A stretch of 64,000 bases of DNA from Methanobacteriota archaeon (lineage in GTDB: Archaea > JAADCQ01 > Methanopyri > Methanopyrales > Methanopyraceae), in contig JAMOPO010000015.1 in NCBI GenBank assembly GCA_027064425.1, positions 32,001-96,000 of the forward strand, in the 5' to 3' direction. The translations under genes were made by a program, and so were the position numbers. The notes under the pieces were generated by a model. It saw only the letters and a list, made by a program, of their open reading frames with translations, ran no database searches and had not been told where the DNA came from. Positions 1 through 64,000 of the stretch are shown here, piece by piece; positions within the stretch are counted from its first letter, which is position 1; each line of letters starts with the position of its first letter.

Positions 1-404
1 TCGAGCTCTTCCACTTCCTGCGCGGGCTGCGGGACGGCGTGCGGTCCCGCATGGAGGTGCAGCGCGAGTCCTACGGCCGGGAGTTCCGGCGCACCGAGCT
101 CCTGCTCTACGACCTTTACCAGTTCGTCCGCCTGAAGCGGGACTCGCTGCTCATCGGCACGGACCCCAAGGGCGACCCGTACACCGACGTCCGCGAGGAG
201 CTGGGAGAGGAACTCGCCGAGCGGGACGAGGTGGTCGTCCTCGCCGGGGCCCGAAAGGGGCTCCCGCGCGGCGTCCTCCGGGCCTGTGACTACGTGCTCG
301 ACCTCTGCCCGGGCGTGACCTTCGCCACCGAGCACGTGGTACCCTCGGTGGTGACCGCGCTCGTCGACGCGTTCATCGAGGCCTCGGGAGGCAGCGAGCG
401 ATGA
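1..404 (+). CDS. SPOUT-family RNA methyltransferase (AF2226-like), 5' truncated by window edge
   Basis: Frame open from base 3 (ELFHFLRGLRDG...). Motifs TDPKG and GARKGLPRG..DYVLDLCPGVTFATEH fit a SPOUT knot C-terminus. Confidence 0.7.
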   Translation, partial: ELFHFLRGLRDGVRSRMEVQRESYGREFRRTELLLYDLYQFVRLKRDSLLIGTDPKGDPYTDVREELGEELAERDEVVVLAGARKGLPRGVLRACDYVLDLCPGVTFATEHVVPSVVTALVDAFIEASGGSER

Positions 405-1168
405 TCATCGGCGTGGTACACCTCCCGCCGCTGCCCGGATCCCCCCGAGCGCACGACATCGAGGAGGTCGTCGAGCGGGCCGTCCGGGACGCCTCCAGGC
501 TGGAGGAGGGCGGCGTTGACGCCGTGCTCGTGGAGAACTACGGGGACGCCCCGTACTACCCCGACGACGTGCCGAAGGTCACCGTAGCCTGCATGACCCG
601 GGTGGTCGCGGAGGTGATCGAGAGCGTGAGCGTGCCGGTGGGCGTCAACGTGCTCCGCAACGACGCGCTGGCGGCACTCAGCGTCTGCGCGGCGACCGGC
701 GCCTCCTTCATCCGGGTCAACGCCTACGTCGAGGCGGTGGCGACGGACCAGGGCGTGCTGCAGCCGGTGGCGCACGAGGTGCAGCGGGAGCTGAGGAACC
801 TGGGCCTGGACGTGGAGGTGTACGCTGACGTCAAGGTCAAGCACGGTCGCTCCCTGGACGACCGGCCCATCGAGGACGTCGCCCGGGACGCCGTCGAGCG
901 CGGGCTGGCGGACGCGGTCATCGTAACGGGAGGAGCCACGGGGTCCGCCCCGGAACCGGAGGAGGTGGAGCGGGTGGCCCGGGTCGTGGACCGAGTGCTG
1001 GTCGGGAGCGGGGTCACGCCGGACAACGTGGGGGAGTTCCTGAGGCGCGGTGCCTCCGGCTTCATCGTCGGAACTTACTTTAAGCGGAATGGAGTGACCG
1101 AGAACCCGGTCGACGTGGACCGCGTCCGGGAGCTAGTTAGCGCCGCCTCAAGGACCAAGGGGCGCTGA
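401..1168 (+). CDS. BtpA/SgcQ family TIM-barrel protein
   Basis: IIGVVHLPPLPGSP, ENYGDAPY, GVNVLRND, ADVKVKH, VLVGSGVT. Confidence 0.9.
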   Translation: MIIGVVHLPPLPGSPRAHDIEEVVERAVRDASRLEEGGVDAVLVENYGDAPYYPDDVPKVTVACMTRVVAEVIESVSVPVGVNVLRNDALAALSVCAATGASFIRVNAYVEAVATDQGVLQPVAHEVQRELRNLGLDVEVYADVKVKHGRSLDDRPIEDVARDAVERGLADAVIVTGGATGSAPEPEEVERVARVVDRVLVGSGVTPDNVGEFLRRGASGFIVGTYFKRNGVTENPVDVDRVRELVSAASRTKGR

Positions 1169-1186
1169 AGGGGCAGGCCCATCACG

Positions 1187-1861
1187 TTGGTGGAGAAGCG
1201 TCTGAACCGGCAGGAGCTGGAGTGGGTGCGGAAGAGGGTCGCCCGAGAGGCCGCCCGGCTCCTCTACGAGGGCGTGGTGGACGAGTACATTGACGCGAAG
1301 AAGATGGCCGCTCAGCGGTTGGGAGTCGACATCCTCCCATCCAACCGGGAGGTCGCGATCGAGCTCGACCGGATCGGTGACGAGCTGGAGGGCGAGCGCA
1401 AGCTCAAGCGACTAAAGCGGCTCCGTGAGGAGGCGCTCAAGGTCATGGAGGTGCTGGAGGACCTCGACCCGCGTCTCATCGGCAGCGTCTGGCGGGGGAA
1501 CATCAAGCGGGAGAGCGACATCGACATCGCCGTGCTCGGCACCACCGACCCGGAGGAGGTCATCGAGCGTCTCAAGGAGGCGGGCATCGAGATCCTGGAC
1601 GTGGACGAGGTGATCATCACCGAGCGCGGCGGGAAGCCCCTGGACATCCCGGAACACTACGTCAACATCAAGGTCCGCACGCCGGGCGGGGAGAAGGCGG
1701 AGATCAACGTCACCGTGAGCAGCCCGGAGCTCGAGCGCAAGGGCAAGGTCACGCTCGGCCGCTGCGACTTCTTCGGGGACAAAATGAAGGGACTGACCGT
1801 CGAGGAGCTGCGCAAGCTCCTGAAGGAGGACCCGTACCGGAAGTTCATCCCGCCCGAATGA
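1187..1861 (+). CDS. Nucleotidyltransferase-domain protein
   Basis: Pol-beta NTase motif LIGSVWRG..SDIDI; N-terminal AREAARLLY helix region. Confidence 0.8.
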   Translation: MVEKRLNRQELEWVRKRVAREAARLLYEGVVDEYIDAKKMAAQRLGVDILPSNREVAIELDRIGDELEGERKLKRLKRLREEALKVMEVLEDLDPRLIGSVWRGNIKRESDIDIAVLGTTDPEEVIERLKEAGIEILDVDEVIITERGGKPLDIPEHYVNIKVRTPGGEKAEINVTVSSPELERKGKVTLGRCDFFGDKMKGLTVEELRKLLKEDPYRKFIPPE

Positions 1862-2398
1862 TCAGTCGGAGTACCGGACGAGGTCCACGTCCAGTCCGAG
1901 CGCGTCGAGCACCTTCTGCACCACGTAGTCGACCAGGTCCATCACGCTCCGCGGCTCGTGGTAGAACGCCGGGCAGGCGGGGAGAACCGTCGCACCCTCC
2001 CGGGCCAGCTCCAGCGCCGCGCGGAACCCGGAGGCCGGCCACGGGGTCTCCCGGACCACCAGGACCAGCCGGCGCCCCTCCTTCAGCGCCACGATCGCGG
2101 CCCGCTTCACCAGGTCCGAGGCGATACCGGCCGAGATGCTCGCCAGCGTTCCCAGCGTGCACGGGCACACGACGTACCCGTCCACCTTGTAAGTCCCGCT
2201 CGCGGGCGGGGCGGTGACGTCGTCCGGGTCGTAGCGCTTGACGCCGCTCGGCAGCTGCACCCCCTCCCGCTCCATGACCTTCTCCGCCGCCTTAGTCACG
2301 CTCACCTCCACCTCGACGCCCTCGTCCAGCAGGACCTCGATCAACCTCCGAGCGTAGATCTGACCGCTCGCTCCCGTAATACCTATGAACACTCGCAA
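1862..2398 (-). CDS. ubiX: Flavin prenyltransferase UbiX
   Basis: GITGASG, ASG, VRETP, PACPAFYHEP. Start reassigned to TTG at 2398. Confidence 0.9.
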   Translation of the reverse strand: MRVFIGITGASGQIYARRLIEVLLDEGVEVEVSVTKAAEKVMEREGVQLPSGVKRYDPDDVTAPPASGTYKVDGYVVCPCTLGTLASISAGIASDLVKRAAIVALKEGRRLVLVVRETPWPASGFRAALELAREGATVLPACPAFYHEPRSVMDLVDYVVQKVLDALGLDVDLVRYSD

Positions 2399-2411
2399 GC
2401 CCACCGTCCCC

Positions 2412-2475
2412 GGCGCGGATGAGGAGTGATGGGCGGACCGAGGCACCGATGACGAGTCCTTTAAGTGCCGACGTC
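2412..2475 (+). ncRNA. Box C/D guide sRNA (predicted targets 16S C1402 and U912, E. coli numbering)
   Basis: C ATGAGGA 2419-25, guide GTGATGGGCGGA, D' CCGA 2438-41, C' ATGACGA 2449-55, guide GTCCTTTAAGTG, D CCGA 2468-71. Guides are complementary to conserved 16S CCGCCCGUCAC and ACUUAAAGGA. Confidence 0.88.
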
Positions 2476-3100
2476 ACACGCCGTGCGCGACCTTGCACCG
2501 AAGGTACAGCACCAAGAAGTTGAACGCCGCGTGAACCATCGCCGCCGAGGCGTAGCCCGCGAGAGCCCCGGCCCACCTCACTCCCACCTTCCGTCCGAAC
2601 CCGTACAGGAAGGCGAACGTGACCGTCGCCAGCACGTGAACCGGGAGCGACACGAAGGTCCGGGTTACCCCGACCACGATCGGGGCCAGAGGACCCAGCT
2701 TGAGGCTTCCCAGGGCGTAAAAGAAGTTCTCGATGGTCGCGAACCCGAGCGCGGTCGTCGCGGCCAGGGTGATGGCGCCGGACAAGCTTCCACCGCACCC
2801 TCTGACCGCGTCGACCAGGAACTCGACCGCCCGGTTCAGGCTCAATGGGCCGGCGTAGCGAGCCACTGGAGCGAGCGACAGTCTCAGCAGGCTCGAGGCG
2901 ACCCGGGGCACCGCGAGGAAGCTCAGTCCCTTGGAGAGCTCCTCGACGAGCGGCGCGACGACCGTGACCATGACCACCTTGGGCGGGTTCCCGAGCAGCG
3001 AGGTGGCGGCTACCTCCCCGAGCAGCGCCAGTAGGACCGAGATGGGGCCGTAAACCGTCCCCAACACCGCCGCCGCGAGCAGTGACAGGAGCCGGAACAT
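2474..3100 (-). CDS. PrsW-family intramembrane protease
   Basis: APLVEELSKG, ALGFATIEN, HVLAT, HAAFN motifs; hydrophobic segments. Confidence 0.8.
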   Translation of the reverse strand: MFRLLSLLAAAVLGTVYGPISVLLALLGEVAATSLLGNPPKVVMVTVVAPLVEELSKGLSFLAVPRVASSLLRLSLAPVARYAGPLSLNRAVEFLVDAVRGCGGSLSGAITLAATTALGFATIENFFYALGSLKLGPLAPIVVGVTRTFVSLPVHVLATVTFAFLYGFGRKVGVRWAGALAGYASAAMVHAAFNFLVLYLRCKVAHGV

Positions 3101-3115
3101 CCCATCGACCCCGCG

Positions 3116-3186
3116 GGGCGTGATGTGGAAAGGGCCTGGAATCTGACCCTCGGCGAGGATGATGACAACGGCCGTCGCCGAACCGA
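3116..3186 (+). ncRNA. Box C/D guide sRNA
   Basis: C-like GTGATGT near 3120, guide AGGGCCTGGA (complement of archaeal 16S UCCAGGCCCU), D' CTGA 3143-46, C' ATGATGA 3159-65, D CCGA 3178-81. Confidence 0.75.
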
Positions 3187-3234
3187 TCCCGACTTAAAAC
3201 CCCGGTCACCCGCCGGCCCGGGGAGCGCCGGGCG

Positions 3235-3510
3235 TTGTTCGTGGCCAAGTACCTGGGCCGTTCTCGGTACTCGGAGCTGGATGACAACCTGAAGAACTTC
3301 GCCCGGCTGAAGGCGTCCCTGGCCGGTGTTGACCTCGACAGGGACCCGCACGTGCTGCTGTTCAACGTGGAGGGCACCGCCAGTTACTACGTGATCTTCG
3401 AGGAGGAGGTTGAGTCCGTCGAGGACGTGGAAAGGCTCCTGAAAAAGGACATGGGGGCCAGACTATCACGGGATTCGAGGGAGAGGGTCGAGAGGATTCT
3501 AAACTCCTGA
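3235..3510 (+). CDS. Conserved methanogen protein (DUF749-like)
   Basis: 91 aa, genome-typical codon use; FVAKYLG...FNVEGTASYYVIF resembles DUF749. Confidence 0.65.
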   Translation: MFVAKYLGRSRYSELDDNLKNFARLKASLAGVDLDRDPHVLLFNVEGTASYYVIFEEEVESVEDVERLLKKDMGARLSRDSRERVERILNS

Positions 3511-4079
3511 AGGCGCAGTGGGTCGCGCTCAACGAGGTGGTCAACGAGCTGAGGTCCCGCGGTGTCGACGTCCCGCGCGAGGTGACCGAGAACCTGAAGA
3601 TCGCGCGGATGATCCTCCACCATTACGAGTTCGACCCGCACACCAGCGCCAAGACCCTGGCCAAGGCGCACAAGTACCTGGATCGTGCTCAGCGGTCCCT
3701 GGCCGAGCTCTGCGAGGAGCACGAGGATTTGATGGAGAAGCTGTCCGAGTGGGTTGAGAACGCCGACGAGCTGGCCTCCCGGTTCCTGGAGGACGCGGCC
3801 AGGTCCGAGTTCTCCCCGATGCGCCACCGGCCCGTGCCCCGGGCCGGGGACGGGTACGCTCGGGTGGAGCTCCCGGAGCCGGTCGAGGTGGAGCGGCTTC
3901 AGGACGTCTGCGAGGAGACCGGCGCCATCGTCACGTACGCGGGGAGGTGGACGAAGGTAGAGGTGTTCGGCGATCGTGAGGCCGTTAAGCGGGCGTTGCG
4001 CTCGATCCGCGAGCTGCCCGAGTCCTGGAAGAAGCTCCTCGAGCGGCGCGGGATACCTGACAAAAGCAATAAGTCATGA
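3507..4079 (+). CDS. Conserved methanogen protein (DUF2096-like); start uncertain (CTG 3507 or GTG 3537)
   Basis: QWVALNEVV N-terminus; RVELPEPVEVERLQDVCEETG..V.VFG..EAVKRAL C-terminus. Confidence 0.7.
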   Translation: MKAQWVALNEVVNELRSRGVDVPREVTENLKIARMILHHYEFDPHTSAKTLAKAHKYLDRAQRSLAELCEEHEDLMEKLSEWVENADELASRFLEDAARSEFSPMRHRPVPRAGDGYARVELPEPVEVERLQDVCEETGAIVTYAGRWTKVEVFGDREAVKRALRSIRELPESWKKLLERRGIPDKSNKS

Positions 4080-4113
4080 GCGGCCCCGGACGGCCGTTCG
4101 GGGTGGTGATCGC

Positions 4114-4734
4114 GTGATCGGGATCGCGACCGCGGACTTCCACGGGGACGTGGAGAAGGCCGAGGAGGTGGCCGAGAAGGCCGCGGACGAGGACGCGGAC
4201 GTCATCTTCGTGGCCGGGGACGTCTCCGACTTCAACCTTGATGATCCCGTGAACGCGGCCGAGGAGATCATCGACGTCCTCGAGGAGCACGGTCAAGAGA
4301 TTATGGCCGTGCCCGGAAACTGCGACACGCACGAGGTGGTCCGCACGCTGGACACTCGCGGAGTGTCCGTCCACCTCAAGCGGAAGCGGCTCGGGGACTA
4401 CGACGTGGTGGGGATGGGTGGGTCCAACCCGACGCCGTTCGACACGCCGTTGGAGTTCAAGGAGGACGTGCTAGAGTCCCGGCTCCAGGACCTGATGAGG
4501 CGGGCCAGCGAGCCGATCATCCTGCTGACCCACGCCCCGCCCAAGGACACGAAGGTGGACAAGGTCGAGTCCGGCGAGCACGTGGGCAGCGAGGCGATTC
4601 GAAAGATCGTGGAGGAGTACCAGCCCAAGTTCCACATCTGCGCCCACATCCACGAGGCGGCGGGCGAAGACGAGCTGGGTGACACCAGGATCGTGAACCC
4701 GGGCCCGGGCGGGGCGGTGGTCCTGGAGCTGTGA
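4114..4734 (+). CDS. Calcineurin-like metallophosphoesterase
   Basis: ADFHG, AGDVSD, PGNCD, THAPP, CAHIHE, VNPG. Start GTG 4114 after GGTGGTGA. Confidence 0.9.
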   Translation: MIGIATADFHGDVEKAEEVAEKAADEDADVIFVAGDVSDFNLDDPVNAAEEIIDVLEEHGQEIMAVPGNCDTHEVVRTLDTRGVSVHLKRKRLGDYDVVGMGGSNPTPFDTPLEFKEDVLESRLQDLMRRASEPIILLTHAPPKDTKVDKVESGEHVGSEAIRKIVEEYQPKFHICAHIHEAAGEDELGDTRIVNPGPGGAVVLEL

Positions 4735-5339
4735 GCGAGCCTCGGTTCCCCTGGGAGAGGGAGCTGATTAAGTTCGTCCGGCGGCGGCTTCGGGGCTCCC
4801 GGGTTCCCCCCTCCCACGGTTACGACCACGTCCGACGCGTCGTCTCCCTCTGCGAGTTCATCGGGGATCGGGAAGGAGCCGACGTGGAGATCCTCCGCGC
4901 CGCCGCCTGGCTGCACGATGTAGGAAGGCCCGAGGAGGAGCGGACGGGCCGCGATCACGCCCGCATCAGCGCTCGGATAGCCGCGAAGGTCCTCCCGTCC
5001 GTGGGCTTCCCGGAGAGTAAGCTCGACGACGTCGTGCACGCCATCGAGGCCCACCGGTACTCGACGGGGCCGGAGCCGGAGACCCTCGAGGCGAAGATCC
5101 TGCAGGACGCGGACAACCTCGACGCGCTGGGCGCGGTGGGCATCGCCCGGTGCTTCTGCGTGGTCGGTGAGCGGAGGACCCGGATACGCGACGGCGTCCA
5201 ACATTTTTATGAAAAGCTGTTAAAGCTCCCCGACCTCATGCACACGGAGACGGCCCGGAAGCTGGCCCGAATTCGTCTCCGGCGCATGCTCGCGTTCCTG
5301 GACTGGTACCGGGAGGAGGCGGAGGAGATGAGGAGTTAG
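4731..5339 (+). CDS. HD-domain phosphohydrolase
   Basis: HGYDH, LHDVG, AIEAH, QDADNLDALGAVGIAR. Confidence 0.9.
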   Translation: MSEPRFPWERELIKFVRRRLRGSRVPPSHGYDHVRRVVSLCEFIGDREGADVEILRAAAWLHDVGRPEEERTGRDHARISARIAAKVLPSVGFPESKLDDVVHAIEAHRYSTGPEPETLEAKILQDADNLDALGAVGIARCFCVVGERRTRIRDGVQHFYEKLLKLPDLMHTETARKLARIRLRRMLAFLDWYREEAEEMRS

Positions 5340-5387
5340 GGGTCGGCCGAGCCGCCGATGAGGAGGACGGGGTTTACCCGACCTCCG
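5321..5387 (+). ncRNA. Box C/D guide sRNA overlapping the HD gene stop
   Basis: C ATGAGGA 5328-34, D' CCGA 5347-50, C' ATGAGGA 5358-64, D CCGA 5378-81, 12-13 nt guides, terminal GGAGG/CCTCC stem. Confidence 0.8.
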
Positions 5388-5391
5388 CGAC

Positions 5392-5399
5392 TTTTTTAA
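5392..5399 (+). promoter_or_regulatory. TATA-box-like element of the ribosomal protein operon
   Basis: TTTTTTAA in GC-rich DNA about 30 bp upstream of rps13. Confidence 0.6.
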
Positions 5400-5426
5400 G
5401 AGCATCGAGTCCGGCGGCCGGGGGGC

Positions 5427-5891
5427 ATGACCTTGGCGGAGGAGGACATCAAGCCCATCGTCCGGATCGCGGACGTCGACCTGGACGGGCACAAGAAGGT
5501 CCCGTACGCGCTCACGGGCATCAAGGGCATCGGCATCAGGATGGCGTACGCGATCTGCCGAGAGCTCGGAATCGACACGGAGAAGCGGCTCGGAGAGCTG
5601 TCCGACGAGGAGATTCAGCGCATCGAGGAGGAGATCGAGAAGCTGTCCAAGGGTGAGTCCAACATCCCGTCCTGGATGTACAACCGGCAGAAGGACTACG
5701 AGACGGGCGAGGACAAGCACCTGGTCGGAGCCGAGCTGGAGATGACCGTCAAGCAGGATATCGACCGCCTGAAGAAGATCCGCGCCTACCGCGGAATCCG
5801 GCACGAGCTCGGGCTGCCCGTCCGCGGTCAGCGGACCCGGTCGTCCTTCCGACGTGGAAAGACCGTTGGTGTGAAGAAGAAGCAGCGCTAA
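5427..5891 (+). CDS. rps13: 30S ribosomal protein S13
   Basis: ALTGIKGIG, YRGIRHELGLPVRGQRTRS. Confidence 0.98.
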   Translation: MTLAEEDIKPIVRIADVDLDGHKKVPYALTGIKGIGIRMAYAICRELGIDTEKRLGELSDEEIQRIEEEIEKLSKGESNIPSWMYNRQKDYETGEDKHLVGAELEMTVKQDIDRLKKIRAYRGIRHELGLPVRGQRTRSSFRRGKTVGVKKKQR

Positions 5892-5912
5892 CCCGCGCCG
5901 GGGGCCTCGTCC

Positions 5913-6482
5913 ATGGGTGATCCCAAGAAGCCGCGCAAGAAGTACGAGACGCCCCGCCACCCGTGGGAGAAGGAGCGCCTGGAGTACGAGAAGAAGCTCA
6001 TGCGGAAGTACGGGCTGCGGCGGAAGAAGGAGCTGTGGAAGCACCAGACCCAGCTCAAGCGCTGGCGTGACCGGGCCAAGAGGCTGATGGCGGCCAGCGG
6101 TCCGCAGGCCCAGCGGGAGCGCGAGGCCCTGTTCCGCAAGCTGTACGAGCTCGGAATCCTGGACAAGCCGCCCGAGGAGGCGACCCTGGACGACATCCTG
6201 AAGCTCAGCGTTGAGGACGTCCTCGAGCGCCGGTTGCAGACGATCGTCTACCGGAAGGGTCTCGCCAAGACCCCGCTGCAGGCCCGGCAGCTCATCGTGC
6301 ACCGGCACATCGCCATCGGCGACCGGATCGTGACCGTGCCGAGCTACCTCGTGACCCGCGAGGAGGAGGACAAGGTTCAGTACTCGCCGTACTCACCGCT
6401 CCGAGACAAGGACCACCCGCTCCGCGCCCAGATCGAGGGCGAAGCCCCCGAGGAGACCGCCGAGTCGGCCGAGTCCGAGTAG
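5913..6482 (+). CDS. rps4: 30S ribosomal protein S4
   Basis: [36 protein letters not shown]. Confidence 0.98.
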
Positions 6483-6508
6483 ATTAACCGCCGGGAGGGG
6501 TGATCGCG

Positions 6509-6931
6509 ATGGCGGAGGAGGGTGGCGGCGAGAAGAAGAAAAAGAAGAAGGAGCGCTGGGGCATCGCGCACATTTACGCCTCGTTCAACAACACGATCAT
6601 CACCATCACCGACCTGACCGGTGCCGAGACCTTCGCCCGCTGCTCCGGCGGCATGGTGGTGGACGCGGACCGGGAGGAGAGCTCGCCCTACGCCGCGATG
6701 AAGGCGGCCCGCAGGGCCGCCGAGGAGGCCAAGGAGAAGGGCATCACCGCCGTCCACGTTAAGGTCCGAGCGCCGGGCGGTCACGGCCCCAAGACACCGG
6801 GTCCGGGCGCTCAGGCGGCGATTCGAGCCCTCGCGCGGGCCGGACTGAAGATCGGCCGGATCGAGGACGTGACCCCGATCCCGCACGACGGCACTCGGCG
6901 ACCGGGCGGCAAGAGAGGACGCAGGGTCTGA
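6509..6931 (+). CDS. rps11: 30S ribosomal protein S11
   Basis: [36 protein letters not shown]. Confidence 0.98.
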
Positions 6932-6937
6932 GCGCCC

Positions 6938-7753
6938 TTGCGCGTCAGCCTCTACGACTACGAGAAGCGGGACGTCGAGCGCGCCACCTTCATCATCGAG
7001 GACACCAGCCCGGAGTTCGTCAACACCATCCGCCGCGCCCTCTACACCCTCGTTCCCACGCTGCGGATCGAGGAGGTCATCATCTACGAGAACGACACGC
7101 CGATGTACGACGAGATGCTCGCCCACCGGCTCGGCCTCATCCCCCTCAAGGTCGACGACATCGACCAGTTCGAGCTGCCGGACCTCTGCGACTGCGGTGG
7201 CAAGGGCTGCGAGAAGTGTCAGGTGAGGGCGGAGCTCGAGGTGGAGGGGCCCAAGAAGGTCTACGCCAAGGACCTCGAGTTCGACCACCCGGACGTGGAG
7301 CCCGCCTTCCCCGACATGCTGATCACCGAGGTGGGCGAGGAGCAGCGCCTGCGCCTCGAGGCCATCGCGGTCCCCGGCCTGGGCCTGGAGCACGCCAAGT
7401 GGAAGCCGGTCAGCGCGGTCGGTTACAAGGGCCTGCCCGAGCTGGAGATCGACGAGGAGAAGCTCAAGGAGAAGAAAATCACGTACGAGTGCCCGCAGGG
7501 CATCATCAAGGTGAAGGACGGCGAGATCGTGCACATCGACGAGGACCGGCTCCCCGAGTGCCGGATGTACAAGGAGTACGAGCGTGCGACGGACGGCGCG
7601 ATCAAGCTCAAGCTCCGGGACGACGCGTTCGTGTTCAACGTGGAGACGGACGGCTCCATGCCCCTGGAGGAGGTGCTCATGCGGGCCTTCGACGCGCTTG
7701 AGCACAAGCTCAAGTCGCTGCGCGAGAACCTGGAGGAGGAGGTGGGGGAGTAG
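6938..7753 (+). CDS. rpoD: RNA polymerase subunit D (Rpo3)
   Basis: FVNTIRR, DEMLAHRLGLIPL, HAKWKPVS, FNVETDGS. Confidence 0.97.
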   Translation: MRVSLYDYEKRDVERATFIIEDTSPEFVNTIRRALYTLVPTLRIEEVIIYENDTPMYDEMLAHRLGLIPLKVDDIDQFELPDLCDCGGKGCEKCQVRAELEVEGPKKVYAKDLEFDHPDVEPAFPDMLITEVGEEQRLRLEAIAVPGLGLEHAKWKPVSAVGYKGLPELEIDEEKLKEKKITYECPQGIIKVKDGEIVHIDEDRLPECRMYKEYERATDGAIKLKLRDDAFVFNVETDGSMPLEEVLMRAFDALEHKLKSLRENLEEEVGE

Positions 7754-7756
7754 ACC

Positions 7757-8140
7757 ATGACCTGGGCGCCCACCGGACCCACGAACATCGAGCTGAGGAA
7801 GCTCATCCGCGACCTGAAGAAGGCGTCCCGGAAGTACAACGCCCCGATCTGGCGGGACGTGGCCGAGCGGCTCTCCCGGCCGCGGCGGCAGCGGGCCGAG
7901 GTTAACGTGGGCAAGCTCGACGGGCTGGCCCGGCGCGGGGTGATCCAGGAGAACGAGACCGTGCTGGTGCCCGGCAAGGTCCTCGGGGATGGCGTCCTGA
8001 CCCAGCCGCTCCGGGTCGCGGCGTGGCGGTTCAGCCGGACGGCGAGGAAGAAGATCGAGGCCGCGGGTGGGGAGTGCCTGACCATTCGGGAGCTGATGGA
8101 GGAGAACCCGCGCGGCTCCTACGTGCGGATCATCGAGTAG
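7757..8140 (+). CDS. rpl18e: 50S ribosomal protein L18e
   Basis: AEVNVGKL, VPGKVLGDG, KIEAAGG. Confidence 0.96.
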   Translation: MTWAPTGPTNIELRKLIRDLKKASRKYNAPIWRDVAERLSRPRRQRAEVNVGKLDGLARRGVIQENETVLVPGKVLGDGVLTQPLRVAAWRFSRTARKKIEAAGGECLTIRELMEENPRGSYVRIIE

Positions 8141-8143
8141 GGG

Positions 8144-8635
8144 GTGCGGACCGTGGAGTACGCGCACGCCAAACCGGTCGACCCGAACGAGTGGACGATC
8201 ATCGACGCTGAGAACGCCATTCTCGGCCGGCTCGCCAGCGTCGTGGCCAAGCGGCTGCTCAAGGGCGAGCGGATCGCGGTGATCAACACCGAGAAGGCCA
8301 TCATCACGGGCGACAAGCAGCGGATCAAGGAGGAGTGGCTGCAGAAGATCCAGCGAGGCGACCCGAAGAAGGGTCCGTTCTACCCGCGCCGGCCCGACCT
8401 GATCTTCCGGCGAGTCGTGCGAGGCATGCTGCCCTGGAAGACGTCCCGGGGTCGCAACGCCTTCCGGCGCCTGAGGGCCTACATCGGGACGCCCAAGTGG
8501 GTGGAGGAGGCCGGCGTGGAGCCTGAGCGGGTGCCTGAGGCCGACATGAGCAGGCTGGGCCGCGTCTGGTACGTCACGCTCGAAGAGCTCTCCCGAGAGC
8601 TGGGTTACCGGCCACCGGAGGGGGCGTTCGAGTAA
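8144..8635 (+). CDS. rpl13: 50S ribosomal protein L13
   Basis: [22 protein letters not shown]. Confidence 0.97.
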
Positions 8636-9039
8636 TGGCCCGGATCGTCCAGACCACCGGCAAGAGAAAGACCGCGATCGCCCGGGCGGTGATCCGGGAG
8701 GGTAAGGGCCGGGTCCGCGTCAACAAGCGCCCGGTTAACATCATCGAGCCCGAGATGGCCCGGATGAAGATCATGGAGCCCCTGATGATCGCCGGCGAGG
8801 ACGTCGTCAGCCAGGTGGACATTGACGTCAAGGTTCAGGGAGGCGGGTGGATGAGCCAGGCCGAGGCGGCCCGGATCGCGATCGCCCGCGGGCTCGTGGA
8901 GTGGACCGGTGACCCGGACCTTCGGGACGCCTACCTGGCCTACGACCGGCACATGCTGAAGGGAGACCCGCGACGCAAGGAGCCCAAGAAGTTCGGAGGT
9001 CGCGGCGCCCGAGCCAGGAGGCAGAAGAGCTACCGCTAA
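8635..9039 (+). CDS. rps9: 30S ribosomal protein S9
   Basis: [29 protein letters not shown]. Confidence 0.98.
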
Positions 9040-9051
9040 GGGGCCCGGCCC

Positions 9052-9270
9052 ATGATCATCCCGATCCGGTGCTTCACCTGCGGGCGGCCGATCGCGCACC
9101 TGTGGGAGAAGTACGTCGAGATGGTCGAGGAGGAGGGCAAGAGTCCCAAGGAGGCCCTGGACGAGCTGGGGATCCACCGGTACTGCTGCCGACGGATGTT
9201 CCTGTCGCACGTGGACCTGCTGAAGGAATCCCTGCCGTACACGCCCCCACGCCTCGGCTCGCCCCGTTAA
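9052..9270 (+). CDS. rpoN: RNA polymerase subunit N (Rpo10)
   Basis: MIIPIRCFTCG, RYCCRRMFLSHV. Confidence 0.98.
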   Translation: MIIPIRCFTCGRPIAHLWEKYVEMVEEEGKSPKEALDELGIHRYCCRRMFLSHVDLLKESLPYTPPRLGSPR

Positions 9271-9308
9271 GGTTATTAATCCCGGCCCCCGGGCCCGCCT
9301 CGGAGCCC

Positions 9309-9409
9309 GGGGCCGTGGGGTAGCCTGGTCTATCCTCCGCGGCTGGGGAGCGGCCGAGCGGCCGCCCGGAGGCCGCGGGACCCCGGTTCAAATCCGGGCG
9401 GCCCCACCA
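9309..9409 (+). tRNA. tRNA-Pro(GGG) with a 23-nt BHB intron at 37/38 (9349-9371) and encoded CCA
   Basis: Acceptor GGGGCCG/CGGCCCC, T-loop TTCAAAT, anticodon stem CGCGG/CCGCG. Intron A-GCGGCC-GAGC-GGCCGC-CCGG-AG forms a bulge-helix-bulge. TTATTAAT upstream at 9273-80. Confidence 0.96.
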
Positions 9410-9411
9410 AC

Positions 9412-9445
9412 CCCGGAATTGTTACGAACCTCGTAACGTTCCGGG
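9412..9445. repeat. Palindromic element, copy 1
   Basis: CCCGGAATTGTTACGA-ACC-TCGTAACGTTCCGGG immediately 3' of tRNA-Pro. Confidence 0.85.
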
Positions 9446-9535
9446 TGCCCTTGCACCACCCCCGTGCACACCTGTCGCGAAGAGGGGTAGTACTTTAACC
9501 GGGATTGCGCCCGACGCAGGGGGAGACGGTCGACC

Positions 9536-10882
9536 ATGCGAGCCCTCGTCCCCGCCCTGCTGGGACTCCTCCTGGCGATCTCAGGGGCGGCGTCGGCGGG
9601 CCAGTACTTCCAGGTGCCGGAGACGGTCGTCGTTAACCTGTCCGGTCAGCCGTATCAGCCGACCTACGTCAAGTTCACCGACAAAGGCAAGCAGGCGGTC
9701 CAGGACATCCTGAAGACGCTCAAGATCACCGTTGACGGTCGCGAGGTGGCGCTGAGCGTGCAGGCGCGGAAGGTGAAGGAGGTCCAGGTGGACAACATCA
9801 GGAACGAGGAGTACGTGGCCGCGGCCCTGGGCTACGAGGTGCCTGGGAAGTACTTCGTCGGCTACCTGGAGTTCAAGAAGACCAAGTACGTGGTGAAGTA
9901 CGAGGAGGGCCAGAAGCCGGTGCAGAAGACGGCCCCGGGCTTCGGCGCGTTCCAGGCGACCGTGGCGGAGATCCTGGGCCAGTACGACGAGAGCAAGGGA
10001 CTGCCGTTCGTCGCCCCGGCGGTGAAGCCGGAAGAGCACGAGGAGGAGGTCATGCTGTGCCTGCCGATCGAGTCAGAGATCACGCTGAAGCCCGCCGTCC
10101 TGCAGATGGACTGGTACCGGGTGCTGAACGTCGCCGAGGCGAACAAGGTGTTCCTGAAGTCGGCCACGGTGCACGCGCACAAGGACGGTGACAAGGTCAA
10201 GGTCGTGTACGCGCCCACGAAGCTGGACGCCGCGACCATGCTGGCGACCAAGGTGCTGCCGAGCGCCGACGACATCGTCAACGCGATCGTCAACCCGTAC
10301 CTGGAGGAGGTGAGGGCCGTAGAGGACGCCAAGATCCGCGAGCTGCTGGAGCCGCTGAAGGAGCAGCTGCCGGACAAGCTGGCCGACATCGTGGTCGACA
10401 AGATCCTGGTGCCGGTGATCAAGGGCCTCATCGAGCGGTGCGTCCTGAGCAGGGTGGAGAGCGAGGTCAAGAGCGCGCTCAAGCAGCCGGTCGAGCAGGC
10501 TCTGACGGCCCTGGTGGGAGCGTACCTGTCGCAGTACCCGGCCACGACGGACGTGAAGGTGCTGGAGGAGCGGAAGGCGGCGCGGCAGTCGATCCTGTTC
10601 GACCCGATGGTGGAGGCTGAGCTGGCGGTGATCGAAAGCGCCGCCAACGCGGTGCGCGACCAGGTCGAGAGCGTCGTCGAGGACGTGACCGAGGACTACG
10701 CCGAGGACATCGCCGACATGCTCGGCGTGTCGGTGGACACGGTGAAGGAGACGATCGAGAAGCTCACCGTGGGCGTGCTGGAGAACGTCATGAACGCCTT
10801 CCGCGGCTTCGCCGAGTGGCTGGCGAAGCTGCTGGCGCTGAACACGCTGACGTCGATGGCGGCCGCCGGCCTGCTGATCTAA
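9536..10882 (+). CDS. Secreted or cell-envelope protein of unknown family (possibly abundant, S-layer-like)
   Basis: Signal peptide MRALVPALLGLLLAISGAASA, helical C-terminal half, hydrophobic C-terminus, strongly biased codon use, TTTAA and GGGGAG upstream. Confidence 0.75.
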   Translation: MRALVPALLGLLLAISGAASAGQYFQVPETVVVNLSGQPYQPTYVKFTDKGKQAVQDILKTLKITVDGREVALSVQARKVKEVQVDNIRNEEYVAAALGYEVPGKYFVGYLEFKKTKYVVKYEEGQKPVQKTAPGFGAFQATVAEILGQYDESKGLPFVAPAVKPEEHEEEVMLCLPIESEITLKPAVLQMDWYRVLNVAEANKVFLKSATVHAHKDGDKVKVVYAPTKLDAATMLATKVLPSADDIVNAIVNPYLEEVRAVEDAKIRELLEPLKEQLPDKLADIVVDKILVPVIKGLIERCVLSRVESEVKSALKQPVEQALTALVGAYLSQYPATTDVKVLEERKAARQSILFDPMVEAELAVIESAANAVRDQVESVVEDVTEDYAEDIADMLGVSVDTVKETIEKLTVGVLENVMNAFRGFAEWLAKLLALNTLTSMAAAGLLI

Positions 10883-10913
10883 GCCCCCTCACGCCCCGTC
10901 CACTTCTTCCCCT

Positions 10914-10940
10914 GGAATCGTTACGAGATTCGTAACGATT
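10914..10940. repeat. Palindromic element, copy 2
   Basis: GG-AATCGTTACGA-GAT-TCGTAACGATT, a perfect 11-bp inverted repeat. Confidence 0.85.
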
Positions 10941-10977
10941 GGTCGGCAGGATTTAATAACCTCCTCCGCAGCGTTTG

Positions 10978-11125
10978 GCCGGGCACCTCGGCCTGTGACC
11001 GGTGAGGGCCGGGTTCCGATGATCCGGGGCTCCGGGCCCCCGGCACAGGCCCGACGGCGGCGTCGGGAGGTAGGAGGTGACGATCACCACCGATGACCTC
11101 CCGCCCTCCTGCCGGGGGTACACCC
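10978..11125 (+). ncRNA. Two-hairpin H/ACA-like sRNA
   Basis: ATTTAATA at 10951. Hairpin 1: GCCGGG/CCCGGC then ACA (11045-47), K-turn CCGG-UGA...GAU-GAU-CCGG. Hairpin 2: CGGGAGG-UA...GAU-GA-CCUCCCG, ACA at 11120-22. Confidence 0.7.
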
Positions 11126-11141
11126 CCGCGCACGTTTTTAA

Positions 11142-12098
<957 letters not shown>

Positions 12099-12111
12099 GG
12101 GGGTCCGGCGG

Positions 12112-12573
12112 TTGGCCCTGAAGGTGAGGAGGATCGAGAACGGGACGGTGCTGGACCACCTGCCCCCGGGCACGGCCCCGCTGATTTTGGACATCCTGGA
12201 CGTGGACCTGGAGGAGACGACGGTGCTCATGGCCATCAACGTCGAGAGTTCCAAGATGGGGCGCAAGGACATCCTCAAGATCGAGGGCAAGTTCCTCGAG
12301 GAGGAAGAGGCGAACCGGGTGGCGCTGATCGCGCCCAACGCGACGGTGAACATCATCCGGGACTACTCCGTCGCGGAGAAGTTCAAGGTCAAGCCGCCGG
12401 AGCGTGTCGAGGGCGTCGTCAAGTGCCCGAACCCGAACTGCATCACCAACGACGAGCGGGAGCCGGTGGAGCCGGTCTTCATCCGGGAGTCCGAGGACCC
12501 GCTGGAGTACCGCTGCAAGTACTGCGAGCGGGTGATCCGGGCGGAGCAGCTCCGCGAGATCCTTCGGGGCTAG
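12112..12573 (+). CDS. pyrI: Aspartate carbamoyltransferase, regulatory subunit
   Basis: IENGTVLDH, KDILKIE, CPNPNCITN, RCKYCE. TTG start at 12112. Confidence 0.97.
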   Translation: MALKVRRIENGTVLDHLPPGTAPLILDILDVDLEETTVLMAINVESSKMGRKDILKIEGKFLEEEEANRVALIAPNATVNIIRDYSVAEKFKVKPPERVEGVVKCPNPNCITNDEREPVEPVFIRESEDPLEYRCKYCERVIRAEQLREILRG

Positions 12574-12644
12574 CCGCCGCCACCTCCCGCCAACCTTTTA
12601 ATCGGCGATAAAGGGGGTGCCGATACCCGGTATGGAGGAGACTG

Positions 12645-13574
12645 GTGGGTGATTGGATGTCCGATCCCCGGTTCAGCTACTTCAAGACCTTCCTGGAGGT
12701 CGTGAAGCGCAAGAGCTTCTCCAAGGCCGCCGAAGCGCTCGGTATCACTCAGGGCACGGTCAGCAACCAGATCGAGACCCTTGAGCGGTTCTTCAACGCG
12801 AGGCTGTTCACCCGGACCCCCGAGGGCGTGGAGCTCACCGAGGAGGGTGAGGTGGCGCTCGAGGCGATCGAGAGTGCCGTCGAGGCGATCGAGCGGGCCC
12901 GGGACGAGATCTCCGCCATGTCCCGGGAGCCCTCCGGCAAGGTTCGGGTCTCCACGAGCACCGTCCCGGGCGGGTACCTGATTCCCGGCAACATCCGGGA
13001 GTTCCGGTCCAAGTACCCGAAGGTCGACGTCGTCATCCGGGTGTGCGACTCGCGCGAGGCCACGGAGCACGTGATGGAGGGTAAAGCCGACGTCGCGATC
13101 GTGGGAACGGACGCCTTCGTCCGCAAGAAGAGCCTCGAGGTCGTGCCCATCGCCTCCGAGGAGCTAGTTCTCATCGTACCGCCCGACCACAAGTTAGCGG
13201 ACAGGAACGTGGTGGAGATCGAGGAGGTCGTCGGAGAGGACTACGTGAACCGCGAGAAGGGCTCCGGCACGCGCGAGGAGGTGCTGAAGTACCTGCGCAA
13301 GCACGACCTGTCCTTCGACGACTTCAACGTGGTAGAGGAGATGGGGAGCACCGAGGCCGTGGTGACGGCGGTCGGGCAGGGGACGGGGATCAGCATCGTC
13401 TCGGAGCACGCGGCCAAGCGCGCCGAGTCCTCGGGGTTGGTGAAGGTGGTCCGCCTGGCCGACCGGCCCCGCCGGCTGTTCTACGCCATCAAGGCCGAGA
13501 ACCCGCTTCACCCCACGGCCACCGAGGTGTTCTGGGAGTTCCTGCTAGAGGAGGCCGAGCTCGAGTCACCGTGA
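12645..13574 (+). CDS. LysR-type regulator (CysL/HrsM-like)
   Basis: HTH SFSKAAEALGITQGTVSNQI, REKGSGTR, GSTEAV. Confidence 0.9.
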   Translation: MGDWMSDPRFSYFKTFLEVVKRKSFSKAAEALGITQGTVSNQIETLERFFNARLFTRTPEGVELTEEGEVALEAIESAVEAIERARDEISAMSREPSGKVRVSTSTVPGGYLIPGNIREFRSKYPKVDVVIRVCDSREATEHVMEGKADVAIVGTDAFVRKKSLEVVPIASEELVLIVPPDHKLADRNVVEIEEVVGEDYVNREKGSGTREEVLKYLRKHDLSFDDFNVVEEMGSTEAVVTAVGQGTGISIVSEHAAKRAESSGLVKVVRLADRPRRLFYAIKAENPLHPTATEVFWEFLLEEAELESP

Positions 13575-14063
13575 CGCCAGCGCGTCCCGCAGCGCCCTCG
13601 CCCTAGCGGTTACCGCCTCCAGCGGGTCACTGAACCCGTGGGTGGGCAGCTTCCCACCCCTATAGTCGGGTCTCAGGACCCTTCCTTCCCCGACCCGCAC
13701 TCCGAGGTCCCAGCACAGCTCGCGCACCAGTCGATCCTCGGCGCGCACCGAGCCCCGGAGCGGCGCCACCTCCCTCCACGCGTCGAGCACCTCACGAAGG
13801 AACCTCTGGAGGTGACGCTCGTCGCCGCCGACCAGCACCCAGGCGCGCAGGCCCGTCTTGATGACCTCCGAGAAGGAGGCCGCCGAGGCGGGGATCACGT
13901 GCCGAGCCTCGCGGGGCGAGACGCGGTCGATCATCTCCCACGGAACCACGACCAGGTCCGCCTCGACGCTGTTCAGGGCCTCGGGTCTCGGCTCCACCCG
14001 CTCCGCCTCGATGCCGATCCGCTCCAGGATCCGGGCGTAGTAGGGCGTCGACGCTACTCGCAA
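13566..14063 (-). CDS. Hypothetical protein
   Basis: 165 aa, overlaps the stop of the upstream DHPS-like gene; weak similarity to a methanogen family starting with xxxTP. Confidence 0.6.
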   Translation of the reverse strand: MRVASTPYYARILERIGIEAERVEPRPEALNSVEADLVVVPWEMIDRVSPREARHVIPASAASFSEVIKTGLRAWVLVGGDERHLQRFLREVLDAWREVAPLRGSVRAEDRLVRELCWDLGVRVGEGRVLRPDYRGGKLPTHGFSDPLEAVTARARALRDALASR

Positions 14064-15607
14064 CGCTCGGCCTCCCTGAGCCTGTTCAGGTCCTCGATCA
14101 GGGCGTCGTACCGCTCGGGGCTCTCGTCCTGCACGTACCGGCCACCGGACTTCAACCGCTCCTCCGCCTTCGCCAGCTCGTACCCCAGGTACACGGCGTG
14201 CTCGAGCCGCGAGACGAGCCCCAGCGAGACCATCGCCAGCCCGAGCTCCAGCCCGTCCTCGGACTCGAGCCTGAGGCCTTCCCGCTTCCCGCCCTGGACG
14301 TGCTCCGCGACGATCACCCCGCGCTCGTGGTCAACCTCGATGACCACGTTGCCCCGCGGGTCCCGATCGGGCGTCTTCGCGAACCTACTCGCCGACACCC
14401 CCGGCCGGGGCCGGGTGGCGTCGGTGCGCTTGTCCTTGAACACGAGGAGGTCGACGCCGAGGTCCTTCGGGTACCCGCCCGCCCGGTGCGCGTAGTAACA
14501 CATGCGGCTCGCCACGGCCAGCTCCAGCGTGCTCATGGCCGTTTTCCCGCTGGCCTCGGGCGTGAAAATGATCGAAGCTTCCAGCTCCACGGCCAGCTGC
14601 GCGCACAGGGCGGACGCCCCGACCGAGTCCGCATCGATCAGCTCGATCACGTTCCCCGCCCCGAAGAAGAGCGGGGCGTCCGGGAACCTCCGCGCGACCT
14701 TCCACGCCCGCCGGATGGAGTCGATCACGCCGCCGGGAGGGTCGAGCAGCGGGTCCAGGATGTAGTCCACATCCAGCCGCTCGCACTCCTCCACCAACTC
14801 CCCCAGCTCTCGTACCGCGGCCCCGATCCGGCGCGACTCGGGGACTAGGACGACCGGAACCTCGTAGTCTGCGGCCAGGCTGATCGGTTCCCTCAGGTTG
14901 GGACTCGCGCTGAGCACCAGCTGAGCACCGGCCTCCAACCCGGCCTCGATCAGGCGCGCGTCACCGGTGTCCACGCTGACGGCCGCCTCGCTCCCAACCC
15001 GGTCCAGCGTCTCCCTCACGACCTCTTCCACGTGGCTCGGGGAGGACTCATGAAAGCCCAGGTCCACGATCTCCGCCCCGTGCCGGACCCGCCTCTCCGC
15101 CTCCCGGGCCGCCTCGGACGGGCCCAAGTTATCGGCGAAGATCTCGGAGAGCACCCGGGGCCGGCACCCGCGGGCGACGCCGATCGGCCCAACCTCAATC
15201 CACCTCTCCTCCGGGATCTCTCGCTCCAGTTCCCGCAGCTTCTTACCCAGCTCCTCCACCAGCTCCTCCTTGAGCAGCTCGCACGCGGGCGTGTCCTTGG
15301 AGGGCTCGAACCCCTCCTCCATCTTCCTCAGAACCAGCGGTAGGTCTCGCGCGTCCCTGGAGCTCAGTCGGAAGTCCGCGCCGAGCTCTTCGTCGAGCCG
15401 TCGGACGTCTCCTCGGAACAGCCCGGGCAGGAGGACGTAGTCGTACTCGGAGAGGTCCTCACCCCGGAGATGCCGAATCACGAAGCTGGTAGTCATGAGG
15501 GCGGCCACGTCGATGGGGAGGACCTTTACCTCGGCCCAGTCAAACTCGGACGCGGCCTCCCGGACCAGCCTCGCCGCCCTTCTGCCCGTCAGGAGGAGGA
15601 CCCTCAT
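14054..15607 (-). CDS. Dihydropteroate synthase-like protein with a C-terminal DUF4346-like domain
   Basis: MRVLLLTGR, LPIDVAAL, SVDTG, FFGAGNVIELIDADSVG, HAVYLGYELAKAE. Confidence 0.88.
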   Translation of the reverse strand: MRVLLLTGRRAARLVREAASEFDWAEVKVLPIDVAALMTTSFVIRHLRGEDLSEYDYVLLPGLFRGDVRRLDEELGADFRLSSRDARDLPLVLRKMEEGFEPSKDTPACELLKEELVEELGKKLRELEREIPEERWIEVGPIGVARGCRPRVLSEIFADNLGPSEAAREAERRVRHGAEIVDLGFHESSPSHVEEVVRETLDRVGSEAAVSVDTGDARLIEAGLEAGAQLVLSASPNLREPISLAADYEVPVVLVPESRRIGAAVRELGELVEECERLDVDYILDPLLDPPGGVIDSIRRAWKVARRFPDAPLFFGAGNVIELIDADSVGASALCAQLAVELEASIIFTPEASGKTAMSTLELAVASRMCYYAHRAGGYPKDLGVDLLVFKDKRTDATRPRPGVSASRFAKTPDRDPRGNVVIEVDHERGVIVAEHVQGGKREGLRLESEDGLELGLAMVSLGLVSRLEHAVYLGYELAKAEERLKSGGRYVQDESPERYDALIEDLNRLREAERCE

Positions 15608-16326
15608 CGGAGGTCCCCGAGGGCCCTCGGGATCTCGTTGGGGTGGCGCAGGACGCGGACGCCCTCCATCCGCTTGAGCCGGTCGAGGTTCCGCGCGTCC
15701 ACCTCCCGGATCCTCATCTCGTAGGTCGTTCCTCCCTTGATGGCGTCCTCCGGGCAGGTCTCCTCGCACGTACCGCAGCCTTCGCACTTAATCAGCCGGA
15801 TGAAGGCGCGCCCGTCCACGAGCTCGATCGCGTCGTTGGGGCACGCGTCGACGCACCGGCCGCACCCGGTGCACCGGCCCCGGTCGACCATGTACGGGGT
15901 GACGGTCTCGATCGTCTCCCCGGGCTCGCCGTAGTCGCAGGGGACGATCAGGACCGGCACCCCACCCTTGCCGGCCTGGGCGACGGCGTTCGTGACCAGG
16001 GTGTCCGCGATCCCGTGGACGATCTTGGCCACGGTGTTCGAGGTCGTGGGCGACACGATCAGGGCGTCGTACTTGCCCATCGCGAACCGGCCGACGATCG
16101 GGCAGCTGGCTCCCTCCTCCCGCTGAGTGAAGACCTCCCGGTAGTGCCCGCCCGGGCAGATCTCCTTGAGGTCGCGCCAGAGTCCGAACATTCGGACGAC
16201 TTCCTCGCCGGCCTCGCTGAGGAACGCGCTGACGCGGTGCTCCTCGGAGAGCTCACGCATGACCTTGAACGTCTCAACCAGGAGGTGAGCCGCCCCGGTA
16301 ATGGCCCAGCCGAGGCGGAGGCCCAA
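15604..16326 (-). CDS. dmrX: Dihydromethanopterin reductase (archaeoflavoprotein with two 4Fe-4S clusters)
   Basis: WAITGA, TSNTVAKIVHGIADTLVTNAVAQAGKG, two CxxCxxCxxxCP motifs. Confidence 0.85.
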   Translation of the reverse strand: MGLRLGWAITGAAHLLVETFKVMRELSEEHRVSAFLSEAGEEVVRMFGLWRDLKEICPGGHYREVFTQREEGASCPIVGRFAMGKYDALIVSPTTSNTVAKIVHGIADTLVTNAVAQAGKGGVPVLIVPCDYGEPGETIETVTPYMVDRGRCTGCGRCVDACPNDAIELVDGRAFIRLIKCEGCGTCEETCPEDAIKGGTTYEMRIREVDARNLDRLKRMEGVRVLRHPNEIPRALGDLR

Positions 16327-16352
16327 CCCCGCCCACCCGGACAAAAAACGGG

Positions 16353-16583
16353 TTAGAAGGCCAGGAGGAGCAGCGGAATCAGCAGCACGCAGGCGAAGAT
16401 CGCGCCGCACACCATCCCCCAGAACCTGTTCACGTTGAGCCCGAAGAACAGCCGGGCGTCTCGGCCGAAGAACTGGGACGCGTCGCGAACCTCGTTCACG
16501 AAGTGCTCGACGCGGTCGGTGTCCGCCATCGCGGGCGCTCCGATCACGACCTCCTTCAGCTCAGACTCGCCCTCCTCGGCCAA
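16353..16583 (-). CDS. mtrF: Tetrahydromethanopterin S-methyltransferase subunit F
   Basis: VNEVRDASQFFGRDARL..GL plus one C-terminal TM helix; resembles M. kandleri MtrF as recalled. Confidence 0.85.
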   Translation of the reverse strand: MAEEGESELKEVVIGAPAMADTDRVEHFVNEVRDASQFFGRDARLFFGLNVNRFWGMVCGAIFACVLLIPLLLLAF

Positions 16584-16636
16584 GGGCTTCACCCCCGCAA
16601 GCTAAATCCGGGGACGCTTTTCAACGTTGCGACCGC

Positions 16637-16696
16637 GGGCGATGAGGAGGTGGGCCCGACGTGAGCTGATGACGATGGCTGGCGTTCCCCGAGCCC
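16637..16696 (+). ncRNA. Box C/D guide sRNA
   Basis: GGGC-G-ATGAGGA (C), 12-nt guide, GTGA (D'), ATGACGA (C'), guide TGGCTGGCGTTCC, CCGA (D), then GCCC closing the terminal stem. Confidence 0.78.
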
Positions 16697-16697
16697 T

Positions 16698-17096
16698 CTA
16701 CACCTCCAGCACGCCGCCGGGAAGCACTCGCACGGTGTCCCCGGTGCTCAGCTCCTCGATCGGGTTCCGGTCGGGCCGGTGCAGCAGGGGCACCCGTCCC
16801 AGCACGCACCCCACTATGAGTATCGGCTCGGCCTCCAGGACGACGATCGCCGCCGGCGCCTTACCGCGCTCCGCCAGCTCCATGATCACGTACGACCCCA
16901 CCGTCGACCCGCGGCCCCCGGGCAGCACGAGAACTCTCCCGGTCACCCGCTCCCCGTGCAGCTCGTGCGTCGGGTCCACCACCCGGCCCGTCTCCGGGTC
17001 AACCCCGCCCAGGAACGACAGGCGCTGGTTTGAGACCAGGGCCTCCGCCTCAACCTCTTCCTCGACGTCTACCACCGGCTCGCACTCGATGCGCAA
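16698..17096 (-). CDS. DUF126 / AcnX swiveling domain (phosphomevalonate dehydratase small subunit-like)
   Basis: LSFLGGVDPETG, GGRGSTVGSYVI, EAEPILIVG. Confidence 0.88.
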   Translation of the reverse strand: MRIECEPVVDVEEEVEAEALVSNQRLSFLGGVDPETGRVVDPTHELHGERVTGRVLVLPGGRGSTVGSYVIMELAERGKAPAAIVVLEAEPILIVGCVLGRVPLLHRPDRNPIEELSTGDTVRVLPGGVLEV

Positions 17097-18237
17097 GGCC
17101 TTCACCCCTCGGGGGAGGTTCGTCATCCCGTACGAGATCGACGAGCGCGGAGTGGCGCACGAGATCGACGAGCTGGACCTGGACATGATCAAGGAGCCGG
17201 AGAACCTCGCCGTCATCCCACCGTCCGAGCGCGCCGGCCCCTGCGGCAACGCGTGCGTCTTCTGCTACATCCCCCAGAATCCCCCTGAGGTGCGCAAGGA
17301 GCGCGGGGGCAAGGTCGGGACGACCCGGCACGACACGCTCAACGACCCGGAGCTGGAGCGCCGGATCGAGGCCGCGCGGGATCGGTATCCCGATCTCCGG
17401 CTCCGGATCGTGGACACGGCCGGGAACGTCGGGCTGGACGAGGAGCGGATCGAGTCGCTCGCGGCCGCCGGCCTGGACGAGCTCCAGCTGTCCCTGCACA
17501 CGACGAACCCTGAGACGCGGGCCCGGCTGATGCGGAACCCGGAGGCGGGTCGGGTGATCGAGCTCCTGCCCAGGTTCGAGGAGGTGGGCATCGACCTGAT
17601 CGCGGACCTGGTGCTGACCCCGGGATATAACCTCCGGGAGTTCCCAGAGACCTGCCGCAGGCTGGAGGAGGTGGGGGCCAAGCAGGTTCGGGTGTTCCCC
17701 GTGGGCGGCACCCGGCTCGCCCGGGGCTTCCGGTTCCCGACGGAGGAGGAGCTTCGATGGATGTGGGAGACCGCCAGGGAGCTGGACCGGGAGCTGGACC
17801 TGGAGGTGGTGCCCGCGCCCACGATCCGAGCGCTCTTGGGCGAGCCGGCCTGCGAGCCTCCGAGGCTGCCCGAGCCGGACTTCGAGACCTACCTGGTGGT
17901 GGGAGAGCTGGCGGCCCCCATCTTCGAGCCGGCGGTTCGGGACCTGGAGAACGTGGAGCTCGTGGTAGTTGAGAACCGGGTGTTCGGGGGCGTGATCGGC
18001 GCCTCCAGCCTGCTGACCGCTAAGGACGTGCTCCGCGAGGTGAAGAGGGTGGAGCCTCGAAGCGACTGCCCGCTGCTGATCCTGCCCGACGCTATGTTCG
18101 GACCGGATGGGAAAACCTTGGACGGCGTCTCCCGGGAGGAGCTCGTCGGCCGGCTCGCGGCGCTGGGCTTCACCGTGGTCACCTGCCGAACGCCCGAGGA
18201 GGTGGCGGAAGTCCTAGCAGCTCCCGCCCCGTGGTAG
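17089..18237 (+). CDS. Radical-SAM-like Fe-S protein with DUF512 (COG1625-like)
   Basis: CGNACVFCY, LSLHTTNPETRARLMRNP, LTPGYN, VENRVFGG.I..SSLLT.KD. Confidence 0.82.
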   Translation: MRKAFTPRGRFVIPYEIDERGVAHEIDELDLDMIKEPENLAVIPPSERAGPCGNACVFCYIPQNPPEVRKERGGKVGTTRHDTLNDPELERRIEAARDRYPDLRLRIVDTAGNVGLDEERIESLAAAGLDELQLSLHTTNPETRARLMRNPEAGRVIELLPRFEEVGIDLIADLVLTPGYNLREFPETCRRLEEVGAKQVRVFPVGGTRLARGFRFPTEEELRWMWETARELDRELDLEVVPAPTIRALLGEPACEPPRLPEPDFETYLVVGELAAPIFEPAVRDLENVELVVVENRVFGGVIGASSLLTAKDVLREVKRVEPRSDCPLLILPDAMFGPDGKTLDGVSREELVGRLAALGFTVVTCRTPEEVAEVLAAPAPW

Positions 18238-18252
18238 CGGGGTGCGAGGGGT

Positions 18253-19194
18253 ATGTCCGAGCCCCGGGTGGGGGTCCTCTCGGGAGGCACGGGAACACCC
18301 AAGCTGCTGCGCGGGCTTCGGGAGCTGGACGCGAACTTCTTCGTGATCGTAAACACCGGCGAGGACCGCGAGGTGCTGGGCCTTTACGTCTCGCCGGACG
18401 TGGACACGGTGCTGTACACCCTGGCCGGGATCATCAACGATGAGACCTGGTACGGGGTTCGCGGCGACACCTTCCGGGGGCACGAGTTCCTGGAAGAGGA
18501 GCTGGATGTGGACGAGTTGCTCAGGATCGGGGACGTGGACCGAGCGTTCAAGCAGTACCGCACGTACCTCATGGAGCGTAAGGGGATGAGCCTCTCGGAG
18601 GCCGTCGATGAGCTCCGTCGCCGCCTCGGGATCAAGTGGAAGGTTTACCCCATGACCGACGACCGCGTCGTTACGATCATCGTGACGGACGAGGGCGAGA
18701 TGCACTTCCACGAGTTCTGGGTGGAGAAGAGGGGCCAGCCGGCCGTCAAGGACGTCAGGTACGAGGGGGCGGAAGAGGCGTCGGCACCCCCAAAGGCCGT
18801 GGACGACCTGCTGCGGGCGGACGTCGTGCTCATCGGGCCCAGCAACCCCGTGACCAGCATCGGCCCCATCCTCTCCGTCTCGGACATCCGGCACGCCGTC
18901 CGGGAGAAGCCCGTCGTGCTCGTCTCGCCCTTCATCGGTAACGAGCCCGTCAGCGGCCCCGCCGGGAAGCTGATGCGGGCGGTGGGGTTCGAGCCCAACG
19001 TGCGAGGGCTGGTCGAGTACTACCGGGGGTGGGGCATAGATCCCGACGTGCTGATCATGGACGAGCGGGACGACGTCGAGCCGCCCGGAGACGTGGAGGT
19101 GGTGCGCACGGACACGATTATGAAAACGGAGGAGGACTCGATCCGGCTGGCCAAGGAGGTGATGAGCGTCCTCCGGGAGGTTGCGGGATCTTGA
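18253..19194 (+). CDS. cofD: 2-phospho-L-lactate transferase (F420 biosynthesis)
   Basis: LSGGTGTPKL, VNTGED, SPDVDTVLY, GPSNPVTSIGPIL, PVSGPA. Confidence 0.96.
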   Translation: MSEPRVGVLSGGTGTPKLLRGLRELDANFFVIVNTGEDREVLGLYVSPDVDTVLYTLAGIINDETWYGVRGDTFRGHEFLEEELDVDELLRIGDVDRAFKQYRTYLMERKGMSLSEAVDELRRRLGIKWKVYPMTDDRVVTIIVTDEGEMHFHEFWVEKRGQPAVKDVRYEGAEEASAPPKAVDDLLRADVVLIGPSNPVTSIGPILSVSDIRHAVREKPVVLVSPFIGNEPVSGPAGKLMRAVGFEPNVRGLVEYYRGWGIDPDVLIMDERDDVEPPGDVEVVRTDTIMKTEEDSIRLAKEVMSVLREVAGS

Positions 19195-19895
19195 GGACGG
19201 CATGGATGATAACGCTCGCCGCCCTAGCCCTCGCGGCCGCCGCGCTCGGGGTCGGGTGGTACATGCTCTCGAGTCCGGGGGAGCCCGAGGTGCCGGTCAA
19301 GGCCAAGATCGAGCTCCCCAAGCCGATGAGACTGGAGATGCCGCTCACCGAGGCACTCGAGAAGCGCCGCTCCATTCGGAAGTACAAGCAGGAGCCCATC
19401 ACACTCCGCGAGCTCTCGACCGTGCTGTGGGCGGCCCAGGGTATCACGGACCCGCGAGGCTTCCGGACGGCCCCCAGCGCCGGCGCGCTGTATCCGCTCA
19501 GGATCTTCGTCGTGGTCAAGAACGTGAAGGGCCTCGAGCCGGGCATCTACGTGTACGATCCCAAGTCCAACACGCTGGGCTTGGTCAAGCGCGGCGACTT
19601 CCACCTGCAGCTGCAGCGGGCGTGCCTGGACCAGGAGTGGGTTGGGCAGGCGGCCGTGAACATCGTCATCGTCGGCTACGAGCGCGTCCTGCGGCCCCGG
19701 TACGGCGACCGATCCTTCCGGTACATGGCGCTGGAGGCCGGCCACGTCGGTCAGAACATCTACCTGGCCTGCACGGCGATGGGTCTGGGCACCGTGGCCA
19801 TCGGCGCCTTCCACGACGATCAGGTGAAGAGGATACTCGGGGTTAAGGAAAAGGACGCGGTCCCGCTCTACGTGTTCCCGATCGGGCGCAGGTGA
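19191..19895 (+). CDS. SagB/ThcOx-family nitroreductase with an N-terminal TM helix
   Basis: RRSIRKY, RTAPSAGALYP, EAGHVGQNIYL, GAFHDD. Confidence 0.9.
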   Translation: MRTAWMITLAALALAAAALGVGWYMLSSPGEPEVPVKAKIELPKPMRLEMPLTEALEKRRSIRKYKQEPITLRELSTVLWAAQGITDPRGFRTAPSAGALYPLRIFVVVKNVKGLEPGIYVYDPKSNTLGLVKRGDFHLQLQRACLDQEWVGQAAVNIVIVGYERVLRPRYGDRSFRYMALEAGHVGQNIYLACTAMGLGTVAIGAFHDDQVKRILGVKEKDAVPLYVFPIGRR

Positions 19896-20491
19896 GGGAG
19901 GCGGGGTTGGGCGTTCGCGTCCGTGACGTCCTGAACTACCGAGGTCTGAGACTCCTCGTGTTCGAGCACGTGTACCCGCCCTCCGACGACTCCTTCCTCC
20001 TGGCCGAGCACCAGGGGGTCGCGCGTGGCGACCGCGTCCTCGACGTCGGCACCGGTTGCGGTATCCAGGCACTCCTCGCCGCCGACCGCGGCTGCGAGGT
20101 GGTGGCCGTCGACGTCAACCCCGCGGCCGTGCTCTGCGCCCGATGGAACGCCCTGCTGAACGAGCTGGAGGTGCTCACGCTGGAGGGGGACCTGTTCGAG
20201 CCCGTCGCGGGCGAGCGCTTCGACGTCGTGCTGTTCAACCCGCCGTACCTGCCCGGACGCGAGCTTCCCCGGGACGATCCGCTCTCGAGGGCCACCGAGG
20301 ACCCGGCCGTGATCGAGCGCTTCCTCCGGGGACTGGCGGATCGGGAGGTGGAGTGGGAGGAAGCGAGGATCGTAGTCTCCTCTCTGACCCCGGAGGAGTA
20401 CTTGAAACCGCTGGACGAGTTCGAGGTCGAGGTCGTGGCCAGGAAGCGCCTGTTTTTTGAGGAGCTCAGAGTCCTGGTGCTGAGACCGTAG
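19892..20491 (+). CDS. HemK2/Mtq2-family methyltransferase
   Basis: VYPPSDDSFLL, DVGTGCG, FNPPY. Confidence 0.9.
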   Translation: MREAGLGVRVRDVLNYRGLRLLVFEHVYPPSDDSFLLAEHQGVARGDRVLDVGTGCGIQALLAADRGCEVVAVDVNPAAVLCARWNALLNELEVLTLEGDLFEPVAGERFDVVLFNPPYLPGRELPRDDPLSRATEDPAVIERFLRGLADREVEWEEARIVVSSLTPEEYLKPLDEFEVEVVARKRLFFEELRVLVLRP

Positions 20492-20503
20492 GGGGGACGC
20501 TCG

Positions 20504-20815
20504 ATGTACGTGCTCGTGTACTCGACCGCGGGCGACAAGGAGGAGGCGAAGCGAATCGCCAGGAAGCTGGTGGAGGAAGGGCTCGCGGCCTGCGTTAACG
20601 TTTGGCCGATCGAGTCCGTTTACGAGTGGGAGGGTGAGATTGAGGAGGACGAGGAGGTGGCGCTGCTCGTCAAGACCACCGCGGAGAAGGCCGGCGAGGT
20701 GGTGGAGAGGATCGTGGAGCTGCACTCCTACGACGTACCGGCGGTGCTCGTCGTGCCAGTGCTGGGCGGCCATGAGGAGTTCCTAAAGTGGGTCAGGGAG
20801 CAGACCGCTCCCTGA
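20504..20815 (+). CDS. cutA: Divalent-cation tolerance protein CutA
   Basis: LAACVN, SVYEWEG, LVKT, HSYDVP. Confidence 0.95.
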   Translation: MYVLVYSTAGDKEEAKRIARKLVEEGLAACVNVWPIESVYEWEGEIEEDEEVALLVKTTAEKAGEVVERIVELHSYDVPAVLVVPVLGGHEEFLKWVREQTAP

Positions 20816-22163
20816 GCAGCTCCAGCACCGCGTCCAGCTTCCGCTCCGCCTCTTCCCACGCCCGGCGGACCTTCTCCTTCATCTCCTCGAAATCCTCCGG
20901 GCGCTCCTCGCCGATGACCCGCTTCACCTTGGTGTAGGCGGCCTCCCGGAACTTGACGTCCACCCGCTCCTCGCGTCCGTCGCGCTCCAGGTACACTCCC
21001 TCGCCCTCCTCAACGCGCCCCACGACGTCCGCCTCGATCCCGGCATCGCGCAGGACCTCGACGCAGCGCTCCGCAACCTCTTCCGGAGCGATGACCATCA
21101 GCATGTCCAGCGAGAGGCCCAGGTAGTCGATCCCCAGCTCGTCGAGCATTTTCATGACCCGGTCGTTCACGAGGCTCCGGACCCGTCCCTCGTCGAAGAC
21201 CAGCCGCACGCCGGCGGTCTCGGAGATCTCCGTCGCGTCACCGCGGATCCCGCCATTGGTGATGTCGGTCATGGCGTGAACCTCGGGCAGCAAATCGGCC
21301 TCTCGGAGTGCCTCCACCGCGCGGACGAAGTCCACGTTCAGGGTCTCCTTAACGACGTCGTAGTACCCGTGGTAAATCGCCGTCGTGGAGATTGTGCCGC
21401 CGCCCGCCCCCTCCGTGAGCACGATTAGATCCCCGGGCTCGGCCCTCCGACGTGGGGTCAGCTCCTCCGGCTTGGCCGCTCCCACGCACGCCACGCCCGC
21501 GACGAGCCTCCGACCGTGCACCATGTCGCCGCCGACGCGGAGCGTGCTTCCGGCCAGGATCGGAACGCCCGTGGCCGCGCAGACGGCCGCGACCCCGGCG
21601 GTGAAGTCGAAGAGCCGGCCCACGTCGCCGTCGTCGGCCAGGTGCAGGTCAACCAGGACTCCGACCGCTCGCGCGCCGTTGACCAGCACGTCCCGCATGG
21701 CCGCCCTGGTCGCGTGGAACCCGGCAAGGAACGGGAACTCGCTCAACCGGGAGTGCATCCCGTCCACGGCGCTCACGATCACCTGCTCTCCCTCTCGGAT
21801 CTCGGTCGCCCCGGCGTCGTCCCGCTCCTCGGGGGACACCAGGGCACCCTTGGAGGCCCGGGCGGCCAGCTTCGTCAGCAGCTCGTGGACGAAGAAGTCG
21901 CCCTCACCCCGAGAGCCCACGCCCATCTCGCCCATTGTGACGCCGGAGGACGGGGGTTTGAAGAGCCGGCCGAGCTCGCCCTCGAGCTCGTGCGCCCGGC
22001 GAACGTGCCGCACCTCGTCCAGGACGGCGGACACGAACTCTTCCACTTTCTCGTCGGACCAGTCCGACTTCCAGATCCTGACCAGGCGCTTCAGCCACTC
22101 CTCGACCTCCTCCTCGTCAGCACCGGACTCGAGCAGGTGCAAGGCGAGGCCTTCCAGGTCCAT
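20793..22163 (-). CDS. AIR synthase-related (HypE/PurM-like) methanogen protein
   Basis: MGEMGVGSRGEGDF, DDAG, DGMHSRLS, MTDITNGGIRGD. Confidence 0.85.
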   Translation of the reverse strand: MDLEGLALHLLESGADEEEVEEWLKRLVRIWKSDWSDEKVEEFVSAVLDEVRHVRRAHELEGELGRLFKPPSSGVTMGEMGVGSRGEGDFFVHELLTKLAARASKGALVSPEERDDAGATEIREGEQVIVSAVDGMHSRLSEFPFLAGFHATRAAMRDVLVNGARAVGVLVDLHLADDGDVGRLFDFTAGVAAVCAATGVPILAGSTLRVGGDMVHGRRLVAGVACVGAAKPEELTPRRRAEPGDLIVLTEGAGGGTISTTAIYHGYYDVVKETLNVDFVRAVEALREADLLPEVHAMTDITNGGIRGDATEISETAGVRLVFDEGRVRSLVNDRVMKMLDELGIDYLGLSLDMLMVIAPEEVAERCVEVLRDAGIEADVVGRVEEGEGVYLERDGREERVDVKFREAAYTKVKRVIGEERPEDFEEMKEKVRRAWEEAERKLDAVLELLRERSAP

Positions 22164-22165
22164 GG

Positions 22166-22672
22166 TCAGTCGCCCCGCGGCAGCCCGGTGAGCTCAGATA
22201 GCACCCTCTCCAGGGACCACTCTCGCGCCTCCTCCGGCAGCTCCGCAGCCCGCCTGAGGGGCTCGCCCAGGAGCTCCGCCGCGAGCATTCTCAGGGCCCG
22301 GGTGACCCGGGGCTTACCGGTGGAGATCGCGAGTAGGGCGTCCCCCCGCCTTAGCACCGAGGGGAACCTCACCCGGGGCTCGTCGACGTCGACCCTGTTG
22401 ACCAAGGGCAGCTCGCTCTCCAGCCGTGCGTTGAGGTCCGGGTCGTCGGTGGCTGCCACGTACAGATCCGCCTCGGGCAGGTCGTCCGGGGACTCGACCC
22501 GACGCCGGAGGTGGTCCGCGCCCAGATCGTCCACCCAGTCCGGCCGGTCTGGCGAGACGACGGTTACATCCACCCCGAGGTCGACCAGCGTCCGAGCCTT
22601 GCGCCGGGCCACGTTCCCCGCGCCCACGATCACGGCCCGGTCCACGTCGACCACCAGCGGGACGTAGGGCAC
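22166..22672 (-). CDS. Precorrin-2 dehydrogenase (SirC / CysG N-terminal type)
   Basis: IVGAGNVARRKA, AATDDPDLN, VNRVD, AISTG. Confidence 0.85.
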   Translation of the reverse strand: MPYVPLVVDVDRAVIVGAGNVARRKARTLVDLGVDVTVVSPDRPDWVDDLGADHLRRRVESPDDLPEADLYVAATDDPDLNARLESELPLVNRVDVDEPRVRFPSVLRRGDALLAISTGKPRVTRALRMLAAELLGEPLRRAAELPEEAREWSLERVLSELTGLPRGD

Positions 22673-22683
22673 GCCGGGACCCC

Positions 22684-23457
22684 CTAGGCGTTGGGGATCT
22701 TGCGGTCCCACTTCGGCTCCTTGAGGAGCTTCTGGCCGTACACCTCCCGGCGCCGCTCCGGGCTCATTCGGAGCAGCTCCTTGATCAGCTCCGGCGCATC
22801 CTTGGGTTTGACGCGCAGGTTCGGGTTGAGCCGCGGCGTTCCGATTACCCCGTGCACGTCCACGGGGATGAGGCCCAGGTACTCGCCGCTGGTCATGTCG
22901 AACGAGGCGGCGATGCCCAGGCTGGCCTCACCGCGCAGCAGGGTCCGTTGGACGGCCTCGAACCCGCAGACGTACTCGTCGACCGACGGCTCGACGATCT
23001 CGTAGCCGGCCATCTCCAGGATCTCGCGGAGCTCCTTGTCGTACTTCCGGGCCGCCTTGCAGCGGCGCTCTGGCATCACGATCTTCCGGGTGCCGCGCTC
23101 CTCCGGGATGGGCTCGGTATCGCCCGGCTCCTCCTTCTCCACGTCGGGGAACAGCTCGAACACCTTGTCGATGGTCTCCTCCGGCCCACCCACAACCAGG
23201 ACGTCGTCCCCGGGCTTCGCCTTGACCAGCTGAGCCACCCACGGGGTGATGCAGGTGGAGGAGAGGCACCCCTCCGGGGTCACCGTCCCGGTGATCGCGT
23301 TGCCGTTGACGCTCGTCTTGAACCCGATCAGCCGCTTCAGCTCGAAGTGGAGGTGCATGGGGGCGTGGCCGGTTCGGAACACGTAGATCCGGTCCGGCTC
23401 TCCCATGAACAGCCAGCGCGGGTCCAGCTCGTCGGTCACGTCCACGTACACCGTCAA
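22684..23457 (-). CDS. Hypothetical protein
   Basis: 257 aa, strong genome-typical codon use, inside a coupled minus-strand run; no family recognised. Confidence 0.7.
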   Translation of the reverse strand: MTVYVDVTDELDPRWLFMGEPDRIYVFRTGHAPMHLHFELKRLIGFKTSVNGNAITGTVTPEGCLSSTCITPWVAQLVKAKPGDDVLVVGGPEETIDKVFELFPDVEKEEPGDTEPIPEERGTRKIVMPERRCKAARKYDKELREILEMAGYEIVEPSVDEYVCGFEAVQRTLLRGEASLGIAASFDMTSGEYLGLIPVDVHGVIGTPRLNPNLRVKPKDAPELIKELLRMSPERRREVYGQKLLKEPKWDRKIPNA

Positions 23458-23460
23458 CGG

Positions 23461-24522
23461 TCAGGAGCCCCTGGTAAGGTAGATCGCGGGTCCGTAGGCC
23501 GGGATCATTCGATCGGGTACCTCGCGGGGTTCGCGGCCCAGCCCGAACTCGGACTTCCGGGGTCCGAGCCCGATCACGTCCTCCACCTCGTCCCAGTCCA
23601 CCGGTGAGACGTTGTGGCACCCGTGACCGCCGTCTCGGTACACCTCCTCACTCTCCAGCCGGCCCTCGACGAACGCCCGGATCTGCTCCTCGAACCGGGA
23701 GCGGTCCAGCAGCTCGGTGTGGTGCTCGTACACGCCTACCACGCGCTCGTCCTCGAACAGGAAGGCCGTAACGTGCCCCGTCCCGTAGTCGATCACCAGC
23801 AGCCGCTCCGCCTCCGACTCGACCCGACCGAGCACCGCCACCGGGAGCTTCGAGTCCATCACGACGGGCTCGGCGTCGACGCGCTTCAGCTCCTCGTACG
23901 CGGCCCGCAGGCGTGGGAAGCTCCTCGGAGGCTTCTCGTCGAACATCATGTCCTCGGGTCGGCACCCACTCTCGCCCAGGTACTCGCGGAAGAGCCGCTC
24001 GAACCGGTGCTTACGGTTCGAGTCGTAGCTCGGGTGGTAACCGTGATCCTGGACGCACGCCGCGACCCACTCCAGCCCGTCCAGTCCCACACCCTCCGCC
24101 TCGAGGAACTCGAACAGCCTGCGCGCCCGGAAGTCGTACGTCTCGATCACCTCGGCCTCGTTCGGGATCTCGCTCCGGTCCTCGACCAGCTCCAGCCCGT
24201 CCATTCGCCGGAGCTCCTCCACGTCGTTGCTCAGGGTGAGTGCGGCGGGGAGCTCCGCGTAGACCGTCGTACCGGCCCTCATCAGCCGGCGGATCTCCTT
24301 GGTGATGGGCCCGCCGCCCATCGGCTGGCCCACGAGCCCGAGCGCCTCGGGCGGGGACTCCCGGTAGCGGCGCAGCCGTCGGGCGAGCACCGAGACGCGG
24401 GAGGGCAGGACGAGCCGGGCCGAGTACTCGGGGTCACCCGTGTACGCGACGACGTCCGTCGTCCCCACCCCCACGTCGATCACGACGCACTCGGCGTCCC
24501 ACGGGCGGGACGCGGGTTCCAC
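23461..24522 (-). CDS. DUF1786 family protein (ASKHA/actin-like fold)
   Basis: IDVGVGTTD, MGGGP, VQDHG, SNRKHRF, DYGTGH, YEHHT, DGGHG. Confidence 0.85.
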   Translation of the reverse strand: MEPASRPWDAECVVIDVGVGTTDVVAYTGDPEYSARLVLPSRVSVLARRLRRYRESPPEALGLVGQPMGGGPITKEIRRLMRAGTTVYAELPAALTLSNDVEELRRMDGLELVEDRSEIPNEAEVIETYDFRARRLFEFLEAEGVGLDGLEWVAACVQDHGYHPSYDSNRKHRFERLFREYLGESGCRPEDMMFDEKPPRSFPRLRAAYEELKRVDAEPVVMDSKLPVAVLGRVESEAERLLVIDYGTGHVTAFLFEDERVVGVYEHHTELLDRSRFEEQIRAFVEGRLESEEVYRDGGHGCHNVSPVDWDEVEDVIGLGPRKSEFGLGREPREVPDRMIPAYGPAIYLTRGS

Positions 24523-25105
24523 GGAACTCCGCCCCCTCCAGCGCGCGAAGCAGGTCCGCCGGGCTCGAGGCGTCGACGACCCGGAGCTCGAGTCCGCTCT
24601 TTAAGGCTATCCTCGGCGCCCACGGGTCGATGGCGGTCCACCGATCGACCAGCTCCCCGGCCGGCACCTCCTCGATCACGCGACCCCGCTCGTCCAGGAT
24701 GCCGGGGACATCCTTGGCGTAGACCACCCGGTCGGCACCGATCTGCGCCGCGACCCAGGCGGCGATGGCGTCGGACGTCACGTCCCAGGAGTGCGGCAGC
24801 GGGTCCCTCTCGCGGAGCACCCTGTACGGGAGCAGCACCGCCTTCCCCTCCACCCTCAGGTCCTCGGTGGTGGGAAGGTCCAGGAGCTCGGAGAGGATCA
24901 GGCCGAGCTGGTCCATCGCCATGATGGCGGCCCAGTGCGCCGCCTCGTCGGAGAACCCGAGCTCCCGCTGAGCCTCCCGAACGGCGTCCGAGAACTTCCA
25001 GCCGCCGGGAACGATCAGCAGCTCCCCGCTGAACTCTCGCACGGCCTCCTTGACGGACTCGATGTGCTTCACGACGCCCGTGCCGGTCTTGAGCACGACC
25101 CTCAA
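24434..25105 (-). CDS. mfnE: Amino-acid kinase family, MfnE-like (methanofuran biosynthesis)
   Basis: VPGG..FSDAVR, AHWAAIMAMDQ, LPHSWDVTSDAIA, KDVPGI. Confidence 0.8.
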   Translation of the reverse strand: MRVVLKTGTGVVKHIESVKEAVREFSGELLIVPGGWKFSDAVREAQRELGFSDEAAHWAAIMAMDQLGLILSELLDLPTTEDLRVEGKAVLLPYRVLRERDPLPHSWDVTSDAIAAWVAAQIGADRVVYAKDVPGILDERGRVIEEVPAGELVDRWTAIDPWAPRIALKSGLELRVVDASSPADLLRALEGAEFRGTRVPPVGRRVRRDRRGGGDDGRRRVHG

Positions 25106-25338
25106 CCCGACGCCAGCCCTTCGAGCTTCTGTCGGAGGATGCGGACGTCGGTCCGTTCCGTCTCGCTCTCGGAGTCCTCCTCGCGCTTCTTGAGGAACTT
25201 CAGCGCGCAGTCCACGTCGTCGCAGCGCTCGTAGACCTCCTCGACGATCCTGCGGACCCGCTTGGCGTTCTCAAGGTAGGGCCGCGCCTCCACGTAGGCC
25301 AGCATCAGGAGGTCCCTCAGCTCGCTCGAGGACGACAT
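25102..25338 (-). CDS. Small hypothetical protein
   Basis: 78 aa, helical and charged, stop overlaps the mfnE start. Confidence 0.55.
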   Translation of the reverse strand: MSSSSELRDLLMLAYVEARPYLENAKRVRRIVEEVYERCDDVDCALKFLKKREEDSESETERTDVRILRQKLEGLASG

Positions 25339-25762
25339 CTCTCACCACCCTGATCACCGTCCTGCCCGCCTCGAGGGCCTCCCGGGACATCCTCTCCCCC
25401 GGCCCCAGCCTGACGGGGGAGAACCCGATCAGCACCCGGACGTCCAGCCTCGCTAGCCCGACGCCGTGGCTTCCCAGGTCGCGCTCCGGGTCCGGATCGC
25501 GGATGACGGTGAGCGTCCCGGGCTCGAAGTCGCCCACCACGGCGTCGACCAGCACCACCGGGCCGTCGGGCGGGGGGAGCCGCTCCAGCCAGATCCCGGC
25601 CGGTACGGCGCGGAACCCGGGAGCTCGGAGCGGGGACAGCCGCCGGGCCACGTAGTATCCGAACGCGTCGTCGCCCGAGGCGGGGTTGCCCAGACCTACG
25701 AGCGTGAACCGGTCCGGCAGGTTCTCGCGGAGGACCCGTCTCAGCTCCCGTTGGCCGGGCAC
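25271..25762 (-). CDS. Hydrogenase maturation protease
   Basis: GLGN..SGDDAFG, VVLVDAV, PG, SHG. Confidence 0.8.
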   Translation of the reverse strand: MPGQRELRRVLRENLPDRFTLVGLGNPASGDDAFGYYVARRLSPLRAPGFRAVPAGIWLERLPPPDGPVVLVDAVVGDFEPGTLTVIRDPDPERDLGSHGVGLARLDVRVLIGFSPVRLGPGERMSREALEAGRTVIRVVRDVVLERAEGPPDAGLRGGAALP

Positions 25763-26877
25763 CCCTCCACCACCCGGGCCATCAGCCGGAGGAACTCGAT
25801 GACTCGATCGGCCGTCAGGTGCGGCATCATCACGATCCTGACCCCGAGCGGGTTGGCGGACACGGACACCTTCCACCCGTGCCGCTCTGCCTCCTCGAGC
25901 AGTCTCTCCGCCGTGCTCTCATCGTCCAGCAGCACGTTGACCAGGTTCAGGTGCGGCGGGTCCACGGCCAGCTCGAGCCCGAGCTCTTTGGCCGCGTCCA
26001 CGACCTTCAGCGTTTCCTCGTAGCAGGCGAGGGCGATGCGCTCGTACCCCTCCTCGCCGAGGGTCAGGATGTTGGCGTACAGCGCCAGAACCGGGGCGCC
26101 GGGCCGAGTTCCCACGATCGTGAACTGCCGCGACCCGCCGCCCGAGAGGTACGGAGCGTAGACCTCGATCTCGCGCGGGAGCTCCTCGTCCCGGAAGATG
26201 ATGCCGCCCGCGGGCGGTGGGACCAGGCCCATCTTGTGCGGGTCCACGGTGACCGACGTGACTCCCTCCAGGTCGAAACCGAAGCGTGGGAGGTCGCGGT
26301 GCTTGCGCAGGAACGGTGCCACGAACCCGCCGAACGCCGCGTCCACGTGGAGCGGGACTTCGTGGTCCTCCGCGATGTCAGACAGGGCCTCCACGTCGTC
26401 CACGGAGCCGGTCTCGGTGGTCCCCACAATCCCGACGATCAGGGCGGTATCCCGGGTGATAAGGTCCTGGACGGCGTCCACGTCGACGCGGTACTCCTCG
26501 TCCACGGGCGCTTCGACCAACCGCATCTTAAGCATGCGCGCCGCCTTCTCAAAGGAGAAGTGCCGGGTTTCGGGCACGATGATCTCCCGACCGCCGGTCA
26601 CCTCGCGGGCGGCGTAGGCGGCCAGGATGTTGGCCTCGGTACCGCCCGAGACGATGGCACCCACGGCCTCCTCCGGGGCGGGGTGGTCGAGCAGGACCTC
26701 CGCCATCCACCGCACGCACTCACGCTCGGCCTCGGCTGAGTTCGGAAACAGGTACGGATCGCCCAGGTTGACGTGCAGCGCCTCCCGGAAGGTGCGAAGG
26801 GCGACCGGATGAGGCTCCGTACACATCGAGCCGAGGATGGTACCGTCGGAGTACCGGGAGTCACGCTCCAGGATCAC
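25741..26877 (-). CDS. mfnA: L-tyrosine/L-aspartate decarboxylase (PLP-dependent)
   Basis: ILGSMCTEPHP, NLGDP.LF, SGGTEANI, HVDAAFGG, DPHKMG. Confidence 0.95.
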   Translation of the reverse strand: MILERDSRYSDGTILGSMCTEPHPVALRTFREALHVNLGDPYLFPNSAEAERECVRWMAEVLLDHPAPEEAVGAIVSGGTEANILAAYAAREVTGGREIIVPETRHFSFEKAARMLKMRLVEAPVDEEYRVDVDAVQDLITRDTALIVGIVGTTETGSVDDVEALSDIAEDHEVPLHVDAAFGGFVAPFLRKHRDLPRFGFDLEGVTSVTVDPHKMGLVPPPAGGIIFRDEELPREIEVYAPYLSGGGSRQFTIVGTRPGAPVLALYANILTLGEEGYERIALACYEETLKVVDAAKELGLELAVDPPHLNLVNVLLDDESTAERLLEEAERHGWKVSVSANPLGVRIVMMPHLTADRVIEFLRLMARVVEGCPANGS

Positions 26878-27674
26878 ACGTACTCGATCCGGTACTTCAC
26901 TCCCCTCCGCTCCGCCTTCTCCTTCGCCCTCCTCAGCATCGGCGAGGTGACCAGCACGAGGGCCCGAAGCCCCTTCATCGCAGCCATGATGGCGCCGCTG
27001 ATCACGCCGAACTTCAGGTCCGGTTCCACCTCCATCATGTTCAGTGCGGCCCGAGCGGCCGTGCCCACCGCGCCGATCAGGTCGTAGTCCTCCTCCTCGA
27101 GCAGCTCCTTTAACTTCTCCATGTCGATCTTCCTCGTCCCGCCCTCCCGGACGCTCGGGATGCATACGAACACCACCTCCCCGCGCTCGAGCCCGGGGAT
27201 CTCGCCCTCGATATTCGTGACGGGTACGTCCTGACCCTCCTTCGCGTCCGCCTTCGCCACGGCCTTAGCCGACGTCTTCTTGCTCTTGGACGCGTACAGA
27301 ATGCCGTCCTCCAGGTAGAGATACACCGTGTCGCCCTTCTCGATGTCCTCGGCGGCGATGGCCGCCCACGTCATTTGCTTGCCCAGCTCCTCCGCCACCC
27401 GGGTCGAGAACCTGCGGATGTTGTTGACCGACTCCAGCGCCCGCTCCGCTCCCTTGTCCGTCAGGACGTACTCCGCCCGGCCCTTCTTCTCCACGTACCC
27501 CTCCTCAATGAGCTCCTTCACGTAGTTGTGAACGGCCTGCAGGGAGACGCCCAGCTCCTCCCCGATGTCCCCCAGGTGCACCCGGGGCTGCTTCAGGCCA
27601 ATGTAGGCGAGGATGAGCGTCTTCATCAACTCCCGACGATCCTTGAGCTCGTCCGGAACCGAGACGGTCGTCAA
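26874..27674 (-). CDS. Winged-helix transcriptional regulator (COG1497-like)
   Basis: IGEELGVSLQAVHNYVKEL..GYV..GR..Y.LT.KG; WAAIA.EDI..G..V.L...DG.LYA. Confidence 0.85.
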   Translation of the reverse strand: MTTVSVPDELKDRRELMKTLILAYIGLKQPRVHLGDIGEELGVSLQAVHNYVKELIEEGYVEKKGRAEYVLTDKGAERALESVNNIRRFSTRVAEELGKQMTWAAIAAEDIEKGDTVYLYLEDGILYASKSKKTSAKAVAKADAKEGQDVPVTNIEGEIPGLERGEVVFVCIPSVREGGTRKIDMEKLKELLEEEDYDLIGAVGTAARAALNMMEVEPDLKFGVISGAIMAAMKGLRALVLVTSPMLRRAKEKAERRGVKYRIEYV

Positions 27675-27675
27675 G

Positions 27676-28119
27676 CTACTCCCCCTCCTCCGTCGACACG
27701 ACCGTCAGCCTGGCCTGCTCCACGCCCTTGATCCCGCGGATCCGCTTCGTAATCTCCGCGATCTTCTCCCCGGGACCCTTCATGAGCAGGACCTCGAGGC
27801 ATTTCTCCTCCGAAACGTGCACGTGGAGCGTGGTGATGATCACGTCCGCGAACTCGTGCTGCACCTTGACCAGCTCCGGCTCCGCCCGCTCATGTCGATA
27901 AACGTAAGACAGCACGCCGAAGTACTCGTCCTCCAGCCGATCCGTCCACTCAATCCGCTGCAGGTACTCACGCAGAGCCTGCCGGAAGATCTCCGAGCGG
28001 CTCGCGAAGTACCCTGACGCGATCAGCTCGTTGACCTTCTCCAGCAGCCCCTCAGGAACCGTCACGGAGGTTCGCACCAGGTTCTCCTCGTTCGATCGCG
28101 ATCCGTTCCCTCCCGACAC
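27676..28119 (-). CDS. nikR: Nickel-responsive regulator
   Basis: RHH domain with GYFASRSE; YRH, QH, HVH...CLEV metal site. Confidence 0.92.
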   Translation of the reverse strand: MSGGNGSRSNEENLVRTSVTVPEGLLEKVNELIASGYFASRSEIFRQALREYLQRIEWTDRLEDEYFGVLSYVYRHERAEPELVKVQHEFADVIITTLHVHVSEEKCLEVLLMKGPGEKIAEITKRIRGIKGVEQARLTVVSTEEGE

Positions 28120-28171
28120 GGCCCGTCCCCCGCTTACCCCCGGTGTCCGTAATACTTGGTAATACCCCCGG

Positions 28172-28693
28172 TCAGCGCCCCCCTTTAATGGCTTTGAGGC
28201 TGATCAGCGCCATCGAGGTCGCGAGCTCGCAGAGGTCCTCCCGCAACACTACCCCGGATGACAGCACCCCAACCGCCCCTGCTCGCCGTCCCACCCCCTC
28301 GACCCCTGCGAGCTCGGAGAATACCTCGCCCACCTCCTCCCCCTCGAGTGCCCGCTCCTGCACCTCCTTCGGCAGCTGGAAGCCGGGACTGGTGCCGACC
28401 GCCTCGCGCCCCTCAGGGTCCAACAGGACGGCCACGTGCAGGTCCACGTAGGCGTCGCCCACCTCAACGAGCCCCGCCTCCAGCCCCACCGCGTAGCACC
28501 CCTCCTCCCACGCCCCCCTGGCGCGGTTGCGGGCCCCGCGGACGACCTCCTCCCAACCCACGGGCTGGGGCGGAACGCCCGACTCCACCTCCACCCCGTC
28601 CACCTCGACCTCCCGGTCCGGGAAGAACCTCAGGAACGCGCGCTGGGCCCCGCGCACCTTCACCGGGTTCTTACTCCCCACCCGAACCCGCAT
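28172..28693 (-). CDS. yjjX: Inosine/xanthosine triphosphatase (YjjX/DUF84)
   Basis: VGSKNPVK, SGVPPQP, GARNRA, GLEAG, GAVGVLS. Confidence 0.9.
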   Translation of the reverse strand: MRVRVGSKNPVKVRGAQRAFLRFFPDREVEVDGVEVESGVPPQPVGWEEVVRGARNRARGAWEEGCYAVGLEAGLVEVGDAYVDLHVAVLLDPEGREAVGTSPGFQLPKEVQERALEGEEVGEVFSELAGVEGVGRRAGAVGVLSSGVVLREDLCELATSMALISLKAIKGGR

Positions 28694-29138
28694 GCCCGTC
28701 CCCCGACTCGCGCAGCTTGGTCGAGGAGATCCGCTCGCCGTTCCGGTCCAGGACGAAGGGAACGACGATAATCGCGAGCGGGTCGAGGCCGCGCTCGCGG
28801 CGCTTCTCGTTGATCTCGACGGCGGTGGGCTCGGTCTCCGGGCTCACCACGAGCGCCTCGAGCTCGGGGTCGTCGAGGGTGATCCCGTACCGGTCGTCCA
28901 GCGGCACGATCTCAACCCGATCCTCCGCGCCCAGCTCCCGGACGAGCTCTCGGACGCGCTCCACCCGGCGCTCGTGGGGCTCGACGCCCCGCTTGCCGAC
29001 TCTCTTCACGAACTCGTCCGTGGTGACGCCGATCACGACCCGCTCGCCCAGTTCCACGGCGACGGAGATGATCCGGCGGTGGCCCGGGTGCAGCCGGTCG
29101 AACGTGCCTCCCACGGCCACCTTGGAGAATCGCCTCAA
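28671..29138 (-). CDS. coaD: Phosphopantetheine adenylyltransferase
   Basis: GGTFDRLHPGH, LVVSPET, ISSTKLR. Confidence 0.93.
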   Translation of the reverse strand: MRRFSKVAVGGTFDRLHPGHRRIISVAVELGERVVIGVTTDEFVKRVGKRGVEPHERRVERVRELVRELGAEDRVEIVPLDDRYGITLDDPELEALVVSPETEPTAVEINEKRRERGLDPLAIIVVPFVLDRNGERISSTKLRESGDGHAGSGGE

Positions 29139-30142
29139 CCCTTCCCACCCAGGATGTCCATGATGGACTGAAGGGCTTCACCCACCTCGAGGAACCCGTG
29201 CCGCAGCTCGCGGAGAACGCGCTGAATCGAGGCCCGGCGGAGGTGCGGGTGCCGCTCGTGCACCTGGTGCAGCAGCGGGCAGGAGTACTTGTAGTCGTGG
29301 AACTCGTCCAGGGCCTCCTCGACCAGCCTCCTCAGCTCGAACTTCGTCTTGGCCAGCGCGGCCGGTACGTGCAGCCTTAGCTTGTTCCCGTCCCGCTGCA
29401 CGCAGTGGTGCCCGGTCGGCAGCCCATCCCCGAACGCCACGACGTCGGTCTCCGCGTGCTCCGTGACGAGCTCCCGAATCCGGTCGTTGCAGCGCCCGCA
29501 GGGGTGTATCCGACCTTCCTCCAGGGACTTCTCGATGATGTCCGAGAAGTCCGCCTCAATGAACTCCGGTTCGGTGCCCAGGTACTCGGCGAGCGCCCGC
29601 ACGTTCTCCTTCATCTTCCTCGGGAGGATCATCGGGCCGGGATCCACGGTCACGAGCTCGACCTCGTAGCCCAGCTTGTGGAGGATGATCGCGGAGGCGG
29701 TGCTGTCGTAGCCCCCGGAGGCGGCCACCGTGATCCGGTGTCCACACGGCTCGAGGCCGTCCCACTCCTCCCAGAAGTCCCAGGGTCGCTCCCCTCGCAG
29801 CCGCTCGGTCTCTATCTCTATACCTTGGAGCACCCGCTCCAGCTCCGGGGCGCGCTCGAGCGCGCGCTCGATGGCCTTTCTCGCCATCTTCAACCGGGTG
29901 AGTCGGGTCTTAAGATCCGTCCAGGCTTGAACCACCACGCGGTCCAGGTCCAGTTCCTCCTTCAGGCGACCGGCGACGTAGCCTCCCGGGCCGATGAAGA
30001 AGGACATGTCCGAGCGGTCGCCGCCGATGATGACCAGCGTGCCGTCTTCCCACCGGACGTCAACCACCTTCGGTTCGGTCCGGCTCTTCGCACCCGCCTC
30101 CCTCCTTAGCCTCTCCACCTCCTTCATCAGGCGCTTCTCCAC
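29135..30142 (-). CDS. PP-loop ATPase with a KH-like N-terminus (COG1365-like)
   Basis: DRSD....IGPGG, ASGGYDS, HPCGRC, FGD, YSCPLL. Confidence 0.85.
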   Translation of the reverse strand: MEKRLMKEVERLRREAGAKSRTEPKVVDVRWEDGTLVIIGGDRSDMSFFIGPGGYVAGRLKEELDLDRVVVQAWTDLKTRLTRLKMARKAIERALERAPELERVLQGIEIETERLRGERPWDFWEEWDGLEPCGHRITVAASGGYDSTASAIILHKLGYEVELVTVDPGPMILPRKMKENVRALAEYLGTEPEFIEADFSDIIEKSLEEGRIHPCGRCNDRIRELVTEHAETDVVAFGDGLPTGHHCVQRDGNKLRLHVPAALAKTKFELRRLVEEALDEFHDYKYSCPLLHQVHERHPHLRRASIQRVLRELRHGFLEVGEALQSIMDILGGKG

Positions 30143-30878
30143 GGCCCTTACCCCATCGAACGGCTTTCGGTTCCTGGCGGTAGACTAGGCCCGCCTCCTC
30201 CTCAGGGGCCCACTCGCGCACGATCTCGGCGACCTTCTCCGCGTCCTTAACGACCACGACCAGGGAGTGGTCGTCCGAGAGCATCTTGGACCGGCCCTCA
30301 ATGACCTCGATGGCGTCGCCGAACACGTCCTTGATGGTGTCCACGACGATGTACTTGTCCTCGCCCGAGACGTGGATGCACCCGGTCTCTTTGTTGTAAT
30401 ACACCTCACCGCTGAGACCGGACTTAGCAATGGCCTTCATGACGACCTCAGCCAGCCTCCTCGTGACCTGCTTGCGGCTCAAAATTTTAACCGCCAGCTC
30501 CGCCTCCAGGTCCCCGGAGACGACGCGAACCTCGTCTCCGACTTCCGTTCCGCTCCGTGAAACCGTCCCCGCGGGCAGCTCTACAACCTCCTCCGCCTCT
30601 TCCCGCGGCACGTACACGCGCCATGGGCGGAGTTCTTCGACCGCGTCGACCACCTCGCCGTCGTCCAGGAAGAGGACGTCGATTGGGAACCTCATGAAGA
30701 ACGTGTGGATCGCGCAGGTTCGCCGTCCGCGCCTCGGCGGGCGGAGGACCAGACCCTCTCCGTACTCGAGGCGCTTCTTGAACATCAGCCCGCGGAGCCG
30801 GCGGAGGAAGGTGTCCGCGACTTCGGCCCGGTGGGCCAGGACCACGCCCTTGCTCTCGTTGATCACGGCGGCCCGCAA
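30060..30878 (-). CDS. DUF192 family protein fused to an unknown C-terminal domain
   Basis: ADTFLRRLRGLMF, IHTFFMRFPIDVLFLD, VVELPAG; frame continues for about 150 aa. Confidence 0.75.
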   Translation of the reverse strand: MRAAVINESKGVVLAHRAEVADTFLRRLRGLMFKKRLEYGEGLVLRPPRRGRRTCAIHTFFMRFPIDVLFLDDGEVVDAVEELRPWRVYVPREEAEEVVELPAGTVSRSGTEVGDEVRVVSGDLEAELAVKILSRKQVTRRLAEVVMKAIAKSGLSGEVYYNKETGCIHVSGEDKYIVVDTIKDVFGDAIEVIEGRSKMLSDDHSLVVVVKDAEKVAEIVREWAPEEEAGLVYRQEPKAVRWGKGRGEAPDEGGGEAKEGGGCEEPDRTEGG

Positions 30879-30911
30879 CCCGACCAAACACCCCGTAGGG
30901 GGTCGATTCCG

Positions 30912-31718
30912 GTGTCGTCGATCGAGGGAGCGGTCAGGCGGATGGTCTCCTGCCTCGAGGTTAAGGCGGTGGTCGCGGATTTCGACGCGGACGTGGACGT
31001 TCCGACGGTCAAGGTTCCGGCCGATCTCCTGGACTCCGTCGGCCCCGTCGAGGCCTGCGCCAAGACGGGGGTGAAGGCGGGGGACTTCATTCTGCTGGCC
31101 TCAAAGGAGGCCGGAACCGTGACCTACCGGCCCGTCCGGCCCGAGGAGGAGCGCCTCGCCGGGCTGGAATCGTACAACGTCGTTAGCCGGCTGCTCTCGC
31201 TCCTCTCCGAGCTTGCGCTCGAGGGTGTTGAGGGGGAGCGGGTCGGTACGCTCTGCGTGGTCTCGGATGAGGCGGAGGGGATGTACCGAACGACGCTACC
31301 CATCCGTGTGGAAGGCGTGAACGTGATGACGGAGGAGGGGGGTCGCGTGCTCAAGGCCCTCTCCCGGCTGGACGGTGCGATCGTGATCAACTCGGACGGC
31401 AGCGTCGAGGCCGTCGGTGCCATTTTCGACGTTAACTCCGACAGCGTGCGTCCCGGACTCGGCGCGCGGCACACCACGGCCCTGCACGTGTCCCGGGAGC
31501 TGGCGTGTCCCGTAATAGTATTATCAGAATCGGGCCGGGTGCGCCTCTACTACCGAGGAAAGGAGGTTCTGGAGGTGCCGGCACGGGGAGCGCCGCGGGG
31601 GCCGAGTGCGGATGACGAAGAACATCGTGGTGAGCACGCTGCGGGAGAGTCCGTTCACGGGCGGGGACGTGGAGATAGTCGAGCGCAAGGGCGTGGGTCA
31701 TCCAGACAGCCTCGCTGA
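30912..31718 (+). CDS. Diadenylate cyclase (DisA_N/DAC domain, DacZ-like)
   Basis: [31 protein letters not shown]. Confidence 0.8.
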
Positions 31719-32805
31719 CGGAATCGCGGAGAGCGTGTCTCGGGCGCTCTGCCGGGAGTACCTGAAGCGGTTCGACCGGATCCTCCATCACAACACGGAC
31801 GAGGTGCAGCTGGTCGCGGGCGAGGCCAAGCCCGAGTTCGGCGGCGGCGAGGTCATCCGGCCCATTTACATCCTGATCACCGGCCGGGCGACCGCTTACG
31901 TGGGTGACGAGGAGGTCCCGGTCGGGACGATCGCCCTGGAGGCCGCCCGCGAGTACCTGGACGAGACGCTGAGGTACCTCGACGTGGACCGACACGTCGT
32001 CCTGGAGCCCAAGATCGGGCACGGGTCAGCGGACCTAAGGGACGTGTTCGAGCGCGGTGAGGAGGTCCCCCTGGCGAACGACACCTCGTTCGGCGTGGGC
32101 TTTGCCCCGCTCACGACGACGGAGAAGCTGGTCTACGAGACGGAGCGGTTCATCAACTCGGACCGGCTCAAGAAGGACCTGCCCGAGGTCGGCGAGGACG
32201 TGAAGGTGATGGGCCTCCGCGAGGGGGACAGGATCGAGCTCACCATCGCCGCGGCGATGATTTCGCGGCTGATCGACGACCTCGACCACTACATCTCCGT
32301 GGTTGAGGAGCTGCAGGACAGGGTGAAGGACCTCGTCGCCGAGATCGCCCCGGACGCGGACGTCGCGGTGCACATCAACACGGCGGACGACTACGAGCGG
32401 GAGTCGGTGTACCTGACGGTCACCGGCACGTCCGCCGAGCAGGGAGACGACGGGTCCGTGGGCCGGGGCAACCGGGTGAACGGGCTGATCACCCCGTGCC
32501 GGCCCATGAGCATGGAGGCGGCGGCCGGGAAGAACCCGGTCAACCATGTCGGGAAGCTGTACAACGTGCTGGCGCGCCGGATGGCCAAGCGGATCTACGA
32601 GGAGACCTCCGCGGACGAGGTGTACGTGCGCCTGCTGAGCCAGATCGGGCACCCGATCAACGACCCGAAGGCCGTAGACATCCAGCTGGTCGGCGACGTA
32701 GGGCGCGAGGACGTGGATCGAGCGGAGAAGATCGCGGACGAGATGCTCGAGGGCATCACCGAGCTCACCGAGGAGTTCGTGCGCGGTGAGATCGAGGTGT
32801 TCTAA
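31606..32805 (+). CDS. mat: Archaeal S-adenosylmethionine synthetase
   Basis: [47 protein letters not shown]. Confidence 0.97.
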
Positions 32806-34166
32806 AGCCGGTGGTGCGGCCCGTCCGCCGGCTCGAACCCGCCGATCGTCCGCCCCCGCTCAATCTCCCCAACCAGGTTGGTCCGCATCATCCGCTCCAC
32901 TTCCTCCAGGTCGTCCGTCTCGTTGAGCACGTACATCAGCTTAACGTAGGCCACCTCCGGCAGCATGTCCTCACCCGGAATCACGCCCGCCGCCCGGAGC
33001 AGCCGCCCCGTCCGGTACACGTTCATGTTGACGCGGCCGTACAGGCACTGCGAGGTCATCACCACCGCTACGCCCTCGTCCACCGCCCGCTCGATGGAGT
33101 CCAGCCACCGCTCCGACACGTGACCCAGCCCCGTACCCTCCAGCACGATCCCTCGGTATCCCTTGTCCACGTAGAAGTCCAGGACCTCGGGATCCATGCC
33201 CGGGGCGAACTTCACCAGCGCGACCCGCTCCTCGAACCCTCCCGACAGCTCCGGTTCACCGTCCTCCGGCTCCCGGTAATCCTCACGCAGGTACTCGACG
33301 CTCGGGTTGCGGAGGTCCCGCACGTCCACCTTAGCGATCGGCAGCGACTCGATCGAGCGGAACGCGTCCCGGCGCGAGGTGTGCATCTTGCGCACCCGGA
33401 CGCCGCGGTGCACCAGACAGACCTCGTCCGCCGTCCACCCGTGCATGCAGACGGTGACCTCGCCCACCTTGCCCTCGCCCGCGAACTTGCACGCGGCGAT
33501 CAGGTTCGACGCCGCGTCCGAGGAGGGCCGGTCCGAGCTCCGCTGCGCCCCCACCAGAACCACCGGCCCGGGCAGCCCGTCCAGGAGGAACGACAGCGCC
33601 GCCGCGGTGAACGCCATCGTGTCCGTACCGTGCGCGACCACGACCCCGTCCACGTCCGGGTCCGAGAGCGCGTCCGCCACCTCCTCCGCGATCTTGACCC
33701 AGTGCTTCGGCTCCATGTTCTCGCTCAGCAGGTCCATGACGGCCCGCACGTCCGCGATGTTAACCACGTCCGGCAGCTCCGGCACCGCGCTCACCAGCTC
33801 CTCCGCCGTGAACGCCGGCTTCACGGCTCCCGTCTCGTAGTCCACGCGGCACGCGATCGTACCGCCCGTCGACATCACGGCCACGTTGGGCAGGGACGGG
33901 TCCTCCGGAATCTCCCCCTCCAGCGGGCGGAACTCCGGCTCTCGCCGCTCCCCGACCGGCTCCAGCCGCTCGATGCGGTCCACTCGCACGCCCACGTTGT
34001 ACCCGTTGTCCATCTTGATGACCAGGTGGCGGTCGTCGCCCAGCTCGGATCTCGGCATGATGATACCCTCGATTTCCACCCCGTCGTCACGCACTATCCT
34101 GACCCTGTCCCCCACCTCCACGCCGTGCTCCTCCAGGAACCTCCGAGCCTCGCCCTTGTACTCCAT
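32802..34166 (-). CDS. gatD: Glu-tRNA(Gln) amidotransferase subunit D
   Basis: [46 protein letters not shown]. Confidence 0.97.
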
Positions 34167-34192
34167 TCCCGAGCCCCCCCGGGGGGTCGACG

Positions 34193-34798
34193 TTGAGGGT
34201 GGCGGTCGTGGAGTACGGGGTTGGGAACCTCAACAGCGTCTGCCGGGCCGTCCAGGAGGTGGGGGGCGACCCCGAGCTGACCCGGGATCCCCGGGATATA
34301 AGGGAAGTTGACGCCGTGATCCTGCCCGGGGTCGGGCACTTCGGCGCGGCCGCCAGGGAGCTGGAAGAGACCGGCCTCAAGGACGAGCTCCTGGACGTGG
34401 TCGGCTCCATCCCCGTGCTGGGCATCTGCCTCGGGATGCAGCTGCTCATGGAGTCCAGCGAGGAGGACCCGTCCGTCGAGGGGCTAGGTGTCTTCCGGGG
34501 CACGTGCGTGGAGCTGCCGGAGGGCGTCAAGCGGCCTCACATGGGGTGGAACGAGGTCAGGTTCCGCGCGGAGGAGTTCTCAGAGTTCGACGGTTCCATG
34601 TTCTACTTCGCCCACTCCTACCGGGTCGCCCCGGAGGACGACCGGGTGGTTCTCGCGGTGACCGAGTACGGGGAGGAGTTTCCCAGCATGATCGGGGACG
34701 TTGGCAAGCTGGTGTACGGGGTCCAGTTTCATCCTGAAAAGAGCGGGCCAATAGGGTTAAAGCTGCTGGAGCGGGTGCTATGGGGGGCAGATCGATGA
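34193..34798 (+). CDS. hisH: Imidazole glycerol phosphate synthase glutaminase subunit
   Basis: YGVGNL, LPGVG, GICLGMQ, PHMGWN, QFHPEKS. Confidence 0.96.
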   Translation: MRVAVVEYGVGNLNSVCRAVQEVGGDPELTRDPRDIREVDAVILPGVGHFGAAARELEETGLKDELLDVVGSIPVLGICLGMQLLMESSEEDPSVEGLGVFRGTCVELPEGVKRPHMGWNEVRFRAEEFSEFDGSMFYFAHSYRVAPEDDRVVLAVTEYGEEFPSMIGDVGKLVYGVQFHPEKSGPIGLKLLERVLWGADR

Positions 34799-35295
34799 GG
34801 CTGGTTAGGGAGGAAATTTTCGGTAGAGTGGAGGAGTCGCTGAAGAACCTTGATGAGGCCCGAGCCACGCTGGGAGACGAGATCAAACTGTCCGCCGTTC
34901 GGTACATGCTCGCATCAATGGTGCTAACGCTGGGCCGTGGCGCCGGATCAACGTTTTATCGGGCCGGCTTCGATATCGGCGTCTACAAGGCTGAAGGTGA
35001 GGGTGTGGAAGGGCTGGAAGAAGCGCTCGAGTACATCAAGGAGAAGTTCATGGATACCAAGTTAGGAGTAATCGAGAAGGCTGAGGCTAAGGACGATGAC
35101 AGTGTCGAGATCGTAATGAAAGAGTCCGCCACCGCGGCCGGCTACTCCGTGGACGAGAAGCTCTGCTACTTCCAGGCCGGCTTCATGGCGGGTGTGCTAA
35201 GGGCGGCGACCGGAGACCGGTGGGAGGTGAGGGAGGTCGAGTGCGTGGCCGAAGGACACGACGCGTGCAGGTTCATCGCTCAGCGGAGGGGGTAA
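34795..35295 (+). CDS. V4R-domain protein
   Basis: [18 protein letters not shown]...C.F. Confidence 0.85.
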
Positions 35296-35296
35296 C

Positions 35297-35923
35297 GTGG
35301 AGCGGGTCGTCGTGCACGGCACCCTGGTCGACGTCTTCGGGGTGGGCGTCTTACTGGTGGGGCCTCGGGGCGTCGGGAAGAGCGAAACGTCCCTCGAGCT
35401 GATACGGCGCGGCCACCGGCTGGTCTCCGACGACGCGGTGATCGTGGAGTACGACGAGCACCATGAGTACCCGATCGGGAGGCCGCCCAAGAACCTGGCA
35501 GGCAAGGTCGAGATCCGTCTGGCGCTGGCGGAGCTGTACTGCCCGGAGTGCGGGCGGGTTTACTCCTTCTCCGCGGTCCGGATGAAGAAAGGGTGCGAGT
35601 GCGGCGGTGAGGTCAAGCTCCGGCCGATTCAGGACAAGATCGACGTGGACGTGGCGGAGCTGTACGGTGTCCGGGCGCTGCGCAGCCGAAAGGGGATCGG
35701 CGTCGTGATCAAGATGATTCCCGGGCCGCATCACCCGCACCACGATCCGTCGATGAAGCCGGACGACGCCGTGTCCTCGACGCCGGAGGAGGAGCGGAAA
35801 GTAATCGAGTGGGTGAAGGAGCGGGGAGGCAAGGTCTTCCACCTGGACGTCGTCCCGGGCCGGGATTTGGCAACCCTCATAGAAACGATCGCACTTCAGG
35901 AGAGCCTGCGGCGGAGGAGGTGA
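35297..35923 (+). CDS. HPr kinase/phosphorylase-like protein with an inserted Zn ribbon
   Basis: [41 protein letters not shown]; CPECG...CECGG insert; [10 protein letters not shown]. Confidence 0.88.
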
Positions 35924-35927
35924 ACCG

Positions 35928-36287
35928 TTGGCGGTCACGATCCCGGACTGGCTGGGCGCGGCCCTCCTGTTGTCGTTCAGCGACGAGCTGCACACCCGGC
36001 TCGTCTGGGGCCCGCTCCGGAACCACTACCTACTCCTCGGCGCTTACCTCCGGGTCCGCCATTCGCCACTGTTCGTCTGGTTCGTTCACGAGTCCCTCGA
36101 GCTGATCTTCCACGCGATCATCCTGTCGCTGGTCCTTCCCGTCACCATGGCTTTGACGGCCGCCCTACTCCACTTCTCGCTCGACCTGGTGCACGAGGCC
36201 CTCCTCGGAACGCTCAGGAACCCTTACCTCCACAGGGCCTTCCATCTCGGAACGGAATCGGCCGTGCTCTACTGCGTGTGGGGGTAG
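35928..36287 (+). CDS. His-rich membrane protein of unknown function
   Basis: Hydrophobic, with DELH, HE, FH, HxxxDxxH, HxxxH motifs. Confidence 0.65.
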   Translation: MAVTIPDWLGAALLLSFSDELHTRLVWGPLRNHYLLLGAYLRVRHSPLFVWFVHESLELIFHAIILSLVLPVTMALTAALLHFSLDLVHEALLGTLRNPYLHRAFHLGTESAVLYCVWG

Positions 36288-36293
36288 CCCGGA

Positions 36294-36572
36294 TTGCGCG
36301 TGCTCCGCGACCTCATCGGCAAGCCCGTGATCGACTCCTCCGCCCGGAACATTGGGGACGTCGTGGACGTGGAGATCGACGAGGAGTCGGGCCAGGTCAG
36401 CGCGATCCTGGTGGGCCACTCCAAGCGCCCCGGCGTGTTGCGCAGGGTCAAGTGGCTCGGAGGCAGGGAGAAGCTGATCAGGATCCCGTACTCCCGCATC
36501 ATTGCCATTGAGGACGCGGTGCTGGTTGAAGGGGAGTGGGATCGGGAGAAGAGCGCGGAGGAGGAGTCATGA
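36294..36572 (+). CDS. PRC-barrel protein
   Basis: LIGKPVIDSSARNIGDVVDVEID...G.V, IPYSRIIAIEDAVLV. Confidence 0.88.
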   Translation: MRVLRDLIGKPVIDSSARNIGDVVDVEIDEESGQVSAILVGHSKRPGVLRRVKWLGGREKLIRIPYSRIIAIEDAVLVEGEWDREKSAEEES

Positions 36573-37213
36573 GGGTCAGGGAGGTCGACATCATCCAGGC
36601 GCTGCGGGATCGAGCCGAGGACCCGCTCGAGTTCCCAGTCGTGAGCGGGGTTCCGGTGGACCTCTACGACCGCGCGGAGAAGCACGCCTACCTGGCCGCC
36701 GTCCCGGAAACGTTGGAGCGGAAGCTCGGGAGAGCGGCGCTCCTCCTGGGCCGGGTCCCGAGGGTCTCGCTGGCCGTCCCCTCCCGAGAGGTGGACGAGG
36801 TGAGGTTGGCCGCGGAGGAGATGGGAATTGGGCTCCTCTCCTACCGGAACGGGGAGCTCGAGACCGTGGTGGAGCCGGAGGAGCGGGACGTTGACCCGGA
36901 GGTGGAGGCGCCGTGGGAGCGAGCCGAAGAGCTCGCAGAGCTGCTGAAGGCCGTGTCGGACGAGCGCCGACTCACGGCTCTGAGGCTGCTCGAGCACGGT
37001 GAGGAGTGCCTGTGTAAGATCGCCGAGGCGCTGGGGGAGAGCGAGCCTTCCACGGTGTACCACCTGAACCAGCTCCTCGAGGCCGGCCTCCTCGAGAAGC
37101 GGTCCGAGGGCGGGAAGACGTTCTACCGGCTCACGGAGCGCGGGCGCATCGTGGTTCAGGTCCTCAAAAGGCTTGAAGACCGGCTGAGACCAGGCTCGAG
37201 GCCAGGTGAGTGA
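36569..37213 (+). CDS. ArsR/SmtB-family regulator with an extra N-terminal domain
   Basis: LKAVSDERRL..L, CLCKIA, YHL..L..AGLL, FYRLT. Confidence 0.8.
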   Translation: MRVREVDIIQALRDRAEDPLEFPVVSGVPVDLYDRAEKHAYLAAVPETLERKLGRAALLLGRVPRVSLAVPSREVDEVRLAAEEMGIGLLSYRNGELETVVEPEERDVDPEVEAPWERAEELAELLKAVSDERRLTALRLLEHGEECLCKIAEALGESEPSTVYHLNQLLEAGLLEKRSEGGKTFYRLTERGRIVVQVLKRLEDRLRPGSRPGE

Positions 37214-38078
37214 TCACCGGCGCCAGGATCGCGACCACCCACACCGCGCCCGCCGCGTCCATGACCTCCTCCCACCCCGGTAACGAGCTCCCTCCCCGGA
37301 GCACGTACTCGCCCGGCTTCTCCAACCTCACCCGCAGCGCGCACGCGCCCACGTACATCGGCAGCCAGGAGCACGGGCTCTCCACCTCCCTCACCGCCGC
37401 CCGCACCCCGGAGATCGACGCGGACGCCACCCACCAGGGCAGCGCCACCGTCAGCACCAGGGCACAGCACGGCAGCGCGGCCAGGTTCATCGCGTCGTCC
37501 ATCCTCGCCGGCACCTTACCGAACGCCTCAAGCTTGCCCTCCCGATAGCCGAACATCGCGTCCGCGATGTTAACGGCTCGGTAGACCGGAACCGCCCACC
37601 ACCCGGCCACGTGGAACCACCAGAGCGGTCCGACCAGCGAGTCCAGGAGGTTCTCATAGCAGCTCTCCACCGCGGCCGACGCCACCCTACCCTCATCCAG
37701 CCGGCTAACGTCCCGGCTCACCAGGAGCCGGACTCGCTCCCGCGCCCCCTCGAGATCCCCTCGACGGAGCCGCTCGCCGACCTGAACAACGTGCTCCACG
37801 AGGCCCCTCGCTGAGAGACAGACCCAGAGCACCAGCGCGTCCCCGACCGCCGGGATCAGGTGCAGCAGCGCGCAGACGCCCGTCAGCACCGCGATCCCGG
37901 CCGCCAGCGTCACCCCACCGCCGAGGACCAGGCCGAGCCTGGACTCACCTCGCAACAGCCGCCCGGCGACGATCTCCATCACACGACCGGCCCAGGCGAC
38001 GGGGTGAAAGGGGTCGGGCGGATCCCCGACCAAGAGATCAAGAGCCACCGCCAGGTACGTCGTCAGCAGCGGATCCAT
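37164..38078 (-). CDS. cbiB: Adenosylcobinamide-phosphate synthase CbiB/CobD
   Basis: GDP...HPV, LVSRD, AAVES..EN..D, YRAVN..DAM.GY, ARMDD..N. Confidence 0.9.
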   Translation of the reverse strand: MDPLLTTYLAVALDLLVGDPPDPFHPVAWAGRVMEIVAGRLLRGESRLGLVLGGGVTLAAGIAVLTGVCALLHLIPAVGDALVLWVCLSARGLVEHVVQVGERLRRGDLEGARERVRLLVSRDVSRLDEGRVASAAVESCYENLLDSLVGPLWWFHVAGWWAVPVYRAVNIADAMFGYREGKLEAFGKVPARMDDAMNLAALPCCALVLTVALPWWVASASISGVRAAVREVESPCSWLPMYVGACALRVRLEKPGEYVLRGGSSLPGWEEVMDAAGAVWVVAILAPVITHLASSLVSAGLQAF

Positions 38079-39069
38079 TACGCAGCCCCCGCAGGGCCCG
38101 AAGCACCCCCCTGTCCGCCGGGATCTCGTCCAGCCGGTACCCCTGAGCCCCCTGAAGCGCCGCCGCCACCTCCGCCGGGTTGAGCACCACCCACCGCTTG
38201 AACCGGGCCGCCTCGTCGACGGGGACCCTCGGACACCCACAGTAGATGCACTGATCGCACCGGAGCGACCGCAGGACGTCCTCGGTAAGGTATCGAACCT
38301 CCCACCGGGCCCCGCCCAGCGCCTTGAGAACGTCCTCCCGGCGCTGACCGATGCAGGTGCTTCCCACCACCTCGACGTCCTCCTCAGGGTCGAACTCCCG
38401 GATCTTGGAGAGCCGGACGGCGAGGACGCGTCTCACGGACTCCTCCAGCGACTCGGGGTCGATGACGCCCCGAGTCGGATCGATCTGCACCACGGGCTGA
38501 CCCGTTCTCAGCCTCGCTCCCAGCGGGTGGAACCGGCCGCTGCACACGATCACCACGGGCCGGTTCTCCAGGCAGGAGAAGTTGCAGCCCAGGACCAGCC
38601 CGGGCTCCGGGACACGCCCCGGGTCCCCGCGACCGACGTGGGCGCGGATCCCTTCCCGCTCGAGCAGCCTCGCCACCCGGTCCAGCTCGTGCACGTGCTG
38701 TGCCGTGGCGCAGAGGTCGACCTCCTCCACCCCGGCAGACCTCAGGATCTCCGCCGCCTCCTCGACCATCCACTCCTCGACCGCCTTCCTCCCACGGGTG
38801 GGTAAGAAGATAGGCCGAACGCCGAGCCTGCGGAGCTCCTCCTCCACCTCTGGGATCGGGTAGTGACCTAGGTGGAGGAGGTAATCCGCCCCGGCGGCCA
38901 TGCCCGGCGTGACGTCGCAGGCTCCGAACACCCGACCCGCGTCCAGGACGACCTCGCACCCTTTTCCCTCGAGGATGTCGGCGACCTCCCGGGCGATCCC
39001 CTTCAGACCGTCGGGGGCCTGCACCAGGACGCGGCCTGACACCTCGAGATCCTCAACCACCCTCGGCAC
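38038..39069 (-). CDS. dph2: Diphthamide biosynthesis enzyme Dph2
   Basis: QAPDGLK, FGACD, HLGH, VLGC, GRFH, CPR. Start uncertain; the 5' end overlaps a C/D sRNA. Confidence 0.88.
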   Translation of the reverse strand: MPRVVEDLEVSGRVLVQAPDGLKGIAREVADILEGKGCEVVLDAGRVFGACDVTPGMAAGADYLLHLGHYPIPEVEEELRRLGVRPIFLPTRGRKAVEEWMVEEAAEILRSAGVEEVDLCATAQHVHELDRVARLLEREGIRAHVGRGDPGRVPEPGLVLGCNFSCLENRPVVIVCSGRFHPLGARLRTGQPVVQIDPTRGVIDPESLEESVRRVLAVRLSKIREFDPEEDVEVVGSTCIGQRREDVLKALGGARWEVRYLTEDVLRSLRCDQCIYCGCPRVPVDEAARFKRWVVLNPAEVAAALQGAQGYRLDEIPADRGVLRALRGLRNGSAADDVPGGGS

Positions 39070-39120
39070 GTCCTCCTCGTCATACGGGCCGTCAGCGGAG
39101 GTGCATCTCCTCATCGGGAT
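39059..39120 (-). ncRNA. Box C/D guide sRNA (16S helix 34 region)
   Basis: Minus strand: ATGAGGA-GATGCACCTCCG-CTGA-CGGCCCGT-ATGACGA-GGAGGACGTG-CCGA. The first guide is complementary to archaeal 16S GGAGGUGCAU. Confidence 0.82.
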
Positions 39121-39152
39121 CACCTGCACGGGAGTGCGGAGGTGGGCGCTAA

Positions 39153-39524
39153 ATGCCTGACACTTACGCCCTCGGGCTCGGGATGAGGAGGCGGGTCGAC
39201 CCGGGCGACCTAGAGGCGGCCATCGAGTGGGGGCTGGACCGGTCGGGCGGGAGGCTCCGTGAGGTGATCACGCTGCGGCGGAAGGCCGAGCAGCCTTCGG
39301 GTCGAGAGCTCGTGAGGCTGGCCCGCGAGCGGGGTCTCAAGCCGGTCTTCGTCCGCGATCGGGAGCTGTCCGCCACCCCCAGCCGCTCGAGGGCGGAGGA
39401 TCTCCTGGGACTTCCCGGGTCCGTCTGCGAGGGCGTGCTGCTGGCCCGCGGCTACGAGCTGGTCGAGAGGAAGCGGCGCTTCGGACGGACCGTCACCGCC
39501 GCGCTGGGCAGACTCCGGGGGTGA
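39153..39524 (+). CDS. CbiG C-terminal / CobE-like cobalamin biosynthesis protein
   Basis: LGLGMRR, TL.RKAE, PSRSRA...GL.GSVCE, T.ALG. Confidence 0.75.
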   Translation: MPDTYALGLGMRRRVDPGDLEAAIEWGLDRSGGRLREVITLRRKAEQPSGRELVRLARERGLKPVFVRDRELSATPSRSRAEDLLGLPGSVCEGVLLARGYELVERKRRFGRTVTAALGRLRG

Positions 39525-40048
39525 GCGCTGTGACCAAGGTGATCGCCGTGGTCGGCGGTCGCGGGGACGGGTTCACCCGGCTGGCCCGCGTCCTAACCCG
39601 GGCCCTGGAGCTCTCAGGCAAGCGGGTTGAGACTCTAATGATGCCCCAATCGACCGGTGGGGTTGGTCGCAAGTGGTTAACGGCGTACCGGTGGGGTGAC
39701 GCGGACGTGGTCGTCGCCACCACGGACCGGTGCTCCCAGGTGGACGCCGCGCTGACCGTCAGCCGTTACGGGGCCGCCGTCAACGCTCCCCGCGCGGTTT
39801 ACGACGCCTCCCACCCCTCCTTCGCGGGCTTTAAGCCCCCGGACGGGTGGATCGGGCTGGACTGCCGCCGCATCGTCAGGGAACGCAGGGTTCCGGCCAT
39901 GCACGGGCTCATACTGCTGGGGGCCCTGTGCCGGGTGGAGAACCTGTGCCCGCTCGACGTGTTGAGGGAGGCGCTGGTGAAAGAGGAGGGAAGGCTGGGG
40001 ACGCTCGCCTTCCAGGCCGTGCGGGCGGGCTGGGAGGAGGCCGACTAG
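39521..40048 (+). CDS. Divergent 2-oxoacid:ferredoxin oxidoreductase gamma-subunit-like protein
   Basis: GGRGDG, DADVVVA, ILLGAL, AFQAVRAGW. Confidence 0.55.
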   Translation: MSAVTKVIAVVGGRGDGFTRLARVLTRALELSGKRVETLMMPQSTGGVGRKWLTAYRWGDADVVVATTDRCSQVDAALTVSRYGAAVNAPRAVYDASHPSFAGFKPPDGWIGLDCRRIVRERRVPAMHGLILLGALCRVENLCPLDVLREALVKEEGRLGTLAFQAVRAGWEEAD

Positions 40049-40989
40049 AGTCGCTCCTTCACCTCCTCCGCGATGACCCTCGACAGCGCGGGTGGGACGG
40101 ACTCGCCCACCTGGTCGTACTGGGCCTCGTACCCACCCTCGAACACGTGATCGTCCGGGTAGCTCATCAGCCGGGCCTGCTCGCGCACGGTCAGCAGTCG
40201 GTCCTCGAACGGGTGGATGAACCTCGAGCCGCCCATCACGGTGGGCGCGGGCTTCCACGGGTGCAACCGCAGCCAGTTCTTGAACTCACCCTTCGCCCCC
40301 TTGATGACGTTCAGCGCCTGACCCCACCGCAGCCTCCTGATCCTACGCAGCTTCCGACGTGAGAGCGGCCGGCGCTCGTGGTTCGGGATGTCCGAACCGT
40401 CGGGCTCCGGGAGGTCACCGATCGCGTCCCAGACGGTCTTGGGCCGGTCCACCGTGGGCTCCGGCTCGATCTTCACGTTGGAGATGAAGACGCGCCGTCG
40501 GTAGGATGGGACCCCGTAGTCGACGGCCTGAAGGACGTTGAAGTACACCTCGTCGTACCCGACCCGCCTGAACTCCTTCCGCAGCGCCTTCTCCAGCGGC
40601 CCCTCGAGAATCGCCGGCACGTTCTCCATCACGAACACCTCGGGCTGCAGGTCCCCCACCAGCCGGATGAAGTGCAGGACCAGGCGGCCCGTGGGGTCGT
40701 CGTAGAGCCGGTCCAGCGGGTTGGGCCTGCGCTCCGCGTTGGCGGCCGTGAACGGCTCGCACGGCGGCCCCCCGATCACCACGTCCGGGTCTCCCAGCTC
40801 GCTCAGGATGTCCTCCGCGTCCACCCGCTTGATGTCCTCCTCCAGCACCTTCACCCCGAAGTTGTTCCGGTACGTGGCCGCGGGAGCCGGGTGGTTGTCC
40901 ACGCCGCCCAGGATCTTGAAGCCGGCCTCGCGGAAGCCCAGCGAGAACCCGCCGGCCCCGCAGAACAGGTCCACCACCTTCGGCTTCAT
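40045..40989 (-). CDS. C5-cytosine methyltransferase (Dcm family), orphan
   Basis: DLFCGAGG, GGPPC, MENV, YGVP..RRRVF, RLLTVREQARL, QVGESVPP. Confidence 0.93.
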   Translation of the reverse strand: MKPKVVDLFCGAGGFSLGFREAGFKILGGVDNHPAPAATYRNNFGVKVLEEDIKRVDAEDILSELGDPDVVIGGPPCEPFTAANAERRPNPLDRLYDDPTGRLVLHFIRLVGDLQPEVFVMENVPAILEGPLEKALRKEFRRVGYDEVYFNVLQAVDYGVPSYRRRVFISNVKIEPEPTVDRPKTVWDAIGDLPEPDGSDIPNHERRPLSRRKLRRIRRLRWGQALNVIKGAKGEFKNWLRLHPWKPAPTVMGGSRFIHPFEDRLLTVREQARLMSYPDDHVFEGGYEAQYDQVGESVPPALSRVIAEEVKERL

Positions 40990-41114
40990 GGCCCGGCCCC
41001 CGTGGAGTTCACTTCAACACCCTCGGCGGGATTCCCGGGCTTTTAATCGGGTCGCAGGGGGCGAGCGGTACGGCGATACGAATCGCACGATCATGGTGTT
41101 CAGGGGATCCGGGG

Positions 41115-41873
41115 TTGGACGCCCGGGCCGGCCTCGCCGTGGGCCTCATAGCGGCCCTGATCGTCGGCGCGGCGGTCGGGCACTATTACACCTCATCCCA
41201 GCAGCTGACCGTTTTCGCGGCCGCGAGCCTGAAGAAGCCGCTGACCGAGCTGGCCAGGCGGTACGAGAAGGAGAGGGGAGTCAAGGTCGCGCTCAACTTC
41301 GGCCCGTCCGGCGGTCTCACGGCACAGATAATGCAGGGGCAGAGGTGCGACCTGTTCTTCTCCGCGGACTGGAGGTACATCGTCAAGCTGCGGAAGGCCG
41401 GCAAGGCCGCGAGGACGAGGAAGTTCCTGAGGGATTACCTTGTGCTGGTCGTCTCCGAGACGGGCCGACGGAAGCGCATCGAGGACGTCAGGGACCTCAC
41501 AAGGCCGGGCGTGACGGTCGCCGTCGCCGACCCGAAGGCGCCAGTCGGCGAGTACGCTCAGCGCGCGCTGCAGCGGCTCGGGATCTGGGACACGATCGTC
41601 AAGAACGGGAACCTGAAGGCTCGGCCGGGTACCGTCAATCAGGTGGCCACGATGGTGAAGAAGGACCAGGTGGACGCCGGATTCGTCTATCGGAGCGTGG
41701 CCGTCGGATTCGGGCTGCCGATCGTGCAGACGCTCCCGCACTCGCTGACGGGCCCGATCGTCTGGGGAGCGGCGGTGATCAGGGGAGGCAACGAGCGGCT
41801 GGCCGAGGACTTCCTGAGCTACTGCCTGCAGCACATCGACGAGTTCGAAAAGTACGGGTGGGAACCGGCTTGA
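41115..41873 (+). CDS. modA: Molybdate/tungstate ABC transporter binding protein
   Basis: FAAASL, NFGPSGGL..QI..G, DLFFSA, APVG.YA, DAGFVY.S. Confidence 0.92.
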   Translation: MDARAGLAVGLIAALIVGAAVGHYYTSSQQLTVFAAASLKKPLTELARRYEKERGVKVALNFGPSGGLTAQIMQGQRCDLFFSADWRYIVKLRKAGKAARTRKFLRDYLVLVVSETGRRKRIEDVRDLTRPGVTVAVADPKAPVGEYAQRALQRLGIWDTIVKNGNLKARPGTVNQVATMVKKDQVDAGFVYRSVAVGFGLPIVQTLPHSLTGPIVWGAAVIRGGNERLAEDFLSYCLQHIDEFEKYGWEPA

Positions 41874-42661
41874 TCGGCAGGTACGAGCTCCTCGGCGCCC
41901 TGTTCCCACCCTTGTTCTTCCTGTTCATCGTGTTCCCGCTGGTGGTCCTGGCGCTGAACTTGACCCCGCAGGGGCTCGCGCAGGCGCTCGGTGACCCGTA
42001 CTTTTGGTCCGCCACGTTCAACACCATCCTGTGCGCCGTCGCGGCCGCGGTAATGGGCGTGGTGATCGCGGTGGGCTTCGGTTACTACCACCTGTTTAAG
42101 CGGGACTCGGTGATTTACCGGGTCGCCGACTTCCTCAACGACTTGCCCATCGCGCTGCCGCACACCGTTGCGGGACTCGCGCTGCTGCTCGCGTTCGGTC
42201 GACGGTACTTCTGGTGGCTGGGCGAGAACGGACTCGCGTTCACGCTCGTCGCCGTCACGCTCGCGATGCTCTTCGTGTCGTACCCGCTGGCCGCCCGAGC
42301 GGTGCAGGCGGGCCTTGAGGAGGTGGGGAGAGATCTCGTAGAGGTCGCCAGGACCCTGGGGGACTCCCCGGCGCAGGCCTACGCCAGGGTCGTCATCCCG
42401 GCGCTCCGGGAGGCCTTACTGGGCGGGTTCCTCCTCGGGTTCTCACGGTCGCTCAGCGAGTTCGCCGCCGTGATCATGTTCGGTGGAAACCTGCCCGGAA
42501 GGACCCAGGTGCTGGCCTCCTACGTGTTCACCCGGGTCGAGGCGGGCGACCTGGAGGCGGCCGTCGCGGCCAGCGTCTTCTGCATGGTACTCTCGCTGGT
42601 CATGGTGGCGCTGACACGCTCGCTGACCGGGGCCGGGGGACTCCGACGTGCTCAAGGTTGA
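41870..42661 (+). CDS. modB: Molybdate/tungstate ABC permease
   Basis: DLPIALPHTVAGLALL, EVARTLG, RSLSEF. Confidence 0.92.
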   Translation: MIGRYELLGALFPPLFFLFIVFPLVVLALNLTPQGLAQALGDPYFWSATFNTILCAVAAAVMGVVIAVGFGYYHLFKRDSVIYRVADFLNDLPIALPHTVAGLALLLAFGRRYFWWLGENGLAFTLVAVTLAMLFVSYPLAARAVQAGLEEVGRDLVEVARTLGDSPAQAYARVVIPALREALLGGFLLGFSRSLSEFAAVIMFGGNLPGRTQVLASYVFTRVEAGDLEAAVAASVFCMVLSLVMVALTRSLTGAGGLRRAQG

Positions 42662-43337
42662 GAACGTGCACTTCTCCTACGGCGACAGACCCGTCCTGCG
42701 CGGCGTGAGCCTGAGCGTTGAACCGGGCGAGGTGCGCGTGATCTTCGGTCCTAACGGCAGCGGCAAGTCCACGCTGCTGAGGGTCGTGGCCGGGATACTG
42801 CGGCCCGACCGGGGCCGGATCGTCATCGACGGGGAGGACGTCACCGACCGGCCACCCGAGGACCGTCGGGTCGGCTACGTCCCGCAGCGCCCGACACTGT
42901 TCCCGCACCTCACGGTGCGGGGTAACATCACCTACTCTTTAAGGAACGGTCGGGGGGACCCGGATCGACTGGACGAGCTCGTCAAGCTGCTGGGACTCGA
43001 GGAACACCTCGACCGGCGCCCGGACGAGCTCAGCGGTGGCTATCAGAGCCGCGTGGCGCTGGCCCGAGCGCTCTTCTCCGACCCCCGGGTGCTGCTTCTG
43101 GACGAGCCGCTCAGCGACGTCGATCCCGCCGCGAAGCGGGACCTGGTGAGGCGGTTTCGAGAGGTCCTTGACCGGGCGGGCGTGCCCACGCTCTACGTGA
43201 CGCACGACCCGTGGGAGGCGGAGTGCGTCGGTGACTCTTATACGGTGTTGCTGGGCGGCAGGGCGGTCGACGTCGACACCGTTGACGAGGCGATCGAACG
43301 GCTCAAGCGGGGCGCAGGCCTTGGGGAAGGGGCGTAA
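42648..43337 (+). CDS. modC: Molybdate/tungstate ABC ATPase
   Basis: GPNGSGKST, LSGG, LLLDEP, YVTHD. Confidence 0.9.
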   Translation: MLKVENVHFSYGDRPVLRGVSLSVEPGEVRVIFGPNGSGKSTLLRVVAGILRPDRGRIVIDGEDVTDRPPEDRRVGYVPQRPTLFPHLTVRGNITYSLRNGRGDPDRLDELVKLLGLEEHLDRRPDELSGGYQSRVALARALFSDPRVLLLDEPLSDVDPAAKRDLVRRFREVLDRAGVPTLYVTHDPWEAECVGDSYTVLLGGRAVDVDTVDEAIERLKRGAGLGEGA

Positions 43338-44580
43338 GTACCGCGGGTTCGTCTACACCGACGACCTCACCCACCCGGCGAAGTTCCTCGAGTTCCTCCG
43401 CGAGCGCGTCGAGCCGCCGGAAGTCGAGGAGCTGGAAGTGGGGCCCGAGGTCGCCGGGCGCGTCCTGGCAGAGGACGTCCGGGCCGAGCGTCCCTCCCCG
43501 CCGTTCACTCGGTCCGCCATGGACGGGTACGCCGTCCGGGCCGAGGACGCGGAGCCCGGGGCCCGGCTGAAGGTGGTGGGGGAGTCCCGGATCGGCGAGG
43601 AGAGCGGGGTCAAGGTCGGGCCCGGGGAGGCGGCGTACGTGGACACCGGCGCCCGCGTTCCCGAGGGCGCCGACGCGGTCGTGCCGGTGGAGTTCGTGGA
43701 GCGTGACGGGGACGAGATCGTCATCAAGGAGGGGGTGGAACCGGGCGACAACCTGGATCGGCGGGGCTGCTACGTCGAGGAGGGTGAGATCCTGTACCCG
43801 GCCGGCCACGTGGTGGAGCCCGTGGACGTGGGCGTCATGCTGGAGCACGGGGTTGAGGAGGTCCGGGTCCGTCGCCCGCTGCGCGTCTCGGTGATCATCA
43901 CCGGGAGCGAGCTCGTGGAGCGGCCCTCGGAGCTCGAGTCTGAGACCCAGGTGGTTGAGTCGATCGGGCCCGTACTCGAGGCGGAGCTGGCCAGGCTGGG
44001 CTTCACCAAGCTCCTGGACCGGAGGCTCGTGGAGGACGACCCGGGGGAGATCGAGCGCGCGATCGTCGACGCCGCGGCCGAGTCCGACGTGCTGATCGTC
44101 ACCGGCGGGTCCTCCGTGGGCGAGCGGGACTACGTCAAGGAGATCCTCGAGGACGTGTTCGAGGACTTCATTCACGGGATCCGGGCCCGGCCCGGCCGTC
44201 CGTTCGGCGTGGCGCTCCGCGAGGACGCCGTGGCGTTCACCCTTCCGGGCTGGCCCACGTCGGCCTACACGACCTTCCGCGTGTGGGTGACCCCGTGCCT
44301 GCTCGCCCTGGCGGGCGCGGATCCGGAGGTTCTCGGCCTTGAGCTGCCGTGCGAGGAGGTCAGGGGTAAGAGGGCCCTGGGCGTGATCGCCCGGGTCAAG
44401 CTGGAGGATGGTCGGGCACGCGGGCTCCCGAGGGACCGCTCCAGCCATTACGCCCTCTTCCGTGAGACCGACGCCCTGGCCGTGCTCCCGCCGGGCGAGG
44501 AGGAGCGCGCGCTGATTCTGCCGCTGAGGCGCCGCGTGAACCCCTTCGAGTGGGTGGAGCGACGCTCAGGCGGCGACTGA
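43321..44580 (+). CDS. moeA: Molybdopterin molybdo/tungstotransferase
   Basis: GRVLAED, SAMDGYAV, GADAVV, TGGSSVG..D, PGRP, LPG.P. Confidence 0.93.
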   Translation: MGKGRKYRGFVYTDDLTHPAKFLEFLRERVEPPEVEELEVGPEVAGRVLAEDVRAERPSPPFTRSAMDGYAVRAEDAEPGARLKVVGESRIGEESGVKVGPGEAAYVDTGARVPEGADAVVPVEFVERDGDEIVIKEGVEPGDNLDRRGCYVEEGEILYPAGHVVEPVDVGVMLEHGVEEVRVRRPLRVSVIITGSELVERPSELESETQVVESIGPVLEAELARLGFTKLLDRRLVEDDPGEIERAIVDAAAESDVLIVTGGSSVGERDYVKEILEDVFEDFIHGIRARPGRPFGVALREDAVAFTLPGWPTSAYTTFRVWVTPCLLALAGADPEVLGLELPCEEVRGKRALGVIARVKLEDGRARGLPRDRSSHYALFRETDALAVLPPGEEERALILPLRRRVNPFEWVERRSGGD

Positions 44581-44662
44581 GTGTCCACTGCGCATCAACG
44601 GCCCCCGGCCGCCCTCGCCTTTTTATCGAGCATCCCGCGGGGCTCCGTAGGGAGCGGCGGGA

Positions 44663-44899
44663 TTGGTCGAGATCAAGGTCCACGAGGACCGATGCCACGG
44701 GTGCGGTAACTGCGTCGTCGCCTGCCCCGTCAACGCCAGGAACTCGCCGAACGCGTGGGGAGGGAAGGGGCCGGAGGAGGACGACGTCGTCATCAAGGTG
44801 GTGAACGGGGTGGTGAAGGTCGTAAACGAGGACCTGTGCGAGGCCTGCCTCACCTGCGAGCTCGCCTGTCCCGTCGACGCCATCGAGGTCCGGCCCTGA
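44663..44899 (+). CDS. fwdG: Formylmethanofuran dehydrogenase subunit G (ferredoxin)
   Basis: CHGCGNCVVACPVNA, CEACLTCELACP; TTTTTAT upstream at 44620. Confidence 0.93.
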   Translation: MVEIKVHEDRCHGCGNCVVACPVNARNSPNAWGGKGPEEDDVVIKVVNGVVKVVNEDLCEACLTCELACPVDAIEVRP

Positions 44900-44913
44900 C
44901 GGGGGTGCCCGGG

Positions 44914-45312
44914 TTGGCCGAGTTCACTCTCATCACCGGCCGAACCATCTGGCAGGGGGAGGCTATCGAGACGGGCAAGGACGAGGAGATTTACCCCGAG
45001 GCCGTCGCGGTCTGCTACTTCAACCCGGCCGACATGGAGGAGCTCGGCATCCGGGATGGCGACCCCGTCAGGGTCAGGTCCGAGCACGGAGAGGTCGTCG
45101 TGAGGGCTCGCGCGGCCGAGACCGACGTCCCGCCCCGCGGGGTCGTGTTCATCCCGATGGGCCCGTGGGCGAACCGGGTGGTGGACCCGGACACCGCCAG
45201 CACCGGAATGCCGGGGTTCAAGGGCGTCAAGGTCGAGGTGGAACCCACGGATGAGGAGCCTGTCGAGGACATGTCCGAGCTGATGCGCAAGGAGTACCTG
45301 AAGGAAGAGTAG
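44914..45312 (+). CDS. fwdD: Formylmethanofuran dehydrogenase subunit D
   Basis: LITGRTIWQG, FIPMGPWAN, TGMPGFKG. Confidence 0.95.
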   Translation: MAEFTLITGRTIWQGEAIETGKDEEIYPEAVAVCYFNPADMEELGIRDGDPVRVRSEHGEVVVRARAAETDVPPRGVVFIPMGPWANRVVDPDTASTGMPGFKGVKVEVEPTDEEPVEDMSELMRKEYLKEE

Positions 45313-45374
45313 CCCTCACGCTCACCCTCTGGCGCTCGAGCTCGCCCTCTACAGCGGGAAGGGGGTGAGAACGA

Positions 45375-46679
45375 GTGGGGGACAGGGAGGTAGTCAAGGA
45401 CGTGGTGTGCCCGTTCTGAGGGACGCTGTGCGACGACCTAGAGGTGGTCGTGGAGGACGGTAAGATCGTCGAGGTGCGGCACGCGTGCAGGATCGGTGCG
45501 GCGAAGTTCCTCAGCGCGCAGGAGGAGGACCGGCCGACGGAGCCGATGATCCGGGAGAACGGTGAGTGGAAGAAGGTCGACTACGAGGACGCCGCCGAGG
45601 AGACCGCTCGGATCCTCGTCGAGGCCAAGCTGCCGATCCTGTACGGCTGGTCCGCCACGCTGGTTGAGGCGCACGAGAAGGGTATCGAGCTAGCGGAGCT
45701 CGTCGGTGGCGTCATCGACAACACCGCCTCGGTGTGACACGGCCCGTCGGTGCTGGCGCTCCAGGACGTGGGCGTGCCCAGCTGCACGCTGGGCGAGGTG
45801 AAGAACAGGGCGGACACGATCATCTACTGGGGCAGCAACCCGATGCACGCTCACCCGCGGCACATGAGCCGGTACACCACGTTCGCGCGCGGGTACTTCC
45901 GGCCGAAGGGTCGCCAGGACCGCACGATCATCGTCGTGGACCCGCGGAAGACCGCGACCGCCCGGCTAGCGGACGTGTACATCCAGGTGCGGCCGCACGA
46001 GGACTACGAGCTGATCAGCGCGCTCCGCGCGGCGGTGCACGGGGTCGAGATCGAGCGGGAGGAGGTCGCCGGCGTCCCGGTAGAGAAGATCTACGAGGTC
46101 GCGGACCTGCTCAAGGAGGCGAGCTTCGGCACGCTGTTCTGGGCCATGGGCCTGACGATGTCCCGCGGTAGGCACCGGAACATCGACAACGCGATCTGCC
46201 TGGTCCGGGACCTAAACGAGCACACCAAGTGGGTCCTAATCATGATGCGCGGGCACTACAACGTGACAGGGTTCAACGAGGTGCTCGCGTGGACCACGGG
46301 CTACCCGTACGCCGTGGACTTCACCCGCGGGTACCCGCGGTACAACCCGGGCGAGACCAGCACCGTGGACCTGCTGACCCGCGGCGAGGCGGACGCGATG
46401 ATGGTGGTCGCCAGCGACCCGGGCGCGCACTTCCCGCAGAAGGCGGTGGAGCGGATGGCCGAGATCCCGCTGGTGTGCGTGGACCCGCACTGGACGCCGA
46501 CGGCCGAGCTCGCGGACGTGTACGTGCCCACGGCGATCGCCGGCATCGAGTGGGAGGGCACCGCCTACCGCATGGATGCGGTACCCATCCGCATGCGCAA
46601 GGTCGTCGACCCGCCCGAGGGCCTGCTCAACGACGTCGAGTTCCTCGAGATGGTCATCGAGAAGGTCGAGGAGATGTAA
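45375..46679 (+). CDS. fwuB: Tungsten formylmethanofuran dehydrogenase subunit B, selenoprotein with two in-frame UGA (codons 15 and 121), 434 aa
   Basis: GTG 45375 after RBS GGGGGTGA. VVCPF-TGA(45417)-GTLCDD and DNTASV-TGA(45735)-HGPS lie in one frame, both at conserved Cys positions. SECIS in the 3' UTR. Confidence 0.93.
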
Positions 46680-46712
46680 CGCCAAACCCCGGCACTCGGG
46701 GTCCCCGGGCCG

Positions 46713-46752
46713 CCCCGCGGGGCGAACCCCGCACCCGGGGAGCCCCGCGGGG
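46713..46752 (+). promoter_or_regulatory. Archaeal SECIS element (3' UTR of fwuB)
   Basis: CCCCGCGGGGC-GAA-CCCCG-CACC-CGGGG-A-GCCCCGCGGGG: 11-bp stem, GAA/A internal loop, GC apical stem. Confidence 0.92.
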
Positions 46753-46818
46753 TTAAGCGGGGGTAAGCCCCCCGCGGCCCGGGGCCCTCACCCCCTCCTC
46801 CCCTCAGGGGGTCCTCCG

Positions 46819-47145
46819 TTGGGGCGCGATCCCGAGCCCCGCTGCCCGTACTGCGGGTCCCCGTCCTGCGTCAACGAGTCCGCCCTGTCGCTGTTCCTCC
46901 GCGCCTCCGAGCGCATCGCGAGATACGTCGTGAAGGAGCGAGACAAGGTGGACGATGACGACCCCCTGTTCCGCCCCTCCTTCGGCGAGGTTGGCGTCTG
47001 CCGAGAGACCTCGCGCCGGATTTGGGCGTGCCCGTACTGCCGCTCCCTGATCCCCGAGCCGGAACCCGACGGGATGACCGCCCGGTGCCCCGAGTGCGGT
47101 CGCGAGGCCAACGTTGCCCCCTCACGCCGCAAGATCGTGTGCTGA
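46819..47145 (+). CDS. Small Cys-rich (zinc-finger-like) protein inside the fwd cluster
   Basis: TTG start; CPYCGSPSC, C, CPYC, CPEC and a terminal C; 108 aa. Confidence 0.7.
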   Translation: MGRDPEPRCPYCGSPSCVNESALSLFLRASERIARYVVKERDKVDDDDPLFRPSFGEVGVCRETSRRIWACPYCRSLIPEPEPDGMTARCPECGREANVAPSRRKIVC

Positions 47146-47154
47146 CGCGGGGGG

Positions 47155-48903
47155 ATGCCCTTGGCCAAAGAGCTCCTGATCAAGAACGCGTGCGTGTACG
47201 ACCCGCTCAACGGTATTGAGGGCGAGGTGATGGACCTGGGCGTGAAGGATGGCAAGATCGTGGACCCGTCCGAGGTGGACGAGTCGAAGGCGAAGGTCAT
47301 CGACGCGGAAGGACGCCTGACCATGGCCGGTGGGGTCGACATTCACGCGCACGTGGCCGGGCCCAAGGTGAACGTCGGCCGCATCTTCCGCCCGGAGGAC
47401 AGCCGCCGGCTGCAGGTGGCGCTCAAGAAGCTCGGTCCCCGGTCCGGCTCCGGCTTCTCCGTCCCGTCCACGACGCTGACGGGCTACATGTACGCGCAGA
47501 TGGGCTACACGACCGTGATGGAGGCCGCGACCCCGCCCCTAATGACGCGGCACACGCACGAGGAGATCCGGGACACGCCCATCCTGGACCAGAGCGCCTA
47601 CACTCTGATGGGTAACAACTGGATCCTGTACGAGTACATCCGGGAGGGAGAGCTGGAGAAGGCGGCCGCGTTCGCGGCCTGGCTGCTGCGGGCGACGAAG
47701 GGCTTCGTGATCAAGATGGTCAACCCCGGCGGCACGGAGGCGTGGGGCTGGGGTAAGAACGTCCACAGCCTGGACGACGAGGTCCCGTACTTCGGCCTGA
47801 CGCCGGCGGAGATCTACCAGAACTACGTCAAGATCAACGAGCTGCTGGGCCTACCGCACTCCATCCACATCCACCCGAACCTGCTGGGCGAGCCCGGCAA
47901 CTACGAGATCACCCTGGGCACGTGGGACGCGGTCCGTGACGCGGGCGTCGATCCCGACCCGCAGCTGGGCGAGCGGGAGCAGATCGTGCACAGCACTCAC
48001 GTGCAGTTCCACGCGTACGGTGGTGACTCCTGGGCGACCTTCGAGTCCCGGGCGGAGGACATCGCGAAGTACCTGAACAAGCACGAGGAGGTCACGATCG
48101 ACCTGGGCGCCGTGACCCTCGACGAGACCACGACCATGACCGCGGACGGCCCGCTGGAGTGGGAGCTGCACGAGCTGACCGGCTTCAAGTGGGCGAACTG
48201 CGACGTCGAGGTCGAGACCGGCTCCGGCGTCGTCCCGTTCATTTACAGCCCGAAGAACCCCGTGCACTCCGTCCAGTGGGCCATCGGCCTCGAGATCGCC
48301 CTGCTGACCGAGAACCCGTGGCAGGTGGTCATCTCGACGGACCACCCCAACGCCGGCCCGTTCCACCGGTACCCGCGGGTCATCGCCTGGCTGATGAGCG
48401 AGCCGTACCGGGAGGAGTGGCTGGAGAGAGTGCACGACTGGGTCGGCCAGCGCGCGGTTCTGGGCACCATCGACCGAGAGTACACCTGGACGGAGGTGGC
48501 CATCACCACCCGGGCCGCGCCCGCCAAGATGCTGGGACTGTCCGATCGGATCGGGCACCTGGGCGAGGGCGCCTACGCGCACATCGCGATCTACGACATC
48601 AAGCCGGACGAGGTGGACCCGTCCCGGGACTACGCTGAGGTCGAGCGAGCCCTGGAGCAGGCTTGGCTGGTCGTGAAGGACGGCGAGATCGTCGTGCAGG
48701 ACGGCGTGGTGGTCAACGAGGTTACCGGTCGGACCTACTGGGTGGACGTGAAGGTGCCCGAGGACATCCTGGAGGAGGTGAAGAAGGACCTGGAGACCAA
48801 GTTCCGGCGCTACTACTCCGTGAACCTGGGCAACTACCAGGTGCAGGACGTGTACCTCCCGCGAGAGGAGCGGATCGTGATCGACGCCCGAGACCGCTTC
48901 TAG
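47155..48903 (+). CDS. fwdA: Formylmethanofuran dehydrogenase subunit A
   Basis: GGVDIHAHVAG, GYTTVMEAA, KMVNPGG, TDHPNAGPF, TRAAPAK. Confidence 0.97.
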   Translation: MPLAKELLIKNACVYDPLNGIEGEVMDLGVKDGKIVDPSEVDESKAKVIDAEGRLTMAGGVDIHAHVAGPKVNVGRIFRPEDSRRLQVALKKLGPRSGSGFSVPSTTLTGYMYAQMGYTTVMEAATPPLMTRHTHEEIRDTPILDQSAYTLMGNNWILYEYIREGELEKAAAFAAWLLRATKGFVIKMVNPGGTEAWGWGKNVHSLDDEVPYFGLTPAEIYQNYVKINELLGLPHSIHIHPNLLGEPGNYEITLGTWDAVRDAGVDPDPQLGEREQIVHSTHVQFHAYGGDSWATFESRAEDIAKYLNKHEEVTIDLGAVTLDETTTMTADGPLEWELHELTGFKWANCDVEVETGSGVVPFIYSPKNPVHSVQWAIGLEIALLTENPWQVVISTDHPNAGPFHRYPRVIAWLMSEPYREEWLERVHDWVGQRAVLGTIDREYTWTEVAITTRAAPAKMLGLSDRIGHLGEGAYAHIAIYDIKPDEVDPSRDYAEVERALEQAWLVVKDGEIVVQDGVVVNEVTGRTYWVDVKVPEDILEEVKKDLETKFRRYYSVNLGNYQVQDVYLPREERIVIDARDRF

Positions 48904-48918
48904 CGGGGGAGCGACCCC

Positions 48919-49722
48919 GTGAGGGAGGTCATCCTGACGCCGAAGGAGCGGCCCGACGTACCGCTGGAGGCGGAGGTGATCACGCCGGACGAGTTCGCCG
49001 GCAGGGACCCCGAGGAGATCCTCGAACTCACCGTGTACGAGGGCAACCGAGAGCGCGAGCTGGGCGACTTCTTCGACCTAGAGGGCCGGCCCGGCGACTC
49101 GGCCGACGAGACCCGCATCGTCATCGACGGTGACGTCGACCACGTGAAGCTCATCGGCCACGAGATGAGCGGCGGAGAGATCATCGTCGAGGGCGACGTC
49201 GGCCGCCACGCCGGCGCCCAGATGGAGGGCGGCAGGCTCGTGGTCAAAGGTGACGCCGACGACTGGGTCGGGCGCGAGATGAAGGGCGGCGAGATCATCG
49301 TCAAGGGTGATGCGGGCAACTACGTCGGCGCGACCTACCGGGGCGAGTGGCGCGGTATGAGCGGTGGCCGGATCGTCGTCAAGGGCGACGCCGGCGACGA
49401 GATCGGCGAGTGGATGTCAGACGGCGAGATCGTCATCGAGGGCGACGCCGGCATCATGATCGGCATTCACATGCAGGGTGGTCAGATCATCGTCCGGGGC
49501 AGTTGCGGCGTCCGTCCGGGCGCGGAGATGGAGGCGGGTACTATCGTCGTGCAGGGTCGCGTCGAGGACATCCTCCCGACCTTCAAGTACCAGGGCACGG
49601 AGCGTGACCCGGTCGATGGAGTGTCCGGGGAGTTCCACCTGTTCAAGGGTGACTACTCCAACGGTCCCGACGTGAAGGGCAAGCTCTACGTGGACGCCGC
49701 GCTCAACGACGTCCCCGAGTAG
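48919..49722 (+). CDS. fwdC: Formylmethanofuran dehydrogenase subunit C
   Basis: Repeated GxxMxGGxIxVxG beta-helix; GATYRGEWRGMSGG. Confidence 0.97.
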   Translation: MREVILTPKERPDVPLEAEVITPDEFAGRDPEEILELTVYEGNRERELGDFFDLEGRPGDSADETRIVIDGDVDHVKLIGHEMSGGEIIVEGDVGRHAGAQMEGGRLVVKGDADDWVGREMKGGEIIVKGDAGNYVGATYRGEWRGMSGGRIVVKGDAGDEIGEWMSDGEIVIEGDAGIMIGIHMQGGQIIVRGSCGVRPGAEMEAGTIVVQGRVEDILPTFKYQGTERDPVDGVSGEFHLFKGDYSNGPDVKGKLYVDAALNDVPE

Positions 49723-49779
49723 GAACGCGGGTAGGGAACGCTTTTTCCTCCCCTCCAGGCGCTCCCCCCGGGGTCGCCC

Positions 49780-50079
49780 TTGAAGGAGCTCGAGATGTCC
49801 CCCGACGAGCTCTACCGCTACTTCCTCGAGCGCGTCGAGCAGGGCGACTACGTCGAGCTCAACTACGCCTTCGTGCACATTCCGGGCGAGGTCGTGCAGG
49901 TTACCGAGCGTCACCTGCACCTGTACGTCAAGTCCGACCTGGCCCCCGGCATCCGCCGGTACGACCTGCGCGAGATCTGCGAGATGATGCTGGAGATGGT
50001 TCACCGGCCCCGCGAGGGCCGACCGGTCAAGATCGTCGTGAAGGGTGGGTCCAAGTCCCCGCGCCTCGAGCTGCTCTAG
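49780..50079 (+). CDS. Conserved methanogen protein (DUF2097-like)
   Basis: V..GDY.EL.Y...HIPGEV pattern. Confidence 0.6.
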   Translation: MKELEMSPDELYRYFLERVEQGDYVELNYAFVHIPGEVVQVTERHLHLYVKSDLAPGIRRYDLREICEMMLEMVHRPREGRPVKIVVKGGSKSPRLELL

Positions 50080-50166
50080 TTCCGTTGAGGATAACTCAAC
50101 GCCGCCCGGCGACCCGCGGCCTATTTTTAGCGTGCTAAACTGGTTTTGTGGTGGGGTTAACCGGAG

Positions 50167-52059
50167 TTGAGCTGGTGGAGGGCGGCGGTACCCCTCCTCG
50201 CCGCGGTGCTGCTGTGCCTCGGGTCGGGCCAGGCGCTGCAGGTTCAGTGGCAGGTGACGCTGGACCAGGCCATGCAGTGGAACGAGCAGGAGAAGAAGTG
50301 GACCGACCAGTCCGTCGCCTCCCGCGACGGGTACTACTACCAGATCCGCGGCCCGGCCGTGGCCACGGACGGTGACGTGGTCCTCGTCGCCTGGGAGGAG
50401 TGGTCCGAGGGCGGAACCACGGTCGGCAGGATCGGGCTGAAGGCCGTGGATACCGGTGGTCAGGTGGTGGGGGAGGCCACCGTCAACCCCGATGAGAACT
50501 GCGTGATGTTCGGGCCGGCGCTGGCCAGCTACGGTCGGGGCGAGTTCCTGCTGGCGGTCGCCGAGGTGCCGTCGGACAAGCTTCAGACCCAGGATTACGG
50601 GACGCTGAAGGTGTACAAGGTGACCGTGGCGAACGGCCAGGTGACCTGCAACCCGGTGAACGTCACCGCGAGCAACGGCGCCTACCCGTACCTGGTCCAC
50701 CTGGGCCGGGACGCGTCCGGTAACGAGTACGTAGCGCTCCTGTACGAGTCCTGGTCGCCCGACTCCGGCGCGGGCGACGTCGTCCTGCAGGTGCTGAAGA
50801 TCGACACGTCGGGCAACGTGACCGCCCTGTGGTCGACCCCGCTGACGGTCGCTAAGGGCGTGTGCAAGGACTACGTGAAGGACAACGTCCACTACTTCGG
50901 TCACGCGCGGCCGGTGGCCTCGGTGTACCGCGACGGCGGTAGCGAGTACCTGATCGTGGCGCTGACCGACTACTCGAGCGCGACGCCGAACATCTCGAGC
51001 TGGGGCTTCTTCGGCGAGTGGCGGGGCTGCAAGGTCCGCGCGTTCGTGATCCAGCTGCCAGGTGACCTGTCCGAGCTGGAGCGGAGTCAGCCGAGCGTGA
51101 TCGAGGTCCAGGGCAGCCTCACGCTGATCAACGACACGAACGAGCTGCCGTGGGTCGCGGACAACGTGATCGTGTACCGGGCCGGCCCGCTCTGGGGCAG
51201 CATGAGCGCCTCGGACACGACGCCGGACATCTACGCGGCCGTCATCGAGAATGAGGGCGGTCAGTGGGTCTTCAAGTGCGACCGGCCCGTGTACCGGCGG
51301 ATCTACACGCAGACGGCCCCGTGCGTGGTCCATGTGTACAATGACACCAGCGGCGGTCGCTATTACCTGGTGGTGTTCTCGGACAACAGCGGCGGGTTCG
51401 GTAAGGAGCGAATCGCCGGGGTCCTGCTGAGGTACAAGAGCGGCCGGCTGCAGGTGCTGGCCCAGTACGACCTGACGGGGTACGGGAACGGCGTGTACTT
51501 CTACTGCCCGACGGCGGCCGCGGTGGCGACGGAGTACGGTAACGCCGAGGTGGCGGTGACGTTCTACAAGGGCGACTCAGGGTACGGTGGGCACAAGATC
51601 GGCGACGTGGTCGTCGACCTGGCGGTGATCGGCGAGCCGGTCGAGGAGATGGCTTCCTGGGTGGAGCAGCTCGTCTCGGAGCTGGAGCGGACGCGCGTGG
51701 ACCTGCAGCAGGGTCTGAAGAACGTGCAGCGCGACCTGAAGAGCACCAAGAAGGAGCTGGACAGCGTCAAGCAGGACGTCGACAAGGTGAAGCAGGATCT
51801 CCAGGGTGTGCGGAGCAAGGTGAGCGATCTCGAGAAGAAGGTGAAGGACGTCGAGAGCCGGATCAGCGGCGTGGAAAGTGAGATCCAGGGCGTCAAGAGC
51901 GAGGTGAAGAGCGTGAAGGAGGAGGTGAGCGGCGTGAAGGGCAAGGTGGAGAGACTGGAGGGGCGAGTGAGCAAGCTGGAGCGGCGCAAGATTCCGGTGG
52001 CCGGTGCGGTGGCGCTGCTGTCACTGATCGCCGCGCTGGCGGCGCGCCGGCGGCACTAG
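50167..52059 (+). CDS. Secreted surface protein: beta-rich domain, coiled-coil stalk and C-terminal sorting signal
   Basis: Signal peptide; heptad repeats about 51650-51985; KIPVAGAVALLSLIAALAARRRH tail. Confidence 0.85.
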   Translation: MSWWRAAVPLLAAVLLCLGSGQALQVQWQVTLDQAMQWNEQEKKWTDQSVASRDGYYYQIRGPAVATDGDVVLVAWEEWSEGGTTVGRIGLKAVDTGGQVVGEATVNPDENCVMFGPALASYGRGEFLLAVAEVPSDKLQTQDYGTLKVYKVTVANGQVTCNPVNVTASNGAYPYLVHLGRDASGNEYVALLYESWSPDSGAGDVVLQVLKIDTSGNVTALWSTPLTVAKGVCKDYVKDNVHYFGHARPVASVYRDGGSEYLIVALTDYSSATPNISSWGFFGEWRGCKVRAFVIQLPGDLSELERSQPSVIEVQGSLTLINDTNELPWVADNVIVYRAGPLWGSMSASDTTPDIYAAVIENEGGQWVFKCDRPVYRRIYTQTAPCVVHVYNDTSGGRYYLVVFSDNSGGFGKERIAGVLLRYKSGRLQVLAQYDLTGYGNGVYFYCPTAAAVATEYGNAEVAVTFYKGDSGYGGHKIGDVVVDLAVIGEPVEEMASWVEQLVSELERTRVDLQQGLKNVQRDLKSTKKELDSVKQDVDKVKQDLQGVRSKVSDLEKKVKDVESRISGVESEIQGVKSEVKSVKEEVSGVKGKVERLEGRVSKLERRKIPVAGAVALLSLIAALAARRRH

Positions 52060-53616
52060 CGGTGCGACGGGGATCACCTTGGGCTTCCGCGGTTTCTTCT
52101 CCCCTCCCGCCGGTGCCGTCCTCTTCTTGTGGCTCACCTCGGTCCTCTGGGCCGTCTTGCTAACCTTCCCGCTCACCTTCTTCTCGGACCCGGACTCCAC
52201 GGCCTCAGCTCCCTCGGCGGCTCCGGTTTCTACGCGGCTCGGCTGATTAGTGCCGTAGTACAGGTCCGGTCGCAGGTACGCCTCGAGCGCCCTCATGGCG
52301 TACGATGTCGCCCAGATCGAGGCGGGCTCGTAGGAGGCCCCCTCGGCGGTGCTCGTGACGTTCCTCGCCGGCCAGGGCCACCCGCCGTACCACTCCGGGT
52401 GTCCCAGCCTCAGGGCGTCCTCGCGCCACTGCTGGGAGACTAGCCACGCGATCGTGGCGTGCACGTTGTACTCCGGGTCCGTGATCAGGTCCGCCAGCCT
52501 GCGCTCGCCTCCGGGGGTCTTGACCGGCACGTCCGCGCCCACGTTGAACCAGATCGCCTTGAGGACGGCCAACCGGAGCACGTTGGCCGTGACGGTGGTC
52601 TCCGGTGATCCCTGGGCCTCGAGGTAGGCCGCTGAGTACGCCCAGGCCGGGCCCCTGCCGAGCTCCGTCTGGACCCACGTGACGCCCGCCTTGTCCGAGT
52701 TGAACAGCCACTGCAGGCCCAGCTTGATGGCCTTCAGTATCCGATCCTCGCTCACGTTCAGGCCGAGCCGATCGGCCAGCCGGTAGACGTCGATCAGCGT
52801 TGAGAGCACGTAGGCCTGGGTGTCGGCCGAGTACTCCTGGCACATCAGGCCGGAGTACCAGGAACCGTCCTCGTTCTGGTTCCTCAGCAGCCACTCGACG
52901 CCGCGCTCGACGGCCCTCTTGACGCGCTCGACGAGGTCCGAGGGAAGTCCCAGCTCGCTCCGGCGCTGCAGGACCTCGAGCAGGGCGGAGACGGCCGCCG
53001 CCGTGTGCCACGCGGAGCCCTCCTTGGACTCCTCCTTCTTCCTGCTCCATCCGCCGTCCTCCAGCTGCTCGTCCAGGAGCCAAACCACCGCCCGCTTGAC
53101 CGCGTTGAGGACCTCGGGAGAGTCACCACCGATCCTGAGGAGCAGCCGGATCCCGGCGGCGGTGTCGGACGTTTGGCTGCCGGAGTGCACGATCCCGCGG
53201 TAGGCCCAGCCGACCCCCCAACCGCCGTCCTCGTTCTGGTTCTCAACCGCCCACCTGACGGCCGCCCGCAGGGCCTCCCGCCACTCCCGCTGGGGCGGCT
53301 CGGCCGGGACTCCGTCCGGCGCGCGGTCCGGTAGCAGGCCCATTTCATCCGCCAGGTGCAGCGCCGGGCACGCCAGGCAGATGGACTTCAGCTCGTAGTT
53401 GAACGTCGGCTTCCACAGGTGCTCACTGGGCAGGTACCAGCCGCCCTTGTCCGCCGGCACGAACCACCAGACGGCTCCCGCCTCGATGGCCCCCCTGCAG
53501 GACCCGGACAGCCGCTGGTAGGCGCCGGTTTTCGTCCAGTCCAGAGCCAGGCCGGGGGTAAGCTGGGCGAGCAGGGCCGCGAGCAGGATCGCGACGGGGC
53601 GGCTCAGCGCGGTCAC
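52021..53616 (-). CDS. Secreted prenyltransferase/squalene-cyclase-repeat (alpha/alpha toroid) protein
   Basis: Signal peptide; repeated W(L/A)xxxQxxDGxW motifs; Lys/Pro-rich tail ending IPVAPLVPPARR. Confidence 0.85.
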   Translation of the reverse strand: MTALSRPVAILLAALLAQLTPGLALDWTKTGAYQRLSGSCRGAIEAGAVWWFVPADKGGWYLPSEHLWKPTFNYELKSICLACPALHLADEMGLLPDRAPDGVPAEPPQREWREALRAAVRWAVENQNEDGGWGVGWAYRGIVHSGSQTSDTAAGIRLLLRIGGDSPEVLNAVKRAVVWLLDEQLEDGGWSRKKEESKEGSAWHTAAAVSALLEVLQRRSELGLPSDLVERVKRAVERGVEWLLRNQNEDGSWYSGLMCQEYSADTQAYVLSTLIDVYRLADRLGLNVSEDRILKAIKLGLQWLFNSDKAGVTWVQTELGRGPAWAYSAAYLEAQGSPETTVTANVLRLAVLKAIWFNVGADVPVKTPGGERRLADLITDPEYNVHATIAWLVSQQWREDALRLGHPEWYGGWPWPARNVTSTAEGASYEPASIWATSYAMRALEAYLRPDLYYGTNQPSRVETGAAEGAEAVESGSEKKVSGKVSKTAQRTEVSHKKRTAPAGGEKKPRKPKVIPVAPLVPPARRQRGDQ

Positions 53617-53669
53617 CCCCGAAACCTTAATTTCAGCGGCGTTTCCGGCCGGTCACCCGGGGTTAAGTT

Positions 53670-56600
53670 GTGATACAAGTAGTTTCAGCTTTGCTTTTGG
53701 CGCTTTTAGTGGTCCAGTCCCCCGTTTCCGCCGCTCCCGTCGGACCCGTGGAAATCACGATCTTCGGGAACGCGGCTAAGGGGTCGCCCGAGGAGGTCAA
53801 GCTGGTGGAGGAGACCGTCTACTCCGACCTCGGGATTCGGGTCAAACTGCACGTTCACAACGTGCTGGTGAGCTGGGGCGACCAGAGCGCGCCGGTGGAC
53901 TTCGACGCGCTGGCACGGGACATCGAACGGTCGCAGATCGTCGTGCTCGACAACATGGGCCCGCTACCGGGACCGTTCGTGGAGGAGCTCTCCTCTCGGG
54001 TGCTCGGCCACCCGGTGACCGACGTCTCGAGCTTCTTCCGCGAGCTGGCGCGGCGGAAGCGGCTCGTCGCCTGCGTGACGGGTGACCAGCACGACTTCAT
54101 CCTCCTCGGCCCCGGGTGCCGCAGAATCTGCGACAACACGGCCGCGGTCGCCAACTTGGGCTTCCTGTTCCGGTTCTCGGACTCGCTGGTGCCGGTGGTG
54201 GAGTACCTGCTGTGGCTCGCGTACCCGGACGTGCCCGCGGAGCGGCTTCGCCTCTCCTCCATCCGCGTCTCCTTCGTGGCCGCCTATGTGCCCGGTCGGG
54301 GATGGGTGTTCCCGGAGGTTTCCGGCGCCGAGCTGGAGCGGGCGTACCACGAGTGGCTCCGCAGGCTGGAGTCGGGCCGCGGTGGGGGGCTGTGGTTCGA
54401 GGTTAGGATGGCGATCCTGCCGTCCTGGGTCAGGGGGTTGCGCGAGCGCTGCCTGGGCTTCCTCAAGGGATTGAATCTGCCGACACGCCGGCTGGTGGTC
54501 GTGCTGGACTACGTCGACGCGCTGTACAAGGGTGAAGCGGACCTGGTGGTCCGGATCGTGGAGGCCGTTCGGAGCGAGCTGGAGCGGGCCGGCCTGAAGG
54601 ACGTGGGCGTCATCGCCCTGCTCTGCGACGGGAACGTGGTCTCCCCGGTGGACTACCAGGGGACCGGGCTCCTGCAGGAGCTCAGGCGCCTGGGCTACGA
54701 GGTGGCCGCGGTGGTCTCCCTGTGGGCGTTCACGATGAACTACCCGGACTCGGCCGCGTGGGCGCTCATGGAGCTCGACGCGCCCGTGATCAAGGTCGTG
54801 TATCCGTTCTGGGCCGACTGGCTCTGCGAGCCGTGGCGCTACCTGAACATGGAGCGGGGCTCGCCCGACACTGGGCTCACCGGGGCCGTGTTCGAGTGGA
54901 GCTACCAGGTGGTCGGCGGGCCCGAGCTGGAGGGCGCGTTCTGGTTCAAGCTGTGCGCGCTGAAGCGGACCGGGGAGATGCGGCTCCTGCCACTGCGGGA
55001 CGTGATCGAGGATCTCGCTCGGTTAGTCACCGGGTTCGTGCGGCTCCGTTACCTGCCGGAGTCGAGGAAGCGGGTCGCGTTCATCCTCTACTGCTACCCG
55101 CCGGGCCGGGACGCGATCGGCGCCTCGTACCTGGACGTTTTCCGGTCGCTGATCAACGTCCTAACGGCCATGGTCGAGCGGGGGTACGACCTGGGTCCGG
55201 CGACCCCGTTGTTCCGCACGTTGGCGGAGCTGCGGCGCCGGGATCCCGGGGCGGCTGAGGAGTTCGAGGAGCGGCTGGCTCACGCCCTGATGGAGGCCGC
55301 GGACCTGGTGCTCAAGAACGTGGGGCCGTGGGCGAAGGGTGAGCTCGCGGAGATGGTCCGGCTGTACCGGGGTGGGCGCGCCGAGCGCGTGATCCGCTGG
55401 AGGTCGGGCGAGATGAGGGTCACCGTAGAGGGCGGGCGAGTGGTCTGGGTGGACGTGGACGGGCGCTCCTACGTGCTCGGCACGGTCGGGCCGGACCAGC
55501 TGGTGCCCGTGGAGGAGCTCGAGCGGTGGTATCGGGAGGACGTCCTCCCCCGGTTCCGGTACTACCTGTCCCTGCTGCAGGGTGACGATGAGCGGGTGCG
55601 GCGGGCGCGGGAGTCGCTTGAGCGGTGGATGAGGGCGGTGGAGCGCTGCTTCGGGCCGCCGACGGACAACAGGGGGATCATGCGGTGGGGCCGGCACTAC
55701 GTCATCCCGGCGCTCAGGCTGGGCAACGTGGTGATCATGCTGCAGCCCGTCAGGGGGTGGTCGGGCTCCCCGGAGCTCGTGTACCACTCGCCGGACCTGC
55801 CGCCGCAGTGGCAGTACATCGCCGCGTACGAGTGGCTGCGCCGCGTGTTCCGGGCGGACGCGGTGGTGCACGTGGGCACGCACGGGACGCTGGAGTGGTT
55901 GCCGGGACACCAGGTGGGGCTGCTGGGCGTGGACTGGTCGCACCTGCTCCTACCCGACGTCCCGCACTTCTACATTTACATCGTCAGTAACCCGGGCGAG
56001 GCCATGGTCGCCAAGTACCGATCCGGCCCCGTCCTCCTCACGCACCTCCCACCAGCCTGGAGCTACTTCCGCGACTTCAAGAGGTACGGCAGGCTGTGGC
56101 GCGAGATCACGCACTACCTGCAGCTGCGGATGATCGGTGGAGACCCGAGGGTGATGGGGGAGATCCGCAGGCGGATCGTGGAGGAGGCGGAGCGCCTGGG
56201 ACTGCTGCGGACCGTGGTCGACGCGATCCTGTCGGAGCAGGGTGGTGGTACGGCTCAGGACCCGAGGCGGTGGGCGCTTGAGCACTTCGACGAGTTCGTG
56301 GACAAGCTGCACGACTTCCTGCTGGAGCTGGCGCTGAGCAACGTGGCGTACGGGCTCCACGTGTACGGTCGGGATCCGGACCCGGAGGTCGCGCTGGAGG
56401 AGGCGAGCGCGCTAGCCTCCTCGATGATCAAGGTCAACGCCGTCTTCGCTTACTACGCGGGGCTGATCGGGTACCCGGACCCGGGCGAGCTGGAGCGGTT
56501 CCGGGCGGAGCGTCCCGACGAGTTCGTGACGTTCAAGACTCGACTCCGGGAGTGCCTCCGGCGGATCCTTTCCGAGGTCATCCGAGACCCCGTCCTAGTC

Positions 56601-59192
56601 CAGGCCCTCGACGAGTACGTCCGCTGGAAGGACCTGCAGGACTACTACGGCTGGAGGCCCGCCGTTAGCAACCCTGCGACCAAGGTGTTTTGGAAGGTCG
56701 CGTCCAGGCTGGTGGAGATCGCCGAGCGCGCGGTCCGTGCCACGTTCGGGGCGGTCCGGGAGGACGACAGTCACGCGCACCTGCTCGCGGAGGCCGTGGC
56801 CACGCTTTACCGGATCTACGTCCACTACCTGCGCTCAGGGAGCGAGGAGCTCGAGAACCTGCTGCGGGGCCTGGACGGCCGCTTCGTCCCGCCCGGCCTG
56901 CTGGGCGAGCCGATGTGGAACCCGGCCGTGCTGCCCACGGGTCGCGACGGGTACCCGATTGACCCCAGCATGCTGCCGACGCCGACGGCCTGGGAGGTGG
57001 CCAAGCGGCTCGTGGACGAGTTCCTGGCGCGGTACTACAGGGAGCATCGCTCCTGGCCGGAGGCCGTCGGTGTGGTGATCTGGGGCGTGCACGAGCTCTG
57101 CACGGGCGGCCTGAACATCGCGATGGTCCTGTACCTGCTCGGCGTCCGTCCGGTTTGGGACCCGGACACGGGCCGGGTGATCGGCGTCGAGCTGATCCCG
57201 CTGAAGGATCTCACGGTGAACGTGGACGGGGTGCCGGTGCGCCGGCCGCGGATCGACGTGGTCGTGTGGGCCGCCCTGCACATGGAGGCGCCTCTGAAGC
57301 TACTCGCCGACGCGTTCTACCTGGTCTCGCACGTGGATGAGCCCCCGGCGTGGAACTACCGCCGGAAGCACTACCTGGAGCTGAAGCCGGTGGTCGTGGA
57401 GGAGCTCAGGAGGAAGGGTCACCCGGCCGAAGAGGCCGAGGAGCTGGCGGACGTGATCGCCTCCAGCGGGTACTTCGCGCAGCCGCCCGGGGTCTTCACG
57501 GGCGCGGGCGCCTCGGACGTCGTGGAGCACGCGTGGACGGACGTGTCCGGCACGGTCGGAGTGCTGGAGAGCGCGAGCGAGGCCCTGCGGGAGTTCCAGC
57601 GGAGGTTCTGGGAGAGGTTCCGGGTGGCCTGTGAGGCGCGGATGGCCTACGTCTACGGAGCGCGGGCGCGAATCGTGATCGTTCGGCAGGGTGAGCGGGT
57701 CCGCGTGATGGTCCTTCGAACCAGCACGGACGAGGTCTACCACGCGATCCCAGCGGTCACCGCGTTCCGCTACCTGATGTCCAAGGTCCAGGCGGTGCTG
57801 CACAGCGTGGTGAACACCTGGGGCCTGATCGACACCGACGACTTCTACGACTGGGTGGGCGGGATGGCCCTGTACGCCACCTTCGCCTCCGGGCGCGCCC
57901 CGGAGGTGTACATCGCCAACGCCATCGACCCGACCGCGGCCAGGACCCTGTCCGCCTTCGAGCAGCTGGCCGGGGAGGTGTACACGAAGCTCCTGAGCCC
58001 GTCCTGGTGGGGGGCGATGCTCGAGCACGGCGACTACGGCTGGTCCCGGATCGCGCGGCGAATCGAGTACCTGGCCGGCTGGGGCGTTACCGTCCCGTCG
58101 ATGAGGCCCTACCTCAACGGGCTGTACACTCGGGTCGCGGGGAAGCTCCTGGAGGAGATCGCGAGACACCCGCCCAGGACGGAGTACGGGTGGGCCGCGG
58201 TCGTGTCCTCGCTGGCCTGGTTCGTGGAGCTGGCGAGAGTGGGCGTCTGGCAGCCGAAGGATAGGACCGTGCTCGCGAAGGTGGCCCGCGCGCTGCTCGA
58301 GGTGATGGCCCGCCACGGGCCGGCCACCTGCCACCACACGAGTCCGAACCCGGCCCTGATCGCGTACAGCGTCCGGACCCTGTTGGAGGCGGGGTACTCG
58401 TACTCCGAGGTGTCCGGGCTGGTGAGTCGGGTGCTGCAGTGGTACCAGCGGCTGGACAACCCGACCATCGTGCAGCAGATCCGGGCCCTGCTACGGGAGG
58501 TTCTACAGCGGTTCGGGGCCGGCACCACCTCCCGGACGTCGGGCCGCTCCACGGTCGCTCGCGCCGGTCGGGCGACCGCGATCAACGCCAGCGGGGTCAG
58601 CGCCCGGGCCCCGGGCGCCTCCGGCCGGGTCGTGAGCGGTGGGCGGGGGGCGCAGGCCCCCGGAGCGGCGCCGAGCTCGGCGGCGTCTGGGGTGGTTTCA
58701 CGGGCCTTAAGGGCCGTGAGGAGCGTCGCTGAGGCAGTCCGGGCGGTGGTCTCATCGCGGAGCTCCGCGGTGCCGTCCGCCGCCGAAGCCGCCACCAGGG
58801 TGATGGCGCGGGTGGTTGGAGGCGGAGCGGCCGGCCCCGCGGGCCGGACGGGCTCGGGTCTGGGTGGTAAGGGCAGGGTGACCGTGGTGGGCGTTCGTGG
58901 CTCCCCGCTCTCGGGCCGGCCGAGCTCTGGGCGGTCGGGGGCGGGCTCAGCCGGGTCCCGGGCGGCCTCGGCCGCCGCGTCGGTCGCGGCCAGGGTGGCC
59001 GCTCGGGCCTCCGCCGAGTCGGCGCGGGCGGTCGCGTCGACGGCGGCGAGGGTGATGTCGAGGGCCGCGTCGCCGGCCTCGGCGTCGTCGAGGAGGATCT
59101 GGGAGTGGGTGCTGGCGCTGCTGCTCACCGCGCTGGTCGTCTGCGGGTGCGTGGCGGCCCGTCGGGTGGGCCCGGTGGGTGCGCGCTGGTGA
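53670..59192 (+). CDS. Exported CobN/Mg-chelatase H-like protein with a low-complexity linker and C-terminal TM anchor
   Basis: Signal peptide; YCYPPG..IGASYLD, QPVRGW, HVGTHGTLEWLPG, LPTGR, RPRIDV, DDFYDWVGG; Ala/Ser/Arg linker; WVLALLLTALVVCG. Confidence 0.9.
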   Translation: MIQVVSALLLALLVVQSPVSAAPVGPVEITIFGNAAKGSPEEVKLVEETVYSDLGIRVKLHVHNVLVSWGDQSAPVDFDALARDIERSQIVVLDNMGPLPGPFVEELSSRVLGHPVTDVSSFFRELARRKRLVACVTGDQHDFILLGPGCRRICDNTAAVANLGFLFRFSDSLVPVVEYLLWLAYPDVPAERLRLSSIRVSFVAAYVPGRGWVFPEVSGAELERAYHEWLRRLESGRGGGLWFEVRMAILPSWVRGLRERCLGFLKGLNLPTRRLVVVLDYVDALYKGEADLVVRIVEAVRSELERAGLKDVGVIALLCDGNVVSPVDYQGTGLLQELRRLGYEVAAVVSLWAFTMNYPDSAAWALMELDAPVIKVVYPFWADWLCEPWRYLNMERGSPDTGLTGAVFEWSYQVVGGPELEGAFWFKLCALKRTGEMRLLPLRDVIEDLARLVTGFVRLRYLPESRKRVAFILYCYPPGRDAIGASYLDVFRSLINVLTAMVERGYDLGPATPLFRTLAELRRRDPGAAEEFEERLAHALMEAADLVLKNVGPWAKGELAEMVRLYRGGRAERVIRWRSGEMRVTVEGGRVVWVDVDGRSYVLGTVGPDQLVPVEELERWYREDVLPRFRYYLSLLQGDDERVRRARESLERWMRAVERCFGPPTDNRGIMRWGRHYVIPALRLGNVVIMLQPVRGWSGSPELVYHSPDLPPQWQYIAAYEWLRRVFRADAVVHVGTHGTLEWLPGHQVGLLGVDWSHLLLPDVPHFYIYIVSNPGEAMVAKYRSGPVLLTHLPPAWSYFRDFKRYGRLWREITHYLQLRMIGGDPRVMGEIRRRIVEEAERLGLLRTVVDAILSEQGGGTAQDPRRWALEHFDEFVDKLHDFLLELALSNVAYGLHVYGRDPDPEVALEEASALASSMIKVNAVFAYYAGLIGYPDPGELERFRAERPDEFVTFKTRLRECLRRILSEVIRDPVLVQALDEYVRWKDLQDYYGWRPAVSNPATKVFWKVASRLVEIAERAVRATFGAVREDDSHAHLLAEAVATLYRIYVHYLRSGSEELENLLRGLDGRFVPPGLLGEPMWNPAVLPTGRDGYPIDPSMLPTPTAWEVAKRLVDEFLARYYREHRSWPEAVGVVIWGVHELCTGGLNIAMVLYLLGVRPVWDPDTGRVIGVELIPLKDLTVNVDGVPVRRPRIDVVVWAALHMEAPLKLLADAFYLVSHVDEPPAWNYRRKHYLELKPVVVEELRRKGHPAEEAEELADVIASSGYFAQPPGVFTGAGASDVVEHAWTDVSGTVGVLESASEALREFQRRFWERFRVACEARMAYVYGARARIVIVRQGERVRVMVLRTSTDEVYHAIPAVTAFRYLMSKVQAVLHSVVNTWGLIDTDDFYDWVGGMALYATFASGRAPEVYIANAIDPTAARTLSAFEQLAGEVYTKLLSPSWWGAMLEHGDYGWSRIARRIEYLAGWGVTVPSMRPYLNGLYTRVAGKLLEEIARHPPRTEYGWAAVVSSLAWFVELARVGVWQPKDRTVLAKVARALLEVMARHGPATCHHTSPNPALIAYSVRTLLEAGYSYSEVSGLVSRVLQWYQRLDNPTIVQQIRALLREVLQRFGAGTTSRTSGRSTVARAGRATAINASGVSARAPGASGRVVSGGRGAQAPGAAPSSAASGVVSRALRAVRSVAEAVRAVVSSRSSAVPSAAEAATRVMARVVGGGAAGPAGRTGSGLGGKGRVTVVGVRGSPLSGRPSSGRSGAGSAGSRAASAAASVAARVAARASAESARAVASTAARVMSRAASPASASSRRIWEWVLALLLTALVVCGCVAARRVGPVGARW

Positions 59193-59196
59193 TGGG

Positions 59197-60486
59197 TCAG
59201 TCGAGGAGGTGCTCGGCCAGGGTCCTGGCGGCCTCTCGGGTGTGCTCCCGCGGGACCACGACGCTGACGGCGACGGCCCCGTAGGCGCTGCCCAGCAGGT
59301 CGAACCCGTCGCAGGATGATAGGAACGTGGACACATCCCTGGGCGACATTCCCTCGCCGACGACCGTCACGAGGCCGACCTCCTCCCGGACCTCCCAGTC
59401 GTAGTCGAGCTCGCGTAGGGCCTCTCGGGCCTCGTCCACGCTCCGCTCCTCGATCAGGATGTTGATGCACGGCTCGGAGGCGGTGGTGAGGAGGGCCAGG
59501 ATGTTCACCCCGTGGTCACCCAGGCGGGTGGTCACGGTCCCGATCACGCCGGGCTCGTCCATCATTCGGGCGCCCGTCACCTGGATGAGGGCGACGTCCT
59601 CGCGCGAGGCGACGACCTTGGGGCCGGGCTCGGTCTCCTCGGAGATCACGGTGCCCACGTTGGCCGTGCGGGAGTTGCCGATCAGGACCTTGACCCCGAG
59701 GTTCTTCGCGGCCTCTACGGCCTTGGGGTGGATGACCTCGGCCCCGGAGGCGCCGGCCATCATGGCCTCCTCGTAGGAGAGCCGCTCGACGACGCGGGCC
59801 TCGGCGAGGTCCGGGTCCGTGGTCATGATGCCGTCCACGTCGGTCCAGATGAGGGCGCGGACCCCGAGGATGCCGGCGAGCACGGTGGCGGTGTAGTCCG
59901 AGCCGCCGCGGCCGAGGGTCGTGATGTGACCGCGCTCGGACCGGCCTATGAAGCCGGTCACGATGGGGACGCGGCCGGCGCGGAGGTCGCTCATGAGCTT
60001 GGATCGGGTGCCCTCCCAGCGGATGATGTCGGCGTTGCCCGGGCGGTCGGTGGTGACGAGGCCGATCTCCCAGGAATCGTACGCGACGGCCCGGATCCCG
60101 CGCTCGCGGAGGTAGGCGGCGATTAACCGGGCGGAGGCGCGCTCGCCGAGGGCTAGGACCAGGTCCTTGAGCCGGTCCTCGGGCCGCTCGAGCTGCTCGA
60201 GAACCGTGGCGACGCCTTCGAGCAGCGTCTCCATCTTGCGGAGGAACTCGCGGACCTCTCGGTGCTCCTCCTCCAGGTGTTCGGCGATGAAGCGCTCGTG
60301 CTCCTCGATGATGGGATCGGGGTCCGCGGCGCCCCTGCAGGCGTCTTGGATGAACTGCTCGAGCGCGTCGGTGACCCCGGCGAGGGCGGAGACGACCACG
60401 ACGTTGCCCGAGGTGGCGGAGGCTTCCAGGGTCTGGAGGCCTTCCTCGGACGACACCGAGGTGCCTCCGAACTTGTGTACCTCCAT
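59197..60486 (-). CDS. lysC: Aspartate kinase
   Basis: VHKFGGTSV, VVSAL.GVTD, TTLGRGGSDYTA, WTDVDG..TTDP, ACT domains. Confidence 0.95.
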   Translation of the reverse strand: MEVHKFGGTSVSSEEGLQTLEASATSGNVVVVSALAGVTDALEQFIQDACRGAADPDPIIEEHERFIAEHLEEEHREVREFLRKMETLLEGVATVLEQLERPEDRLKDLVLALGERASARLIAAYLRERGIRAVAYDSWEIGLVTTDRPGNADIIRWEGTRSKLMSDLRAGRVPIVTGFIGRSERGHITTLGRGGSDYTATVLAGILGVRALIWTDVDGIMTTDPDLAEARVVERLSYEEAMMAGASGAEVIHPKAVEAAKNLGVKVLIGNSRTANVGTVISEETEPGPKVVASREDVALIQVTGARMMDEPGVIGTVTTRLGDHGVNILALLTTASEPCINILIEERSVDEAREALRELDYDWEVREEVGLVTVVGEGMSPRDVSTFLSSCDGFDLLGSAYGAVAVSVVVPREHTREAARTLAEHLLD

Positions 60487-60501
60487 CACGGCTCCCGCCG
60501 C

Positions 60502-60529
60502 ATCGTTATGATTTTCGTAACGATTCCGG
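60502..60529. repeat. Palindromic element, copy 3
   Basis: Minus strand CCGGAATCGTTACGA-AAA-TCATAACGAT immediately 3' of the tRNA-Ser CCA. Confidence 0.82.
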
Positions 60530-60530
60530 C

Positions 60531-60621
60531 TGGCGCCGGGGCCGGGATTTGAACCCGGGCGGCCCATACGGGCCACGGGATCTCCAATCCCGCGCCTTGG
60601 ACCGGGCTCGGCCGCCCCGGC
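60531..60621 (-). tRNA. tRNA-Ser(GGA) with long variable arm, encoded CCA and C at position 8
   Basis: GCCGGGG-C-G-GCCGAGCCCGGTCCAAGGC-G-CGGGA-TTGGAGA-TCCCG-variable arm-CCGGG-TTCAAAT-CCCGG-CCCCGGC-GCCA; TTTTAAT upstream. Confidence 0.97.
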
Positions 60622-60659
60622 GCCTCCGTGCCCGCTCCCCGCCGGCTGGATTAAAACGG

Positions 60660-62564
60660 TTACGGTACCGTCTGGACCCTGATCTCCCGCCCCTGGTGCA
60701 GGGCGCGCTCGAGCCGCTCGCCCACCGAGGTCTCCTTGCTCACCCGGACCTCTCCCTTCGACCCGACGGTGGCCGTGAACACGTACTCGTCCTCCACGAA
60801 CACCTTCACCGGCCGGCCCGCGAACCGCTCGCCGACGTGGAGCCGGATGTACTCACCGTCGTCCACGACCTCTAGGGGGAACTCCTCGCCCGACTCCACC
60901 TCGATCACCCTTCCCTCCGACTGTTGAGGTCCCTGAGGTCCCGGGGACTCCTGCCCTCCCCCCTCCCGCTCCTCGAGCGGCTTGACCACGATCTTCAGGC
61001 CGGTGCGGCGCTCGATCTGCTCGACGTTGCGGCCCCGCTTCCCGATGACCATGGGGACGACGTTCTCGGGTACGTAGACGGTGGCCTGGGAGCCCTTCAC
61101 CTCGACCTCCACCGGCACGCGCCCGCCCACGAACTTGCGCACCTCCCGCTCGATGACCTCCGCCGCGAGGCGCTCGGAGGGGGTTTCCTTCTCCTCGGCC
61201 TCCTTGACCGGGACGACGAAGACCTCCTCGCCGTACGTGTAGATCTCGTACTCCAGCTCGCCGGTCTCGAAGTCGCGCACCTCGACCACCGGTCGCGCGA
61301 GGTCCTCCTCCGTCATCCCCGTCGGGACCTTGACCGTCATGGAGACGTCGTACACCTTCTTGATCTCGCCGTCCTCGATGAAGATCACCGTGTCGACGAC
61401 CTGCGGGATGAGGCCCAGCTCGACCCGGCCGATGAGGCGCTGGATCGCGTCGATGGGCCGGGTCGCGTGCACGACGCCGATCATGCCCACGCCGGCGAGC
61501 CGCATGTCGGCGAAGACCTCGAAGTCCTTGGTCTTGCGCACCTCGTCGTAGATCGTGTAGTCCGGGCGGACGAGTAGCAGGATGTCCGCGGTCTTCTCCA
61601 TGTCCCCGTCCAGCGGGGCGTACTGAGTGATCTCGTCGCCCACCTGCAGGTCGCGCGGGCTCTCCATCGTCTTCACGATCTTGCCCTGCTTGGCGTAGAA
61701 CTCGGCCAGCGCCGCGCAGAACGTGGACTTACCGGAGCCGGGCGGTCCGGCGACCAGGATACCCTCCGCCTGCTCCTTCAGCCGCTTCTTCAGCTTGTCC
61801 GAGAGGTCATAGTCGTCCAGGGTGACCTTGACCACGGGCCGGACCGCGGTGATCTCCCAACCCTCGGAGAACGGTGGCCGGGCGATGGAGACTCGGAGGT
61901 CGCGCAGCTGGACGACGGTGGCGCCGCCCCGGTCGATCTCCACGAAGCTGTCCTCGTCGGAGTGGGCCTTCTCGATGATCTCCTGCGCCCAGCGCTCGAG
62001 CTCCTCCCGCGTGCACGGCTCGGGCCGCAGCTCGACGAGCTTCCAGTCTCCGGGCCGTCCGACCTTGGCCATCGGGGGCACGTTCTCCTTGAGGTGCAGG
62101 GACATCGCGTTCTCCGGCATCATCCGCTCGATCTCGGTCTCACCGGTCTTCGTGATCGGTTCGAAGTAGACGACCTCAATACCCTCGGCCTTGGCCACCT
62201 CGGCCTGCACCTTGTCGCTGGTGATCAGCGTCGCGTCGTACTCCTTCGCCACCTCCCGGATCATCGCGTCGATCTCACCGCTCCGGGCCAGCCGGATCTC
62301 CTCGAGCCCGGGCCGCTCGCCCGCGAACTTGACCTCGATGATGCCCTCGTCGGCCAGCTTCTGCAGCTCCTGGAGCTCCCGGAGCCCCGTGAACCCCGTC
62401 TCGCGCCCGCGGTTGGCCTGGTACTCCAGCTCGGAGACCACCGCCTTGGGGACGACGATGACCTTGCCCTCCAGGTACCCTTCCTCAACCAGCCTGGAGA
62501 TGCGGCCGTCCACGATGACGCTCGTGTCGGGTACCACGTGCTTGGTCTTCACCTCGATCTCCAT
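60660..62564 (-). CDS. PINA-type PIN / ATPase / KH protein (Holliday-junction branch migration ATPase)
   Basis: VPDTSV PIN domain, GPPGSGKST, DEVR, HAT..IDAIQR, KH IGKRG. Confidence 0.93.
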   Translation of the reverse strand: MEIEVKTKHVVPDTSVIVDGRISRLVEEGYLEGKVIVVPKAVVSELEYQANRGRETGFTGLRELQELQKLADEGIIEVKFAGERPGLEEIRLARSGEIDAMIREVAKEYDATLITSDKVQAEVAKAEGIEVVYFEPITKTGETEIERMMPENAMSLHLKENVPPMAKVGRPGDWKLVELRPEPCTREELERWAQEIIEKAHSDEDSFVEIDRGGATVVQLRDLRVSIARPPFSEGWEITAVRPVVKVTLDDYDLSDKLKKRLKEQAEGILVAGPPGSGKSTFCAALAEFYAKQGKIVKTMESPRDLQVGDEITQYAPLDGDMEKTADILLLVRPDYTIYDEVRKTKDFEVFADMRLAGVGMIGVVHATRPIDAIQRLIGRVELGLIPQVVDTVIFIEDGEIKKVYDVSMTVKVPTGMTEEDLARPVVEVRDFETGELEYEIYTYGEEVFVVPVKEAEEKETPSERLAAEVIEREVRKFVGGRVPVEVEVKGSQATVYVPENVVPMVIGKRGRNVEQIERRTGLKIVVKPLEEREGGGQESPGPQGPQQSEGRVIEVESGEEFPLEVVDDGEYIRLHVGERFAGRPVKVFVEDEYVFTATVGSKGEVRVSKETSVGERLERALHQGREIRVQTVP

Positions 62565-62593
62565 GGAGTAAGCACCATCCCTTTCGCCTCTTC

Positions 62594-63028
62594 TTATCGC
62601 CCGTAGACCTCATCAGGGTCGAAGACTCGCTCCTCGACGGTCGACAGACGGCCGTCTCGGGTGACGCGCCGGTAGAAGCACGTCTCGTAGCCCCTGTGAC
62701 AGGCTCCCCCCTCCTGCTCGACCAGGTAGAGCAGCGCGTCCTCGTCGCAGTCCACCCGGACCTCCCGAACCTTCTGGACGTGCCCCGACTCCTCCCCCTT
62801 TTTCCAGATTTCTCCCCGTGAAGTACTCCAGTAGTGCGCCAGCCCGGTCACCAGCGTGCGGAACACGGCCTCCTCGTTGGCGAACGCGGTCATGAGCACC
62901 TTGCCCGAGTCCACGTCCTGCGTGACCACCACGACGAGCGGCTCGCCGTTGATCTCGAACCGGTAGTTGAGCCGGGAGGCCAGGCGCTTCGCGGCCTCCT
63001 CATCCAGGGGGAGCTCGACGCCACTCAT
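62594..63028 (-). CDS. hisI: Phosphoribosyl-AMP cyclohydrolase
   Basis: YWSTSR..IW.KGEESGH, DCDED, ACH.G..TCF. Confidence 0.95.
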
Positions 63029-64000
63029 ACCTCAGCCGCCCGCTCGATCTCGTCCAGCGGAACCTCCTCCTGATCGCCCGTCTCCAGGTTCTTCACGGAG
63101 ATGTATCCGCCTTCAAGCTCTCGCTCCCCGATGATCACCGCGTAGTCATACCCCTTCGCGTCCGCCATGGAGAGGGCCTTCCGGATGTTCTTGCCCGAGA
63201 CCTCCACGTCCACGACCCAACCCAGCTCCCGGAGCTCCCGGGCCACCTCCCAGACCTTGCCGGACTTGACCAGCGGGATGAGCAGGGCCCGGGTCTCCTC
63301 GAACGCGTCCTCCGGGATCCGGTCGTAAACCTTGAGCGCCATCAGCAGCCGGTCGAATCCGATCGCCATGCCGACGGCGGGCACGTCGGGCCCGCCCAGG
63401 TCCCGGACCAGCGTGTCGTATCGGCCGCCACCGGCGCACTGGGACCCGCCGCCCAGCTCCGGAACGTGGATCTCGAAGACCATGCCCGTGTAGTAATCGA
63501 GGCCCCGGGCGACGGAGAAGTCGAGCTCGTGGTCGACGCCGGCCTCCTTCAGCTGGTCGGAGATCGTGAGGAGGTTCTCGAGCGCCTCCTCGGCCGGCTC
63601 GGCTCCGGAGATGGCCTCCTCCACCTCGTCCACGGACTCCGCGGTGACGATCTGCAGCACGCGCTCGGCCGCGTCCTCGGGCAAGACCTCCCGAACCTCA
63701 TCCAGCTCGCCCTTGTCGACCAGGTGCGCGACCTTGTTCTGCTTCTCCTCGCCGATTCCGTGCTCCTCCAGCAGCCCTCGAAGGATGCCGAGGTGGCCGA
63801 CCCGGGTCTCGAAGGCGTCACTCGGGAGCAGGTCGTCGAAGATCCCGTGGGTGAGCTCGATCACCTCGACGTCCGCCTCGGGCTCGGACGATCCGATGAC
63901 CTCGACACCAGCCTGCCAGAACTCGCGCCATCGACCGCGCTGTGGCTGCTCGTACCGGAAGCAGTTCACGAAGTAGCACAGCTTGAGCGGGTGCGGCCGG
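63025..64000 (-). CDS. hisS: Histidyl-tRNA synthetase, 5' part outside the window
   Basis: [39 protein letters not shown]. Confidence 0.97.

Follow-up and report, generated by a model that had tools for sequence, protein, structure and literature searches.

Two in-frame UGA codons in a methanogen fwuB gene: a predicted second selenocysteine at an iron-sulfur ligand position

The locus described here raises the question of what is encoded by an in-frame UGA at codon 15 of a gene that carries a further UGA at its active site. The window, i.e. the whole stretch of 64,000 nucleotides that was analysed, belongs to a genome assembly of 1.54 Mb (57 contigs, 99.17% complete), which was compared with five relatives of the same genus. 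The standard-code list of open reading frames breaks the gene, fwuB, into parts of 97 and 309 residues, which the original prediction had joined into one frame with two TGA codons. Such a frame is indeed present on the plus strand: 434 codons run from GTG45375 to the TAA at 46677-46679 without frameshift and without TAA or TAG inside the frame. When TGA is read as selenocysteine (Sec, U), exactly two codons are recoded, U15 (45417-19) in the context VVCPF-U-GTLCDD and U121 (45735-37) in the context DNTASV-U-HGPS.

The features that can be tested from its sequence place the gene product in the FwuB family. It scores 683.6 bits against TIGR03129 (FwdB; cut-off 327.8) over residues 9-431, that is over its full length, and is 87-90% identical to the orthologues of the same genus. 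At codon 121 the aligned residue is X in PDB 9sfi_Q and Cys in 5t5i_B, which places U121-H-G-P at the Cys/Sec-His tungsten ligand motif and agrees with the tungsten-coordinating role predicted for TGA45735. The operon also comprises fwdD, fwdA and fwdC (Table 1). The N-terminal four-Cys motif has C12, C19 and C38 in place and TGA at position 15, and is complete only if this codon is recoded. PF04879 matches residues 10-35 with an E-value of 0.002, below its cut-off. A single-sequence AlphaFold model was unusable (pLDDT 35.3) and was not drawn on. The gene is shown to encode the selenium-dependent tungsten formylmethanofuran dehydrogenase subunit B of a Methanopyrus-type species, the genus being suggested by agreement of these sequences with a labelled Methanopyrus FmdB N-terminus.

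Several neighbouring genes were also noted. The ferredoxin gene upstream of fwdD occupies what we take to be the FwdG position. The small Cys-rich ORF downstream of fwuB has several CxxC motifs, and similar ORFs start after fwuB in the sister genomes. Directly upstream of the operon (window 41115-44580) lie moeA and ABC transporter genes, the latter presumably resembling those of molybdate/tungstate uptake. An ORF of 1,840 aa (window 53670-59192) with a low-complexity tail and a C-terminal hydrophobic anchor presumably resembles the large subunit of cobalt/magnesium chelatase; its neighbours (window 50167-53616) look like secreted or anchored proteins.

Table 1. Features of the fwd operon and of the recoded fwuB gene (window coordinates)
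Feature	Position	Strand	Basis
Small 2x[4Fe-4S] ferredoxin upstream of fwdD	44663..44899	+	ORF; ferredoxin-type NCBIfam matches below cut-off
fwdD, pterin-binding D subunit	44914..45312	+	NF042908, 197.8 bits (cut-off 175)
Conserved leader ACA(A/G)C(G/T)G-N1-3-AGGGGGTGA, includes Shine-Dalgarno (45361-45368)	45351..45368	+	Motif comparison
fwuB, W-formylmethanofuran dehydrogenase subunit B, 434 aa	45375..46679	+	TIGR03129; two in-frame TGA
N-terminal cluster motif C12-x2-U15-x3-C19-x18-C38	45408..45488	+	Family comparison
TGA codon 15, inferred second selenocysteine at [4Fe-4S] ligand position	45417..45419	+	Lineage-specific
TGA codon 121, canonical W-ligating selenocysteine (U-H-x-P)	45735..45737	+	PDB alignment
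Archaeal SECIS, GAA/A internal loop at 46724-26, 12-bp lower stem	46712..46753	+	Fold, pattern scan
Second hairpin, three-way junction with SECIS	46757..46775	+	Conserved in 5/5 same-genus fwuB 3' UTRs
Small Cys-rich (CxxC) ORF between fwuB and fwdA	46819..47145	+	No family over cut-off
fwdA, amidohydrolase subunit	47155..48903	+	TIGR03121, 876 bits
fwdC	48919..49722	+	TIGR03122, 325.6 bits

Recoding of UGA in this gene can draw on a SECIS element and on a Sec machinery. The canonical SECIS predicted at 46713-46752 was recovered as a fold with a stem, the GAA/A bulge, a GC-rich upper stem and a 4-nt loop (-36.5 kcal/mol, z = -5.34, 0 of 200 shuffles equally stable), and it is kept in the five same-genus fwuB 3' UTRs that were aligned. 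It agrees with the definition of the methanogen SECIS as a UTR element with a GAA/A motif flanked by G-C pairs given in the available text of PMC11881835. Rfam holds no matching SECIS model and returned only a chance snoRNA match. The second hairpin is GC, with a two-sided change in only one of 32 pairs. A genome-wide pattern scan gave 19 SECIS candidates, a single one of them near fwuB. Seven of them stand out by their stability (-25.7 kcal/mol or lower, the others -14.9 or weaker) and belong to fwuB, hdrA, vhuD, vhuU, fruA and selD and to the region 5' of fdhA; an AAA/A variant of the element was seen at one further locus (L013). The genome also encodes tRNA-Sec, a SelB scoring over its cut-off and a SelD read from its frame, and the tRNAs found include a single one with a UCA anticodon. 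A single UGA is present in each of FdhA, FruA, SelD and VhuU, and VhuD has the two that are usual for it. The distance from U15 to the SECIS is 1,294 nt, that from the canonical HdrA Sec to its own SECIS 1,452 nt in this genome. According to the available text of PMC9622424, Sec is inserted at three engineered positions under a 3' SECIS in M. maripaludis, and neither distance nor context sets a strict limit.

The position of the first UGA is highly constrained. TGA45417 was predicted to replace the second Cys of the CxxCxxxC motif, and a tabulation of this codon across FwdB relatives confirms the assignment: codon 15 is TGC or TGT in all 47 FwdB genes of other genomes, the five sister genomes contributing 10 of them, codons 12, 19 and 38 are likewise TGC or TGT throughout, and no second species has TGA at codon 15. 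This tally excludes one duplicate locus as well as matches below 40% identity or without coverage of residues 12-38; in it, codon 121 is TGA in 35 of the 47. The CxxCxxxC-x17-20-C motif is intact in 120/120 further homologues, and 9sfi_Q has Cys at the position matching codon 15. The homologous Cys of FdhA, which is also a SECIS gene in this genome, remains TGC. Both fwuB UGAs align to conserved Cys, one criterion for a methanogen-type archaeal selenoprotein gene. FwuB has only six Cys in total, so no spare ligand is available nearby. Because all outgroups have Cys, TGA15 is the derived state and, as shown by this comparison of orthologues, codon 15 changed from TGY to TGA on the branch of this species, whose FastTree placement within the genus is weakly resolved (0.34 in the FwuB tree). 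From their conservation and from what is established for the DMSO reductase family, we take the four Cys of the motif to be the ligands of the proximal [4Fe-4S] cluster. The N-terminal [4Fe-4S] cluster of that family is described in the available text of PMC10100899.

Searches for a similar gene elsewhere gave no second case. Of 40 Methanococci genomes, 37 gave a match, and none of these showed a two-TGA FwdB; a third, divergent FwdB paralogue (41-46% identity), again with one TGA, is common among the Methanococci (e.g. L028). The pattern C-P-x-TGA-G-x-x-C-D-D had 71 matches in genome contigs, none of them FwdB, and 111 in metagenome contigs, one of them FwdB, although close neighbours of this genome may be absent from the contigs scanned; no relative was found in viral contigs. 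The single metagenomic match (L115, 1-357, minus strand) is a Bathyarchaeia-type fwdB on a contig of 630 nt, with TGA at the codon-15 Cys, cut before the tungsten ligand. It was rejected as independent support, since relatives 97-99% identical are full-length with Cys; its TGA is probably an error, and spurious TGY-to-TGA changes do occur at this site.

A parallel change is found in hdrA of the same genome (C27:219142-217130, minus strand; one assembly), which has U16 (VFVCH-U-GVNI, at C27:219097) beside the canonical U200. This second TGA surfaced in a codon-model scan for in-frame stops whose output was otherwise dominated by gene boundaries, and it lies 2,004 nt from the SECIS of hdrA. There is one TGA in hdrA of 5/5 sister genomes and in all 36 Sec-type hdrA matches from 40 Methanococci genomes. 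Alignment with two solved HdrA sequences shows four conserved Cys in the N-terminal domain, codon 16 matching the second; this residue is therefore a candidate ligand of the HA3 'shuttle' cluster described in the available texts of PMC13580544 and PMC12350162. The canonical HdrA Sec sits in a Cys-Sec relay and not in a cluster (PMC13518236, available text).

Both genes have also lost their Cys-encoded counterparts. Methanogens need formylmethanofuran dehydrogenase, and fwuB is the sole full-length FwdB gene of the assembly. On another contig (C49:1-3800, minus strand, L247), vhcD-vhcG-vhcA are intact and are followed by a deletion that cuts the Cys-isoform operon: codon ~176 of hdrA(Cys) is joined out of frame to codon ~268 of fwcB, with only 2-3 nt of shared sequence at the junction (C49:491). 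One deletion, seen in one assembly, thus destroyed the Cys backups of both fwuB and hdrA. A second fwcB remnant (C57:8172-8369) is frameshifted. An intact Cys operon could have escaped assembly or binning, the genome being in 57 contigs. Several species of the genus seem to be losing the Cys operon: hdrA(Cys) of G001 is frameshifted near codon 122 and fwcB of G005 (L029, C216) near codon 82. These two sister genomes nevertheless have single UGAs, which indicates that loss of the backup is not sufficient on its own for a second UGA. G001 also has a second, hdr-linked fwdB (L004, C1:553194-554489) with TGA121, identical in protein sequence to its fwuB, and no SECIS-like hairpin was found at this locus; this suggests a gene conversion that may have silenced the backup. 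In the present genome, the two extra UGAs lie in SECIS genes, at a conserved N-terminal cluster Cys, and in exactly those genes whose Cys backups are broken. Three points had escaped the earlier note on this DNA: the restriction of the change to one species, its parallel in hdrA and its association with the loss of the Cys backups.

Taken together, these comparisons make it probable that a SECIS-directed selenocysteine at codon 15 gives FwuB a selenium-ligated proximal [4Fe-4S] cluster. Four other readings were weighed against it. The first is compatible with Sec insertion and concerns the value of the codon, a UGA at codon 15-16 being useful as a regulatory early checkpoint. When Sec-tRNA is short, translation would stop after about 14 codons and would not release fragments of 120 aa (FwuB) or 199 aa (HdrA), which carry cluster ligands and could poison the assembly of Hdr-Vhu-Fwd; the ligand Cys would simply be the first Cys codon able to change. 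The two new UGAs and the first UGA of VhuD do fall at codons 15, 16 and 15, in each case with Gly as the next residue, but C12 of FwuB and C14 of HdrA come earlier and are unchanged, and two events cannot tell position from chemistry. The Shine-Dalgarno sequence GGGGGTGA (45361-68) is separated from GTG45375 by 6 nt and has the form found in those sister-species orthologues that run through as Cys15, and a restart at GTG45444 would lose C12, U15 and C19. A start downstream of the first UGA, which the original prediction had named as evidence against itself, is thus not what was found, since the Shine-Dalgarno sequence and GTG45375 lie upstream of UGA15. The fwuB leader is common to Sec-type hdrA and was not seen at the starts of the Cys isoforms. 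In its 21-nt form it occurs only twice in the genome, at window 45351-45377 and at C27:219166-219140 (hdrA); a looser motif, derived from the fwuB and hdrA leaders themselves, has 9 matches in the five sister genomes, all at fwuB or hdrA, and 0 in a reversed control. The leader is a possible translation element of the Sec isoforms, and it may couple the translation of fwuB and hdrA to selenium supply. Its restriction to these two genes favours a checkpoint, but the sisters with one UGA carry it too, and it is hence independent of the new codon; for the same reason it was rejected as the cause of the second UGA. A hairpin occluding the Shine-Dalgarno sequence of fwuB was considered and dropped (z = -1.85 here; -1.41, +0.80 and -0.84 in sisters). 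A checkpoint as the reason for the new codons is, on this evidence, unlikely.

The second reading is that TGA15 is a nonsense allele or an assembly error, the gene being silenced or mis-called while an unassembled Cys isoform does the work. The assembly is fragmented, and the Bathyarchaeia-type gene shows that an isolated TGA can be spurious here. The base was checked in assembled contigs of public sequencing runs, not in raw reads, and four of the six listed runs, none of which was an RNA run, aligned. A piece from run X1 of study P1 (45300-45452, 153 nt, depth 67), which may be the source sample of this assembly, bridges codon 15 with 0 differing letters. In run X2 of study P2, a piece covering 45302-45439 (depth 299.6) ends 20 nt past codon 15 and keeps TGA15, with T45350C as its sole difference, so this run carries TGA15 in a different strain; a second piece (45410-45499, depth 317.7) overlaps the first by 30 nt, and the two are presumably adjoining pieces of the assembly graph. 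A piece from run X3 (45300-45452) has one differing letter whose place is not shown, and a small share aligned in run X6 does not cover codon 15. A point in favour of error is that, for related genes, these runs also contain contigs of higher depth that differ from the window. The contigs of X1 and X2 nonetheless keep TGA at 45417, where TGC or TGT would have spoken against the original prediction, and the presence of TGA15 in contigs of two runs from two studies makes an assembly error unlikely; TGA15 is probably not one. At the protein level only, the fragment between the two UGAs falls in a cluster of 11 proteins. Seven of these are 119 aa long and have Cys15, two come from this assembly, and the remaining two belong to further NCBI assemblies (on contigs of 36,005 and 3,839 nt), in which gene calls of 95 and 97 aa, one of them with four substitutions, start after codon 15.

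The state of the gene and of the rest of the genome also argues against silencing or error. The frame is otherwise intact, as is the SECIS, and pairwise dN/dS of fwuB against four sister orthologues is 0.03-0.17 (values that include the sister branches); the further lesions or relaxed selection expected of a pseudogene were not found. The Cys backups are broken and not merely missing. TGA occupies a coding frame in 0/86 complete CxxCxxCxxxCP ferredoxin motifs elsewhere in the genome, in contrast with the parallel TGA of hdrA. Of 492 codons aligned to a Cys of the sister genomes, 437 are TGY and four TGA, all four in fwuB or hdrA; some of the 492 are in non-coding frames, and the survey outside the SECIS genes was partial. 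Of the Cys codons, which number at least 3,567 in 987 gene-like ORFs, 64 (<2%) lie in the SECIS genes, a share that makes random error unlikely: the odds that two random TGAs would both fall in SECIS genes are about 3 in 10,000. A silenced or mis-called gene is thus very unlikely.

In a third reading, UGA15 is read mostly as Cys, by a near-cognate tRNA-Cys or by a Cys-loaded tRNA-Sec, and the cluster has sulfur or a sulfur/selenium mixture. Charging of tRNA-Sec with Cys occurs at low selenium in mammals, in favour of this reading. A SECIS cannot obviously distinguish two UGAs, and the genome has the single UCA-anticodon tRNA mentioned above. Sec-independent UGA suppression exists in M. maripaludis, but this SECIS-independent read-through is below 1% of wild type in the available text of PMC9622424, too low for a sole essential enzyme. 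Decoding as Cys is accordingly very improbable, slightly more so than an error. Finally, a genome-wide or partial reassignment of UGA, which the two extra in-frame TGAs might suggest, is effectively refuted by the stop-codon counts, TGA ending 496 of the 987 gene-like ORFs and the supported in-frame TGAs being all in SECIS-bearing genes.

Insertion of Sec at codon 15 could have arisen as follows. The second Cys codon of the N-terminal CxxCxxxC...C motif changed from TGY to TGA in an mRNA that already had a 3' SECIS, and archaeal SECIS elements recode UGA with little positional constraint. SelB and tRNA-Sec would then most likely insert Sec at both codon 15 and codon 121. The mature FwuB would have one selenium on the tungsten and one as an iron ligand of the proximal [4Fe-4S] cluster, which, judging from the invariant motif, would be the last relay before the CO2-reducing tungsten centre. 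The same process would have given HdrA its second Sec at codon 16. With neither gene present as an intact Cys isoform in the assembly, CO2 reduction and electron bifurcation would depend obligately on selenium in this organism, and this dependence would remove the cost of an extra UGA under low-selenium conditions. Whether the swaps were selected, tuning low-potential clusters, or tolerated is about even; cluster tuning, drift permitted by the SECIS and an early checkpoint all fit the data and are not exclusive.

The known systems offer partial precedents. Vorholt et al. 1997 is said to be the reference on FwuB of Methanopyrus kandleri and the Methanococcales. These proteins share TIGR03129, the U-H-x-P tungsten ligand and the 3' GAA/A SECIS with the present one, but they are without TGA at codon 15, and the present genome is without an intact Cys isoform. 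They are tabulated in the available parts of PMC2933860 and PMC13188914. Table 1 of the latter, a 2026 review, gives 'No. of Sec = 1' for FwdB, one for HdrA and two for VhuD; its available text adds that no role has been established for selenium in FwdB and that, for most families, direct interactions between Sec and ligand await confirmation. The expectation that only the active-site Sec had been described for FwuB is thus upheld, and the statements that this Sec is known and that one SECIS can serve two UGAs, as in VhuD, find support in the available texts of PMC13188914 and PMC4989117.

VhuD/MvhD of the Methanococcales and Methanopyrus also has two UGAs under one 3' SECIS, the first at codon 15, and PDB 9sfi_K has X at both Sec sites. 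Its second Sec aligns to a Cys that we take to be a [2Fe-2S] ligand. It differs in being a [2Fe-2S] protein and not a [4Fe-4S] tungsten enzyme, in having Sec sites conserved across orders, and in the spacing of its UGAs, ~50 codons against 106 in FwuB and 184 in HdrA; its 50 codons are the record spacing under one methanogen SECIS in the available text of PMC4989117. MvhD Cys16, which corresponds to the first VhuD Sec site, is an additional cysteine near the cluster (PMC13580544, available text). Lokiarchaeal HdrA has up to four Sec, with extra Sec at conserved Cys and one SECIS acting over ~2 kb, but it belongs to the Asgard lineage, has a eukaryote-like SECIS, and most of its Sec sites are not cluster ligands; the methanogen protein has one Sec (PMC4989117, available text). 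FdhA/FdhF, of the DMSO reductase family, shares the fold, with a match to TIGR01591, a Sec on Mo/W and the N-terminal [4Fe-4S] motif (PMC10100899, available text), but has one Sec (PMC13188914, available text) and Cys as cluster ligands; the FdhA of this genome is no exception.

Neither a two-Sec FwdB nor a two-Sec methanogen HdrA was found in the open-access literature, subscription papers and some supplements lying outside this scope, and the literature covered yielded no list of individual ligand residues for FwdB or HA3. The available texts of PMC11227280, PMC2933860, PMC10779653, PMC12054007 and PMC11656701 make no mention of a second FwdB Sec; the available supplement of PMC11227280 gave no match for the Sec motifs tried, its Table S6 on the SECIS elements of Methanopyrus selenoproteins being outside this scope. 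By analogy with the second Sec of VhuD and with Lokiarchaeal HdrA, a selenium-ligated Fe-S cluster would not be without precedent. What appears to be new here is a predicted Sec at an Fe-S ligand of a catalytic subunit of the DMSO reductase family, and a gain that is recent and, within a single methanogen species, affects two genes.

Why Sec replaces Cys is a long-standing question, and a recent one-base gain of Sec can be compared here with sister orthologues that are ~88-94% identical. The gained sites would be metal-cluster ligands and not catalytic thiols. M. maripaludis is genetically tractable and its fwuB and hdrA already have a SECIS, so that the effects of selenium ligation on cluster potential, CO2 reduction and bifurcation are testable. 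The case also illustrates how a gene with an existing SECIS can acquire new Sec sites, and that gene callers break two-UGA genes into three pieces. The finding is confined to one uncultured species and has partial precedents. It is possible, though rather doubtful, that the locus represents both a natural single-codon experiment in the tuning of Fe-S clusters by Sec in the CO2-fixing supercomplex of a methanogen and the first enzyme of the DMSO reductase family found with selenium on its catalytic metal and on its relay cluster.
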